From Candidatus Krumholzibacteriia bacterium (GTDB lineage: Bacteria > Krumholzibacteriota > Krumholzibacteriia > WVZY01): DNA of 49,220 bases. Positions 1-49,220 of this stretch are shown piece by piece; position 1 is the stretch's first letter; each line of letters starts with the position of its first letter. Under the pieces are notes generated by a model. It saw only the letters and a list, made by a program, of their open reading frames with translations, did no database searches and was not told the DNA's origin. Location of the stretch: positions 1 to 49,220 of the forward strand of contig JAZGDW010000301.1 in assembly GCA_036478295.1 (NCBI GenBank), given 5' to 3'. Position numbers and translations under genes: made by a program.

Positions 1-2
1 GC

Positions 3-149
3 CCTCTGCTGTGGCCCGAGGAATACCCGGACTCCCGCCTCCAGGCACTCCGCGCATTGAAGGGCACCCAGCTCTACGCGATGACGTATCTGTGCGACCC
101 GTCCGCCATGGGCGGGTCACGCCGTGAGGCGAGGATCGCGCGAAGGTAG
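3..149 (+). pseudogene. 3' end of a 5'-partial ORF resembling the ATPase-nuclease linker of a phage terminase large subunit; appears truncated
   Basis: Frame 3 reads PLLWPEEYPDSRLQALRALKGTQLYAMTYLCDPSAMGGSRREARIARR* with TAG at 147-149. The LWPE..........G...Y...Y..DP...GG pattern resembles terminase large subunits. It is not in the ORF track. Confidence 0.4.
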
Positions 150-227
150 CGCGGGTGGCAGCGAACGGGCGCCCGGCCGCGCGCAGCTTGCGAGCACGGA
201 CGGGCTGTTCGCTGACAGGACCCGCGC
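149..227. repeat. Structured ~75-bp repeat element, copy 1 (long imperfect hairpin)
   Basis: 154-226 aligns with 1229-1306. GCGCGGGT(149-156) pairs with ACCCGCGC(220-227), and CAGCGAACGG(159-168) pairs with CTGTTCGCTG(205-214). Confidence 0.8.
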
Positions 228-294
228 GGGCCGCAGGTGGCAACTATACATCGTGACACCCGGCGACAGGATTGGCACAGGACGTGGGTAACCG

Positions 295-1206
295 ATGAAG
301 AATTACAGAGACATAACGGGTGACGGCGGATCCAACGTTGTCGGCCAGGTCACCGAGCAACTCGATCGGGTCAACGCCCGCCTTGCCTCGGTGAGGCATA
401 TCGTGGCCGTCATGAGCGGCAAGGGGGGTGTCGGTAAGAGCTCTGTCGCGGTCAATCTCGCCTCGGCGCTGGCCGTGCAGGGAAGCGCCGTAGGTATCCT
501 GGACGCCGACATCAACGGCTCGACCGTCCCGAAGATGACCGGCGTGCGGGGACAACCTCTGCGGCGAGGCGCAACGGGGATGATTCCGCCTGTCAACTCG
601 CTGAATATGCCGGTGATGTCCATCGAACTGCTGCTGAGGGATGACCGTGCGCCCGTGCGGTGGAACGCGCCCACGCAGCAGGACGCGTATACGTGGCGTG
701 GCATGATGGAGATGGGCGCCATCCGGGAGTTTTTGTCCGATACGGAATGGGGAACGCTGGACTTTCTGTTTATCGATCTCCCGCCGGGTACCGACAAGCT
801 GCCGAACATCGTCGGCTTGCTCCCCCGCATCTCAGGAACGGTTGTGGTGACAATTCCATCGCATGTTTCGCAGTTCGTTGTCGCTAAGTCCATTCGCGTC
901 GCCAAAGAGCTGTTGAAAACGCCGGTGGTGGGCCTGGTAGAGAATATGTCCTCTTATGTTTGCCGGCACTGCGGTGAGGAAGAGACCTTGTTCCCCGGTG
1001 GAAACGTCGAGGGGATGGCCGCCGAGGAGAATGTGCCCTATCTGGGAAAAATCCCGTTTGACCCCAGGATCGCCGCCGCGGCCGATGAAGAGGTATCCTT
1101 TATGGTACAACACGGGGACACTCCCGCCGGCAAGGCCATCCACGGGATCGCCGATGGCATAAAGAAATTTGTCGAGCAGTCGGCGCCCAACGATCAGACC
1201 GGATGA
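295..1206 (+). CDS. mrp: Mrp/NBP35 (ApbC) family P-loop ATPase, Fe-S cluster carrier
   Basis: Deviant Walker A SGKGGVGKS, DADING, WRG, IDLPPGT and ENMS..VCRHC motifs. Confidence 0.93.
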   Translation: MKNYRDITGDGGSNVVGQVTEQLDRVNARLASVRHIVAVMSGKGGVGKSSVAVNLASALAVQGSAVGILDADINGSTVPKMTGVRGQPLRRGATGMIPPVNSLNMPVMSIELLLRDDRAPVRWNAPTQQDAYTWRGMMEMGAIREFLSDTEWGTLDFLFIDLPPGTDKLPNIVGLLPRISGTVVVTIPSHVSQFVVAKSIRVAKELLKTPVVGLVENMSSYVCRHCGEEETLFPGGNVEGMAAEENVPYLGKIPFDPRIAAAADEEVSFMVQHGDTPAGKAIHGIADGIKKFVEQSAPNDQTG

Positions 1207-1222
1207 CCTGAGTGAGTCGATT

Positions 1223-1309
1223 GCCACAGGTGGCGCCGAACGGGTGTGCCCCGAGCGCGCGCAGCGATAGCGAGCACGGATGGGCTGGCCGGCGACAGGA
1301 CCCGCGGCG
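1223..1309. repeat. Structured ~75-bp repeat element, copy 2
   Basis: Direct repeat of 154-226, sharing GGTGGC, CGAACGGG, GCGCGCAGC, GCGAGCACGGA, GGGCTG and GACAGGACCCGCG. CGCCG(1234-1238) pairs with CGGCG(1290-1294). Confidence 0.8.
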
Positions 1310-1335
1310 CTTTTGTTTAGTTATGGAGGTTGACA

Positions 1336-1845
1336 ATGAAATTCTTGTGCGTAGCGTGTGACGAGGCGATGAAGCTGAAGCGGACAGTGGGACCCGACGA
1401 AGGGTCCATGACGGTCATTTTTGGCTGCCCCGCGTGCGGCAGGGAGACGGCGATGTTGACCAACACGATGGAGACGCAAATGGTCCGGTCGCTCGGGGTG
1501 AAGATCGGGGGAAGGACCGTGCCCGCCGAGCCCATGGAGATGGTCCGCAACTCGCTGGCGCAAAGCACCAGGGAGACGCATGCTGCTGATACGCTGGCGG
1601 CGTCTCCGGCGGAAGGTTCGGAATCGAAATGCCCGTTCGCCGGCGTGATCGCGGACGCATATGCGCATGATGGTACGGCCGACGAAATTGCGTGGACAAA
1701 AGAAGCCGAGGAGCGCTTTGCACGCATCCCGTCCTTTGCCCAGCCCATGGTCAGAAAGGGCGTTGAACTGCATGCCCGTGAACGCGGCTATACTGAAATC
1801 AACGAGGCGGTGATGGAGGAAGCGAAGGGCAGGTTCGATACCTAG
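1336..1845 (+). CDS. N-terminal CxxC..CxxC (Zn-ribbon-like) protein with a C-terminal PCP_red (protochlorophyllide reductase C-terminal-like) domain
   Basis: GGAGG RBS at 1325-1329 and ATG at 1336. CVAC and CPAC pairs. C-terminal WTKEAEERFARIPSFAQPMVRKGVELHARERGYTEI fits the PCP_red pattern. Confidence 0.8.
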   Translation: MKFLCVACDEAMKLKRTVGPDEGSMTVIFGCPACGRETAMLTNTMETQMVRSLGVKIGGRTVPAEPMEMVRNSLAQSTRETHAADTLAASPAEGSESKCPFAGVIADAYAHDGTADEIAWTKEAEERFARIPSFAQPMVRKGVELHARERGYTEINEAVMEEAKGRFDT

Positions 1846-2339
1846 TGCGCCCCGAGACGTATGTTCTTTGGTTGCACATAGCCGCCATCGTCGTCTGGGT
1901 CGGTGGACTGTTCGCGGTCTCTTTTGTGCTCGTGCCCGTGCTCAGGCGCGGGATTGACTCGCAACAAGAGGTGGCCCGGCTTGTGACGATGGTGCTGCGC
2001 CGCTTTCAGCGGATCAGCCGGGAGCTCATTCTGCTCATCCTGCTGACGGGCATGTTCAATCTGATCAGTGCAGGGGTCGCACGCGGATTCAACTTCAGTG
2101 CTACGTACATCGTCATGCTGGTGATTAAAGTAACCTTGTTTGTGGTGATGGTAGCCATTCAAGCCTGGCAAGGTTTCCGTCTGGCCCCGGCGTTTGCGTC
2201 GCTCGTGTCGGGGACGGAGCAAACGGTGGTGCCCGGTGCCGTCAAGAGACTACGGCGGCGTGCCCTGGCCACGTCGATGTTGAACATGGTCCTGGCTGCG
2301 ACGGCGATTCTGCTGGGGCTCGGCCTGCGATACAGGTGA
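1845..2339 (+). CDS. CopD-like four-helix membrane protein
   Basis: LWLHIAAIVVWVGG motif and four hydrophobic segments. The GTG start overlaps the upstream stop. Confidence 0.65.
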   Translation: MRPETYVLWLHIAAIVVWVGGLFAVSFVLVPVLRRGIDSQQEVARLVTMVLRRFQRISRELILLILLTGMFNLISAGVARGFNFSATYIVMLVIKVTLFVVMVAIQAWQGFRLAPAFASLVSGTEQTVVPGAVKRLRRRALATSMLNMVLAATAILLGLGLRYR

Positions 2340-2415
2340 TACAAGAGAAACCAGAGCAAGATCGCTGCCTCGGCGTAGCGATACAATCACACCCTCAAGA
2401 CGAAAGGACACTGTC

Positions 2416-2916
2416 ATGACTCGTATTCTGTTATTCACCCTGCTCGCCGCCTGTCTGGCAGGCGGCATGCTCGCCTGCGGAGGCGGTGGTGACACCGAGC
2501 AGACGCAGCAAGCGACCTCGACACCGGCGTCCTCCAAGCCCGCGGTGCTCGAGATCGTCATCCGGCCCGTGGGCAATGAGATGAAATATCAAACCATCGA
2601 ATTCACCGTCAAGGCGGGACAGCGCGTCAAGGTCATCATGGACAATACCGCGACCGTGGAGGCGATGCAGCACAACGTGGTGATCACCAAACCCGGCACC
2701 AACACGAACGACGTCGGAATGGCCGCGGTACAGGCGGGAGAAGCGGCGGATTATATCCCGGAGCACGATGCGATTCTGTTCTATACCGCCATCGCCAAAC
2801 CAGGCGAAAAAACCGAAATCGAATTCACCGCGCCGGACCCGGGCGATTACCCCTACGTGTGCACGTTCCCGGGGCATTTCGCCCTCATGAAGGGCGTGAT
2901 GCATTCGGTTGAATAG
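2416..2916 (+). CDS. Blue copper (cupredoxin) lipoprotein, auracyanin/azurin-like
   Basis: Signal peptide with lipobox LAC. Complete type-1 Cu ligand set: HN and YPYVCTFPGHFALM. AAGGA RBS. Confidence 0.92.
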   Translation: MTRILLFTLLAACLAGGMLACGGGGDTEQTQQATSTPASSKPAVLEIVIRPVGNEMKYQTIEFTVKAGQRVKVIMDNTATVEAMQHNVVITKPGTNTNDVGMAAVQAGEAADYIPEHDAILFYTAIAKPGEKTEIEFTAPDPGDYPYVCTFPGHFALMKGVMHSVE

Positions 2917-2945
2917 TCGGCACCGCGACTGTATGAATCCGTGAG

Positions 2946-2975
2946 AAAGCCCCGGATCATTGATCCGGGGCTTTT
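2946..2975. terminator. Probable bidirectional intrinsic terminator between convergent genes
   Basis: AAAGCCCCGGATC-ATT-GATCCGGGGCTTT, a perfect 13-bp stem with A-rich and T-rich ends. Confidence 0.85.
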
Positions 2976-2976
2976 G

Positions 2977-3339
2977 TCATTGGATGTTGATTTCAGGCAT
3001 GGACTTCCACTTGGGCTCGCCCTGTGGCTTGAAGTTCTGCGTGGCGATGAAGTTCCAGCCCTCATGAAAGTTGAGCTTGAATTTGCCGCCGCCGAAATTT
3101 TCCAGCAGATATTCCATGGGATCGTGGATTAATCCCATCATTTTCTCCCGTTCATACCGGGCCAATACTTTGAATCGAACGGAGCTTTGCCAGGGTTCCT
3201 GTACCAATACGGTAACGGTCGATTCGCTCAGGAGCCGCATGAAGGCGTGTTGCACCTCGTCGTCGGTGGGATCTTTCTTGCCGGTCCGCTCAAGCTGCTT
3301 GTGGACATAACGCTTGTACAGTTCCCAAACCCATTCCAT
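2977..3339 (-). CDS. Hypothetical 120-aa soluble protein, divergent from the bd-like oxidase operon
   Basis: GGAGG RBS 6 nt before ATG. Natural protein composition (GGGKFKLNFHEGWNF). Ends at the bidirectional terminator. Confidence 0.8.
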   Translation of the reverse strand: MEWVWELYKRYVHKQLERTGKKDPTDDEVQHAFMRLLSESTVTVLVQEPWQSSVRFKVLARYEREKMMGLIHDPMEYLLENFGGGKFKLNFHEGWNFIATQNFKPQGEPKWKSMPEINIQ

Positions 3340-3522
3340 CGCATGCCTCCTCTATACTGCAATTCTTTGGGTGATGATAAAGCATGATCTCGTGTCGATC
3401 ATCTTTTTGTTTTGACATTTCAATTCTTTCTTGATAAATGAGGGGAACCTACTCTGCTCCCTCGGCTCGATTTGTCGTGATAACAGACTCTCGACACTGC
3501 ACAGGGAAGGCCTGACAGACCC

Positions 3523-5313
3523 ATGACCGTCGCCCGCCGGATCACGTCCAGAAAGTTCTTCGTTCTCGTCATTGCTGTATTCGCCTTCGCGCTCACGCTT
3601 GCGTGGGTGGCCGCCTCTAGCGATTTGGCGTCCGCGGCTGGTCAGGAAACCGCCCGGTCACCGGGGGTTGATTCGAGGGGAGAGGTCGAATATCGGGCCT
3701 TTCCGTTCGTGGGGAGCCGGGTCATCGTTTGGGTCTTTGCCCAGCTGCACTTGATGTTCGCTGCCTTCGTGCTGGCCGTCCCCATGTTCGCACTCATTAT
3801 CGAGTTTATCGGATACAAGAGCGGCGACAAGAAGTACGACGACCTTGCGCACGAATTCACAAAGTTGCTTTCCGTGTCGTTTTCTTTTACGGCGGCACTG
3901 GGAGCCAGCCTCACCTTCTTGTTGATGTTCCTCTATCCCAAGTTCATGAACTATCTGTTGTCCATCTTCGGTTGGACGTTTCTTCCCTACGCGCTTCTCT
4001 TCTTCGGTGAGGCGGTGTTCCTGTATAGCTACTACTACGGGTGGGGAAAGTTTTCACCGAGAGTCCACATGTTGCTCGGCCTCGGCCTGAACCTCGTCGG
4101 CGTAATGATCCTATTCGTGGCCGACGCGTGGCTTACTTTTATGACGACACCCGGCGGCGTCCGGGAGACGGGGGAGTTACTGAGTCTATGGGGTGCCATC
4201 AACAATTACACGTGGATGCCCATCAACATACACCGCCTGATTGCGAACGTGGCATTCGGGGGGTCCATCGCAGCCGCATACGGCGCTTTCAGATTTCTCG
4301 GGGCACGCTCGGACGATGAACGGGCCCACTACGACTGGATGGGATACGTCGGCAACTTTGTCGCCATCTGCGCTTTCTTGCCCCTTCCGTTCGCGGGCTA
4401 CTGGCTCGGCAAGGAGATATACGCTTTTTCGCAGAATCTCGGTATGACCCTTATGGGCGGCGCCTTCTCGTGGCTGTTCATCATTCAGGCAGTTCTCATC
4501 GGAATGCTGTTTCTCGCGGCGAACTTCTACCTGTGGATCGGTATGGAGAGGATCGAGGGGGCGCAGCGCTACAAGAGGTTTATAAAATACCTGCTGGCGT
4601 CGATCACCGTGTGCTTCATCGTGTGGGCAACCCCGCACTCCATGGTAGCGACCATCGAGGAGGCGCGGAAGATGGGCGGCGCTCACCATCCAATGTTGAG
4701 CGTGCTCGGCGTGATGTCGGCCAAGAACACGGCGGTGAATGTCCTTATCCTGACGACTTACATTAGTTTCTTGTTGTACAGGCGGAGCAACAAGGAGGCA
4801 ACGGTAACGTGGGCCCGGGCGGGCAACACGATTCAATTTGTCATTTTTGCCCTTACGACTGTTTTTGTCATTTTCTTGGGGGTGTACGGTTACTTTGTGG
4901 AAGCCAAAGTGCGCATTCTCCTGTCGGTACCGCAGGTGCTATCCGTGCTCTTTACCATGATTGTCGTGACGGGCCTCGACGTGTTCATGTACAAGGGCGC
5001 CCGCATTACAGGCTCGATCAACTGGGGCAAGATGCCCGCGAGATCCCAGTACGCTTTATTCTTTATTACGGTAACTTTCGCGTGGATGATGGGACTCATG
5101 GGGTACGCGCGCTCGGGGATCCGGCAGCATTGGCACGTTTACGGTGTGATGCGTGATACGTCTCCTGACGCGTTCACGCCGACGCTTGGGTTCGCAGCGA
5201 ACGTCGTTTCCGTAACAGTCTTGATTTTCTTTTTCTTCATTGCCGTCGTGTTCTGGCTCTCCAGTCTTTCCGGCAAGAAGGACTGGGAGGCGACAGCGGA
5301 GAGTACGTCGTGA
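3523..5313 (+). CDS. Cytochrome bd-like oxidase subunit I (CydA superfamily, non-canonical, Nitrospira/OR-N-like)
   Basis: Polytopic membrane protein with AQLHLMFAAF, IHRLIAN and a GIRQHWHVYG variant of the CydA GRQPWxVYG motif. No recognisable Q-loop and no cydB downstream. Confidence 0.85.
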   Translation: MTVARRITSRKFFVLVIAVFAFALTLAWVAASSDLASAAGQETARSPGVDSRGEVEYRAFPFVGSRVIVWVFAQLHLMFAAFVLAVPMFALIIEFIGYKSGDKKYDDLAHEFTKLLSVSFSFTAALGASLTFLLMFLYPKFMNYLLSIFGWTFLPYALLFFGEAVFLYSYYYGWGKFSPRVHMLLGLGLNLVGVMILFVADAWLTFMTTPGGVRETGELLSLWGAINNYTWMPINIHRLIANVAFGGSIAAAYGAFRFLGARSDDERAHYDWMGYVGNFVAICAFLPLPFAGYWLGKEIYAFSQNLGMTLMGGAFSWLFIIQAVLIGMLFLAANFYLWIGMERIEGAQRYKRFIKYLLASITVCFIVWATPHSMVATIEEARKMGGAHHPMLSVLGVMSAKNTAVNVLILTTYISFLLYRRSNKEATVTWARAGNTIQFVIFALTTVFVIFLGVYGYFVEAKVRILLSVPQVLSVLFTMIVVTGLDVFMYKGARITGSINWGKMPARSQYALFFITVTFAWMMGLMGYARSGIRQHWHVYGVMRDTSPDAFTPTLGFAANVVSVTVLIFFFFIAVVFWLSSLSGKKDWEATAESTS

Positions 5314-6128
5314 AAATCGCGTTGAAGGTAGCGCTCCTGACGGTTCTGGCTACGGCGTTTTATACGTATGTCGGCCACATGGTTCCTCAAAAGATCACGT
5401 ACCCTCCGGAGTCCGTGGAACTGCGGGCGGATATGACGACGGAGGAAATGGTGCGCGTCGGTGAGGAAATCGTCGGTGGTAAAGGGACGTGCCTTGGTTG
5501 CCATACGATCGGTTCGCACGAGGCGGGGAGATTTCCCGATCTCGGTGGTATCGGTGCAAAGGCGGGAAGCCGAAGAGAAGGGATGAGCGACGTAGAATAC
5601 CTAGCAGAGTCACTGTACGATCCTGGCGCCTACATTGTCGAAGGATTCAATCCCGGTATGATTCCTGTGAGCAAACCCCCGGTCAGTCTTACCGACCAGG
5701 AGATCCTCGCGGTTATCGCTTACCTGCAGAGCCTGGGTTCGACACCGACGGTCACCATGCAGACGAAGCTCGAGTATGCCGGAGCCGCTGCGAGTATCCC
5801 GCCGGGAACCGCGACATCCGCGGTACCGGCGGCAGGTACCGGTGGTCAAAGCGGGCAGGAGCTGGTTACGGCATATGGCTGTGTCGGGTGCCACAGCCTG
5901 GACACGCCCGACAAGATACTCGGGCCGAGTCTGTACGATGTAGGAAACAGGCTGTCCCTGGCAGAGCTGTATGAGTCGATCATGGATCCGGACGCAACCA
6001 TCGCGGAGGGTTACCAGCCGGGACTCATGACTGCGACACTCGGTGCGGTGAAGTTCTATGACAAGGTCTCCGCCGGCGAGCTCAAGACCATAGTCGACTA
6101 CCTCGCTGCCCGGAAGGGGAACGAATGA
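5310..6128 (+). CDS. Membrane-anchored dihaem cytochrome c
   Basis: CLGCH and CVGCH in two homologous domains (ESLYDPGAYIVEGF / ESIMDPDATIAEGY). N-terminal hydrophobic anchor. GTGA overlap. Confidence 0.92.
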   Translation: MKIALKVALLTVLATAFYTYVGHMVPQKITYPPESVELRADMTTEEMVRVGEEIVGGKGTCLGCHTIGSHEAGRFPDLGGIGAKAGSRREGMSDVEYLAESLYDPGAYIVEGFNPGMIPVSKPPVSLTDQEILAVIAYLQSLGSTPTVTMQTKLEYAGAAASIPPGTATSAVPAAGTGGQSGQELVTAYGCVGCHSLDTPDKILGPSLYDVGNRLSLAELYESIMDPDATIAEGYQPGLMTATLGAVKFYDKVSAGELKTIVDYLAARKGNE

Positions 6129-6937
6129 ACGTTCCCGTTGTCCTCGTGGGTATCGCCGTGATGGTGGCACTCCGCTTCGTGAAGCCCAACACGCTGACCT
6201 GGCTGGCGGCGTGGTGGGTCGTCGTCTACGCGGCCGTGAGGTTCGGTGTTGTACCTCCGCTGCCGTCGTCGATCGTCAACATGTTCATGGCGATTGTCAC
6301 CGCGGGGCTGCTGACGTACCTGTTCGCCGATTCGGAGCGACTCGAGAACACGAAGCGTCTTCTCGTAAAGTTTCTGGTCGACAGGCAGTATTCGAAGCTA
6401 CTGATGGTGGTCGTATTGGTGCTGCCGCTTGCGGTGGCCCTGAAGGTCTACGTCGGTTTGTCGCAAGGTGTGCGGCCGCCGACCATCGCAAGGACCATAC
6501 ATCCAGCGCCACCGGAGACGATCAGGTTCGGAGACAAAGAAATCGATCTCGTGGGCGGCGTCAATCCGTACCGGCAACTGGAGGACAGCGACCCGAATCG
6601 TTTCGCAGAGCACGTGGAGAACGGCGGTCGCGTGTACTACCAGAATTGTGTCTTCTGCCACGGCGACGACATGGAAGGGCAAGGTATTTTCGCCCACGCC
6701 CTGGATCCCATTCCCGCCAATTTTGCCGAACCAACCACGATAGCGATGCTGCAGGAAACGTATCTGTTCTGGCGAATCGCCGAGGGTGCCCCCGGACTGC
6801 CCTCGGAATCGACGCCCTGGTCATCGGCCATGCCCGCGTGGGAACAGTTTCTCACCGAGGAGGAGATCTGGGATGTCATCCTCTTCCTCTATGACCACAC
6901 GGGACAACGGCCCCGGGCAACGGAGCACGTGGAATGA
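6125..6937 (+). CDS. Membrane-bound monohaem cytochrome c
   Basis: About 4 N-terminal TM segments, CVFCH and SAMPAW distal Met. ATGA overlap. Confidence 0.92.
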   Translation: MNVPVVLVGIAVMVALRFVKPNTLTWLAAWWVVVYAAVRFGVVPPLPSSIVNMFMAIVTAGLLTYLFADSERLENTKRLLVKFLVDRQYSKLLMVVVLVLPLAVALKVYVGLSQGVRPPTIARTIHPAPPETIRFGDKEIDLVGGVNPYRQLEDSDPNRFAEHVENGGRVYYQNCVFCHGDDMEGQGIFAHALDPIPANFAEPTTIAMLQETYLFWRIAEGAPGLPSESTPWSSAMPAWEQFLTEEEIWDVILFLYDHTGQRPRATEHVE

Positions 6938-8514
6938 CGCGAGGATTCGTTCTCATATGTTTGCTCATTCTCACCGCCGGGGTGTGCCGTGCTCAGGACC
7001 CGGACATGGGAACCGAGGCGCAACGCGAAGCGGGCAAGGTTATCTACGAACAAAAGTGCGCCCAGTGTCACGGCGACAACGGGGATGGCAACGGCGTCGC
7101 CGCTGCCTTCTTCAGACCGGCGCCCCGCGACTTGACTGCCGCCACGTACAAGATCCGGACGACGGAGAGTGGCGCGCTGCCGACAGACGACGATTTGAAG
7201 GCGGTCATCCGCAATGGGATGCCGTATACCGGCATGCCTGCGTGGCCCGGGCTGAGCCAGGATGAATTGTCCACCGTTGTCTATTATATAAAGACGTTTG
7301 TCGAAGATTTTGCCGACCCGGAAGCAACAGGACCGGTGATCAAGATACCAAGAGCGCCGAAGTTCAGCGAAGCGTCTGCGCAACGGGGCCAGGAGTTGTA
7401 CGAGGAAAACAAGTGCGCGGACTGCCACGGAACGCTCGGCCGCGGATATGGCAAGTCAAGTGCCACCTTGAAAGACGACTGGGACCAGCCGATTAGTCCG
7501 GCAGATCTGACGAAACGGTGGACGTTTCGGGGAGGTTCGACGAGGGAGGACATCTATCGGACGTTCACGACCGGACTCAACGGCACGCCGATGCCGTCTT
7601 ACGCCGATCTCATCGAGACGGAAGACCGGTGGCACCTGGTCGACTACGTCTACTCTTTCTCCCGGGACGAGCCGGAATACTCGACGGTCGTCGTCGCGAG
7701 TGGCATAGAGACCGAGATCGACCTCGACCAAGGCGAAACGCTCTTCGAGGATGCCCCGCCGGCGTTTTTCCCCGTCGTGGGTCAGGTCATCGAGCCGGGC
7801 CGCAACTTCTATCCCAGCGCGAATGCGGTCGAGGTCAGGGCCGTTTACAACGCGACCGAGATCGCCATCATGCTCGTTTGGCACGACATGACCGGCGAAA
7901 CGTCGGGCACGAACGGCCCGTCCATGCCGGTGCCGAGATTCGATCCCGATGCGGAGCAAGAAGCCGGCGCGGTGTACTCCGACGCCGTGGCCATCCAGAC
8001 GCCGTCGAAAAACCTGCCCGGCTCCGTGAAACCGTATTTTCTCTTTGGCGACACGAAAAACGCCGCGGATATCTGGTTCGCAGATCTGGCAAAGGACCAG
8101 GGGGAGCTCTTTGTCGGTCGGGGGAGTCAGAATATCGAGGGCGGGCAAGAAACCATTCCTGTCAAATCGACCTACAAAGACGGGGCATGGAACGTCATCT
8201 TCAAGCGGAGTCGGTTTCCGGCGGATGGACTGTCGTTCGATGAGGGGAGTTTCGTTCCGGTGGCGTTCGCCATCTGGGACGGTTTCGCCGGGGAACGGGG
8301 TAACAAACGCGGTGTGACGTCGTGGTATCACTTGTACCTGCAGCCTCTTCGTGAAGACTCCAAGGCGATCCCCGTCGCGGGTTACGGTATCCTGGCGCTG
8401 TTGGTCGAACTGGTGGTGATCCAGGTCGTGAGAAAAAGAAACGGCGCGAGTCCCCGGCGGCATGGGGAGACCGAGGTTGCGGTACGCGTAAACGACAAAG
8501 GAGGCCTGTCGTGA
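6934..8514 (+). CDS. Dihaem cytochrome c fused to an ethylbenzene-dehydrogenase-gamma-like (EB_dh/DOMON) domain with a C-terminal TM anchor
   Basis: CAQCH..GMP and CADCH..PMP. C-terminal SDAVAIQ, GAWNVIFKR and VAFAIWDG..GERG motifs typical of EB_dh domains. Confidence 0.88.
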   Translation: MTRGFVLICLLILTAGVCRAQDPDMGTEAQREAGKVIYEQKCAQCHGDNGDGNGVAAAFFRPAPRDLTAATYKIRTTESGALPTDDDLKAVIRNGMPYTGMPAWPGLSQDELSTVVYYIKTFVEDFADPEATGPVIKIPRAPKFSEASAQRGQELYEENKCADCHGTLGRGYGKSSATLKDDWDQPISPADLTKRWTFRGGSTREDIYRTFTTGLNGTPMPSYADLIETEDRWHLVDYVYSFSRDEPEYSTVVVASGIETEIDLDQGETLFEDAPPAFFPVVGQVIEPGRNFYPSANAVEVRAVYNATEIAIMLVWHDMTGETSGTNGPSMPVPRFDPDAEQEAGAVYSDAVAIQTPSKNLPGSVKPYFLFGDTKNAADIWFADLAKDQGELFVGRGSQNIEGGQETIPVKSTYKDGAWNVIFKRSRFPADGLSFDEGSFVPVAFAIWDGFAGERGNKRGVTSWYHLYLQPLREDSKAIPVAGYGILALLVELVVIQVVRKRNGASPRRHGETEVAVRVNDKGGLS

Positions 8515-8969
8515 GTATTGTCGAGACGATTTTCGCCGGACTGGCCGGCACCGCACTGATGACCCTGCTAATGACGGTCATTCACCGTGCGGGATTGGCG
8601 CAGGCGGACATGATCCGGGCCCTCGGCGCCCTGATCACACGGTCCTACGAGCGCTCGCTGGTCCCGGGTCTCCTGATCCACTTTGCATCGGGGGCGGTCT
8701 TTGCGTTTCCCTACGTGTTTGTGCTGGGCGGTCTGGATCTGCCCTCGACGGCCGCTACGATCGGACTGGGTGCCCTCATAGGGTTTGTACACGGATTCGT
8801 CATGAGCTTCATCCTCGTGGCCGCGGTGTCCGAGGAACATCCGGTGGAGCAGTTCCGGGAGGCGGGATTCGAGGTCGCCGCCGTGCACGTTCTGGGCCAC
8901 GTCGTCTACGGCGTAGGGGTCGCCACGGTGGCCGGGCTCCTCGCCATCGACTTCGGTTTCCGTTTCTAG
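8511..8969 (+). CDS. Small four-TM His-containing membrane protein of unknown function
   Basis: AGLAGTALMT, GLLIHF, GFVHG and HVLGHVVYG. GGAGG RBS and GTGA overlap. Confidence 0.8.
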   Translation: MSIVETIFAGLAGTALMTLLMTVIHRAGLAQADMIRALGALITRSYERSLVPGLLIHFASGAVFAFPYVFVLGGLDLPSTAATIGLGALIGFVHGFVMSFILVAAVSEEHPVEQFREAGFEVAAVHVLGHVVYGVGVATVAGLLAIDFGFRF

Positions 8970-8991
8970 GCGGTGCCCCTAAAAAAAGCCC

Positions 8992-9020
8992 TTGCCCTCG
9001 GGGCGCTTTGCCCGTAGTAT
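8992..9020 (+). promoter_or_regulatory. Putative sigma-70 promoter of the pyr operon
   Basis: TTGCCC-17 nt-TAGTAT immediately upstream of the PyrR-type leader. Confidence 0.6.
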
Positions 9021-9035
9021 AGATCAAAAGTGGTT

Positions 9036-9068
9036 CCTTTTAATCTGGTCCGGGAGGCCAGGAAAGGG
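9036..9068 (+). promoter_or_regulatory. PyrR-binding RNA stem-loop (attenuator)
   Basis: CCTTTTAATCTGGTCCGGGAGGCCAGGAAAGG carries the CCUUUAA and GUCC..GAGGC hallmarks, and lies directly upstream of pyrR. Confidence 0.8.
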
Positions 9069-9091
9069 CAGCGATCATGACAAACGCCCAA

Positions 9092-9124
9092 CCCCCCGCC
9101 TGCACATCCCGGGGGGATTTTTTT
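9092..9124 (+). terminator. Attenuator terminator in the pyrR leader
   Basis: CCCCCCG...CGGGGGG stem followed by A and T7. Confidence 0.75.
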
Positions 9125-9171
9125 GCCCTCCAGCCTGACCCGGCCCAAAACCCTTCGCGGGAGAAATAAAT

Positions 9172-9720
9172 TTGGGTTTCAGAACCAAGTCTACCATCAT
9201 GGACGCCGACCAGATCCGTCGCGCGGTCAAACGGGTCGCACATGAGATCGTCGAGCGTAACCTCGGTGTCGACGGTGTCATCGTGGTGGGCATACGCCGC
9301 AGAGGCGTATTCCTGGCCCAGCGCATCGCGGAATGTCTCCAGAACATCGAGGACCAGGCGGTGCCCATCGGCGCCCTGGACATCACGCTCTACCGCGACG
9401 ATTTTCAGGTAAAGACCAGCAACCCGGTTGTCGGCACAACAGAGATCCAGGAGGACATCCACGACAAGGTGATCGTCCTGGTCGATGACGTGCTGTACAC
9501 CGGCCGAACCGTGCGCGCCGCGCTCGACGAGCTGATCGACTTCGGCCGTCCGAAGCAAATCCAGCTCGCCGTGCTGGTCGATCGCGGACACCGCGAATTT
9601 CCGATAAAGGCGGACTATGTCGGCAAGAACGTTCCGACTTCAGAAACCGAAATAGTGGAAGTGCACCTGACGGAACTGGATGGATGCGATGAGGTAATCC
9701 TCGGGGAGAGACAATCATGA
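9172..9720 (+). CDS. pyrR: Bifunctional pyr operon regulator / uracil phosphoribosyltransferase
   Basis: [20 protein letters not shown] and [19 protein letters not shown] start after GGAG. Confidence 0.97.
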
Positions 9721-10703
9721 AGCTCGACAAGAAAGATCTTCTTGGTCTCGAAGGCATGAGCGCCGAAGCAATTGAATTGATTCTGGATTCCGCCGCGTCG
9801 TTCAAGGAGATTTCCGAGCGACCGGTCAAGAAGGTGCCCGTGCTCCGCGGCAAGACGGTCGTCAATCTCTTCTTCGAGCCGAGCACGCGCACCCAGGCCA
9901 GTTTCGAACTCGCCGAAAAAAGACTCAGCGCGGATACGGTTAATATTTCCAAAGAATCCAGCAGCGTCGTCAAGGGCGAGACGCTCCGTGACACAGCGGA
10001 GAACCTGCAGGCGATGAAAATCGATCTCATCGTCATCCGCCATTCCGCGGCAGGGGCGCCGCATTTTCTGGCTAACCTGCTCGACGCCTCGATAATCAAC
10101 GCCGGTGACGGCGCGCACGAACATCCAACGCAGGGACTCCTGGATATCTTCACGCTGCGCGAAAAGCTCGGAGGGCTCAGGGACAGGAAAATCGTGATAG
10201 TTGGTGACATTACGCACAGCCGCGTGGCTCGTTCGAACATCTTCGGACTCGTCACCCTGGGTGCCCGGGTGACGCTGTGCGGTCCGCCGACCATGATGCC
10301 CCCGGGGATCACGAGGCTCGGCGTCGAGGTAGAGCCCGATCTTCGACGGGCGGTGGCGGATGCCGACGCGGTGAATGTGCTCCGCATCCAGCTGGAGCGG
10401 CAAAAGGTAAACCTCTTTCCCAGCGTTGCGGAATACGCCAACCTGTACGGGGTGGACAGACACATCGTTGCGCGCATGAAACCCGAGGCACTTATCATGC
10501 ACCCCGGTCCGATCAACCGAGGAGTCGAGATCAGCCAGGAAGTTGCTGACAGCGACCGGGCCGTTATTCTGGAACAGGTGACCAACGGCGTGGCGATACG
10601 CATGGCCGTTTTGTACCTTATTCTCGAGGGGGTGCAGCGGGAGCCCTCACTCGGCGAGGAAGAGACCGCGGAAGAGGTCGAAGCCCGCTCGAAGGTGGTT
10701 TAA
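9717..10703 (+). CDS. pyrB: Aspartate carbamoyltransferase catalytic subunit
   Basis: [20 protein letters not shown] and HPGPINRG. Confidence 0.98.
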
Positions 10704-10737
10704 CGAGCTCACACCCGTCCGATGCGAAAGAAGTTAA

Positions 10738-12057
10738 ATGCCGGATCTGAATAGTTGGAAGAACGAACCGGAATACGTGATCTATAACGTTATGCTCGTG
10801 GATCCGGAGAAAAACCGTACGCGACCCGGTCACGTCGGCGTCAAGCAGGGCAAAATTGCGTTCGTCGAACCGGGAGAGCCACAGATCGCTTCGATGACCT
10901 GTTACGACGGCGGCGGGCTGCACCTGGCGCCGGGATTCGTCGACATCCACGTTCACCTGCGTGAACCCGGTCATGAATACAAAGAAACCATCGCCAGCGG
11001 GACCCGGGCGGCGGTCGCGGGCGGATTCACGTCCGTGGCGTGTATGCCCAACACCGACCCTCCGATCGATGAAAACAGCGTCGTCGAGTTCATTCTCAAG
11101 AAGGCGGCTATCGCCGGCTTCGCCAAGGTCTACCCCATCGCCGCGGCGACCGTCGGTCGCAAGGGTGAGAAACTGACCGAGTTCCATTCGCTGGTCGAGG
11201 CGGGCGCGGTGGCCGTCAGCGACGACGGCAATCCGGTAGCCAACGCGCGTATGGTACGCAGCGTGCTCGAGTACAGCGCGAACTTCGGCATTCCTTTTAT
11301 AGAACACTGTGAAGACCACGCCGCCACCGCCGGCGGGGTCATGCACGAGGGATACTATTCCACCAAACTAGGCCTTCGCGGGGTGCCTTCACATAGTGAG
11401 GAAATCTGTCTGGCCCGCGACCTGCTGGTGCTGGAGAACATTCCCGCGAGGTTCCACGCGGCGCACCTCTCATCACGCGGCTCCGTTCAGATGATCCGGG
11501 ACGCCAAGACGAGGGGACTTCCGGTCACGGCGGAGACCGCGCCGCACTACCTGTGCCTGGTCGATCAGGACCTGGAATCCTATGACACCAGCCTGAAAAT
11601 CAACCCGCCGATTCGAAGCGCGGAAGACCAGGCGGCGCTTATCGAAGGGCTCAAGGACGGCACCGTGGATTGTATCGCCAGCGACCATGCGCCGCATGCG
11701 GCGCAAGAGAAGCAGGTGGAGTTCGAGGCGGCTCCTCCCGGGGCTGTTGGTCTGGAGACGACCTTCTCGATCATCATGACGTACCTGGTCGAGCCGGGAC
11801 ACCTGGGTCTGGCCGAGGCCCTTGCGTTGATCACACACCGCCCGGCGCGGGTGCTGGGAATTCCGGGGGGAACCCTGAGTGTCGGGGAGGCGGCGGACCT
11901 GACGCTGTTTGATCCGAAAGAGGAATGGCGGGTGCAGGGCGGGGACTTCCAGTCCAAATCCACCAATTCACCGTTTATCGGCCGTACTCTGCTCGGAAAA
12001 ATAAAGCACACCATTGTCGATGGCCGGCTGGTCACCGAATCTTTTCTCGAAGTTTAA
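10738..12057 (+). CDS. pyrC: Dihydroorotase (type I)
   Basis: DIHVHLREPG, MPNT and IASDHAPH. Confidence 0.97.
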   Translation: MPDLNSWKNEPEYVIYNVMLVDPEKNRTRPGHVGVKQGKIAFVEPGEPQIASMTCYDGGGLHLAPGFVDIHVHLREPGHEYKETIASGTRAAVAGGFTSVACMPNTDPPIDENSVVEFILKKAAIAGFAKVYPIAAATVGRKGEKLTEFHSLVEAGAVAVSDDGNPVANARMVRSVLEYSANFGIPFIEHCEDHAATAGGVMHEGYYSTKLGLRGVPSHSEEICLARDLLVLENIPARFHAAHLSSRGSVQMIRDAKTRGLPVTAETAPHYLCLVDQDLESYDTSLKINPPIRSAEDQAALIEGLKDGTVDCIASDHAPHAAQEKQVEFEAAPPGAVGLETTFSIIMTYLVEPGHLGLAEALALITHRPARVLGIPGGTLSVGEAADLTLFDPKEEWRVQGGDFQSKSTNSPFIGRTLLGKIKHTIVDGRLVTESFLEV

Positions 12058-12073
12058 CCCTCACACTACCGGG

Positions 12074-13543
12074 ATGATGATGAGGGCAACTCGAATACTT
12101 GCAGCACGCGACGGGGCACGCGCGCGATGTCTGCCAAGGAGCTTGCTGCTCGCGGGCGTAGTGGGGATTCTCACGCTCACCGCCGGGTGCGCCTATTACA
12201 ACACGATGTACAATGCACGCAAGGCCTACCGCTCCGCCGAGGAAGTCCCGCGCATGCCCGACGGCAGCATTAATCGCACCGCTTACGCGTCCTACGACGA
12301 AGTGATCGAGAAATGCGAAGCGTTGATCGCCCAGCATCCCGACAGCAAATGGGTAGACGATGCCATCCTGATGATGGGCAAGGCGCACTACCGCAAGAAC
12401 GAGCTCGATAAGGCGATCACGAGGTTCGACGAACTACAGAAAGATCATCCCGAGAGTGAATTGCTCGGTGAAGCCCAAATGTACCTGGCCAAGACGCTCG
12501 TGGCCAAAGACCATCCCGACCAGGCGGTGCCGCTTCTGCAGGCCATTTTCGAGCGAAACCCCAAGAACAAGTTCGCGGACGAGATCCTTTTTCTGCTCGG
12601 CACGAACCTCGTCCGAATCGACCAGGAAAAGGAGGCGCTCCAATATCTCGAAATCCTGGCCGAGACCTACCCCAACAGCACGTTTCGGGTCGATGCTGAC
12701 CTCGAGATCGCCGATCTTTACCTCGAGCGGGGAGCTTATGAAAAGAGTCTGGCCGTTTTTCGCAAGCTCTCCGGCGTGAAGCTTTCCAATGAGAACCTGA
12801 TCCGTTTTCTGACCAAACTCGCCGAGGCACAGGTGAAAATCGGACGCTATCCTGCGGCGTTGCGGACCTTTACCGTTCTGGAGCGGTTCGTCGTGAAGGA
12901 CACGGAAAAAGCCTCCCAAATGCTTTATAAGGGCCAGGCGTTGGTGGGTCTGGATTCCTTGGCGGCCGGGATCGAGGTTTTCGAAGCAGTGGCGGTTACG
13001 TATCCACGGTCCATTTTCAGCGCTGAGGCATCCTACAGGCTCGGCGTCGTATACCAGGAAAAGCTGGACAGCCTGGACGTGGCCAAGGCGAAGTTCGACC
13101 AGGTTCCCAGGCAGTACAGTCAATCCTCTTACGCGCCGGAAGCGATTCGCCGCAGCGTCAGCATCACCAAGCTGCAGAAGCTCAGAGAATCGCTCGGCAA
13201 GGGAGGGGGAGAAGACAAGGCGGGCGTGCAGTTCGATCTGTCCGAAGTCCAGCTGTTCCAGTTCAGTGACTACGAAAAGGCGCTCGAAGGTTACAACGTC
13301 ATTCTCGACCAGTATCCCAACAGTGAGATCGCACCCAAGGCGGCGTACGCCGTTGCCTACATCTACGAATCGCTGCTCAAAGACCCGGTCAGGGCAAAAG
13401 CAGCCTACCTCGTGGTGGTGCAGCGCTACCCCGAATCCCAGCAGGCGGTGTACGCGCGCCGGTACCTGGGCCTGGAAGTCGAGCAAGACGCGCCGGCCGC
13501 TCCGGACAGTCTCGACAGCGCGAGCATGGGCGAAGAACCGTAG
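12074..13543 (+). CDS. Tetratricopeptide-repeat lipoprotein (BamD/CpoB-like TPR arrays); start uncertain
   Basis: Lipobox TAGC followed by AYYNTMYNA. Repeated HPDSKW, YPNS and YPRS TPR turns. Confidence 0.85.
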   Translation: MMMRATRILAARDGARARCLPRSLLLAGVVGILTLTAGCAYYNTMYNARKAYRSAEEVPRMPDGSINRTAYASYDEVIEKCEALIAQHPDSKWVDDAILMMGKAHYRKNELDKAITRFDELQKDHPESELLGEAQMYLAKTLVAKDHPDQAVPLLQAIFERNPKNKFADEILFLLGTNLVRIDQEKEALQYLEILAETYPNSTFRVDADLEIADLYLERGAYEKSLAVFRKLSGVKLSNENLIRFLTKLAEAQVKIGRYPAALRTFTVLERFVVKDTEKASQMLYKGQALVGLDSLAAGIEVFEAVAVTYPRSIFSAEASYRLGVVYQEKLDSLDVAKAKFDQVPRQYSQSSYAPEAIRRSVSITKLQKLRESLGKGGGEDKAGVQFDLSEVQLFQFSDYEKALEGYNVILDQYPNSEIAPKAAYAVAYIYESLLKDPVRAKAAYLVVVQRYPESQQAVYARRYLGLEVEQDAPAAPDSLDSASMGEEP

Positions 13544-13586
13544 AAACTACGCGCCGCCCGCCGCGGGGTCGAGCGGAGACGATACC

Positions 13587-14411
13587 ATGGAATGTTCACG
13601 GAATAGCATCACGAGCCGCCCCGGCCATTACCGGGCAGCGGTGGTGGAGAACCGGCTGCTCAGCCGGCGCTACTATCTCCTCGTGCTGTCGCGTCCGGGG
13701 GCCATGCAGGATCCGGGGCCGGGGACGTTCATCCACGTGATGGTTCCCGCCGGAGACCGTTTTTACCTGCGGCGCCCGTTCAGCGTGCTCGACTGCGACG
13801 CTGACACCATCTCGCTTATTATAGTAGAGAAAGGGGAAGGTACCCGCGCCATGCGGGCTCTGCCGGTGGGTGCGGAGCTGGACCTGATCGGCCCGTTGGG
13901 CCACTCGTTTCCACGCGTGCCGGGTCAGCGGGTACTGGCCCTCGGGGGCGGCGTCGGGTTGGCGCCTCTATACTATTACGGTCGCCGCCGCGAGGTCCGT
14001 GACTGTGAATCCTACCGGCTGCTCTACGGGGCGCGCACGCGCGAGGACCTTTTCCTCGAACGGTTCGATTGGGACACCGAGGCGGTCACGTTCTCGTCCG
14101 ACGACGGCAGCTACGGACACGCGGGCACGGTGGTCGCTCTGGCAGAGAGAGAAATCGAGCGCTGGGGGGCCGATGTGATATTCTCGTGCGGGCCCAACCC
14201 GATGCTAAAAGCAGCCGCCGAGTTTGCCACTCGCCGGGGACTACCGCACTACGTGTCGCTGGAGAACCGGATGGCCTGCGCGCTGGGCGCGTGCCGTTCG
14301 TGCGTCGTGCCCGTGCGGGAGAACGGGGGCATCGCGTATCGCACCGTGTGCAACGATGGTCCGGTGTTCGATGCGGATACGCTGGCGTGGGAAGGTCTGC
14401 CGGCGGCATAG
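13587..14411 (+). CDS. pyrK: Dihydroorotate dehydrogenase B electron-transfer subunit
   Basis: LRRPFS, GGGVGLAP, CGPNPM and MACALGACRSC..VCNDGPVF. ATG at 13587 after GGAG. Confidence 0.95.
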   Translation: MECSRNSITSRPGHYRAAVVENRLLSRRYYLLVLSRPGAMQDPGPGTFIHVMVPAGDRFYLRRPFSVLDCDADTISLIIVEKGEGTRAMRALPVGAELDLIGPLGHSFPRVPGQRVLALGGGVGLAPLYYYGRRREVRDCESYRLLYGARTREDLFLERFDWDTEAVTFSSDDGSYGHAGTVVALAEREIERWGADVIFSCGPNPMLKAAAEFATRRGLPHYVSLENRMACALGACRSCVVPVRENGGIAYRTVCNDGPVFDADTLAWEGLPAA

Positions 14412-14414
14412 GAC

Positions 14415-15323
14415 GTGGAGATGAACAGGAAAACGAGAACCGACAGCACCGTGCGTATCGGACCGGTGACGTTCAAGAACCCGGTCTTTATCGCGTCGGG
14501 CATATGTGGTTACGGTGAGGAGTACTCGCCGCTGATCCGGATCGAAGATCTCGGTGGGGTGGTGACCAAGACCATCACCCTGCGCCCCCGCCTTGGCAAC
14601 CCGCCGCCGCGGATCCACGAGATCCCCACCGGTGCGCTCAACAGCATCGGGCTGGAGAACGTGGGCCTGGACAACTACATCACGGACAAGCTCCCCCGCC
14701 TCCGTGACAGGGGTGTGGGTGTTATCGTCAGTATCGCCGCCGAGCTTGCGGAGGAGTTCGTGGAGTTCGCTGAAAAACTGGCGCCCCTCGATGGCTACCA
14801 GGGCGTCGAACTCAATCTCAGCTGTCCCAATATCGATGAAGAGGCGCTCGACCACGGGCGCAACCCGGAATTTGTCGAAGAAATCACGCGCATCGTGAAG
14901 ACGCGGCTGCCGGAGCGCGCGCTTCTCGTCAAGATTACGCCCAACGTGACGGACATTGCCGCGGTGGCCCGGGCTGCTGAAGCGGGCGGCGCGGACGGCA
15001 TATCGGCCGTCAACACGATCGTGGGGGTAGATTTCGACCTCGATAGCGGCCAGCCGATCTTCGACCGGGGTAGCGGCGGTTACTCGGGCCCCGGAATCCT
15101 GCCCATCGCGCTGCAGAAGGTGTGGGAGGTGGCGCAAGCGGTGTCGATACCCATCATGGGTATCGGAGGTATTTCCAGCATAGAGGACGCGAGAAAGTTC
15201 TTCATCGCCGGCGCGTCGGCTATTCAGGTCGGCACGGCGCTCTTCGTCGACCCGGAGCTTACCATGAACATTGTTTCTGCTTTTGACGACCGTCCCGAGT
15301 GGATGCGGCGGGGACCGTTCTAG
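14415..15323 (+). CDS. pyrD: Dihydroorotate dehydrogenase (NAD+), family 1B catalytic subunit
   Basis: GNPPPRI, LNSIGLEN, ELNLSCPN, KITPN and GGYSG. Confidence 0.96.
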   Translation: MEMNRKTRTDSTVRIGPVTFKNPVFIASGICGYGEEYSPLIRIEDLGGVVTKTITLRPRLGNPPPRIHEIPTGALNSIGLENVGLDNYITDKLPRLRDRGVGVIVSIAAELAEEFVEFAEKLAPLDGYQGVELNLSCPNIDEEALDHGRNPEFVEEITRIVKTRLPERALLVKITPNVTDIAAVARAAEAGGADGISAVNTIVGVDFDLDSGQPIFDRGSGGYSGPGILPIALQKVWEVAQAVSIPIMGIGGISSIEDARKFFIAGASAIQVGTALFVDPELTMNIVSAFDDRPEWMRRGPF

Positions 15324-16037
15324 GTGGATACCCGGGAAGCCTCCCAGAAGCTCATCGTCGCACTCGATGTCGACGGCTACGACCCGGCGGCGGGGTTGAT
15401 CGAGAGACTCTCCCCCCATGCCGGCTGGTTCAAGGTGGGCAGTGTGCTCTTCACGCGGGAGGGCCCGCGGGTCTGCCGGCTGGTGAAGGACTCGGGTGCC
15501 CGACTCTTTCTCGATCTCAAGTTTCACGACATTCCCAACACGGTAAGAGGTGCGGTGGCGGCTGCCATCGACGCCGGGGCCGACATGCTTACCCTCCACG
15601 CGTCAGGCGGTGAGGCGATGATGCGTGCCGCCGTCGACGCGCGCGGGCACGCGGACCCCGGGGGGATCATCATCGTGGGAGTTACAGTTCTTACCCACCT
15701 CGCCCTCGAGGATTTCCACGCGTTGTTCATGAGTGAGCGGTCGCCGGAGGAGACGGTACCGGCCCTGGCACGGCTGGCCAGAGAGGCCGGTCTTGACGGT
15801 GTCGTTGCCTCGGCGCGTGAGGTGCCGGCCATCCGGCGCGAGGCAGGGACCGCTTTCAAGATAGTCACGCCCGGTATTCGCCTGCCGGGTGATGCGGACG
15901 ACGACCAGACCCGTGTCGTTACCCCCCGGCGGGCGGTTGCCGACGGCGCGGACTATCTCGTTGTGGGAAGGGCGATTGTCGCGGCGCCGGACCCCGAAGA
16001 AGCCTGTCGCAGAATTCTTGAGAACATGATATCTTGA
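15324..16037 (+). CDS. pyrF: Orotidine-5'-phosphate decarboxylase
   Basis: IVALD, FLDLKFHDIPNT, VTPGIR and DQTR. Confidence 0.97.
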   Translation: MDTREASQKLIVALDVDGYDPAAGLIERLSPHAGWFKVGSVLFTREGPRVCRLVKDSGARLFLDLKFHDIPNTVRGAVAAAIDAGADMLTLHASGGEAMMRAAVDARGHADPGGIIIVGVTVLTHLALEDFHALFMSERSPEETVPALARLAREAGLDGVVASAREVPAIRREAGTAFKIVTPGIRLPGDADDDQTRVVTPRRAVADGADYLVVGRAIVAAPDPEEACRRILENMIS

Positions 16038-16159
16038 CCGGCGATGCCGACCCGGGCTGGGCCGCGTTCGGCATCTACTCCGAACGCCGATCGTTGCGGC
16101 GTCGCTGGATCGACACGGCGATTTGGTCGCGGACCGCTTAGCCGAAGGAGTCTCCCCGA

Positions 16160-17428
16160 TTGAGTGACACCCTGCTCGCCGGTATTCTGTTCCTGGTTAC
16201 ATACGGGGCGATTGTTGCGTTCAGGCATTACAAGAGCCAGATCTTGTGGGCGGGAATCGCCGTCGGCATCCTGTTCGGCTACCTTCACTCGCACGATATC
16301 GTCCGGTTCATCAACTGGAACGTGATGGGGATCTTCGCGGGCACGCTGATTCTCTCCGAGTATTTTGTCCTCTCCCACGTGCCTGACGCCATTTCCACCG
16401 TCCTTATCGGCCGAACCCGCACCGTGGGCATGGCGTACCTGGTCGTGTGCATATTCGCCTCGCTCCTCTCGATCTGCATCGAAAATGTGGCAGCGGTGCT
16501 CATCATGGCGCCCATCATGATCGGGCTGGCGAAACGGATCGGGGTGTCTCCCGTACCCGGCATCATCGGCATCGCCATCGCGTCGAACCTCCAGGGCGCG
16601 GCGACGCTGATCGGCGACCCGCCGAGCATGATCCTCGCCAGTTACATGAACATGAATTTCAACGATTTCTTTTTGTATCATGGAAAACCGGGAATGTTCT
16701 TCGCCGTCCAGGTGGGCGCGGTTGGCTCGATGCTGTTTCTGTACTGGCTCTTCCGGCGCTACAAGAACCTGGTCACATACGAAGGTGAGGTCAAGATCCG
16801 CAGCCTCGTGCCCACCGCTTGCCTCATTGTGATGATCGTCGGGCTCACACTGAGCTCGCTGGTGGACAGGGAGTTCAAGTGGTTCGGTGGAGCGTTGTGC
16901 ATGGCACTGGCCGCTCTTTGCATCTTGTTGTCGCGCTTTGCCCGTGTGGAAGAGCACCGCCGGCTGGCCGTCCATTTCGATTTTGGAACCACCGCGTTTC
17001 TCGCCGGTGTCTTCGTCATCGTCGGCATGCTCGAGCATAAAGGTGTGATTGCTGCGACAGCGTCATTCCTCAGTGCTCATATTCCGCACGATCCGTTCGT
17101 TGCCTTCATCGTCATCGTGTGGGTGTCGATCGCGTTCAGCGCGTTTATTGATAATGTTCCCTATCTGACGGCGATGATTCCCGTCGTGCAGCTACTGTCG
17201 GATAGTCTGGGTGTCGGCATGCCGCTGCTCGTCTTTGGCCTGTTGATCGGCGCTTCACTTGGCGGTAACATCACGCCGATCGGTGCCGCAGCGAATATCG
17301 TCGCGGTCGGGTCGCTGAAGAAACATAATATCCATGTCTCGTTTTCCGAGTTCGCGCGCGTGGGCCTGCCGTTTACCGTGATCGCCACGCTGCTCGGTTC
17401 GATGTTCGTCTACTTTGTGTGGCGCTAG
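16160..17428 (+). CDS. ArsB/NhaD (IT superfamily) permease
   Basis: SNLQGAATLIGDPPS, SAFIDNVP and LGGNITPIGAAAN. Many TM helices. TTG start after AAGGAG. Confidence 0.88.
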   Translation: MSDTLLAGILFLVTYGAIVAFRHYKSQILWAGIAVGILFGYLHSHDIVRFINWNVMGIFAGTLILSEYFVLSHVPDAISTVLIGRTRTVGMAYLVVCIFASLLSICIENVAAVLIMAPIMIGLAKRIGVSPVPGIIGIAIASNLQGAATLIGDPPSMILASYMNMNFNDFFLYHGKPGMFFAVQVGAVGSMLFLYWLFRRYKNLVTYEGEVKIRSLVPTACLIVMIVGLTLSSLVDREFKWFGGALCMALAALCILLSRFARVEEHRRLAVHFDFGTTAFLAGVFVIVGMLEHKGVIAATASFLSAHIPHDPFVAFIVIVWVSIAFSAFIDNVPYLTAMIPVVQLLSDSLGVGMPLLVFGLLIGASLGGNITPIGAAANIVAVGSLKKHNIHVSFSEFARVGLPFTVIATLLGSMFVYFVWR

Positions 17429-17439
17429 TGGAGGTTGCC

Positions 17440-18846
17440 GTGAAATTGGCAAATCGTGTGAATAGAACGTTGATCATTGGTATCGTTGGTGGCTCGCTTG
17501 CTTTTCTGGCATGTGGATGTGCACGTGGCGGTGACGATGCGAAGACTTCGGGACTGGTGCGATCGGTATTGTCCAATGGTCTGACGGTGATCGTCCAACC
17601 TGTCGCTGGAACGAAACGCGTGGGGGTTGAGTTCATCTACCGCGCGGGCATTGTTGATGAGCCGGAGGGCCGTACTCAAATCGCGCATTTTGTCGAGCAC
17701 CTGGCCTGCAAGTCTCCGACCGAGACCTACCGGGCGGGCGAATCATGGAATCTGCTACAGGAAAAGGGTGCCGCGAACGCCGAAACCCTGCCCACGTTTA
17801 CACATTACGATTACGGCGTGGCGGCGGCCGACCTCGAGCTGGTGATGAAAATTGAAGCGGACCGACTGCGGGCCCTGCGTTTGGACCCGGAGGTTAACAA
17901 GCGCGAGGCGTCCTACTGCTACTCGGAAATAAACAACCTGCAAAAAATGGAGAATGCCCCGGTGGTGAAATTCGCCACCATGGCTGCCAACCAGTCATGG
18001 AGGTTCGGCAGCGAACGCGCCAACGTCGCCAGCGGTCTGGAAACGATCCCGATGGAGGAAATCGCGGCTTTCTACCGTGCTAATTATCATCCGGGCAACC
18101 TGGTGATTGTCGTGAGCGGGGGGGCGTCGCCGGATAACGTGCTGCGATTGGTCAAGAAACACTTTGAGAACCTCAACCTGCCCGCCCCGCCGCCCCGTGA
18201 GCCTGTCGACTGGAGCAGCCTCCCGCCGGTCGGCGTCATAACATGGGACAGCTCGGTGACCGGCGTGTTCGTCTGGTTCGAACCCCCGGGCGACCCGCTG
18301 GACCGGGTGATTCTGAGCTTGTGGGGTAACCTGGCAAGGTTGCACTTGAGCCAGGACGTCGAGATCAACGCCGTCGTCAGGTTCATCATGACGCCAAGTC
18401 ACATCTGGCCCGTGGGCCGGTTGCCATTCTTCGTCTACGCGTCGGTCGGACCGGGATACAACGCTGACCAGGTTCACCGGGCGATCAGTGACCGGGTGGA
18501 GCACCTCAAGAAGGAGATAATGGAGTCCGTTGATGTACCGCAGTTTCAAACCCTGGTCGATCAGTTGGCCTTTCAGAGCACGCTGAGCCAGCAGGCCATT
18601 GCGGCACAGTTGCAGTTTCTCACCGAGCAGCGGGGCATGGCGGACGACCGCGCGATGGAGCAGATCCTCCTGCAACACTCGATGAACCTCGGCGTGCGGG
18701 ATGTCTTTCTCGGTGGAGACGTCGACGCCCGGTTGGCGGAACTGCGTCTTGTGGACGCGAGCCGGCTGAGTTCGCTGATCGAGCGCTGCCTCGATCCCGC
18801 CGGGCGGCACGTGACGATTGTGCGCGCCGCCGGTGACGGTCGCTGA
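17440..18846 (+). CDS. M16 family (insulinase-like) zinc peptidase, probably exported
   Basis: LSNGLTV, inverted zincin motif HFVEH, ANAET, IEADRL and FYRANYHPGN. GTG at 17440 after GGAGG. Confidence 0.85.
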   Translation: MKLANRVNRTLIIGIVGGSLAFLACGCARGGDDAKTSGLVRSVLSNGLTVIVQPVAGTKRVGVEFIYRAGIVDEPEGRTQIAHFVEHLACKSPTETYRAGESWNLLQEKGAANAETLPTFTHYDYGVAAADLELVMKIEADRLRALRLDPEVNKREASYCYSEINNLQKMENAPVVKFATMAANQSWRFGSERANVASGLETIPMEEIAAFYRANYHPGNLVIVVSGGASPDNVLRLVKKHFENLNLPAPPPREPVDWSSLPPVGVITWDSSVTGVFVWFEPPGDPLDRVILSLWGNLARLHLSQDVEINAVVRFIMTPSHIWPVGRLPFFVYASVGPGYNADQVHRAISDRVEHLKKEIMESVDVPQFQTLVDQLAFQSTLSQQAIAAQLQFLTEQRGMADDRAMEQILLQHSMNLGVRDVFLGGDVDARLAELRLVDASRLSSLIERCLDPAGRHVTIVRAAGDGR

Positions 18847-18864
18847 GCGTTCCACGCTGGTTGA

Positions 18865-19087
18865 GTAGTGGCCCGTCGGCTGGCCACCGGCCCACGCTCC
18901 GCTTCGCTCGGCTATCCGCCTCCGGCGGATGATCCTCGCTCGCTCCCGCAATGGACCTGCGACCAGCCGACGCGCCACCACTCCTCATCCTTCCCGCGTT
19001 GGGGCCTGCGACCAGCCGACGGCCCACCACCCTTATCCTTCCCGCACGGGGGCCTGCGACCAGCCGACGGGTCACCACTCCTCATCC
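18865..19087. repeat. REP/BIME-like cluster: one inverted unit, a small hairpin and three tandem 48-49-bp units
   Basis: Core CCTGCGACCAGCCGACG at 18956, 19005 and 19053. Inverted copy GTAGTGGCCCGTCGGCTGGCCACCGGCCCAC at 18865-18895. ATCCGCC-TCC-GGCGGAT at 18914-18930. Confidence 0.85.
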
Positions 19088-19099
19088 GTGACCTTCCTG

Positions 19100-19108
19100 T
19101 GGTATAAT
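19100..19108 (+). promoter_or_regulatory. Extended -10 promoter (TGnTATAAT) of ispH
   Basis: TGGTATAAT is a perfect match. ATG at 19116 follows after a 7-nt gap. Confidence 0.7.
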
Positions 19109-19115
19109 GACAACC

Positions 19116-20354
19116 ATGGCACGCAAATTCGATATGCCGATCTTCTATGCCGGCGCGGTGATTTCGCGGGTCAAGCGCGCGCGGGAACTCGCGGACCCCC
19201 GCAAGCACGACCTCTCACCCACCGTGCTCGATTTCGGCCCGGTAAGGATGATCCTGGCGCGCCATTTCGGCTTTTGCTACGGCGTGGAGAACGCGGTCGA
19301 GATAGCGTACAAGACCCTGGAAACGCATGCCGACCGCCGGATCTTCTTTTTGAGCGAAATGATCCACAATCCGCGGGTCAACGGTGACCTCAAGAAGCGG
19401 GGCGTGCGTTTCATTTTCACACCGCCGGGTGAGCAGCTGGTCCCGTGGGACGAGCTGACGGGTGAGGACATCGTCGTCGTACCCGCCTTCGGGACGACGT
19501 TGGAGATGCAGGCGAAGCTCGCCGAACGGGGTATCGACCCCTATACGTACGACACCACCTGCCCGTTCGTGGAAAAGGTGTGGAAGCGAAGCGCCCAGCT
19601 GGGCAAAAAAAAGTTCTCAGTGGTAGTGCACGGCAAGGATACGCACGAAGAGACGCGGGCGACCTTCTCACACAGCGTGCGCGGAGCGCCGACGGTGGTG
19701 GTGCGCCATCTGGAGGAGGCGCACGTTCTTGCCGATATCATAAAGGGCAAGCAGGGGCGCGAAGCGTTCGAGCGGCACTTTCGTCACAAGTGTTCGGAGG
19801 GGTTCGACCCCGAGCGTGACCTGCAACGGGTTGGCGTCGTCAACCAGACGACGATGCTGGCGACGGAAACGCGTGAGATCGCGAAGGTCCTGCGTAACGC
19901 GCTCGCCGAACGATACGGCAGCGAGCACATCGAACGTCACTTTGCCGATACCTCGGATACACTCTGCTACGCGACTAACGAGAACCAGAACGCCACCTAC
20001 GCCTTGATCGAGCGTGGCGCCGACCTGACGCTAGTCGTCGGCGGATACAACTCTTCCAACACTTCGCACATTGTGGAACTCTGCAGCGATGCCATGCCGA
20101 CCTATTTTATCCAGGGCGCCGAAGAAATCATTTCCGGCCGGTCCATTCGCCACTTCCAGCTGGGGACGCGGAAAACGGAAACCGCCGAAGGCTGGCTACC
20201 GGACAAGCGCCCGCTCGATGTGGTGCTGACTTGCGGGGCGTCATGTCCCGATGCCATTCTTGACGGCGTGTTGTTTCGCGTCCTGTCCTTGTTCGAGCGA
20301 ACCCGCGAGGTAGAAGCGGTTCTGGCCGAATACACCGCCGTCGACGAGGGGTGA
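19116..20354 (+). CDS. ispH: 4-hydroxy-3-methylbut-2-enyl diphosphate reductase (long form)
   Basis: FGFCYGV, IHNP, DTTCPFV, NQTT, DTLCYAT and VVGGYNSSNT. Confidence 0.96.
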   Translation: MARKFDMPIFYAGAVISRVKRARELADPRKHDLSPTVLDFGPVRMILARHFGFCYGVENAVEIAYKTLETHADRRIFFLSEMIHNPRVNGDLKKRGVRFIFTPPGEQLVPWDELTGEDIVVVPAFGTTLEMQAKLAERGIDPYTYDTTCPFVEKVWKRSAQLGKKKFSVVVHGKDTHEETRATFSHSVRGAPTVVVRHLEEAHVLADIIKGKQGREAFERHFRHKCSEGFDPERDLQRVGVVNQTTMLATETREIAKVLRNALAERYGSEHIERHFADTSDTLCYATNENQNATYALIERGADLTLVVGGYNSSNTSHIVELCSDAMPTYFIQGAEEIISGRSIRHFQLGTRKTETAEGWLPDKRPLDVVLTCGASCPDAILDGVLFRVLSLFERTREVEAVLAEYTAVDEG

Positions 20355-20363
20355 CCTCACGAA

Positions 20364-21878
20364 ATGTCCTGGAGAACCACCAGAGGTTGTCTTCGCCCGG
20401 TGCTTTGCGCTGCGGTTGCAGCCGCGTCGATGGCTGCGCCCGTACGCGCTCCGGCGCAGGTTCCCCAGTTCATTCTGGAATGGGGTTCGTTCGGCACCGC
20501 CGACGGGCAGTTTAAGGTTGCGCGACGCCTGGCCGTCGGTCCGGACGGAAGCGTGTTCGTCGCCGACCGCAACAACGCCCGCATCCAGAAATTCACCGGC
20601 GGCGGCGTTTTCATCACCAAGTGGGGCTCGGCGGGCTCCGGTGACGGGCAGTTCGATTTTCCGTTCGGCGTTGCGGTCGATGACAGCGGACACGTCTACG
20701 TCGGCGAGCGCAATAACAACCGCATCCAGAAATTTACCAGCGAGGGTGTCTTTCTTTTGAAATGGGGCACGCCGGGTAACGGTGACGGTGAGTTCAATTT
20801 TCCCGTCGGTGTCGCTGTCGGGCCGAGTGGTAATGTCTATGTCGCGGATTCGTTCAACAACCGCATCCAGAAATTTACCGGTGGCGGCACATTCATCACG
20901 AAATGGGGATCGTTTGGCAGTGGTAATGGCCAGTTCGACAGTCCGGTGACACTTGCCGTGGACGGACAGGAGAACGTGTACGTGGGCGACGCGTTCAATT
21001 TTCGCATTCAGAAATTTGCCGGCGACGGGACTTTCATTACCAAGTGGGGTTCGGAGGGCGATGGGGACGGCCAGTTCGGGGCGCCGCGCGGCATCGGTGT
21101 GGATAGGGACGACAACATCTACGTCGTCGACCAGATCGTCAGCCGCGTCCAGAAGTTCACCAGCGACGGGGACTTTCTTCTCGAGTGGGGCATGCCCGGC
21201 TCCGGGGACGGCCAGTTCGGACGGCCGGAGGATTGTGACGTGGACGACACCGGCAATATCTTCGTGACCGACCCCAGCAACGACCGTATCCAGAAGTTCG
21301 GCGTCGAGATCGTACCCGTTACCCTGGTCTTCTTTTCAGTGCAGCGGTCCGCGGAGGGTGCGGTCGTGAAATGGCGCGTGCACGATTTTGCCGCCGAATA
21401 CGTGGAGTTCCACGTGTACCGCAACGCGCCGGGACAAGCGCGAACTCCGATTACCACCACTCCGCTCGCCGGCCAAGAAACCTACCGCCACGTCGATCCC
21501 GCTCCGCCCCGTGGGGGAGCCGATTACTGGCTGCAGGAGATCGGGAGCCTCGGCACGGAATACTGGCACGGTCCCGTGCCGCTCGCCCCGGCGCTGGAAT
21601 CCGGACTCATCCTCGCCCCCAATTACCCCAACCCGTTCAACCCCGTCACGATGATCCGCTACACGCTGCCGGCGGATGCCCGCGTAACGCTGACGATCCA
21701 TGATGCGGTGGGCCGTCGCATCCGGATGCTGGTGGATGGCGATCAGGCGGCGGATACGTACGAGGTCGAGTGGAACGGAAGGGACGACCGTGGCGCGGTC
21801 GTACCGAGCGGGGTCTATTTCTCGCGGCTACGCACGGGGTCGAACCGGCAGACGCGTAAGATGGTCCTGTTGAAGTAG
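20364..21878 (+). CDS. Secreted six-bladed NHL-repeat beta-propeller with a C-terminal FlgD-Ig/T9SS-CTD-like domain
   Basis: Signal peptide. Six R[IV]QKF repeats with an exact 141-bp period (20580, 20721, 20862, 21003, 21144, 21285). NYPNPFNP...WNGRD..G...SGVYF...KMVLLK tail. Confidence 0.92.
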   Translation: MSWRTTRGCLRPVLCAAVAAASMAAPVRAPAQVPQFILEWGSFGTADGQFKVARRLAVGPDGSVFVADRNNARIQKFTGGGVFITKWGSAGSGDGQFDFPFGVAVDDSGHVYVGERNNNRIQKFTSEGVFLLKWGTPGNGDGEFNFPVGVAVGPSGNVYVADSFNNRIQKFTGGGTFITKWGSFGSGNGQFDSPVTLAVDGQENVYVGDAFNFRIQKFAGDGTFITKWGSEGDGDGQFGAPRGIGVDRDDNIYVVDQIVSRVQKFTSDGDFLLEWGMPGSGDGQFGRPEDCDVDDTGNIFVTDPSNDRIQKFGVEIVPVTLVFFSVQRSAEGAVVKWRVHDFAAEYVEFHVYRNAPGQARTPITTTPLAGQETYRHVDPAPPRGGADYWLQEIGSLGTEYWHGPVPLAPALESGLILAPNYPNPFNPVTMIRYTLPADARVTLTIHDAVGRRIRMLVDGDQAADTYEVEWNGRDDRGAVVPSGVYFSRLRTGSNRQTRKMVLLK

Positions 21879-22037
21879 CGGCGCCGCAGTTGCTCTGCGG
21901 CCGAAGCTGCCCGAGCAAGCTGTGTTTCACACCATCGATTTCGCCATCCGTTTTTGCCTTCCAGCGCGGATTATGTTATCTTTTCCTTCGAAAAGCGGGC
22001 GGCCGTAAAGGACCTGGCTTCGAGCAAGGGAGGAACC

Positions 22038-22385
22038 GTGGATATCCATCAGAGCAATCTGGATGACGTGACCATCCTGCACCTTTCCGGCGACGTGTGG
22101 GGAAAGTCCGATGAGCCCGAGAAGTTCCGTGCGACCGTCGAGCAGCTCGTCACCGACGGCAAGCTCCAGGTGGTACTCAACCTGTCGCAGGTGAGCCTCA
22201 TTTCGAGCGTCGGCCTCGGTATGCTCATATCGGGGTACAAGATTCTGAACGGCAGTGGCGGTAACATGGCGATCGCACAGCCCAGCGATCCTATAAAGCC
22301 GGTCTTTCGGGTTTTCGAGTCGCCCATTCAGTGTTTCGACGCGGAGGACGACGCCATCGCTTTTCTCCGCGGCGGGGCCGCTTGA
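22038..22385 (+). CDS. STAS-domain anti-sigma-factor antagonist
   Basis: GGAGG RBS with GTG at 22038. ILHLSGD and VVLNLSQVSLISSVGLGML. Confidence 0.88.
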   Translation: MDIHQSNLDDVTILHLSGDVWGKSDEPEKFRATVEQLVTDGKLQVVLNLSQVSLISSVGLGMLISGYKILNGSGGNMAIAQPSDPIKPVFRVFESPIQCFDAEDDAIAFLRGGAA

Positions 22386-22416
22386 AGCGAACGCCGGCGC
22401 CCGCCTGAGTGAGCTG

Positions 22417-23235
22417 ATGGCTGATCAGTCCTGCCCAAACTGCGCCGACGCTTCCGCGCGGCGGGTGTTTTCGATCCGGCCAGGCAACGACGTGGTTCGT
22501 TGTACAGGCTGCGATCTCCAGTTCGCCCGTTTCTACCCCGACATCGACACCGCCGACGAGGAGATCTACTCTTTCCGGTATTTCAAACCCGCGATCGATA
22601 ATCAGGACAACAGAGAAAAAATCTTCACCGAGCTCCTCCGTGAAGTGGAATCGGTCGTCGGCCGCAAAGGGCGGCTGCTCGACGTCGGCGCCGGAGAGGG
22701 CACGCTTCTCGTCGCCGCGGTCAAGCGCGGATGGCACGCGGAAGGCACCGACATCTCGTCGGTCATGGTGCGGCACATCCGCGAGAAGCTGGAGCTGACC
22801 GCCCACCGGGGGGTGCTGGAAGAGGTCGACCTGCCCGAGCGGTCTTTCGATGCGGTAGTCATGAACCACGTTCTCGAGCACGTGCAGAATCCGCGCAGTA
22901 CGCTGGAGGCGGTGGCGCGCCTCCTTCGCGACGGAGGGGTGGCGCGCGTCGAAGTGCCGAACCTGGCCAGCCTCTCGTCGCGCGGTAAGACCTTTCAGAG
23001 CCGCCTCAAGCTCAAGAAAAACCCGTGGAGGCACTACGATACCGGACACCACTTCTGGTATTTCACGCCGGCGACGCTCACGGGTATCCTCGAAGCAGCG
23101 GGACTGCGGGTGATCCGCTTGAGCACCCCCGCCAGGCAGTGGGGAGGAATGAGCCTCTTCGACCGCATCGCCAACCGAATCTACAGGCGTCCCCTCCTCG
23201 GCGGACACCTCGTGGCCTATGCGCGGCGGAGGTGA
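22417..23235 (+). CDS. Class I SAM-dependent methyltransferase with N-terminal Zn ribbon
   Basis: CPNC..CTGC, LLDVGAGEG, HVLEH, EVPN and HFWYF. Confidence 0.9.
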   Translation: MADQSCPNCADASARRVFSIRPGNDVVRCTGCDLQFARFYPDIDTADEEIYSFRYFKPAIDNQDNREKIFTELLREVESVVGRKGRLLDVGAGEGTLLVAAVKRGWHAEGTDISSVMVRHIREKLELTAHRGVLEEVDLPERSFDAVVMNHVLEHVQNPRSTLEAVARLLRDGGVARVEVPNLASLSSRGKTFQSRLKLKKNPWRHYDTGHHFWYFTPATLTGILEAAGLRVIRLSTPARQWGGMSLFDRIANRIYRRPLLGGHLVAYARRR

Positions 23236-23362
23236 GGTAACGGAAAAGGGTTTTGCCGGTGCCACCCCGTATTTTCGGGGCGAAAAGTTTCTGCTACCAT
23301 TCTCGGACCTTTGAGTTACAATCTGTTCAGTACTCAATCCACAACAAAAAGAGGAGGAGAGA

Positions 23363-23830
23363 ATGCTACGCCTTATGATCACACTCTCACTGGTGGCGCT
23401 GCTCGTGACCGCCGCCGGAGCTACGGGAGAAAAACCCTGGTTTGACATGGAGAACTGCGCCATGTGCAAGGGCTTCACGAGCAAAGCAGGGCTAATGGAG
23501 AATGTCACGTGGGAGCACCACGACATCTCCAATGGGATCCTCTCGGTGACCGTGGTAAACGAGAAATATCTCGATGCCTACCGGGCCGCGCATGCTGAAA
23601 TGGACAAAACCGTCATGCTGCTGCAGAAGGGTGAGATGGTCGAGATGTGCGGCAGTTGTACCGCGATCGGTGCGTGTATGATGAAGGGGGCCAAACAGGA
23701 GTACGTGGAAACGTCGAGCGGAGACGTATGGATCGTCACTTCGGATAAGGCCGAGGTCGTCGCCGAGCTGCAAAGCTGGGCGAAGCGCAGCAAGGAAGAA
23801 ACGGCGAAGATGAAGGCAACCAAAGGCTAG
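23363..23830 (+). CDS. Exported hypothetical protein with two CxxC motifs
   Basis: GAGGAG RBS, signal peptide, CAMC and CGSC. Followed by a terminator. Confidence 0.82.
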   Translation: MLRLMITLSLVALLVTAAGATGEKPWFDMENCAMCKGFTSKAGLMENVTWEHHDISNGILSVTVVNEKYLDAYRAAHAEMDKTVMLLQKGEMVEMCGSCTAIGACMMKGAKQEYVETSSGDVWIVTSDKAEVVAELQSWAKRSKEETAKMKATKG

Positions 23831-23855
23831 CGGGTCCCGTGTACCAAGGAGTTCA

Positions 23856-23885
23856 AAGGCGCCCGGTGTTTCCGCCGGGCGCCTT
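23856..23885. terminator. Intrinsic terminator hairpin between convergent genes
   Basis: AAGGCGCCCGG-8 nt-CCGGGCGCCTT. Confidence 0.75.
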
Positions 23886-23923
23886 CGCTTTGTCACTCGC
23901 ATTGCGCAGCGAACCGCCGCTGC

Positions 23924-25001
23924 TCAGCCGCCGACGCCTGCCGGCCGCCGCGTGCCATCGGGGCGGGCAATCATCTCCGGTGAGTTAGCCTTTGCGGTGG
24001 CTTCCTCGTAGGTAATCTGCTTCGCCGTCACCAGCACGTTCAGGTGATCCTCGAGCGTTTGCATTCCGTGTCTCTTGCCGGTTTGCATGGCCGTGAGCAG
24101 CTGGGCCATCTTGTTCTCGCGAATGATGGCGCGCACCGCATCCGTCGCGACGAGGATCTCGACCGCCGCCACGCGCCCGCCCCCGATCTTCGGGAGCAGA
24201 GTCTGCGAGATGATACCCTGGATGGTGCCGGCGAGCTGCATACGGATCTGGGTTTGCTGCTCATGCGGAAAAACGTTGACGATGCGGTCGATCGATTTCA
24301 TCGCGCTTGTAGTATGCAACGTCGCCAGCACCAGGTGGCCGGTTTCCGCCGCGGTCACGGCCAGTGCAATGGTCTCGAGGTCGCGCATCTCTCCGATGAG
24401 GATGACGTCGGGATCCTGGCGCAGCGCGCGGCGCAGGGCCTCGTTGAAGTCTGCCGTGTCCGAACCGACCTCCCGCTGGTTGATGTAGCACTTCTTGTCG
24501 CGGTGCAGGAATTCGATGGGATCCTCCATGGTGAGCACGTGGCCGTGCTCCGTGTTGTTGATAAGATCGATCATCGCAGCCAGGGTGGTCGATTTGCCGC
24601 TCCCCGTGGGCCCGGTCACCAGGACGAGACCGCGTGGCTTCAGTGCAAGGTCCCGGCAAATCCCCGGAAACCCCAACTCCTGCAGCGTGGGGATCCTCTC
24701 GGGGATATGACGCATGATGAGAGAGACCGAACCGCGCTGGCGCATGACGTTCACACGGAAACGGGCGACGCCGGAGATGGAGTACGAGAAGTCCAGGTCG
24801 CCGCATGCTTCAAACGTCTGCCATTGCTCTTCACTGAGCAACGCCTGGGCGATCGCCAGGCGTGTGTTCCGGACGGAGCGCCGCTTCCCCCTCCGGCCGC
24901 AACTGCCCCGCGATGCGCACCCCGGGCGGCATGCCAACCTTCAAATGGGCATCGCTGCCGCCGCGTTCGACCATCTGTTTGAGGAACTCGTCTACCTTCA
25001 T
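23924..25001 (-). pseudogene. pilT: Type IV pilus retraction ATPase PilT with a +1 frameshift near 24860
   Basis: ATG at 25001 (AAGGAG RBS) gives MKVDEFLKQMVERGGSDAHLKVGMPP...RPEHT, which stops at 24831-24833. The body (GPTGSGKST, EDPIE, ILIGEMRD, HLVLATLH, AVRAIIRE) lies in another frame. Removing one base at 24859-24860 gives a 358-aa protein. Confidence 0.9.
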
Positions 25002-25044
25002 CGCACGGTCTCCTTAGCATGAATACGTAGTCGGGAATCCCGAG

Positions 25045-25060
25045 CGCAAACTCCGTGCCA
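25045..25060 (-). promoter_or_regulatory. Sigma-54 (-24/-12) promoter of pilT
   Basis: The minus strand reads TGGCACGGAGTTTGCG, i.e. GG-N10-GC matching TGGCACG-N4-TTGC. Confidence 0.8.
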
Positions 25061-25127
25061 GTCCCCATGCCGTCGCGCGTGAAGGTGCCGGTGGGGAGCG
25101 CCGTACCGGCCCGGATGCCGAAACCCG

Positions 25128-25156
25128 TTGACTTTACTAGTAGTTTCACATATTCT
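25128..25156 (+). promoter_or_regulatory. Putative sigma-70 promoter of the nucleotide-sugar operon
   Basis: TTGACT-17 nt-TATTCT. Confidence 0.65.
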
Positions 25157-25194
25157 CGCCAAATACGTTTGTCGCTTTTTAGAAAGGATTCACC

Positions 25195-26145
25195 ATGAAA
25201 GCCCTCATCACCGGCATCACGGGATTTGCCGGCAGCCATTTGGCCGACTACTGCCTCGAGCGTGAAGGGGTCGACGTCTACGGGATGATCCGCTGGCGCA
25301 GCCGGACAGAAAATATCGAGCACCTCGAGGGCAAGGTCAAGCTGGTGGAGTGCGACTTACGTGATGCCACCTCCACCCGCAGCGTGATCGAGGAAATTCG
25401 CCCGGACTACATTTTTCACCTGGCCGCCCAGAGCTACGTGCCCACAAGCTGGCGCGCGCCGAGCGAGAGCCTGACGACCAACGTCATCGGCGAGCTCAAT
25501 ATCTTCGAGGCGGCGCGCAAGATCGATCTCAAGTGCCGTATCCAGGTGGCGTGCTCGAGCGAGGAGTACGGCCTGGTGCACGAGGACGAACTACCCATAA
25601 GGGAATCCAATCCGTTGAGACCGCTGAGCCCGTACGCGGTCAGCAAAGTCGGCCAGGACATGCTGGGTTACCAGTACCATAAGAGCTACAACATGGATAT
25701 CGTACGCACGCGTAGCTTCAACCACACGGGTCCCCGTCGCGGCCCGGTGTTCGTCGTATCGGATTTCGCCAAGCAAATCGCCGATATCGAAAGGGGACAG
25801 AGAGAACCGGTCATGTATACCGGCAACCTGGAAGCGAGTCGTGATTTCAGCGATGTACGCGACATCGTGAAGGCGTACTTCCTGTCGCTCGAAAAAGGCA
25901 AGGCCGGCGAAGTGTACAACATCTGCGCCGAAAAGGCGTGGACCATCCGCGAGATGCTCGACATGCTGCTCTCGATGACCGACGCGAAAATCGAAATCAA
26001 AAAGGATCCCAATCGCTTGCGCCCTTCCGACGTGCCGAGGCTGCTGGGAGACTGTTCGAAGTTCCGAAAGGATACCGGCTGGAAGCCGGAGATCCCCTTC
26101 GAGACCACGCTGCGGGATACGCTCGATTTCTGGAGAAAAAGGTAG
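25195..26145 (+). CDS. GDP-mannose 4,6-dehydratase / GDP-4-keto-6-deoxymannose reductase family SDR
   Basis: TGITGFAG, HLAAQSYV, SPYAVSK, FNHTGP and RLRPSDV. Confidence 0.9.
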   Translation: MKALITGITGFAGSHLADYCLEREGVDVYGMIRWRSRTENIEHLEGKVKLVECDLRDATSTRSVIEEIRPDYIFHLAAQSYVPTSWRAPSESLTTNVIGELNIFEAARKIDLKCRIQVACSSEEYGLVHEDELPIRESNPLRPLSPYAVSKVGQDMLGYQYHKSYNMDIVRTRSFNHTGPRRGPVFVVSDFAKQIADIERGQREPVMYTGNLEASRDFSDVRDIVKAYFLSLEKGKAGEVYNICAEKAWTIREMLDMLLSMTDAKIEIKKDPNRLRPSDVPRLLGDCSKFRKDTGWKPEIPFETTLRDTLDFWRKR

Positions 26146-26151
26146 CCAGCC

Positions 26152-27105
26152 GTGGACCGGGTTCTCGTAACGGGATGCGGCGGTTTTGTCGGCCGCGTAC
26201 TGAGCGGCGTGCTCGCCGAAGCGGGATTCGAGGTCTGGGGCATCGACCGTGCGGCCGATGGCGGGGGTGTTGCGGGCGAGCACTTCATTTCGTTAGGTCT
26301 CGAGGACCGGCGGGCGGTTGACGGGTTTCTCGAGCGCGCCCGGGCCAGGTATATCGTTCACCTTGCCGCGCAGTCCAGCGCGGGACGATCGTTCGACGAA
26401 CCCCAACAGACCATCGAAAACAACGTCCTTCCGGTACTGCACATCCTGGAATACCTGCGGACCAGTGGGACAGAAACACGCCTCCTGGCCGTCGGATCGT
26501 CGGAGGTCTACGGCGCGGTGACGAAGAAGGACCTGCCGCTGGTCGAATCCAGTCCCGTCAGTCCGGTCAGTCCTTATGCGCTCAGCAAACTGATACAGGA
26601 GCAATGCTGCCGCCAGTACGCGGGGTTGTACGAGGTGGACGTGGTCGTGACGCGGAGCTTCAACCACACCGGCGCCGGGCAGCGGGATGCGTTCGTGCTC
26701 TCGAGCTTCGCCCGGCAGATCGTGGAGATTCGAAGTGGCGTGCGCAAGCCGGTGGTCGAGGTTGGCAACGCGGATGTCCGGCGTGATTTCCTGGACGTCC
26801 GTGACGTTTGCGATGCGTATGTAGCCCTTTTGGGGAAGGGCCAGTGCGGGGCAGTGTATAATGTGTGTTCGGGTGTTTCGTACAGCCTCAGGGAGCTTCT
26901 GGAGAAGCTCGCCGCGCTGTGCGGCGTTGAGATCGAGGTACGGGTGGACCCCAAGCGCGCCCGCCCCGTCGATATAGAAGAGCTTCGCGGGGATCCCGCA
27001 AAGATTACGGCCGACACCGGCTGGCGCCCGAGTACACCCATTGAAACAACCCTGCAGTCGTTGCTGGATTACTGGTCGCGGGAGATCTCCGCGACTGGCG
27101 CATAG
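26152..27105 (+). CDS. Second GMD/Rmd-family extended SDR
   Basis: TGCGGFVG, HLAAQSS, GSSEVYG, SPYALSK and RDFLDVRD. Confidence 0.9.
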   Translation: MDRVLVTGCGGFVGRVLSGVLAEAGFEVWGIDRAADGGGVAGEHFISLGLEDRRAVDGFLERARARYIVHLAAQSSAGRSFDEPQQTIENNVLPVLHILEYLRTSGTETRLLAVGSSEVYGAVTKKDLPLVESSPVSPVSPYALSKLIQEQCCRQYAGLYEVDVVVTRSFNHTGAGQRDAFVLSSFARQIVEIRSGVRKPVVEVGNADVRRDFLDVRDVCDAYVALLGKGQCGAVYNVCSGVSYSLRELLEKLAALCGVEIEVRVDPKRARPVDIEELRGDPAKITADTGWRPSTPIETTLQSLLDYWSREISATGA

Positions 27106-27117
27106 AGGACGTTCTGG

Positions 27118-28431
27118 ATGCTGCGGATTTGTATGATAGGAACGGGGTATGTAGGTCTCGTATCCGGTTCGTGCCTGGCGGATTTCGGTAACACCGTGCG
27201 GTGTGTGGACGTCGATGCGGGGCGCATCGAGTTGCTACGCGGCGGCGGTATGCCGATCTACGAGCCGGGGCTTGGCGAGATGGTGGAGCGCAACGTGTCC
27301 AGCGGACGCCTGCAGTTTACCACGGATGTCAAAGCGGCCGTCGAGCAGTCTGAAGTGATCTTCATCGCGGTGGGGACCCCGTCGAATGCCACCGGTGCCA
27401 CCGATCTCTCGTACGTCTTCAAGGCCTCCGAGTCGATCGCGAAACACATAAACGGGTACAAGGTGATCGTTCAAAAGAGCACCGTGCCCGTCGGTACCAC
27501 GCGCGAAGTGGCCGCGATGATCAAGAAGCACGCGGGCAAGGACGCGGAGTTCGACATCGTGGCCAATCCCGAATTCCTTCGTGAAGGATCGGCTGTGGCG
27601 GATTTTCTGCGGCCGAACCGCGTGGTAATCGGTGTGGAGTCGGAGCGAGCGAGGGACGTGATGAAGAAAGTGTACCGGCCGCTTTATCTCATCGAGACCC
27701 CCATCGTTTTGACAGGGCTTGAGACGGCCGAGCTCATCAAGTACGCGAGCAACGCTTATCTGGCCACCAAGATTTCGTTCATCAACGAGATCGCGGCGAT
27801 CTGCGAGCGGGTCGGTGCGAACGTGGACGAAGTGGCCAAGGGAATGGGCCTGGACGGGCGCATCGGCGCCAAGTTTCTGCACGCCGGGGTCGGTTTCGGC
27901 GGGTCGTGCCTGCCCAAGGACGTTTCAGCGCTGGCGCACCTGTCAGGCGAGAGGGGTTACGAACCCCGGATCATACGTGCGGTTCTCGAAGTGAACGCGC
28001 AACTCGCAATGCGGGCGCTGGACAAACTCAAGGCGGAGATTTCATCGCTGGAGAACAAATCGATTGCCGTTCTCGGTCTGTCGTTCAAGCCGAACACCGA
28101 CGACTTGAGGGAAGCGCCCTCACTAAAAATTATCGAGTTGCTCGTCAGGGAAAAAGCGGCGATCCGCGTTTTCGATCCGGTGGCGATGGACCGGTTCAAA
28201 GAAACGGCCGAGGTGGGAGTAACTTGCTGCAATAGCGCGTACGATGCCGCCGAAGGATGCGACGCGCTGCTGCTGGTCACCGAATGGAATGAGTTCAGGG
28301 AGCTGGACCTTAACCGGCTCAAGAAGGCGATGCGTACGCCGGTGTTCATCGACTGCCGCAACGTTTACGAAGCGGAGCGAATGGCCGAACACGGCTTCCG
28401 TTACGACTCGTTTGGACGCGGGACGTTATGA
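27118..28431 (+). CDS. ugd: UDP-glucose 6-dehydrogenase
   Basis: GTGYVG, KSTVP, NPEFLREG, GFGGSCLPKD and FKPNTDDLRE. Confidence 0.95.
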   Translation: MLRICMIGTGYVGLVSGSCLADFGNTVRCVDVDAGRIELLRGGGMPIYEPGLGEMVERNVSSGRLQFTTDVKAAVEQSEVIFIAVGTPSNATGATDLSYVFKASESIAKHINGYKVIVQKSTVPVGTTREVAAMIKKHAGKDAEFDIVANPEFLREGSAVADFLRPNRVVIGVESERARDVMKKVYRPLYLIETPIVLTGLETAELIKYASNAYLATKISFINEIAAICERVGANVDEVAKGMGLDGRIGAKFLHAGVGFGGSCLPKDVSALAHLSGERGYEPRIIRAVLEVNAQLAMRALDKLKAEISSLENKSIAVLGLSFKPNTDDLREAPSLKIIELLVREKAAIRVFDPVAMDRFKETAEVGVTCCNSAYDAAEGCDALLLVTEWNEFRELDLNRLKKAMRTPVFIDCRNVYEAERMAEHGFRYDSFGRGTL

Positions 28432-28483
28432 CGGATCGCTGGAACGGCGCGCAATAAGGAAGCGTGTCACAAAGGAGACCGAC

Positions 28484-28939
28484 ATGATTGAAGGGGTACT
28501 TATAAAGAAGCTCAAGGTAATCCCGGACGAACGAGGTTATCTGATGGAAATGCTTCGTTCGGACGATGAGTTTTTCCAGAAATTCGGACAGGTCTATTTG
28601 ACCGCCGCCTATCCCGGCGTGGTAAAAGGCTGGCATTACCACAAGAAGCAGACCGACCATTTCGTGGGTGTGTCGGGCATGACGAAGGTGGTGTTATACG
28701 ACCAGCGTGAGGGGTCGAAGACCAGGGGCGAAGTAAACGAGTTCTTCCTCGGCGAGCGGAATCCGATCCTCCTGGTTATTCCCCCGCTGGTTGTACACGG
28801 TATGAAGGGCATCGGCGATCAGCCAGGCATGATAATCAATTGTCCCACAGAACTTTACGACTACGAGAACCCCGACGAGTACAGGATCGACCCCCACGAC
28901 AACGATATCCCGTACGACTGGGCGCGCAAGGACGGCTAG
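28484..28939 (+). CDS. rfbC: dTDP-4-dehydrorhamnose 3,5-epimerase family cupin
   Basis: AAGGAG RBS with ATG at 28484. PDERG and GVVKGWHYH. Confidence 0.85.
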   Translation: MIEGVLIKKLKVIPDERGYLMEMLRSDDEFFQKFGQVYLTAAYPGVVKGWHYHKKQTDHFVGVSGMTKVVLYDQREGSKTRGEVNEFFLGERNPILLVIPPLVVHGMKGIGDQPGMIINCPTELYDYENPDEYRIDPHDNDIPYDWARKDG

Positions 28940-28991
28940 GCAAGCGGACGTCCAGGTACGCGAGGGGACAGACGGAGAGAAGGTAGCAGAG

Positions 28992-30029
28992 GTGGCGTTC
29001 TACGGATCAATACTGGTGACGGGCGGCGCGGGTTTCATCGGCGCCAACTTCGTGCATCGCATCCACCGGCGCCACAAGGCCTGCAAGATTACCGTGCTGG
29101 ATGCCCTCACCTATGCCGGCAATCTGGAGAACCTGGAAGGCCTGCTCGACGATGACCGGGTGACCTTTGTCAAAGGATCGATTACGGACGCGGAATTGGT
29201 GCGGAAGTCAATGCGGGGCTGCGAGGCGGCGTTCAACTTTGCCGCGGAGACTCACGTCGATCGTGCGATCCAGGAGGCGGGCAGCTTCATCCATACGGAT
29301 GTATTCGGTACCTACACGATGCTGACCGTCGCCCACGAGTTAGGTCTGGAAAGGTTCATCCAGATATCTACCGATGAGGTCTACGGCAGCTCCTCCGGCG
29401 AGAACTTCACGGAGCACTCCCCCTTGAGGCCCGGCAATCCCTACTCGGCGAGCAAGTGCGGCGGCGACCTGATGTGCCAGGCGTTTCATAATACGTTTGG
29501 GGTGCCGGTTGTCATCACACGCAGTTCGAACAACTTTGGTCCCTACCAGCACGTTGAGAAGTTCATCCCGCTTTTTACGACCAACACGATCGAAGGCAAG
29601 GCGCTGCCGCTCTACGGCGACGGCATGCACGAACGGGACTGGATCTATGTTGAGGATAACTGCGCTGCCCTGGAGCTGATTGGCGTGCAAGGCGAGCTCG
29701 GTGAGATCTACAACGTCGCCGTGGGCAGCAGCCAGCCAAACCTGCATGTGGCGCGCCGCATCTTGAAACAGCTCGGGGCGCCGGAGTCGAGAATCGTCTT
29801 CATAGAAGACCGCAAGGGTCACGATCGGGCCTACGCGATGGACAGCAGCAAGCTGCAGGCGCTCGGCTGGAAACCGCAGTTCGACTTCGACACGGCGCTC
29901 GAAAAAACCGTGTCCTGGTACCAGGACAATGAGCGCTGGTGGGGCAACGTCAAGTCCGGTGATTTCCGCAAGTATTACGAATCCCACTATAAGGACAAGC
30001 TCAAGAAGGGCAAGACCTATGGCGTATAA
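28992..30029 (+). CDS. rfbB: dTDP-glucose 4,6-dehydratase
   Basis: TGGAGFIG, DALTYAGN, AAETHVDR, STDEVYG, PYSASK and DRKGHDRAY. Confidence 0.96.
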   Translation: MAFYGSILVTGGAGFIGANFVHRIHRRHKACKITVLDALTYAGNLENLEGLLDDDRVTFVKGSITDAELVRKSMRGCEAAFNFAAETHVDRAIQEAGSFIHTDVFGTYTMLTVAHELGLERFIQISTDEVYGSSSGENFTEHSPLRPGNPYSASKCGGDLMCQAFHNTFGVPVVITRSSNNFGPYQHVEKFIPLFTTNTIEGKALPLYGDGMHERDWIYVEDNCAALELIGVQGELGEIYNVAVGSSQPNLHVARRILKQLGAPESRIVFIEDRKGHDRAYAMDSSKLQALGWKPQFDFDTALEKTVSWYQDNERWWGNVKSGDFRKYYESHYKDKLKKGKTYGV

Positions 30030-31110
30030 GGTCATCGCCGTCGTTGGCGCCCGGCCCAACTACATGAAAGTGGCTCCGATCTGGCACGAGTTCGAGAACC
30101 GTTCACACGTTTCCAGAAAACTCGTGCATACCGGGCAGCATTACGACGAGAACATGTCAAAAGTGTTCTTCGACGACCTGAAGCTGCCGAAACCCGATGT
30201 GTACCTCGGCGTGGGGTCGGGGTCGCACGGAGAGCAGACAGCCAAGGTCATGATCGAGATGGAAAAGGTGCTCGCCGCCGAACGACCCGATTTCCTGATC
30301 GTGGTCGGGGATGTCAACTCAACTATGGCCTCCGCGCTGGTGGCGGTGAAGATGGGGATCGCCGTCGCACACGTCGAGGCGGGCCTGCGCAGCTTCGACC
30401 GCACGATGCCGGAGGAGATCAACCGCACGGTGACAGACATGGTAGCGTCGCTCTTGTTTACTACCGAGCGGAGCGCAGAGGAGAACCTTCTGCGCGAAGG
30501 TGTATCGAGTGAGAAAATTCACTTTGTCGGCAACGTCATGATCGACAGCCTGAAACACTACCGACCGCTCGCTGAGGCGTCGACCGTTCTCGAAGACCTC
30601 TCGCTCACAGGACAAGAGTACGGATTGGTCACGCTGCACCGGCCCTCGAACGTGGATGACCCCGCGGTGCTGCGAGAGATTCTGGGCGCCCTCATCGAGC
30701 TCGGCGCCACCTGCCCCCTGGTATTTCCCGCCCATCCCCGCACCACTAAGATAATAAATGATAACAAGATAAAAATTCCGACGGAAGCACTCCGCATTTT
30801 GCCTCCCGTAGGCTACCTCGATTTTGTTAAACTCATGGCACACGCCCGACTCGTTCTAACCGACTCAGGAGGTATCCAGGAAGAAACCACTGTACTCGAC
30901 GTCCCCTGCTTGACCATCCGTGAGAACACGGAGCGGCCCATCACCATCGAGATCGGGACCAATCGGCTGGTGGGCGTGAAGGCGGAGCGGATCCTCGGAG
31001 AGGGCCGCAAGGTCCTCGCGAATCGACAGCGAAAGGGCAGAGTCCCCGAGCTGTGGGATGGGAACGCTTCGCAGCGGATCGTGCAGGTGATCGACGAGTA
31101 CAGTTTATGA
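30019..31110 (+). CDS. wecB: UDP-N-acetylglucosamine 2-epimerase (non-hydrolysing)
   Basis: VGARPN, HTGQHYD, HVEAGLRS, PEEINR and TDSGGIQEE. Confidence 0.95.
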   Translation: MAYKVIAVVGARPNYMKVAPIWHEFENRSHVSRKLVHTGQHYDENMSKVFFDDLKLPKPDVYLGVGSGSHGEQTAKVMIEMEKVLAAERPDFLIVVGDVNSTMASALVAVKMGIAVAHVEAGLRSFDRTMPEEINRTVTDMVASLLFTTERSAEENLLREGVSSEKIHFVGNVMIDSLKHYRPLAEASTVLEDLSLTGQEYGLVTLHRPSNVDDPAVLREILGALIELGATCPLVFPAHPRTTKIINDNKIKIPTEALRILPPVGYLDFVKLMAHARLVLTDSGGIQEETTVLDVPCLTIRENTERPITIEIGTNRLVGVKAERILGEGRKVLANRQRKGRVPELWDGNASQRIVQVIDEYSL

Positions 31111-32615
31111 GCCGGCAAAAAGAGAGTTGGTCGTTTCAGGACACGTCGCTCAAGCGGAGCTTTTTGTGGAGCCTCGCTATCACCGCGTTGCCCGTCGTGT
31201 CCGGTTTTGTCGTATCGTGGGTCATCGCCCGCTGGGCCGGCCCGCGTGTCGTGGGAACCGTATCGTGGGTCATGTCCTTTGCCACAGCGGTTCTGATCAT
31301 CGGCAAGTTTGGACTGGACCTTGCCGCCTCCCGCCTGGCCAGCGAATTCGGTGTGGGCGCTGCCGGAAGCCTCCGCGCTCTCTTCAGGACCGCGATCCAA
31401 TTACGCCTTCTGTTCACATGCTCCGTGGCACTTCTTGCGTGGGTGTTTTCACCCCGTGTCGCTGGGTTCTTCGACGACACTGACCTCACCGGACCGATTC
31501 GTGTCGGTGCCCTGGTTGTCGTTTGCGCCAGCCTCTATGAATTCAAAGAGAATTTTCTGATCGGGTTGAACCGCCTGCAGACGGTGTACCGCATTCGTGC
31601 CGTCCACTTGCTGCTCAGGGTTCTGGTGACCTGTGTGCTCGTATTTCTGGGCCTGGGGGCGACGCAAATCCTCGGCGGGTACTGCGCAGCCTGGGCGGTC
31701 GCGATCGCCGTCTACGTGGCCATGCTGATGCGGTTTCTGCCCGTGGAGGATGCGGGGCCTGCGCGAGAGGGCCTGGCGCGCCGGCTCCTGGTACTGAGCG
31801 TGCCGCTCGCAGTCAGTAGCGCGTCGGTGACGATCTACTCGCACATGGACCGGTTGATGCTGGGGTATTTTTCGGGGATTGAGGAGGTCGGACAGTACGC
31901 CGTGGCGAGAAACATCTCTGAAGTCTCACTTTTTCCCGTGTTTGCGCTGATCATGATGTTGAGACCCGCCCTGGCCTCCCGCTTTTCCGGAGGAGATGTT
32001 ACCGAATGCGCGGCGATCATCCGGCGCTCCCTCCGCTTCTCGCTGGTCTCGGGCGTTCTTTTCGCGGCGATTTTCGCAGTCTTCGGTTTGCCGCTGGTGA
32101 CGGCCGTGTTTTCCAGGGATTTCTCGCACGCGGGCGGGCTCATGATATTCTTTGCCGGGGTGATCGTGTTTCGTTCGATCGGCGCGGTCATTCTGCCGTC
32201 GCTCGTCGCCGCCGAGCGCACGCGCGTATATGCCTATTTGACAGCGGCCTCAGCGGTGTTGAACTTTGCGCTAAACCTGGTCCTGATTCCAAAGTACCAG
32301 GCGCGGGGCGCCGTCATTGCTACCCTCGTGTCCTACGGGGTGTTACTGATCGTTGGATTGCACGAGGTATTTGTTACCTACGGGGTTCGCCTCAGCGGGC
32401 GGAGCGTGTCGCTGGGACTTCGCACGATTCTTGCTGGATCGCTCGCGGCCGGGATCGTGTGGCCGCTACGCGGCCGCACCGGGCTCGAATGGGAGGCGTT
32501 CTTGTGGGCCGGTGTTCTCACCGTGGCCTATGCATTATTGGCGGTTGCGTTTCGTGTGGCACGCGCGGAAGACATTCGGGTTTTGCTCATTAACCTAAGG
32601 AAATCAAAGGGATAG
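31107..32615 (+). CDS. Wzx-like polysaccharide flippase (MOP/PST family)
   Basis: Polytopic membrane protein with DRLMLGYF...VGQYAVA and NLVLIPKY.A.GA. ATGA overlap with wecB. Confidence 0.9.
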   Translation: MSRQKESWSFQDTSLKRSFLWSLAITALPVVSGFVVSWVIARWAGPRVVGTVSWVMSFATAVLIIGKFGLDLAASRLASEFGVGAAGSLRALFRTAIQLRLLFTCSVALLAWVFSPRVAGFFDDTDLTGPIRVGALVVVCASLYEFKENFLIGLNRLQTVYRIRAVHLLLRVLVTCVLVFLGLGATQILGGYCAAWAVAIAVYVAMLMRFLPVEDAGPAREGLARRLLVLSVPLAVSSASVTIYSHMDRLMLGYFSGIEEVGQYAVARNISEVSLFPVFALIMMLRPALASRFSGGDVTECAAIIRRSLRFSLVSGVLFAAIFAVFGLPLVTAVFSRDFSHAGGLMIFFAGVIVFRSIGAVILPSLVAAERTRVYAYLTAASAVLNFALNLVLIPKYQARGAVIATLVSYGVLLIVGLHEVFVTYGVRLSGRSVSLGLRTILAGSLAAGIVWPLRGRTGLEWEAFLWAGVLTVAYALLAVAFRVARAEDIRVLLINLRKSKG

Positions 32616-32629
32616 CGCCGGATTCTCGC

Positions 32630-32658
32630 TTGACAGAATATTCACGAGCCGATAATGT
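32630..32658 (+). promoter_or_regulatory. Putative sigma-70 promoter of the wecA-like gene
   Basis: TTGACA-17 nt-TAATGT. Confidence 0.55.
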
Positions 32659-32705
32659 GTGCGGTGAGTGGGGAAAGGCGTGACAGCCCACCAACGGGGG
32701 AAAAT

Positions 32706-33785
32706 TTGGCTGGTTTCGAAGTATGGACAACATTCTTCACCGCATTCGTTGCGGTGGTAGTTGTTACGCCAATCGTGCGTAAGTACGCACTTCGATGGAA
32801 GCTCGGCGACAAGCCCAACGGGCGAAAGATCCATACCGCCAACATCCCGCACATCGGGGGAATCGCGATCGTCGTGGGAACGTTGCTGGGTCTTTTCGCC
32901 GCCCAGGTGTTCGCCGTCGCGGGAGCGGAGTCCTTGTCCGCGAAGGTTCTGCTGCCGGTCACCCTCATCGTTGGGCTCGGATTGACCGATGACATCAAGA
33001 ACCTGAAGGCGCGACGGAAGTTAACCGTGCAGGTCATCGCGTCACTCGTTCTGGCCATGCTGGGCGTACGTCTCTACATCGGCCTACCCGTCTTCGATGG
33101 GAGCCTGATTCTTGTGGTCGCACTCAGCGCGTTTTACCTGGTCGGGATATCGAGCTCCGTCAATCTGATCGACGGCCATGACGGCCTCGCCGCGGGAACC
33201 TCCCTGATCTCTGCCGTCGCTTTCGCCGTCCTTGCAGTTACCACCAACGCACCGTGGCTGCTGTTGCTATCGCTCTCGGTCGCCGGAGCGTGTCTGGGAT
33301 TTCTAATCTACAATTTTCCGCCGGGCAGGATTTTCATGGGGGATACGGGTAGCATGTTTCTCGGCGTCATGTTGGGAATCGTCGCCTGTTATTTCACAAT
33401 GATGCAACCGACTATCAATACGTTCGTTGCAGTCTGTTTTGTCTTGTCGATTCCGATGATCGATTCATGTCTGGCCATCGTGCGGCGCCTGTCTCTGCGA
33501 CGACCGGTGTTTCAGGCGGACTGCCTTCACATCCACCACATCCTGGCTTCGTTTGGGTTTTCGACCCGTGAGACATTGTTCATTCTCTATGGGATGCAGG
33601 CCGTTATGGCTTTCCTGGGGATCCTGGTGATGAAAGGCTTCACGGTGCCGCTGGTCCTCGGGCTAATTATTCTCGCCCTTACGTTCTATACTTTCATTCG
33701 TATTATGGTGGCCGCCGAAAGTGGTGAGCGAGAAACCGCCTCCCCGAAGTTTTCTCCGGGCTCCTTCCCGTCCCTCGAAAAATAG
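32706..33785 (+). CDS. Undecaprenyl-phosphate alpha-GlcNAc-1-phosphate transferase (WecA/TagO, MraY family); start uncertain (32655 or 32706)
   Basis: DKPNGRKIH, GLTDD, NLIDGHDGLA, IFMGDTGS and DCLHIHH. Confidence 0.92.
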   Translation: MAGFEVWTTFFTAFVAVVVVTPIVRKYALRWKLGDKPNGRKIHTANIPHIGGIAIVVGTLLGLFAAQVFAVAGAESLSAKVLLPVTLIVGLGLTDDIKNLKARRKLTVQVIASLVLAMLGVRLYIGLPVFDGSLILVVALSAFYLVGISSSVNLIDGHDGLAAGTSLISAVAFAVLAVTTNAPWLLLLSLSVAGACLGFLIYNFPPGRIFMGDTGSMFLGVMLGIVACYFTMMQPTINTFVAVCFVLSIPMIDSCLAIVRRLSLRRPVFQADCLHIHHILASFGFSTRETLFILYGMQAVMAFLGILVMKGFTVPLVLGLIILALTFYTFIRIMVAAESGERETASPKFSPGSFPSLEK

Positions 33786-33822
33786 CGTCCGTTTATTTTC
33801 TTCCGGTGCCACATAGAATCCG

Positions 33823-33852
33823 TTGACGATCGAGCGGTCATTATGGTATTTT
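33823..33852 (+). promoter_or_regulatory. Putative sigma-70 promoter of the hemC-like/serS genes
   Basis: TTGACG-18 nt-TATTTT with an extended TG. Confidence 0.5.
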
Positions 33853-33909
33853 CTTGTCTCGCTTTTTCCGGTACAAGTTTGAACCGTCCTGTCTTTCGGG
33901 AGTGCGCCC

Positions 33910-34830
33910 GTGCCGACTATTACACGTTGCCGCATAGCAAGCGACGTCGATTTCCTCTCCAGGGTTCAACTCGAGGAAGTTTCTCGGGATTTAAAAAAAC
34001 ATTGCCCGAGGCTCGACATCGAAACGGTCGCTCCGGGAAACGAAACCGCGGCGGATAACAACCGTCCTCCAAACTCACCTATCCGCGTCGCCCACCTCAT
34101 GAACGAACTTTTGCAGGGAAAGTGCGACGCATTGGTTTTGAATGCGACACATCTTCCCGCAAGGCTGCCCAACGGGCTCACATTCGGTGCCATTACGAAC
34201 CGCCTGATACCGTACGACGTACTGATTTCTTCTTCGGACTGCCTGCTCGATGAACTGCCCGAGAACGCGTCTGTCATCGCCAACGACGAACGCCGCGAGG
34301 CCCAGCTGCTCTACTACCGGCCGGACTTGAAAATGGTGCGGACCCGGGGGAGCGTCGATTCGGTCATCCAGAAGGTCAAGAACCAGAAGGTGGATGCCGC
34401 GATTCTCGCCGCCGGTGACGTCGAGAGACTGCAGAAGCAGGACCATGTAGTAGAGTTTCTGACCTGTTCGATCTGCATCCCGGCGGCCGGACAGGGCTCG
34501 CTGGCCGTCCTGGTCCGCTCCAACGACGATCAGGCCAAACGATCGATGCATGTGATCAACGACCCGGCCTCGTACAGCGAAATCGTGGCCGAGTGGGCTT
34601 TCCTCGATTCGCTGGGTATACAGAGCCGCTCGCCGGTGGGGGTTCTCGGCAGCATCGAGGGCCGGTCGCTCGAGCTCGAGGGTATGATCGCATTGCCGGA
34701 TGGGCGTGAGCGGATTCACGCTTTGGTGAAAGGTACGGTGGGGCATGAGGTGGAGCTGGGAGAGAAGCTCGCCAACGAGACTCTCGAAGCCGGCGGAAGA
34801 GCACTTTTGCAGGAACTCGACCTCCTTTGA
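33910..34830 (+). CDS. Porphobilinogen deaminase (HemC)-like protein, catalytically degenerate
   Basis: Full-length HemC architecture (RREAQLLYYRPDL, DAAILAA, PAAGQGSLAV, LGEKLA), but the HS.KD and GGC..P motifs are replaced. Confidence 0.88.
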   Translation: MPTITRCRIASDVDFLSRVQLEEVSRDLKKHCPRLDIETVAPGNETAADNNRPPNSPIRVAHLMNELLQGKCDALVLNATHLPARLPNGLTFGAITNRLIPYDVLISSSDCLLDELPENASVIANDERREAQLLYYRPDLKMVRTRGSVDSVIQKVKNQKVDAAILAAGDVERLQKQDHVVEFLTCSICIPAAGQGSLAVLVRSNDDQAKRSMHVINDPASYSEIVAEWAFLDSLGIQSRSPVGVLGSIEGRSLELEGMIALPDGRERIHALVKGTVGHEVELGEKLANETLEAGGRALLQELDLL

Positions 34831-34861
34831 TTTACTCATCCGATATTCCAGGGGAAAAACT

Positions 34862-36130
34862 GTGTTGGACCGGCGCCTGATTCGTGAGGACCCGCAGCGT
34901 GTTATCCGCGGAGTCCGCGCAAAGGGCGTCGACGTCGATCTTGAAAAACTGATGGAGCTCGACCGGCGCCTTCTTGCGCTGGTGCAGGCCAACGACAAAC
35001 TCAAGCACGAGCGTAACGTGAAAACGGAAGAGGTTGCCCGCAAGAAGCGTGCGGGAGAGGATTCCGGGGAGCTGCACAGTTACCTCAAAGAACTTTCCGA
35101 CAAGATAAAGGAGCGAGAGGCTGAGCATAAGGACATCAGTGCCGCATTGGACGACCTGATGCTGTCCATTCCCAATCTTCCGCACGAAAGCGTCCCCAAC
35201 GGCAAGGGTGAGAAGGACAACGCTGAGCGTCGTTCGTGGGGTGATCCGGCGGAACCCTTTGAGGATATCTTGCCGCACTGGGACATCGGTGAAAAGCTGG
35301 GCATCCTGGACCTCGAAGCGGGGCGCCGCGTGACGGGGCGCGGGTACATCGTATTTCGCAAGGATGGGGCGCTGCTCTGCCGGGCGCTGATCAACATGAT
35401 GCTCAATATGCACCTCGAGCAGGGGTACGAAGAGGTGGCCGTGCCCTTCATGGTGAGCCGCGATTCGATGACCGGCACCGGGCAGCTGCCCAAGATGCAG
35501 GACGACATGTACCACTGCGAGATCGACGACTTGTTCCTCATTCCGACCGCCGAAGTTCCCGTCACCAACCTCGAGCGCGACTCGTTCATCCCCGCCGATC
35601 GCCTGCCGATCAAGTACACTTCGTACACGCCGTGCTTCCGGCGCGAGGCGGGCAGCCACGGCGCCGACACGCGTGGCCTGCTGCGTGTGCACCAGTTCGA
35701 TAAGGTGGAGATGGTAAAATTTGTCTACCCGGACCACTCGTACGACGAATTGGAAACGCTGGTGGACGATGCGACGGCCGTCCTGGAAGCGCTGGAACTA
35801 CCCTACCGCGTCATCGAGCTCTGCAGTGCGGAGTTGAGCTTCGCCGCCGCCAAGTGCTACGACCTGGAAGTGTTCGCCCCGGGGGTCGGCAAGTGGCTCG
35901 AAGTATCCTCGTGCAGCAATTTCGAGGATTTCCAGGCGCGCCGCGCGGGCATCAAGATCAAGAAGGTAGGCGGCGAGAAACATCGCTTCGTGCACACCCT
36001 GAACGGATCCGGTCTTGCATTGCCCCGCACGATCGCCGCCATTCTGGAAGTTCACCAGACGCCGACGGGACGTGTTAGAATTCCTGAGAAGCTGGTGCCC
36101 CACATGGCCGGCAAGGAATTTCTGGGATAG
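34862..36130 (+). CDS. serS: Seryl-tRNA synthetase
   Basis: LIPTAEVP, CFRREAGS, RVHQFDKVE, EVSSCSN and HTLNGSGLA. GTG start. Confidence 0.98.
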   Translation: MLDRRLIREDPQRVIRGVRAKGVDVDLEKLMELDRRLLALVQANDKLKHERNVKTEEVARKKRAGEDSGELHSYLKELSDKIKEREAEHKDISAALDDLMLSIPNLPHESVPNGKGEKDNAERRSWGDPAEPFEDILPHWDIGEKLGILDLEAGRRVTGRGYIVFRKDGALLCRALINMMLNMHLEQGYEEVAVPFMVSRDSMTGTGQLPKMQDDMYHCEIDDLFLIPTAEVPVTNLERDSFIPADRLPIKYTSYTPCFRREAGSHGADTRGLLRVHQFDKVEMVKFVYPDHSYDELETLVDDATAVLEALELPYRVIELCSAELSFAAAKCYDLEVFAPGVGKWLEVSSCSNFEDFQARRAGIKIKKVGGEKHRFVHTLNGSGLALPRTIAAILEVHQTPTGRVRIPEKLVPHMAGKEFLG

Positions 36131-36153
36131 ACAAGCCGCCCCGCCTTCACGCG

Positions 36154-37413
36154 ATGATAGGATCACTATCAAACTACCGCGGTAACATTCGTTTTTGGCT
36201 CAAGGCCTATTTGTTAATCGGCGTGGCGCTCCTGACCCTGGGTGTGTTCCTTTACAACAACCGGGTCATCAGGCGTATGGAGGAGCAGTCCGCCGCTACC
36301 ACGAGCCTCTTTTCGCGGTTTATTGCGGAGGTGGTGCTGGAAGTCCAGGATGAGGGCAAGCGCAGAATCCTGCAGGACGTGATGCAGAGGATCGAGCTGC
36401 CCGTGGTGCTGACCGATGTGGACGGGCGCCCGTTCGGCTGGCACCGGGTCGGCGTCGAACCACCGTCCGAGGAGGATTTCGAGAACCTCGCTACCCTTGA
36501 TCCGGCCAACCCCCCAGAGGGAAAAATGAAGGCGCTGGTAGAACGGATCCGCAAGATGGACAAGAGCCGCGATCCGATTCCAATTCGTGCCGCGGACTCG
36601 GGCGAGGTGCTGGCGTATGTCCATTTCGGCCTGTCGAGACTGCAGCGGGAGTTGCGCCTGATGCCCTTTATCCAGCTGGCCTTGTTTCTGGTATTCATGG
36701 CGGTGGCGCTGCAGGGGTTTCGCTACCTCAAGCTCAGCGAACAGCGTTCGATCTGGGTGGGGATGGCCAAGGAAACCGCCCATCAGCTGGGCACACCGCT
36801 GTCGGCGTTGCTGGGTTGGACGCAGCTGCTGCGTGACCAGGTGGCGGAGGGCAAGAGCGAGGACATCGCGACATCGGTGGACGAGATGGAAGAGGATCTG
36901 CGCCGCCTGAGCAAGGTCACCGAGCGGTTCAGCAAGATCGGGGCGCAGCCCGAGCTAAAAACCATTTCCATTTCAGAAGTGCTGGAGCGCACGGCCCAGT
37001 ATTTCCACCGGCGCCTGCCGCGGCTCAAAGCCGATTCGACCCTCACGCTCGAGTTCGAGGAGACGCCGCTGATGCGCGGCAATGAAGAGTTGCTCGAATG
37101 GGTGTTCGAAAACCTCATCAAGAACGGGCTGGACGCGCTGGGCGAGAGCGGCGGCACCATCTCCATCCGCACCCGCTACGATCCGTCGAAGCGCATGGTG
37201 GAGATTACCGTGCACGATTCGGGCAAGGGCGTTCCGCCGGCCCTGAGACACCGGATCTTCTCGCCGGGGTTTACGACCAAGCGGCGGGGGTGGGGACTCG
37301 GGCTCGCGCTGACACGCCGGATTGTCGAAGATTATCATGGAGGCGAACTGAAACTCGCCGACTCCCACGCGGGCAAGGGCAGTACCTTCATGGTCCGGTT
37401 CCCGGTTTCTTGA
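36154..37413 (+). CDS. Membrane sensor histidine kinase
   Basis: Two TM segments. H-box ETAHQLGTP, N-box ENLIKNG, DSGKG and TTKRRGWGLGL. Confidence 0.95.
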   Translation: MIGSLSNYRGNIRFWLKAYLLIGVALLTLGVFLYNNRVIRRMEEQSAATTSLFSRFIAEVVLEVQDEGKRRILQDVMQRIELPVVLTDVDGRPFGWHRVGVEPPSEEDFENLATLDPANPPEGKMKALVERIRKMDKSRDPIPIRAADSGEVLAYVHFGLSRLQRELRLMPFIQLALFLVFMAVALQGFRYLKLSEQRSIWVGMAKETAHQLGTPLSALLGWTQLLRDQVAEGKSEDIATSVDEMEEDLRRLSKVTERFSKIGAQPELKTISISEVLERTAQYFHRRLPRLKADSTLTLEFEETPLMRGNEELLEWVFENLIKNGLDALGESGGTISIRTRYDPSKRMVEITVHDSGKGVPPALRHRIFSPGFTTKRRGWGLGLALTRRIVEDYHGGELKLADSHAGKGSTFMVRFPVS

Positions 37414-37547
37414 GTGCGCCGCAGAATACGCTATCCCGCTTGAGATAAACGGATTATATTTATCTCGCTATGCCGGCCCGAGGGCGGCGTAGCGAATGCC
37501 GATTGAAGCTGGCAGCACATAGGGCGGTTTTTTAGAAGGCGGTGCAC

Positions 37548-39098
37548 GTGGCTGGTCAAAGGATACTGTGGGTGGACGACGAGATCGAGCTGTTGAAATC
37601 GCACGTGCGGTTTCTAGAGGGCAAGGGTTACGTAGTCAGCGAAGCGACCAACGGCGAAGACGCCGTCGAGCTGGTTAAAGCGCAGAAGTTCGACGTGCTT
37701 CTGCTCGACGAATCCATGCCCGGGAAGGGCGGGCTGGAAACGCTGAATGAGATCAAAGAGGCAGACCCCACGCTTCACGTGGTCATGATCACGAAGAACG
37801 AGGAAGAGAGCCTGATGGACGACGCCATCGGCATGAAGATCTCGGACTACCTGCTCAAACCGGTCAGCCCGATGCAAATCCACTCCGCGTGCAAGCGGAT
37901 CCTCGAGGGGCACCGGCTGCAGGAGACCCGGTTTTCCCAGGACTACGTCAAGGAGTTCAACAACATGAACTCGCTGATCGATGAGGGTACCTGGGACAGC
38001 TGGTTGCGCGTGCATCGGAAGCTCAGCGAATGGGACCTGGAGTTCGACCGCTTTCGCGACAGCGGTCTCGAAGATACTCATGAAGAGCAAAAGCTAAACG
38101 CGAACAAACATTTTTGCCGGTTTATAGAAAAGCAGTACCCTGACTGGCTGCGGTCTGAGGACCGTCCGCCGCTCAGCGTCGATATTTTTAGTCGCTTCGT
38201 GGCACCGCATGTCAAAGCCGGCGATCAGGTGCTGTTCATCGTGATCGACTGTGTGCGGCTCGACCAGTGGCTGATCATAGAAGAGATTCTCAGCGAACAT
38301 TTCACCGTCAAACGTGACTACCACCTGTCGATACTGCCAACGGCGACCCCGTATTCGAGAAACGCGATATTCAGCGGACTCTTTCCCGATGAGATCGCAC
38401 GGAAATATCCAGACAAGTGGACCGAGAAATCCAAGAATGAGACCAGTAAGAACCGCCATGAACAGTTTCTGCTCAAAGAGCAGTTGAATCGGGCGGGCCT
38501 GCCGTCGGACCGCCTGCGCTACCACAAAATCTACGCCGTCCAAGAGGCCAACGAATTGGGAAAGAAGATCGACGCTACTTTATCGGTGCCGTTCGTCGCG
38601 ATGGTCTTCAACTTCGTCGACATGCTGACCCACGGGCGCAACCAGTCGGAAGTCCTGAAACAGGTCGCGCCGGATGAAGCTGCTTTTCGTTCGGTAGTAC
38701 GCTCCTGGTTCTCGCACTCGGTTCTGCTGGACATTCTCAGACACGCGGCCAGGAAGAACATCAAGGTAATCATGACCACCGATCATGGTTCCGTACTGAG
38801 CCGCCGGGCCAGCCTGGTCTACGGCCGCCGTGATACCTCGACTAACCTCCGCTACAAGTACGGGGATAGCCTCAAGTGCGACGACAAGCAGGCGATCGTC
38901 TGCCGAAATCCGGCCGAGTTCCGGTTACCCGCGGAATCCAAGACCAAGACCTATCTGTTTGCGAAGGAGTATTTCTACTTCGTCTACCCCACGAACTACA
39001 GGGACTACGAGCGACAGTTCCAGGGGAGTTTTCAGCACGGAGGCGTTTCGCTCGAAGAAATGATCCTGCCGTGCCTGACTCTGTTGCCCAAGGCTTGA
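37548..39098 (+). CDS. PorX-like response regulator with a PglZ (alkaline-phosphatase superfamily) output domain
   Basis: Receiver motifs WVDDE, LLDESMPG, MITKNEEE and KP. PglZ motifs IDCVRLDQW, LPTATPYSRN, DMLTH, TDHG and FQHGGVSLEEM. Followed by tsaE. Confidence 0.92.
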   Translation: MAGQRILWVDDEIELLKSHVRFLEGKGYVVSEATNGEDAVELVKAQKFDVLLLDESMPGKGGLETLNEIKEADPTLHVVMITKNEEESLMDDAIGMKISDYLLKPVSPMQIHSACKRILEGHRLQETRFSQDYVKEFNNMNSLIDEGTWDSWLRVHRKLSEWDLEFDRFRDSGLEDTHEEQKLNANKHFCRFIEKQYPDWLRSEDRPPLSVDIFSRFVAPHVKAGDQVLFIVIDCVRLDQWLIIEEILSEHFTVKRDYHLSILPTATPYSRNAIFSGLFPDEIARKYPDKWTEKSKNETSKNRHEQFLLKEQLNRAGLPSDRLRYHKIYAVQEANELGKKIDATLSVPFVAMVFNFVDMLTHGRNQSEVLKQVAPDEAAFRSVVRSWFSHSVLLDILRHAARKNIKVIMTTDHGSVLSRRASLVYGRRDTSTNLRYKYGDSLKCDDKQAIVCRNPAEFRLPAESKTKTYLFAKEYFYFVYPTNYRDYERQFQGSFQHGGVSLEEMILPCLTLLPKA

Positions 39099-39099
39099 C

Positions 39100-39588
39100 A
39101 TGCTCGAGCCCCGATCAGAGAAGAAATCGATGGATTCTTCTTCCGAAGCGAGCACGGAGCGGTTCGGGATCGAGTTGGGTCTCCGCATCGGGCAAGCCAC
39201 CTGCGTCAGCCTGGTTGGTCCACTGGGATCCGGCAAGTCTGTGATCGCACGGGGTATCTGCTCCGGTCTGGGCGTGAAGGAGTCCGTAGTCAGTCCCACC
39301 TTCATTCTCTACGAGGAATACCGGGGCCGGCTGCCCGTGATACACTGCGATCTTTACCGTCTGGAACATGAACGGGAGCTCGAGGAGTTGGGTGTCTTCG
39401 ATCGCATCGGCCTGGACGCGGTGGTTCTGGTCGAATGGGGCGATCGCTCTCCCGGGATCCACGACCGGGCGGATATTGTCGTGCAGCTGGCGGTGACGGG
39501 CGGGACAGGTCGGCGCATCGACGTGCACTACCGTCCGTGGACACGCGCCCTTTTTGACGGATGGGCCGCCACACCTCTCCAGGGGTGA
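39100..39588 (+). CDS. tsaE: t6A biosynthesis ATPase
   Basis: GPLGSGKS, VSPTF, HCDLYRL and VEW. Confidence 0.93.
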   Translation: MLEPRSEKKSMDSSSEASTERFGIELGLRIGQATCVSLVGPLGSGKSVIARGICSGLGVKESVVSPTFILYEEYRGRLPVIHCDLYRLEHERELEELGVFDRIGLDAVVLVEWGDRSPGIHDRADIVVQLAVTGGTGRRIDVHYRPWTRALFDGWAATPLQG

Positions 39589-39589
39589 A

Positions 39590-40318
39590 ATGATGCGGGT
39601 TCTCGGCATCGACACATCGCACGCCACCGGAAGCGTCACAGTCCGGGGCTCGCGGGGCAGCGTGGAGCATACGACCTTCGGACCCGGCTCGTCCCATCTG
39701 GTCGAGTTGTGCGCGGCGGTCGACAAACTTTTGATCGGTAGCGACCTCGATATAACAGACATCGACCGTGTCGCTCTCGTCTCCGGCCCGGGGAGCTTCA
39801 CGGGTTTGAGGATCGGCCTGTCCTTCGTCAAAGGCCTCTTCGCGGCGCGCCCGCTGGAAGTGGTCACCATGACCAGTCTCGAACTGCTCGCCATCCAGGC
39901 GGCGCGCGAACACGAACGTGTCTGTGCCATGGTTGACGCGCGCAGAGACGAAGTGTACGGGGCGCTCTATGTGGCGGACGGACAATACCCCGTGGACGGC
40001 ACGCCGATTCCACGGGTGCGGGCCGAGATAGAACCGCGAGCTGCGTCGCCCGCGGAGTTTTTGACGTCTCTGGAGAAATGTCCCACACTCTTTGTGGGAT
40101 CGGGCGCCGTGCGTTACGCGCAACTGGTCCGCGACACCTTCGGCGACAGCACCGTTGCCTGTGCCACTGACAGCCAGCCGTCGACGGAGCTACTCTGCAA
40201 TATCGCCCCGGCGCTCGAGCCGGTGGATCCGGGGAAAGTGCCTCAAATGGAGCCTTTTTACATTCGCCCGAGCGGTGCCGTTCTCAAGCCTCTGCGAAGG
40301 ATACGCAGCGATGGATGA
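39590..40318 (+). CDS. tsaB: t6A biosynthesis protein
   Basis: LGIDTS, GPGSFTGLRIG, DARRDEVY and EPFYIR. Confidence 0.94.
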   Translation: MMRVLGIDTSHATGSVTVRGSRGSVEHTTFGPGSSHLVELCAAVDKLLIGSDLDITDIDRVALVSGPGSFTGLRIGLSFVKGLFAARPLEVVTMTSLELLAIQAAREHERVCAMVDARRDEVYGALYVADGQYPVDGTPIPRVRAEIEPRAASPAEFLTSLEKCPTLFVGSGAVRYAQLVRDTFGDSTVACATDSQPSTELLCNIAPALEPVDPGKVPQMEPFYIRPSGAVLKPLRRIRSDG

Positions 40319-40808
40319 GATAAAGCTCGTGCCGATGAATACAGCTCACATCCCCCAGGTTCTCTCCATCGAGAGGCGGGTGTTCACGACGCCGTGGTCC
40401 AAAGAGATGTTCGTACAGGAAGTGCGGGGGGTCTTTGGATCGAAGGCGGTGGCGGCGATGCTGGGCGGCCACGTGATTGGATACTGCATCGCGTGGTTCA
40501 TCGATGAGGAGGTTCACCTGGTCAATCTCGCCGTAACGCCGGGGTATCAAAACCGCGGGATCGGAACACGGTTGCTCAGGCAATTGCTCGACGAGGCCAC
40601 AGCGGATAGCAGGCAGACGATTACGCTGGAAGTGCGAGAAAGCAACGCCGGCGCTCAGGCGTTCTATCGCAGGTTTCTGTTTCAAACCATTGGTGTTCAC
40701 AAACGCTACTATTCGGATAACCGGGAAGACGCCCTTTTGATGGCGCTGAATCTCGAAGATCTCCCGGAGTGGGGAGCTTCTGGTGAGGACAGATCCGATG
40801 CCGGCTGA
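40311..40808 (+). CDS. rimI: Ribosomal-protein-alanine N-acetyltransferase
   Basis: FTTPWS, NLAV..GYQNRGIG, LEVRESN and YYSDNREDALLM. Confidence 0.93.
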   Translation: MDEIKLVPMNTAHIPQVLSIERRVFTTPWSKEMFVQEVRGVFGSKAVAAMLGGHVIGYCIAWFIDEEVHLVNLAVTPGYQNRGIGTRLLRQLLDEATADSRQTITLEVRESNAGAQAFYRRFLFQTIGVHKRYYSDNREDALLMALNLEDLPEWGASGEDRSDAG

Positions 40809-41568
40809 GGCCGACCCGCTCCAGGGTGCAACCCTGGCGGTGGTTCTGGGCAGCGGCCTGGGTGGGATAAGTGAGTCTTTTTTCGTACGAGCACAACGCA
40901 AGTTTCAAGATGTTCCCGGTCTGGACGCAGCGTGTACCGAAGGTCACGCCGGAGAACTGAAGTTGTGCCGGGTGGAGAACCGGCCCTGCCTGTTTGTCTG
41001 CGGTCGCCGGCACTACTACGAAGGCCAACCCCAACAGATAGCGACGCTGGTCGAGTACCTGCACGCTCTGGGTATCCGCCGCCTGCTCCTCACCTCAGCG
41101 GCGGGCAGCCTCACGACCGAGTGCGCGCCGGGTAGCCTCATGCTGACCGATAGCCTCCTGGACTTCCAGTTTCGTCCGCCGACCGTGCCCGCTGGAGGCG
41201 GGCAGTCCCCCAGGCGGGTGCCCGGCCTCGATGGGAAGCTGCAGGCGGCACTGGCGAGGGCGGCGAAGCGAGCGGGCGTGGCGCTCGCCCGCGGGTCCCT
41301 GGCGTGCACCGCGGGTCCCCTTTACGAAACTCGTTCTGAAGTGATTTTTTTGAAACGACTTGGGATTTCAACGGTCTCGATGTCGGGCGCAGCGGAGGTC
41401 GCGGCGGCCGGTGAGTTCGGCATCCAAATTGCTAGCGTGGTACTGGTAACCAACTGGGCGACCGGAAGTTCCGGCGCCCGTCTCAAACACGCCGACGTGC
41501 TGGATCGCGGTCGGAGGACGGCAGACGACCTCAAACGTGTGATCGTCCAGCTGGTTACCGATTCGTAG
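40798..41568 (+). CDS. Purine-nucleoside phosphorylase (trimeric type), divergent
   Basis: VLGSGLG, GHAG, GRRHYYEG, GPLYET, MS and TN motifs. Confidence 0.85.
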   Translation: MPAEADPLQGATLAVVLGSGLGGISESFFVRAQRKFQDVPGLDAACTEGHAGELKLCRVENRPCLFVCGRRHYYEGQPQQIATLVEYLHALGIRRLLLTSAAGSLTTECAPGSLMLTDSLLDFQFRPPTVPAGGGQSPRRVPGLDGKLQAALARAAKRAGVALARGSLACTAGPLYETRSEVIFLKRLGISTVSMSGAAEVAAAGEFGIQIASVVLVTNWATGSSGARLKHADVLDRGRRTADDLKRVIVQLVTDS

Positions 41569-41689
41569 TGGGGGGGAGGTGGCGGAGATATTTTTCGGTT
41601 GTGGACGACTCCCGCGCGCCGTATAGTTAGTTTGAACTTTAGATTTGGCTTATAGTTAGAACTTCGAAGGCAAGAGGGGTACGACGAGC

Positions 41690-42592
41690 ATGTCGTGGTT
41701 CAAGAGGACCAAGAAGGGACTGACGGGCGCCACCGTCAAGAAATCGCTGCCCGATGGATTGTGGCAGAAGTGCGAGCTGTGCGGAGAGATCCTCTACGTG
41801 AAGGAACTCGAAAAGCGGCTCTGGGTGTGCTCGAAGTGCGGCTATCATTTCATTATCGGCACCGACAAGTACATCGAGATCTTGTGCGACCCCGGTACCT
41901 TCGAGGAGACTCACACAGGCCTTCGCTCCGGCGATCCCCTCGAGTTCAAGGATGTCAAGCGCTACGCGGACCGGCTCAAACAGTACACGGAAAAAACCGG
42001 CCGGGACGACGCCGTGATCACTGGACTCGCCCGGATCGATGGTCGTGACATCGTTCTCGCCATCATGGATTTTTCGTTCATGGGTGGGAGCATGGGATCG
42101 GTGGTCGGGGAAAAAATTGCCCGGGCCATGGAAGACGCCATCACTTCGCGTAACCCACTGATTATCGTGTCGCGTTCGGGCGGTGCGCGCATGCAGGAGT
42201 CGATACTTTCGCTCATGCAGATGGCCAAGACGTGCGCCATGCTCTCCTGCATGTCGGAAAAGAGAGTCCCGTACATTTCGATCATGACCAACCCCACCAC
42301 CGGCGGCGTGACTGCCAGTTTCGCCAGCCTCGGGGACGTCATCATTGCCGAGCCCAAGGCCCTCATCGGCTTCGCCGGGCCGAGGGTCATAAAACAGACG
42401 ATTCTTCAAGAACTGCCGGAAGGTTTCCAACGTAGCGAGTTCCTGCTCGAGCGCGGGATGATCGACATGATTCGCTCTCGCGACAAGCTGCGCAATACTC
42501 TCGAAGAACTGCTTGGTTTTTTTTGTGCTGAGGTAGCCACCACCCCACAAGAGGCGGATAAGGATGAGGAGGAATCGTCCGCGGTTTCCTGA
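41690..42592 (+). CDS. accD: Acetyl-CoA carboxylase carboxyltransferase beta subunit
   Basis: GLWQKC zinc finger, FMGGSMG, SGGARMQE, GGVTAS and FAGPRVI. Confidence 0.97.
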   Translation: MSWFKRTKKGLTGATVKKSLPDGLWQKCELCGEILYVKELEKRLWVCSKCGYHFIIGTDKYIEILCDPGTFEETHTGLRSGDPLEFKDVKRYADRLKQYTEKTGRDDAVITGLARIDGRDIVLAIMDFSFMGGSMGSVVGEKIARAMEDAITSRNPLIIVSRSGGARMQESILSLMQMAKTCAMLSCMSEKRVPYISIMTNPTTGGVTASFASLGDVIIAEPKALIGFAGPRVIKQTILQELPEGFQRSEFLLERGMIDMIRSRDKLRNTLEELLGFFCAEVATTPQEADKDEEESSAVS

Positions 42593-43898
42593 AACGCCTG
42601 CCCGGTTGCCCCCCAACCTATCGTTCGTACTCGGAATTTCCCCCTCGGCCATGACGCTGGGGCTGGGAAACATGCGGGCACTCCTCAAAGAGCTGGGGCA
42701 CCCGGAAGAAAAGTTACGTCCGGTAGTGGTGGCGGGCACCAACGGCAAGGGGTCGGTGACGGCTTATTTGAGTGCGCTCCTCGCGGCCAACGGCCGCCGT
42801 GTCGGGTCTTACAGCTCGCCCCACGTGTATTCAGTCAATGAGCGCATCTGCGTCGACAACCAGCCAGTGGCCGTAGAGGAAATGGAAGACGCCGCCGCGC
42901 GCATCGTCCCGTTGTACGAAAAGATCGGGTACAGTTATTTTGAGGCGCTGACCGCGATCAGCTTCTTGATTTTTGCCCAGAGCGACATCGACCTTTGCGT
43001 TCTGGAGACCGGTCTGGGTGGTCGTTTCGACGCGACCAACGTGGTCGAACCGGTGCTGAGCGTCATCACGGGCATATCGCTCGACCACAGGCGGATTCTG
43101 GGCGACAGTGAGGAAGAAATACTGCGCGAGAAGATGGGGATCACGCGGACGGGGACGCCGCTGCTCGTAGGCGAGCTTTCACCGGACCTCGAAGCAATTG
43201 TCGCAGGCAAGGCGGAGCGTGAGCATATCCCGCTCCGGCGATTCGACGAACTGGGCAAGGTCGAGGTCAAAAACATGACCGCCTACGGGATGCGGGCTCA
43301 TCTGCGCACACACGGGCACGACTACGGCACTGTGCCACTGCCCCTGGTCGGCGCCCACCAGGCTTCGAACGCCTTGCTGGCCGTGGCCGCGGCGGAACAT
43401 CTCATCAAGGACGTTTCGCGCCTCGAGCGAGCCGCCGCGATCACCCACTTGCCCGGGCGGTTCGAAGCCAGAGAGGTCGCTGGCAATACGGTGGTGCTCG
43501 ACGTGGCCCACAACGACGCCGCGTTGACCGCGGCGGCGGAGACCCTCGCTGCGGTATCACCCCCCACGAAGAATGCCATGATACTCGGCATGCTGCCGCG
43601 CAAAGAGCTGCTGCGGTTTCCGGAGGAGTTTCACCGGTACGTGCGGCGCCTGTACCTGGTGGACCCGGCGCCCGGGGACTCGTTGACCGCACCCGCGCTG
43701 CTGGAAAGAATCGGTCTGGCGAACGTGAAGAACAAGCCGGTCGATGTTTTTGTGGAAAGCAACTTCGAATCCGAGTCACACTGGGAGCGATTCCTGGACG
43801 GGCTCTTTGCGTCGCCGTCTGAGGCCGTACTGATTACGGGTTCCTTTCGCACGGTCGAAGTTTTCGGACGGCGGCTGGAGAACCTGGAGGTGTCATGA
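42564..43898 (+). CDS. folC: Folylpolyglutamate synthase/dihydrofolate synthase
   Basis: AGTNGKGS, SPH, ETGLGGRFDATN, PGRFE and LDVAHN. Confidence 0.95.
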   Translation: MRRNRPRFPETPARLPPNLSFVLGISPSAMTLGLGNMRALLKELGHPEEKLRPVVVAGTNGKGSVTAYLSALLAANGRRVGSYSSPHVYSVNERICVDNQPVAVEEMEDAAARIVPLYEKIGYSYFEALTAISFLIFAQSDIDLCVLETGLGGRFDATNVVEPVLSVITGISLDHRRILGDSEEEILREKMGITRTGTPLLVGELSPDLEAIVAGKAEREHIPLRRFDELGKVEVKNMTAYGMRAHLRTHGHDYGTVPLPLVGAHQASNALLAVAAAEHLIKDVSRLERAAAITHLPGRFEAREVAGNTVVLDVAHNDAALTAAAETLAAVSPPTKNAMILGMLPRKELLRFPEEFHRYVRRLYLVDPAPGDSLTAPALLERIGLANVKNKPVDVFVESNFESESHWERFLDGLFASPSEAVLITGSFRTVEVFGRRLENLEVS

Positions 43899-44872
43899 AG
43901 ACCGGCGTACTGGTGGGGATCGACATCGGCGGGACCAACACCAAGCTGGCACTCGTCGACCTGCGGGGGCGAGTTCTGGCTCGTGACATGATCGATACCA
44001 GCGCGTCTCGGGGACCGGAGGCCCTTTTTCGAGACCTCGGGCAGCGCATCCCCGACTTGCTGGGCGGGAGGCGCTCCATCCTGGCCGCTGGTGTGGGGTG
44101 CGCGGGTTTGATCGACGAACATGGCAAGCTCCACGCCTCTCCGAACCTCCCTGGCTGGGAGAAGACGTCGCTTGGTCGGATCGCACGACGCCATCTCGGT
44201 GTAAATACTACAGTGGACAACGATGCCAATGCGGCAGCCTACGGCGAGTACAAGCGGGGGTGCGGGAAAAACGCGCGTATGCTGGTCTGCGTCACCCTGG
44301 GGACAGGCGTCGGGGGCGGTATCGTGAGCCACGGTCGCATCCTCAAGGGTGCCAGCGGTTACGCCTCCGAGATCGGGCACATGACCATCCACCTGAACGG
44401 TCGACGCTGCAAATGCGGCAACCGCGGGTGTCTGGAAGCCTACGTGGGTACCGACGCGCTGGTGCGAAGTGCCCGCGGGCTGCTCGCGAAACGGAAAAGC
44501 GCGCTGCTCGCCACCCGCACGACACTCACGCCCGAGGTCATCGCCCGGGCGGCCCGCAACGGGGATTCGGTGGCGAAAGAGGTTTTCGAGCGCGCAGCGC
44601 ACCACCTGGGCGCCGCACTTGCGTCATTGGTGAACCTGCTCAATCCTGATACGATAGCCCTCGCCGGCGGTGTGGCCGGAGGATTCGATCTGATGAAAAA
44701 ACCGTTGAACGACGAGATCGCGGCGCGTGCCTTCGCGGAGGCCGCACAGGCGGTGACGGTTTACAAGGCGCAACTGGGCAACGACGCAGCGGTGGTCGGC
44801 GCGGCGCTCATTGCCAGGGACGCGGCCGGGTCCCCGCCGCGCGCGACACGGGCGGCCGACCGAAGCCGGTGA
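43895..44872 (+). CDS. ROK family sugar kinase (glucokinase-like)
   Basis: GIDIGGT, NDANAAA, LGTGVGGG, EIGH and CKCGNRGCLE. Confidence 0.93.
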   Translation: MKTGVLVGIDIGGTNTKLALVDLRGRVLARDMIDTSASRGPEALFRDLGQRIPDLLGGRRSILAAGVGCAGLIDEHGKLHASPNLPGWEKTSLGRIARRHLGVNTTVDNDANAAAYGEYKRGCGKNARMLVCVTLGTGVGGGIVSHGRILKGASGYASEIGHMTIHLNGRRCKCGNRGCLEAYVGTDALVRSARGLLAKRKSALLATRTTLTPEVIARAARNGDSVAKEVFERAAHHLGAALASLVNLLNPDTIALAGGVAGGFDLMKKPLNDEIAARAFAEAAQAVTVYKAQLGNDAAVVGAALIARDAAGSPPRATRAADRSR

Positions 44873-44885
44873 AAGGGAATCTGAG

Positions 44886-47800
44886 GTGCGTATCCAGAAA
44901 ACCGCGATCTTTTTTCTTCTCTCGCTTGCCGTCTACCTGCCCACGGCCAGTGTTTCCCAACAAGACACAACACGCACTACCCGTTCCGAGCGGCGCGATA
45001 GCGCCTACCACTTGAGCGCCGGCCGCAGTTCGTTGCGACAGATCGACGGCGAGCGGGTCATCATGCACGAAGACGGCGTCGTCATCACGCACGGCAACGT
45101 TCGCGTCACGTGCCGGCGTGCCCGGCATCACACCCGGCAGCAGGTCACGGTCCTGCTGGGAGAGGTCAACATCGACCGGGCGGATCTGCATATGGAAGGC
45201 GATGAGGGCGAATACCACCGTTTCGAGGACAAGGTGATTCTTCGGGGGAACGTAAAGATCCTCGATGCCGGATGGGTGATTCACTGCGATGAGGCGACTT
45301 TTTTCCGAACTCGGGACGTGGCGTGGTTGAAGGGCAACGTGGTCGCCGTAGACTCGGCGACCACCCTGAAGGCAGACAGTCTCTTCTACGACCGACAGAG
45401 TCTTACGGCGGAGGTATTCGGCAACGTCGCGATAGAGAACGAGGGCGAAGGTATCCGTGTCGAGGGTGAGCACGGTTTCTATTACCGGGACAGGACGGAG
45501 GGCGTTATCGACCGGCTACCGCACCTGCTGGTGGACCCGGACAGCGCGGAGCCGACGTCTGTCGTCGCGGACACCATGCGCTTCTTTCCGGACGACAACC
45601 GTGCCATCGCCGCGGGCCGGGTCAAGATCGTGAAGGGCCATACCATTACCCAGTGTGACTCCGCGGTGTTGATCGACGACGAGCAGCTAATCGAGCTGTA
45701 CGGAAATCCGCTCGCGAAGAAGGACAACGTGTCGATGCAGAGCAACCGTATGGTACTGCACTACAATGAGGATGAAATCGACCGTATCGCCCTCGTCGGG
45801 CAGGCGAACGTCACAGAAACAGCCACCGACCCCCTGGTCGTGGGCCGCGACAGTTGGGTCAAGGGCGACTCGATGATTCTGTTTGTTCGAGACAACCGGC
45901 TGGATTCCATCCGGGTGTCGGGGCACGCCGAAAGCGATTATTATCCCCGGAGCCAGGACCGCGTCGAACGCAATTCCGCCGAGGGTGACCGCATGTTCTT
46001 TGTCTTTGCAAAGGACTCGCTGAAGTTCGTTAGTATTGTCGGTAACGCAGACGGGGTGTACCGCTATCTCGACCTGGCACGAAACGAGACCGCCGATTCG
46101 CTGCGATGGGCTGCCGACACGTCACTCGTGTACGTGCCGTTCGAGGAAAACTCCAAGACAGTGGCCTACGCGGCGGATTCCGTCGAATACTACGCCCGCG
46201 AGCGTGACATGGTACTCGAGAGCAAGGCGAAGGTAGTCTACGACCGGCGAACCCTGCTCGGGGATCACATCACCTACAACGCGGATCTGCAGTTGCTCGA
46301 CGCCACCGGGTCGCCGATCCTGATCGAGGAGCCCGACAAGTTCTACGGCACCCGCATGAATTATGATCTCGACACCGGCGTGGGGCTGGTTCAGGAGGGG
46401 TCGACAAAATTCCTGGATGGATACTATTCCGGGGACAAGATAGCCAAGGTAGGCGATGACGTGCTCAAGGTGTGGAACTCGAGTTATACGACATGTGACC
46501 GCAAGGTACCGCACTATCATTTCAAGAGCAAACAGATGAAAGTGTACCTGAACGACAAGGTCGTATCGGGGCCGATCTTTCTCTATATCGGTGAGACGCC
46601 GATCGCCTTTCTGCCCTTCTTTTCGCAGAACATCCGCCGCGGACGAAGGTCAGGGATTCTCAGGCCCGACTTCGAATTCGGGATCACGAGCGCGGGGACG
46701 CGCTTTATCCGCGACGTCGGCTATTACTGGGCGACGAACGAATATACCGATTTCTTGTTCAGTGGAGATTTCAACGAACGCGAGTCGTTGCGCTTCCGCA
46801 TCAACAATCGCTACAAGTTGCGTTACGTTTTCAACGGTCGTGTGGATTATTCTCATGTTCGCAACCTGAGAACGCCAGGCACGCAGTGGACCTTCTCATC
46901 CAACCACGACCAGAACCTGGGCGAGCGTTTCTCAGTGAACAGCAACCTGCGTTTTGTCAGCAGCGACCAGGCACCGCGGGCAGTGAGCAACCTCGACGAC
47001 GTTGCCAACGTCATCGACCGGCGCATCGAATCACGTCTCAGCGTGCGCAAGGCCTGGGACACGGTGGGATTCAGCGCCTCGGCGCGGCGCGTCGAGAACC
47101 TCGATATCACCGATCCCGGTGCCACCAAAGTCAGCACGACGCTTCCCAACATTTCCCTGTCGATTCCGTCCCGTTCGCTGTACTTCGGCGAGCGGACCCG
47201 GCATGGGGACAAGCCGTTCATGGAGAGCCTGCTCGACGGGATCCGCTTCTCACCGGGGGTGTCGTTCAATCGTGACACCCGCGAACGGATCAACGACCGC
47301 ACAGAAACTATTACCAGCAACCAGTCACTCAATTTTTCCAGCCCGAGGAAGATCGGGTTTATCAACATTTCTCCCAATTTCTCTATGAGCAACAGGTACA
47401 CGCGCACCGTTACCGAGGTTGATCAGCATCTTGAGATCAACAACACCGCCATTCCTCCGGACACGACCCTGATCCCGGCGAGCCGCGACGAGGAGACCGA
47501 CAATGTGTTCAGGTGGGCGACGGGCGCCAGAATCGGCACCAACGTCTACGGTACCTTCTTCCCGAGCATCGGCGCCCTGAGGGGAATACGTCATACGTTC
47601 TCACCAACAGCGAGCTATTCTTTTCAGCCGTCGGTCGGCGGTCGGCCTTCGACGCAACGCTTCACCATAAGTATCAGCAACGCGATCGATCTCAAAATGA
47701 GGGGAAAAGATGAAGAGACAGATCGCAAACTATCAGGTGTTCTCATCTGGGCGCTAAGCTCCAGCTATAACCCGGATGCGCCCAGCAGGCGAGGCTGGAG

Positions 47801-48401
47801 CGACGTCTCCAGCCGTGTCAATACGAGGTTGCTCGGCACCTCGCTCTCGCTCAACCAGATCATCGACCCCTATCAATTGGAGATAAAGAATACGAGCGTT
47901 ACGTCGTCGCTCGGTCTTCGTGGCACGCACAGTTTTGGAAGCGTGAAAGAGGCTACCACCGCCGAGCTGAACGTCGCCGCGTCCGACACCACCGACCGCG
48001 CGCTCGACCTCGAAAGCAAGGCACCTGAGGATCAGCAGGAAGAAGCGAAGAGACCGGAGCGCAAGGGACTGCCCTGGGGCGTTTCGGGGTCGTTCAGCTA
48101 TTCGAAATCACAGTTCGGTGATCCGCGGTCGACACTCAACGCGAACGGAAACATCAGCCTCACCGACAACTGGCGCATCACTTACAGCACGACCTACGAC
48201 GTGGAGCGCCGTGACCTCCTCGGGCAGAACTTTTCCATTCATCGAAGCCTTCACTGCTGGGAGATGTCGTTTACCCGACAAAAACTCGGAGACGAGTGGG
48301 AGTTTTATTTTCGCATCAACATCATTGCGCAGCCGGAAATCTACGTGGAAAAAGGACAGCGGGGGCTCGGTGGTAGCGGAGGCTTCACGTCGCCGTTCTA
48401 G
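44886..48401 (+). CDS. lptD: LptD-like LPS-assembly outer-membrane protein with a greatly extended OstA/LptA-like N-terminal region (1171 aa)
   Basis: Signal peptide after GTG at 44886. Repeated ADSLFYD, ADTMRF, GDSM and ADSVEY jellyroll-like motifs. YTTCD..PHY, RRSGILRP, GYYW, RHTFSP and RSLHCW. C-terminal Phe. Confidence 0.85.
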   Translation: MRIQKTAIFFLLSLAVYLPTASVSQQDTTRTTRSERRDSAYHLSAGRSSLRQIDGERVIMHEDGVVITHGNVRVTCRRARHHTRQQVTVLLGEVNIDRADLHMEGDEGEYHRFEDKVILRGNVKILDAGWVIHCDEATFFRTRDVAWLKGNVVAVDSATTLKADSLFYDRQSLTAEVFGNVAIENEGEGIRVEGEHGFYYRDRTEGVIDRLPHLLVDPDSAEPTSVVADTMRFFPDDNRAIAAGRVKIVKGHTITQCDSAVLIDDEQLIELYGNPLAKKDNVSMQSNRMVLHYNEDEIDRIALVGQANVTETATDPLVVGRDSWVKGDSMILFVRDNRLDSIRVSGHAESDYYPRSQDRVERNSAEGDRMFFVFAKDSLKFVSIVGNADGVYRYLDLARNETADSLRWAADTSLVYVPFEENSKTVAYAADSVEYYARERDMVLESKAKVVYDRRTLLGDHITYNADLQLLDATGSPILIEEPDKFYGTRMNYDLDTGVGLVQEGSTKFLDGYYSGDKIAKVGDDVLKVWNSSYTTCDRKVPHYHFKSKQMKVYLNDKVVSGPIFLYIGETPIAFLPFFSQNIRRGRRSGILRPDFEFGITSAGTRFIRDVGYYWATNEYTDFLFSGDFNERESLRFRINNRYKLRYVFNGRVDYSHVRNLRTPGTQWTFSSNHDQNLGERFSVNSNLRFVSSDQAPRAVSNLDDVANVIDRRIESRLSVRKAWDTVGFSASARRVENLDITDPGATKVSTTLPNISLSIPSRSLYFGERTRHGDKPFMESLLDGIRFSPGVSFNRDTRERINDRTETITSNQSLNFSSPRKIGFINISPNFSMSNRYTRTVTEVDQHLEINNTAIPPDTTLIPASRDEETDNVFRWATGARIGTNVYGTFFPSIGALRGIRHTFSPTASYSFQPSVGGRPSTQRFTISISNAIDLKMRGKDEETDRKLSGVLIWALSSSYNPDAPSRRGWSDVSSRVNTRLLGTSLSLNQIIDPYQLEIKNTSVTSSLGLRGTHSFGSVKEATTAELNVAASDTTDRALDLESKAPEDQQEEAKRPERKGLPWGVSGSFSYSKSQFGDPRSTLNANGNISLTDNWRITYSTTYDVERRDLLGQNFSIHRSLHCWEMSFTRQKLGDEWEFYFRINIIAQPEIYVEKGQRGLGGSGGFTSPF

Positions 48402-48493
48402 CTCCCACGCGTCCGTACAACCACAACGGACCACTCACATTTTGGCCAAGCAGGGAAATCGGCATTGGTATGGGTAAAAACTGATAATACTTG

Positions 48494-48523
48494 TTGACAG
48501 GATTTTTGAGAATTCGCTAAAGT
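48494..48523 (+). promoter_or_regulatory. Putative sigma-70 promoter of the HU gene
   Basis: TTGACA-18 nt-TAAAGT in an AT-rich stretch. Confidence 0.55.
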
Positions 48524-48552
48524 GCCGATAACCACAGGAAGGAGGTGTACGA

Positions 48553-48846
48553 GTGAACAAAACAGAATTGGTCGAAAAAGTTGGCAAGAAGACCGGGCTT
48601 ACGCTGAAGGACGCCAAAATCGTTGTGGACGCGATTTTTAGCACCGTCCCCAAAGAAGGCATAATTGCATCAGAGCTCAACGCCGGACGAAAAGTCCAGA
48701 TCACCGGTTTTGGGACCTTCCAGATTCGGAAGCGGAAGAAGCGTGAGGGCAGGAATCCCCAGACGGGAGAACCGATACAGATTCCGGCGTCACGTTTCCC
48801 CGCGTTCTCGTCAGGCCGGTCACTGAAGGATCGAATCCGCAAGTAG
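48553..48846 (+). CDS. hup: DNA-binding protein HU
   Basis: GGAGGT RBS. MNKTEL, GFGTF, GRNPQTGE and PAF. Confidence 0.97.
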   Translation: MNKTELVEKVGKKTGLTLKDAKIVVDAIFSTVPKEGIIASELNAGRKVQITGFGTFQIRKRKKREGRNPQTGEPIQIPASRFPAFSSGRSLKDRIRK

Positions 48847-48872
48847 TCGTACAAGCTTGCCGGAATGTTTTT

Positions 48873-48902
48873 AAAGGCGGGGCTTTTGCCCCGCCTTTTT
48901 TT
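48873..48902 (+). terminator. Rho-independent terminator of the HU gene
   Basis: AAAGGCGGGGC-TTTT-GCCCCGCC followed by T7. Confidence 0.93.
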
Positions 48903-48994
48903 GATGGGCTCGGTGGCAATCGTCTGATGTACAATGGGTTAGGAGCCCCGCGATCCGGTTTGCCCCGGCCGCCTCAATCCGGTATTTTAATCAC

Positions 48995-49220
48995 ATGATA
49001 AATCGCTACCAAGCATGTTCATTGTCCGGGTGGCGACGCGCGCTTCGCGTTGTCGCGACAGTCACCGTGTGTCTCGTACTGGCCGCGGCGCCGGCGGCTG
49101 GCGTCGAGGATTTTCTGGTGCCGGGTGTCGACCTCGCCAGCCTGACTTTCGTGGAGGGGGGGTGGTGCCGCTAACTGGTGACGGACGAGGCACTGGGCCA
49201 GGTGGACTCGACGGAGGTAT
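48995..49220 (+). pseudogene. Possible exported-protein gene with an in-frame TAA at 49172-49174; runs off the window end
   Basis: MINRYQ...RRALRVVATVTVCLVLAAAPAAG-VEDFLVPGVDLASLTFVEGGWCR*LVTDEALGQVDSTEV. Signal-peptide-like start and a natural-looking continuation after the stop. Confidence 0.45.

Follow-up and report, generated by a model that had tools for sequence, protein, structure and literature searches.

A HemC homologue lacking the cofactor cysteine and the catalytic aspartate, retained upstream of serS in Candidatus Krumholzibacteriota

Our analysis identifies a homologue of hydroxymethylbilane synthase (HemC) that shows the features of a pseudoenzyme: essential residues are missing, the fold is kept, selection is purifying and the promoter is conserved. 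The best reading is that a moonlighting protein-binding surface is older than catalysis and has outlasted it. With a probability of about 0.58, we propose that the product is a non-catalytic binding protein whose acidic-hydrophobic strip would contact a housekeeping, probably basic partner, a role that would already have existed in a bifunctional ancestor. The window is the whole stretch of DNA analysed (49,220 nucleotides), and we refer to HemC homologues that have lost catalytic residues as dead.

The gene and its altered active site

The features discussed here are as follows, with residues in query numbering unless they are replaced E. coli residues. Residue equivalences come from an alignment to the genome's own canonical HemC, in which the E. 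coli number is the query number plus 3 (query 60-302, E. coli 63-305).

32655..33785, + strand: WecA/MraY-family glycosyltransferase (PF00953; Pfam/NCBIfam), which ends a sugar-nucleotide/flippase cluster
33823..33852, + strand: sigma70-type promoter-like site TTGACG-18-TATTTT with a TG extension (TG-n-TATTTT), heading the dead hemC-serS unit
33898..33902, + strand: Shine-Dalgarno-like GGGAG ahead of the GTG start (from the sequence)
33910..34830, + strand: dead HemC (hydroxymethylbilane synthase) homologue, three-domain, 306 amino acids, GTG start, zero internal stops
33943..33951, + strand: D12-x-D14 replacing R11-x-S13, invariant in the order-level family only
34138..34152, + strand: L77-N-A-T-H81 replacing H-S-x-K-D84, catalytic Asp gone (alignment)
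34201..34254, + strand: hinge and start of domain 2, with R98 and P101 shared by HemC and signature positions Y102, L112, D114 and E115 (alignment)
34291..34320, + strand: R128-R129 (kept pyrrole-binding arginines), Q132, and signature positions Y136 and R137 (alignment)
34423..34464, + strand: core signature E172, Q177, V180, E182 and T185, in a domain 2 helix and the next strand (conservation counts)
34570..34593, + strand: first helix of domain 3, with signature S221 and E224 and structural E228 (alignment)
34624..34626, + strand: S239, where HemC has the cofactor-anchoring Cys242 (alignment)
34862..36130, + strand: serS, seryl-tRNA synthetase, second gene of the unit (TIGR00414, 471.8 bits; GTG start)
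36154..39098, + strand: histidine kinase and PorX-type response regulator/PglZ protein, in inherited gene order (NF052313, 657 bits, cut-off 300)

The reading frame is full length and uninterrupted, as the earlier note had described it, and the GTG codon of serS lies 31 bp past the dead hemC stop. The candidate promoter proposed there is conserved in loci of the same order. One promoter-like site is found upstream of dead hemC (0.3 expected), and a by-eye reading of the 30 best same-order loci finds a GTTGAC plus TG-n-TA element 5' of dead hemC in 30/30. A GGA/GGGAG-like element followed by a GTG or TTG start is common to the same 30 loci. Other hem genes are absent among the open reading frames of 26000-43000, six of which were scanned against Pfam/NCBIfam and the rest by eye.

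Both HemC families in Pfam match the dead HemC (PF01379, E-value 1e-35; PF03900, E-value 4e-8). Its TIGR00212 score, 171.9 bits, is narrowly above the cut-off of 164; full-length canonical copies score 234-341 and non-canonical copies at most 210. An AlphaFold2 model built with 102 homologues has a pLDDT of 90.8 and a pTM of 0.88. In a Foldseek search with this model, ranks 1-32 are all HemC structures (TM 0.84-0.91) and type II binding-protein folds appear from rank 33 on. The model resembles the HemC structures 1PDA, 4MLV and 7CCX with TM 0.87-0.91 and rmsd 1.6-3.1 Å, and neither Foldseek nor a PDB profile search brings up anything nearer than HemC or a second enzyme fold. Matches in the ESM Atlas are to HemC-family clusters only. 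The third of these is a 71-member cluster of proteins of approximately 283 amino acids, commonest in Gemmatimonadota and with PF03900 in 14%, which is possibly another altered HemC family.

In HemC, the dipyrromethane cofactor is anchored by Cys242. This residue is replaced by S239 in the dead HemC, and R232 by W229. R11 and S13 become D12 and D14, and the GGKG-F loop is replaced. The H-S-x-K-D motif is changed at H80 (L77), S81 (N78), K83 (T80) and D84 (H81); T127-S128-S129 becomes A124-N125-D126, N151 becomes S148 and R155 becomes V152. Retained are the equivalents of Q19, R101, R131, R132, R149, R176, Q198 and E231 (Q20, R98, R128, R129, R146, R173, Q195 and E228 in the query). Among arginines 11, 131, 132, 149, 155, 176 and 232, four of the seven are thus kept (131, 132, 149 and 176), while 11, 155 and 232 are Asp, Val and Trp, and the protein scores 4/10 on the catalytic-site residue set. 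All six motif changes quoted in the earlier note are present. Its statement that essentially all catalytic machinery had been lost is nonetheless too strong: the Cys, the Asp, Arg11, Lys83, Arg155 and Arg232 are gone, but four active-site arginines remain. According to PMC3945110, D84A/D84N and R131L/R132L variants of E. coli HemC are inactive and R11H/R155H/R232H variants are impaired. No Cys occupies the cofactor position in 120 tabulated copies, which were picked for its absence, nor in 45 dead copies read. Judged from its sequence, the dead HemC would be unable to carry the dipyrromethane cofactor in the known manner, because the equivalents of Cys242 and Asp84 are missing. The gene product is a HemC homologue predicted to lie outside the active HemC family, failing at the Cys, the Asp and three of the seven arginines.

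Distribution, selection and origin at the locus

Among 155 Ca. Krumholzibacteriota genomes with completeness of at least 85%, 145 contain a non-canonical HemC copy. We read 89 of these copies residue by residue and all are dead (four are fragments); the other 56 were assigned by score and place. Orthologues within the order are found in 34/35 genomes at 53-84% identity, the one genome without a match being 68% complete. The ten phylum genomes with no dead copy comprise family f4 (5/5), which has a divergent serS in a different context; G097 and G098, in which dead hemC is cleanly deleted and wecA abuts serS; G081 and G091, in which the contig begins within serS; and G055, which has a canonical HemC copy only.

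The rest of the haem pathway is distributed differently. hemB is present in 96/155 and hemA in 95/155 of these genomes, and the dead copy is present in 55 of the 59 genomes that lack hemB; HemD is absent in all four hemB-negative genomes tested. Carriers that have hemB generally have a separate canonical hemC. The source genome itself has hemB next to its canonical hemC, on a contig (C220) with the order hemA-hemC/hemD fusion-hemB-hemE-hemL, so that the true hemC that the earlier note expected elsewhere does exist. A partner among the haem enzymes was considered and ruled out, as many carriers are without hemA, hemB or hemD, and a role within haem synthesis is excluded as a general explanation.

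Several observations concern haem use in the phylum. A cytochrome c assembly protein is encoded in all four tested genomes without hemA and hemB (among G015, G079, G087, G066 and G097, the last being additional to the four), and its presence makes haem use possible in those four hemB-negative genomes. The whole of families f5 and f8 and most of f6 look like haem auxotrophs. The source genome has multihaem cytochrome frames on contigs C170, C197, C205 and C271, with up to 19 CxxCH motifs in one. One genome (G011) has two canonical HemC copies in addition to the dead copy. Canonical HemCs of different phylum families (L001, L041, L045, L049, L052) do not group together, with low support, which suggests at that same low support that hem operons were acquired repeatedly within the phylum.

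Dead hemC is under purifying selection, including in genomes without hemA, hemB or hemD. dN/dS was calculated by the Nei-Gojobori method with Jukes-Cantor correction; dS approaches saturation, and the analysis kept the 245/435 pairs in which it is below 1.5. Against a genome of the same genus the ratio is 0.098 for dead hemC, 0.096 for serS and 0.19 for wecA. Over the 245 pairs the median for dead hemC is 0.26 and the maximum 0.54, compared with medians of 0.20 for serS and 0.32 for wecA; the orthologue comparison proposed in the earlier note thus gives values below 0.55 throughout. Frames are open across two phyla, with one frameshifted copy (G066). In-frame TGA codons read as selenocysteine were considered and rejected: five of six are terminal stops and one reflects a frameshift. 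Neutral decay is excluded as a general explanation. The preference for repurposing over decay, expressed in the earlier note, is borne out by phylum-wide retention, purifying selection, the conserved promoter and the separate canonical operon, and relatives in the phylum carry neither intact active sites nor randomly degraded copies.

A profile of outlying matches led to Ca. Eisenbacteria, where four loci read wecA-dead hemC-serS-kinase. In a sample from this phylum, 81/121 genomes have a match, counting one unpublished genome (G184) that supports none of our claims. Of the best 30 Eisenbacteria loci, 25 have a dead copy with serS next and five an intact copy. Six Eisenbacteria genomes encode a HemC with 10/10 catalytic residues followed by hemD, hemB, serS and the kinase, with hemL in five; hemD is fused to cobA in two of the six, after a sirC-like gene. 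Dead loci correspond to this intact hemC-hemD-hemB-hemL run before serS, minus hemD, hemB and hemL. Because the six intact hemC-hemD-hemB(-hemL)-serS loci lie at the same place, the dead gene is the native hemC remaining after deletion of hemD/B/L and not a drifted duplicate.

How often catalysis was lost at this locus can be approached with two trees. On a SerS+kinase+PorX tree (a quick LG+G4 search, with 8/38 rows under half filled), intact and dead loci are interleaved and at least four changes are required. Grouping the intact loci in a single clade is rejected (p-AU 0.019); a 100%-supported clade that holds two dead groups also contains three of the intact loci. The dead groups differ in the catalytic residues lost. 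A HemC tree with catalytic and signature columns left out and 26/91 rows dropped does not reject a single origin of dead copies (p-AU 0.31). A first HemC tree had placed 45/46 non-canonical rows on one side of a branch and is unreliable, as it included the trait columns and has long branches. As a single origin is compatible with the HemC tree on its own, we regard repeated loss of catalysis at the hemC locus as likely rather than certain. The neighbour tree also requires at least nine changes in presence of the gene. No dead hemC remnant is seen at any of 30 Eisenbacteria serS loci (30 fetched of 35 searched) from genomes chosen for lacking a signature match. The job of the gene is dispensable in some lineages. 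Closely related genomes with and without the gene include G048 versus G097/G098, G191 versus G193/G244/G269, G206/G260/G278 versus G179/G208/G211, G180/G270 versus G182/G256/G268, and G175 versus G172/G196/G205.

The neighbours name no partner. In the 30 best same-order loci, serS lies 3' of dead hemC in all 30 and a WecA-type gene 5' of it in 29, the contig ending in the remaining one. The linkage to serS reported in the earlier note therefore holds within the order but is broken in two families: f3 and f7 loci read have no serS within approximately 5 kb downstream. The link is one of inherited gene order. No neighbour gene is constant beside dead hemC, and a partner is not indicated because f3 and f7 are without serS, several Eisenbacteria groups lack the sugar cluster, and G097 lost dead hemC alone. 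No gene is lost alongside dead hemC among the neighbours of G097 as compared with G048, or upstream of 30 serS loci without dead hemC. We rejected a role as a SerS accessory factor, as the linkage is inconstant and SerS changes do not match presence; no SerS or kinase column convincingly tracks dead hemC across both phyla. A selenocysteine link via SerS is uninformative, with selA in 78/80 genomes with and without dead hemC, a trait that looks near-universal in both phyla. The kinase and the PorX-type/PglZ protein lie 3' of serS in both phyla, followed by tsaE-tsaB; both phyla lie outside the Bacteroidota, in which PorX has been studied. In many Eisenbacteria without dead hemC, a small TPR-like lipoprotein gene lies shortly 5' of serS, often directly 3' of rpsP (L160, L161, L167, L173, L174, L176, L177, L179-L181, L185 and others).

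A conserved signature outside the cleft

Dead copies less than 60% identical to one another share residues that are rare in ordinary HemC. E172 (39/39), Q177 (38/39), V180 (37/39) and E182 (39/39) occur in 20%, 11%, 19% and 55% of 175 ordinary HemC sequences, respectively, and E224 (37/39) in 17%. I112 (30/39) and T185 (27/39) each occur in 1%; position 112 is Leu in the dead HemC described here and Ile in most members of the family. Additionally, D/E114 and D/E115 are each found in 39/39 dead copies and F/Y102 in 35/39. Residues R98, P101, Q132, P191, G196 and E228 are structural and common to all HemC, the dead copies included.

We scored this signature over 11 non-cleft positions picked from the dead copies. 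Among 503 full-length sequences, a tally that counts redundant sequences too, the signature is present in 190 dead and 31 intact ones; 3 dead and 278 intact sequences lack it, and 1 is intermediate. Of the three dead sequences without it, one is garbled and two are unrelated. Two HemC homologues without the cofactor Cys, P0196 and P0210, score 1 and 4 of 11 and represent separate degenerate lineages. All 44 phylum copies that we read only once the signature had been fixed score 7-11 of 11, with E172 in every one. The intact locus-mates of Eisenbacteria, unused in building the score, reach 8, 10, 11, 9, 9 and 5 of 11, and 11 HemCs from hemA operons of the same phylum score 1-3; E224 is Gln or Ala in most of the intact locus-mates. 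The locus with the score of 5 (L136, genome G234) has an intact hemC-hemD-hemB-hemL-serS order and is possibly a mirror case in which catalysis was kept and the second job lost. Since the intact locus-mates share ancestry with the dead copies, part of the signature may be lineage-specific packing. The signature-bearing P0132, P0236 and P0255 may extend the range beyond two phyla.

The cleft behaves differently from the signature. For domain 1 and the active-site loop, identities are 0.20, 0.12 and 0.29 among dead copies versus 0.43, 0.40 and 0.55 among ordinary HemC; for the hinge, domain 2 and domain 3 they are 0.51, 0.36 and 0.31 versus 0.47, 0.47 and 0.37. No cleft position is constant across dead copies less than 55-60% identical, and the net charge of the cleft ranges from +5 to -4 across dead families. 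Within the source order, D12, D14 and R59 are invariant and the cleft arginines R128, R129 and R173 at least 90% conserved. The polypyrrole contacts listed in Table 1 of PMC3945110 include none of the signature positions (query number plus 3). The same paper names K175, beside R176, on a simulated exit path; it corresponds to a signature position. From secondary structure and the known HemC fold, we infer that the signature forms one outer strip, which would begin at the 112-115 loop, follow strand 180-185 and reach the first helix of domain 3.

Dead HemCs of families f3 and f7 have a D/E-rich C-terminal tail of 32-85 amino acids in 9/9 copies inspected (L040, L042, L044, L047, L050, L102, L103, L106, L107). 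The f3 tail opens with a conserved L-L-E-x-x-F-P-x-G motif.

Possible functions and comparison with known systems

We propose the following history. The common ancestor of Krumholzibacteriota and Eisenbacteria would have had a bifunctional HemC. Synthesis of haem precursors would have disappeared, or a different hem operon would have assumed it, upon which hemD/B/L would have been deleted and hemC kept for its second job; decay of the cleft would have come afterwards, separately in several lineages. In its second job the protein would most likely dock onto a housekeeping partner and act as its accessory subunit or regulator. A candidate docking strip in domain 2 and the hinge would comprise F/Y102, I112, D114, D/E115, Y136, E172, Q177, V180, E182, T185, S221 and E224, and the partner would probably be basic, such as a nucleic-acid-binding protein. 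More tentatively, at somewhat less than even odds, the ancestral two-job HemC may have coupled tetrapyrrole synthesis to a housekeeping machine (tRNA- or ribosome-related, for example) via a dedicated surface, with catalysis shed independently four or five times and the surface kept.

Could the signature instead mark a new site for a small molecule, outside the old cleft, that serves either binding or catalysis? A pair of its carboxylates and an aromatic residue might, for example, act on a sugar nucleotide or envelope polymer made by the ugd/epimerase/wecB/flippase/wecA cluster. E172 and E182 are invariant, with Q177, D/E114, D/E115 and F/Y102 nearly so, and dead hemC closes the sugar cluster in every carrying phylum family, even where serS has moved. 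However, E224 and Q177 vary across whole groups (to A or Q, and to H, Y, E or L), the upstream position is taken by ffh-rpsP or an ABC transporter in several Eisenbacteria groups, G097 lost dead hemC while keeping all flanking sugar genes, and the structure and profile searches show no second enzyme fold; we consider this explanation unlikely. Non-covalent ligand binding in the old cleft, with porphobilinogen, a bilane, haem or some other anion as the ligand, would make the protein a cytoplasmic sensor or chaperone resembling periplasmic binding proteins; we find this quite improbable. The type II binding-protein fold recovered by Foldseek fits this idea, as do the retained R128, R129 and R173, the invariance of D12, D14, P54 and R59 in 102 order-level sequences, the D84 and several arginines kept by many Eisenbacteria dead copies, and the cytochrome c assembly protein in 4/4 genomes without haem synthesis, which may import haem. 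Against it, no cleft position is conserved family-wide and in some groups 0-1 of the 10 catalytic residues survive; the charge of the cleft changes sign between families; no His, Met or Cys that could ligate haem iron is conserved; and G097 has the cytochrome c assembly protein without dead hemC. The ligand sensor suggested in the earlier note is accordingly not favoured, as the cleft differs between families and the conserved residues lie outside it, but a lineage-specific ligand site within the source order is possible from the residues conserved there.

Continued hydroxymethylbilane synthase activity by a cofactor-free mechanism is barely credible. The protein passes the TIGR00212 cut-off, bears the enzyme's name in databases and keeps four active-site arginines, but Cys242, Asp84, Arg11, Lys83 and Arg155 are missing, the substrate-making hemB is absent from 55 carriers, and carriers with hemB generally have a canonical hemC besides. 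It is next to impossible that the gene is a relic in decay which persists because it lies behind the serS promoter. Its promoter could indeed serve serS, and the gene has been cleanly deleted in several lineages; this reading is nevertheless already refuted by a dN/dS equal to that of serS in the nearest pair and low in all others, by frames open across two phyla with the single exception of G066, by residues invariant at approximately 30% overall identity, and by retention in f3 and f7, where no serS follows.

The proposed non-catalytic docking protein would be of interest beyond this locus. At a single locus the family offers orthologues that are intact, partly eroded or fully dead, together with probable repeated losses and a small set of residues to mutate, which makes it a rare, testable series for the origin of pseudoenzymes from prior moonlighting. 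If the two-job ancestor is true, these orthologues form a natural series from moonlighting to pure pseudoenzyme without gene duplication. Identification of the partner would expose a new regulatory link in two widespread uncultured phyla. The dead copies also matter for annotation: because they pass the TIGR00212 cut-off and are named hydroxymethylbilane synthase in databases, they inflate predictions of the tetrapyrrole pathway in genomes without hemA and hemB. In our search of the openly accessible literature, main texts and abstracts only, a bacterial HemC that is dead yet retained, or that moonlights, did not come up, and neither did a description of the intact signature HemC of Eisenbacteria. 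A review on haem synthesis from 2026 (PMC13564367) mentions no dead HemC in the passages searched.

The closest known system is HemC itself (EC 2.5.1.61; PF01379 and PF03900; TIGR00212). The dead copy descends from a true hemC at its locus and shares the three domains, the length, the hinge motifs, the R98/E228 pair and PAAGQG. It differs in lacking the Cys, the Asp, Arg11, Lys83, Arg155, Arg232 and the GGKG-F loop, in having no other hem genes nearby, in its own non-cleft signature and in being kept without the pathway. HemC is a textbook single-purpose enzyme. The intact signature HemC of some Ca. Eisenbacteria (L119, L128-L131, P0126, P0389-P0407) shares with the dead copy its place before serS-kinase-porX and the signature (8-11 of 11), but has its own 10/10 catalytic residues and keeps the hemD(cobA)-hemB-hemL genes; in five genomes (L119, L128-L131) it is the sole HemC match.

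HisZ is an inactive paralogue of HisRS that regulates HisG, its known partner. It resembles the dead HemC in having kept the fold and lost the chemistry, and in its role as a binding or regulatory subunit, which for the dead HemC is proposed by analogy; HisZ came from a duplication, whereas the dead HemC is the original gene. Sensors of the type II periplasmic-binding fold (LAO, MetQ, LysR effector domains) share the two-lobed domains 1-2 with a cleft. They differ in that their TM to the dead HemC is 0.38-0.44 and the dead-HemC cleft is not conserved; neither a signal peptide nor a DNA-binding domain is evident in the dead HemC. In plant plastids, HemC/SPL42 binds MORF8 and the PPR protein OTP85 and has a job in RNA editing, according to PMC9866984, so the HemC fold can moonlight. 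The likeness would lie in a HemC with protein partners beyond tetrapyrrole synthesis, which we propose for the dead HemC by analogy; the plant protein differs in being catalytically active and in having eukaryotic partners that are absent from bacteria. Pseudoenzymes are a known kind; what is new here is the signature shared with intact locus-mates and the likely repeated change at one locus.
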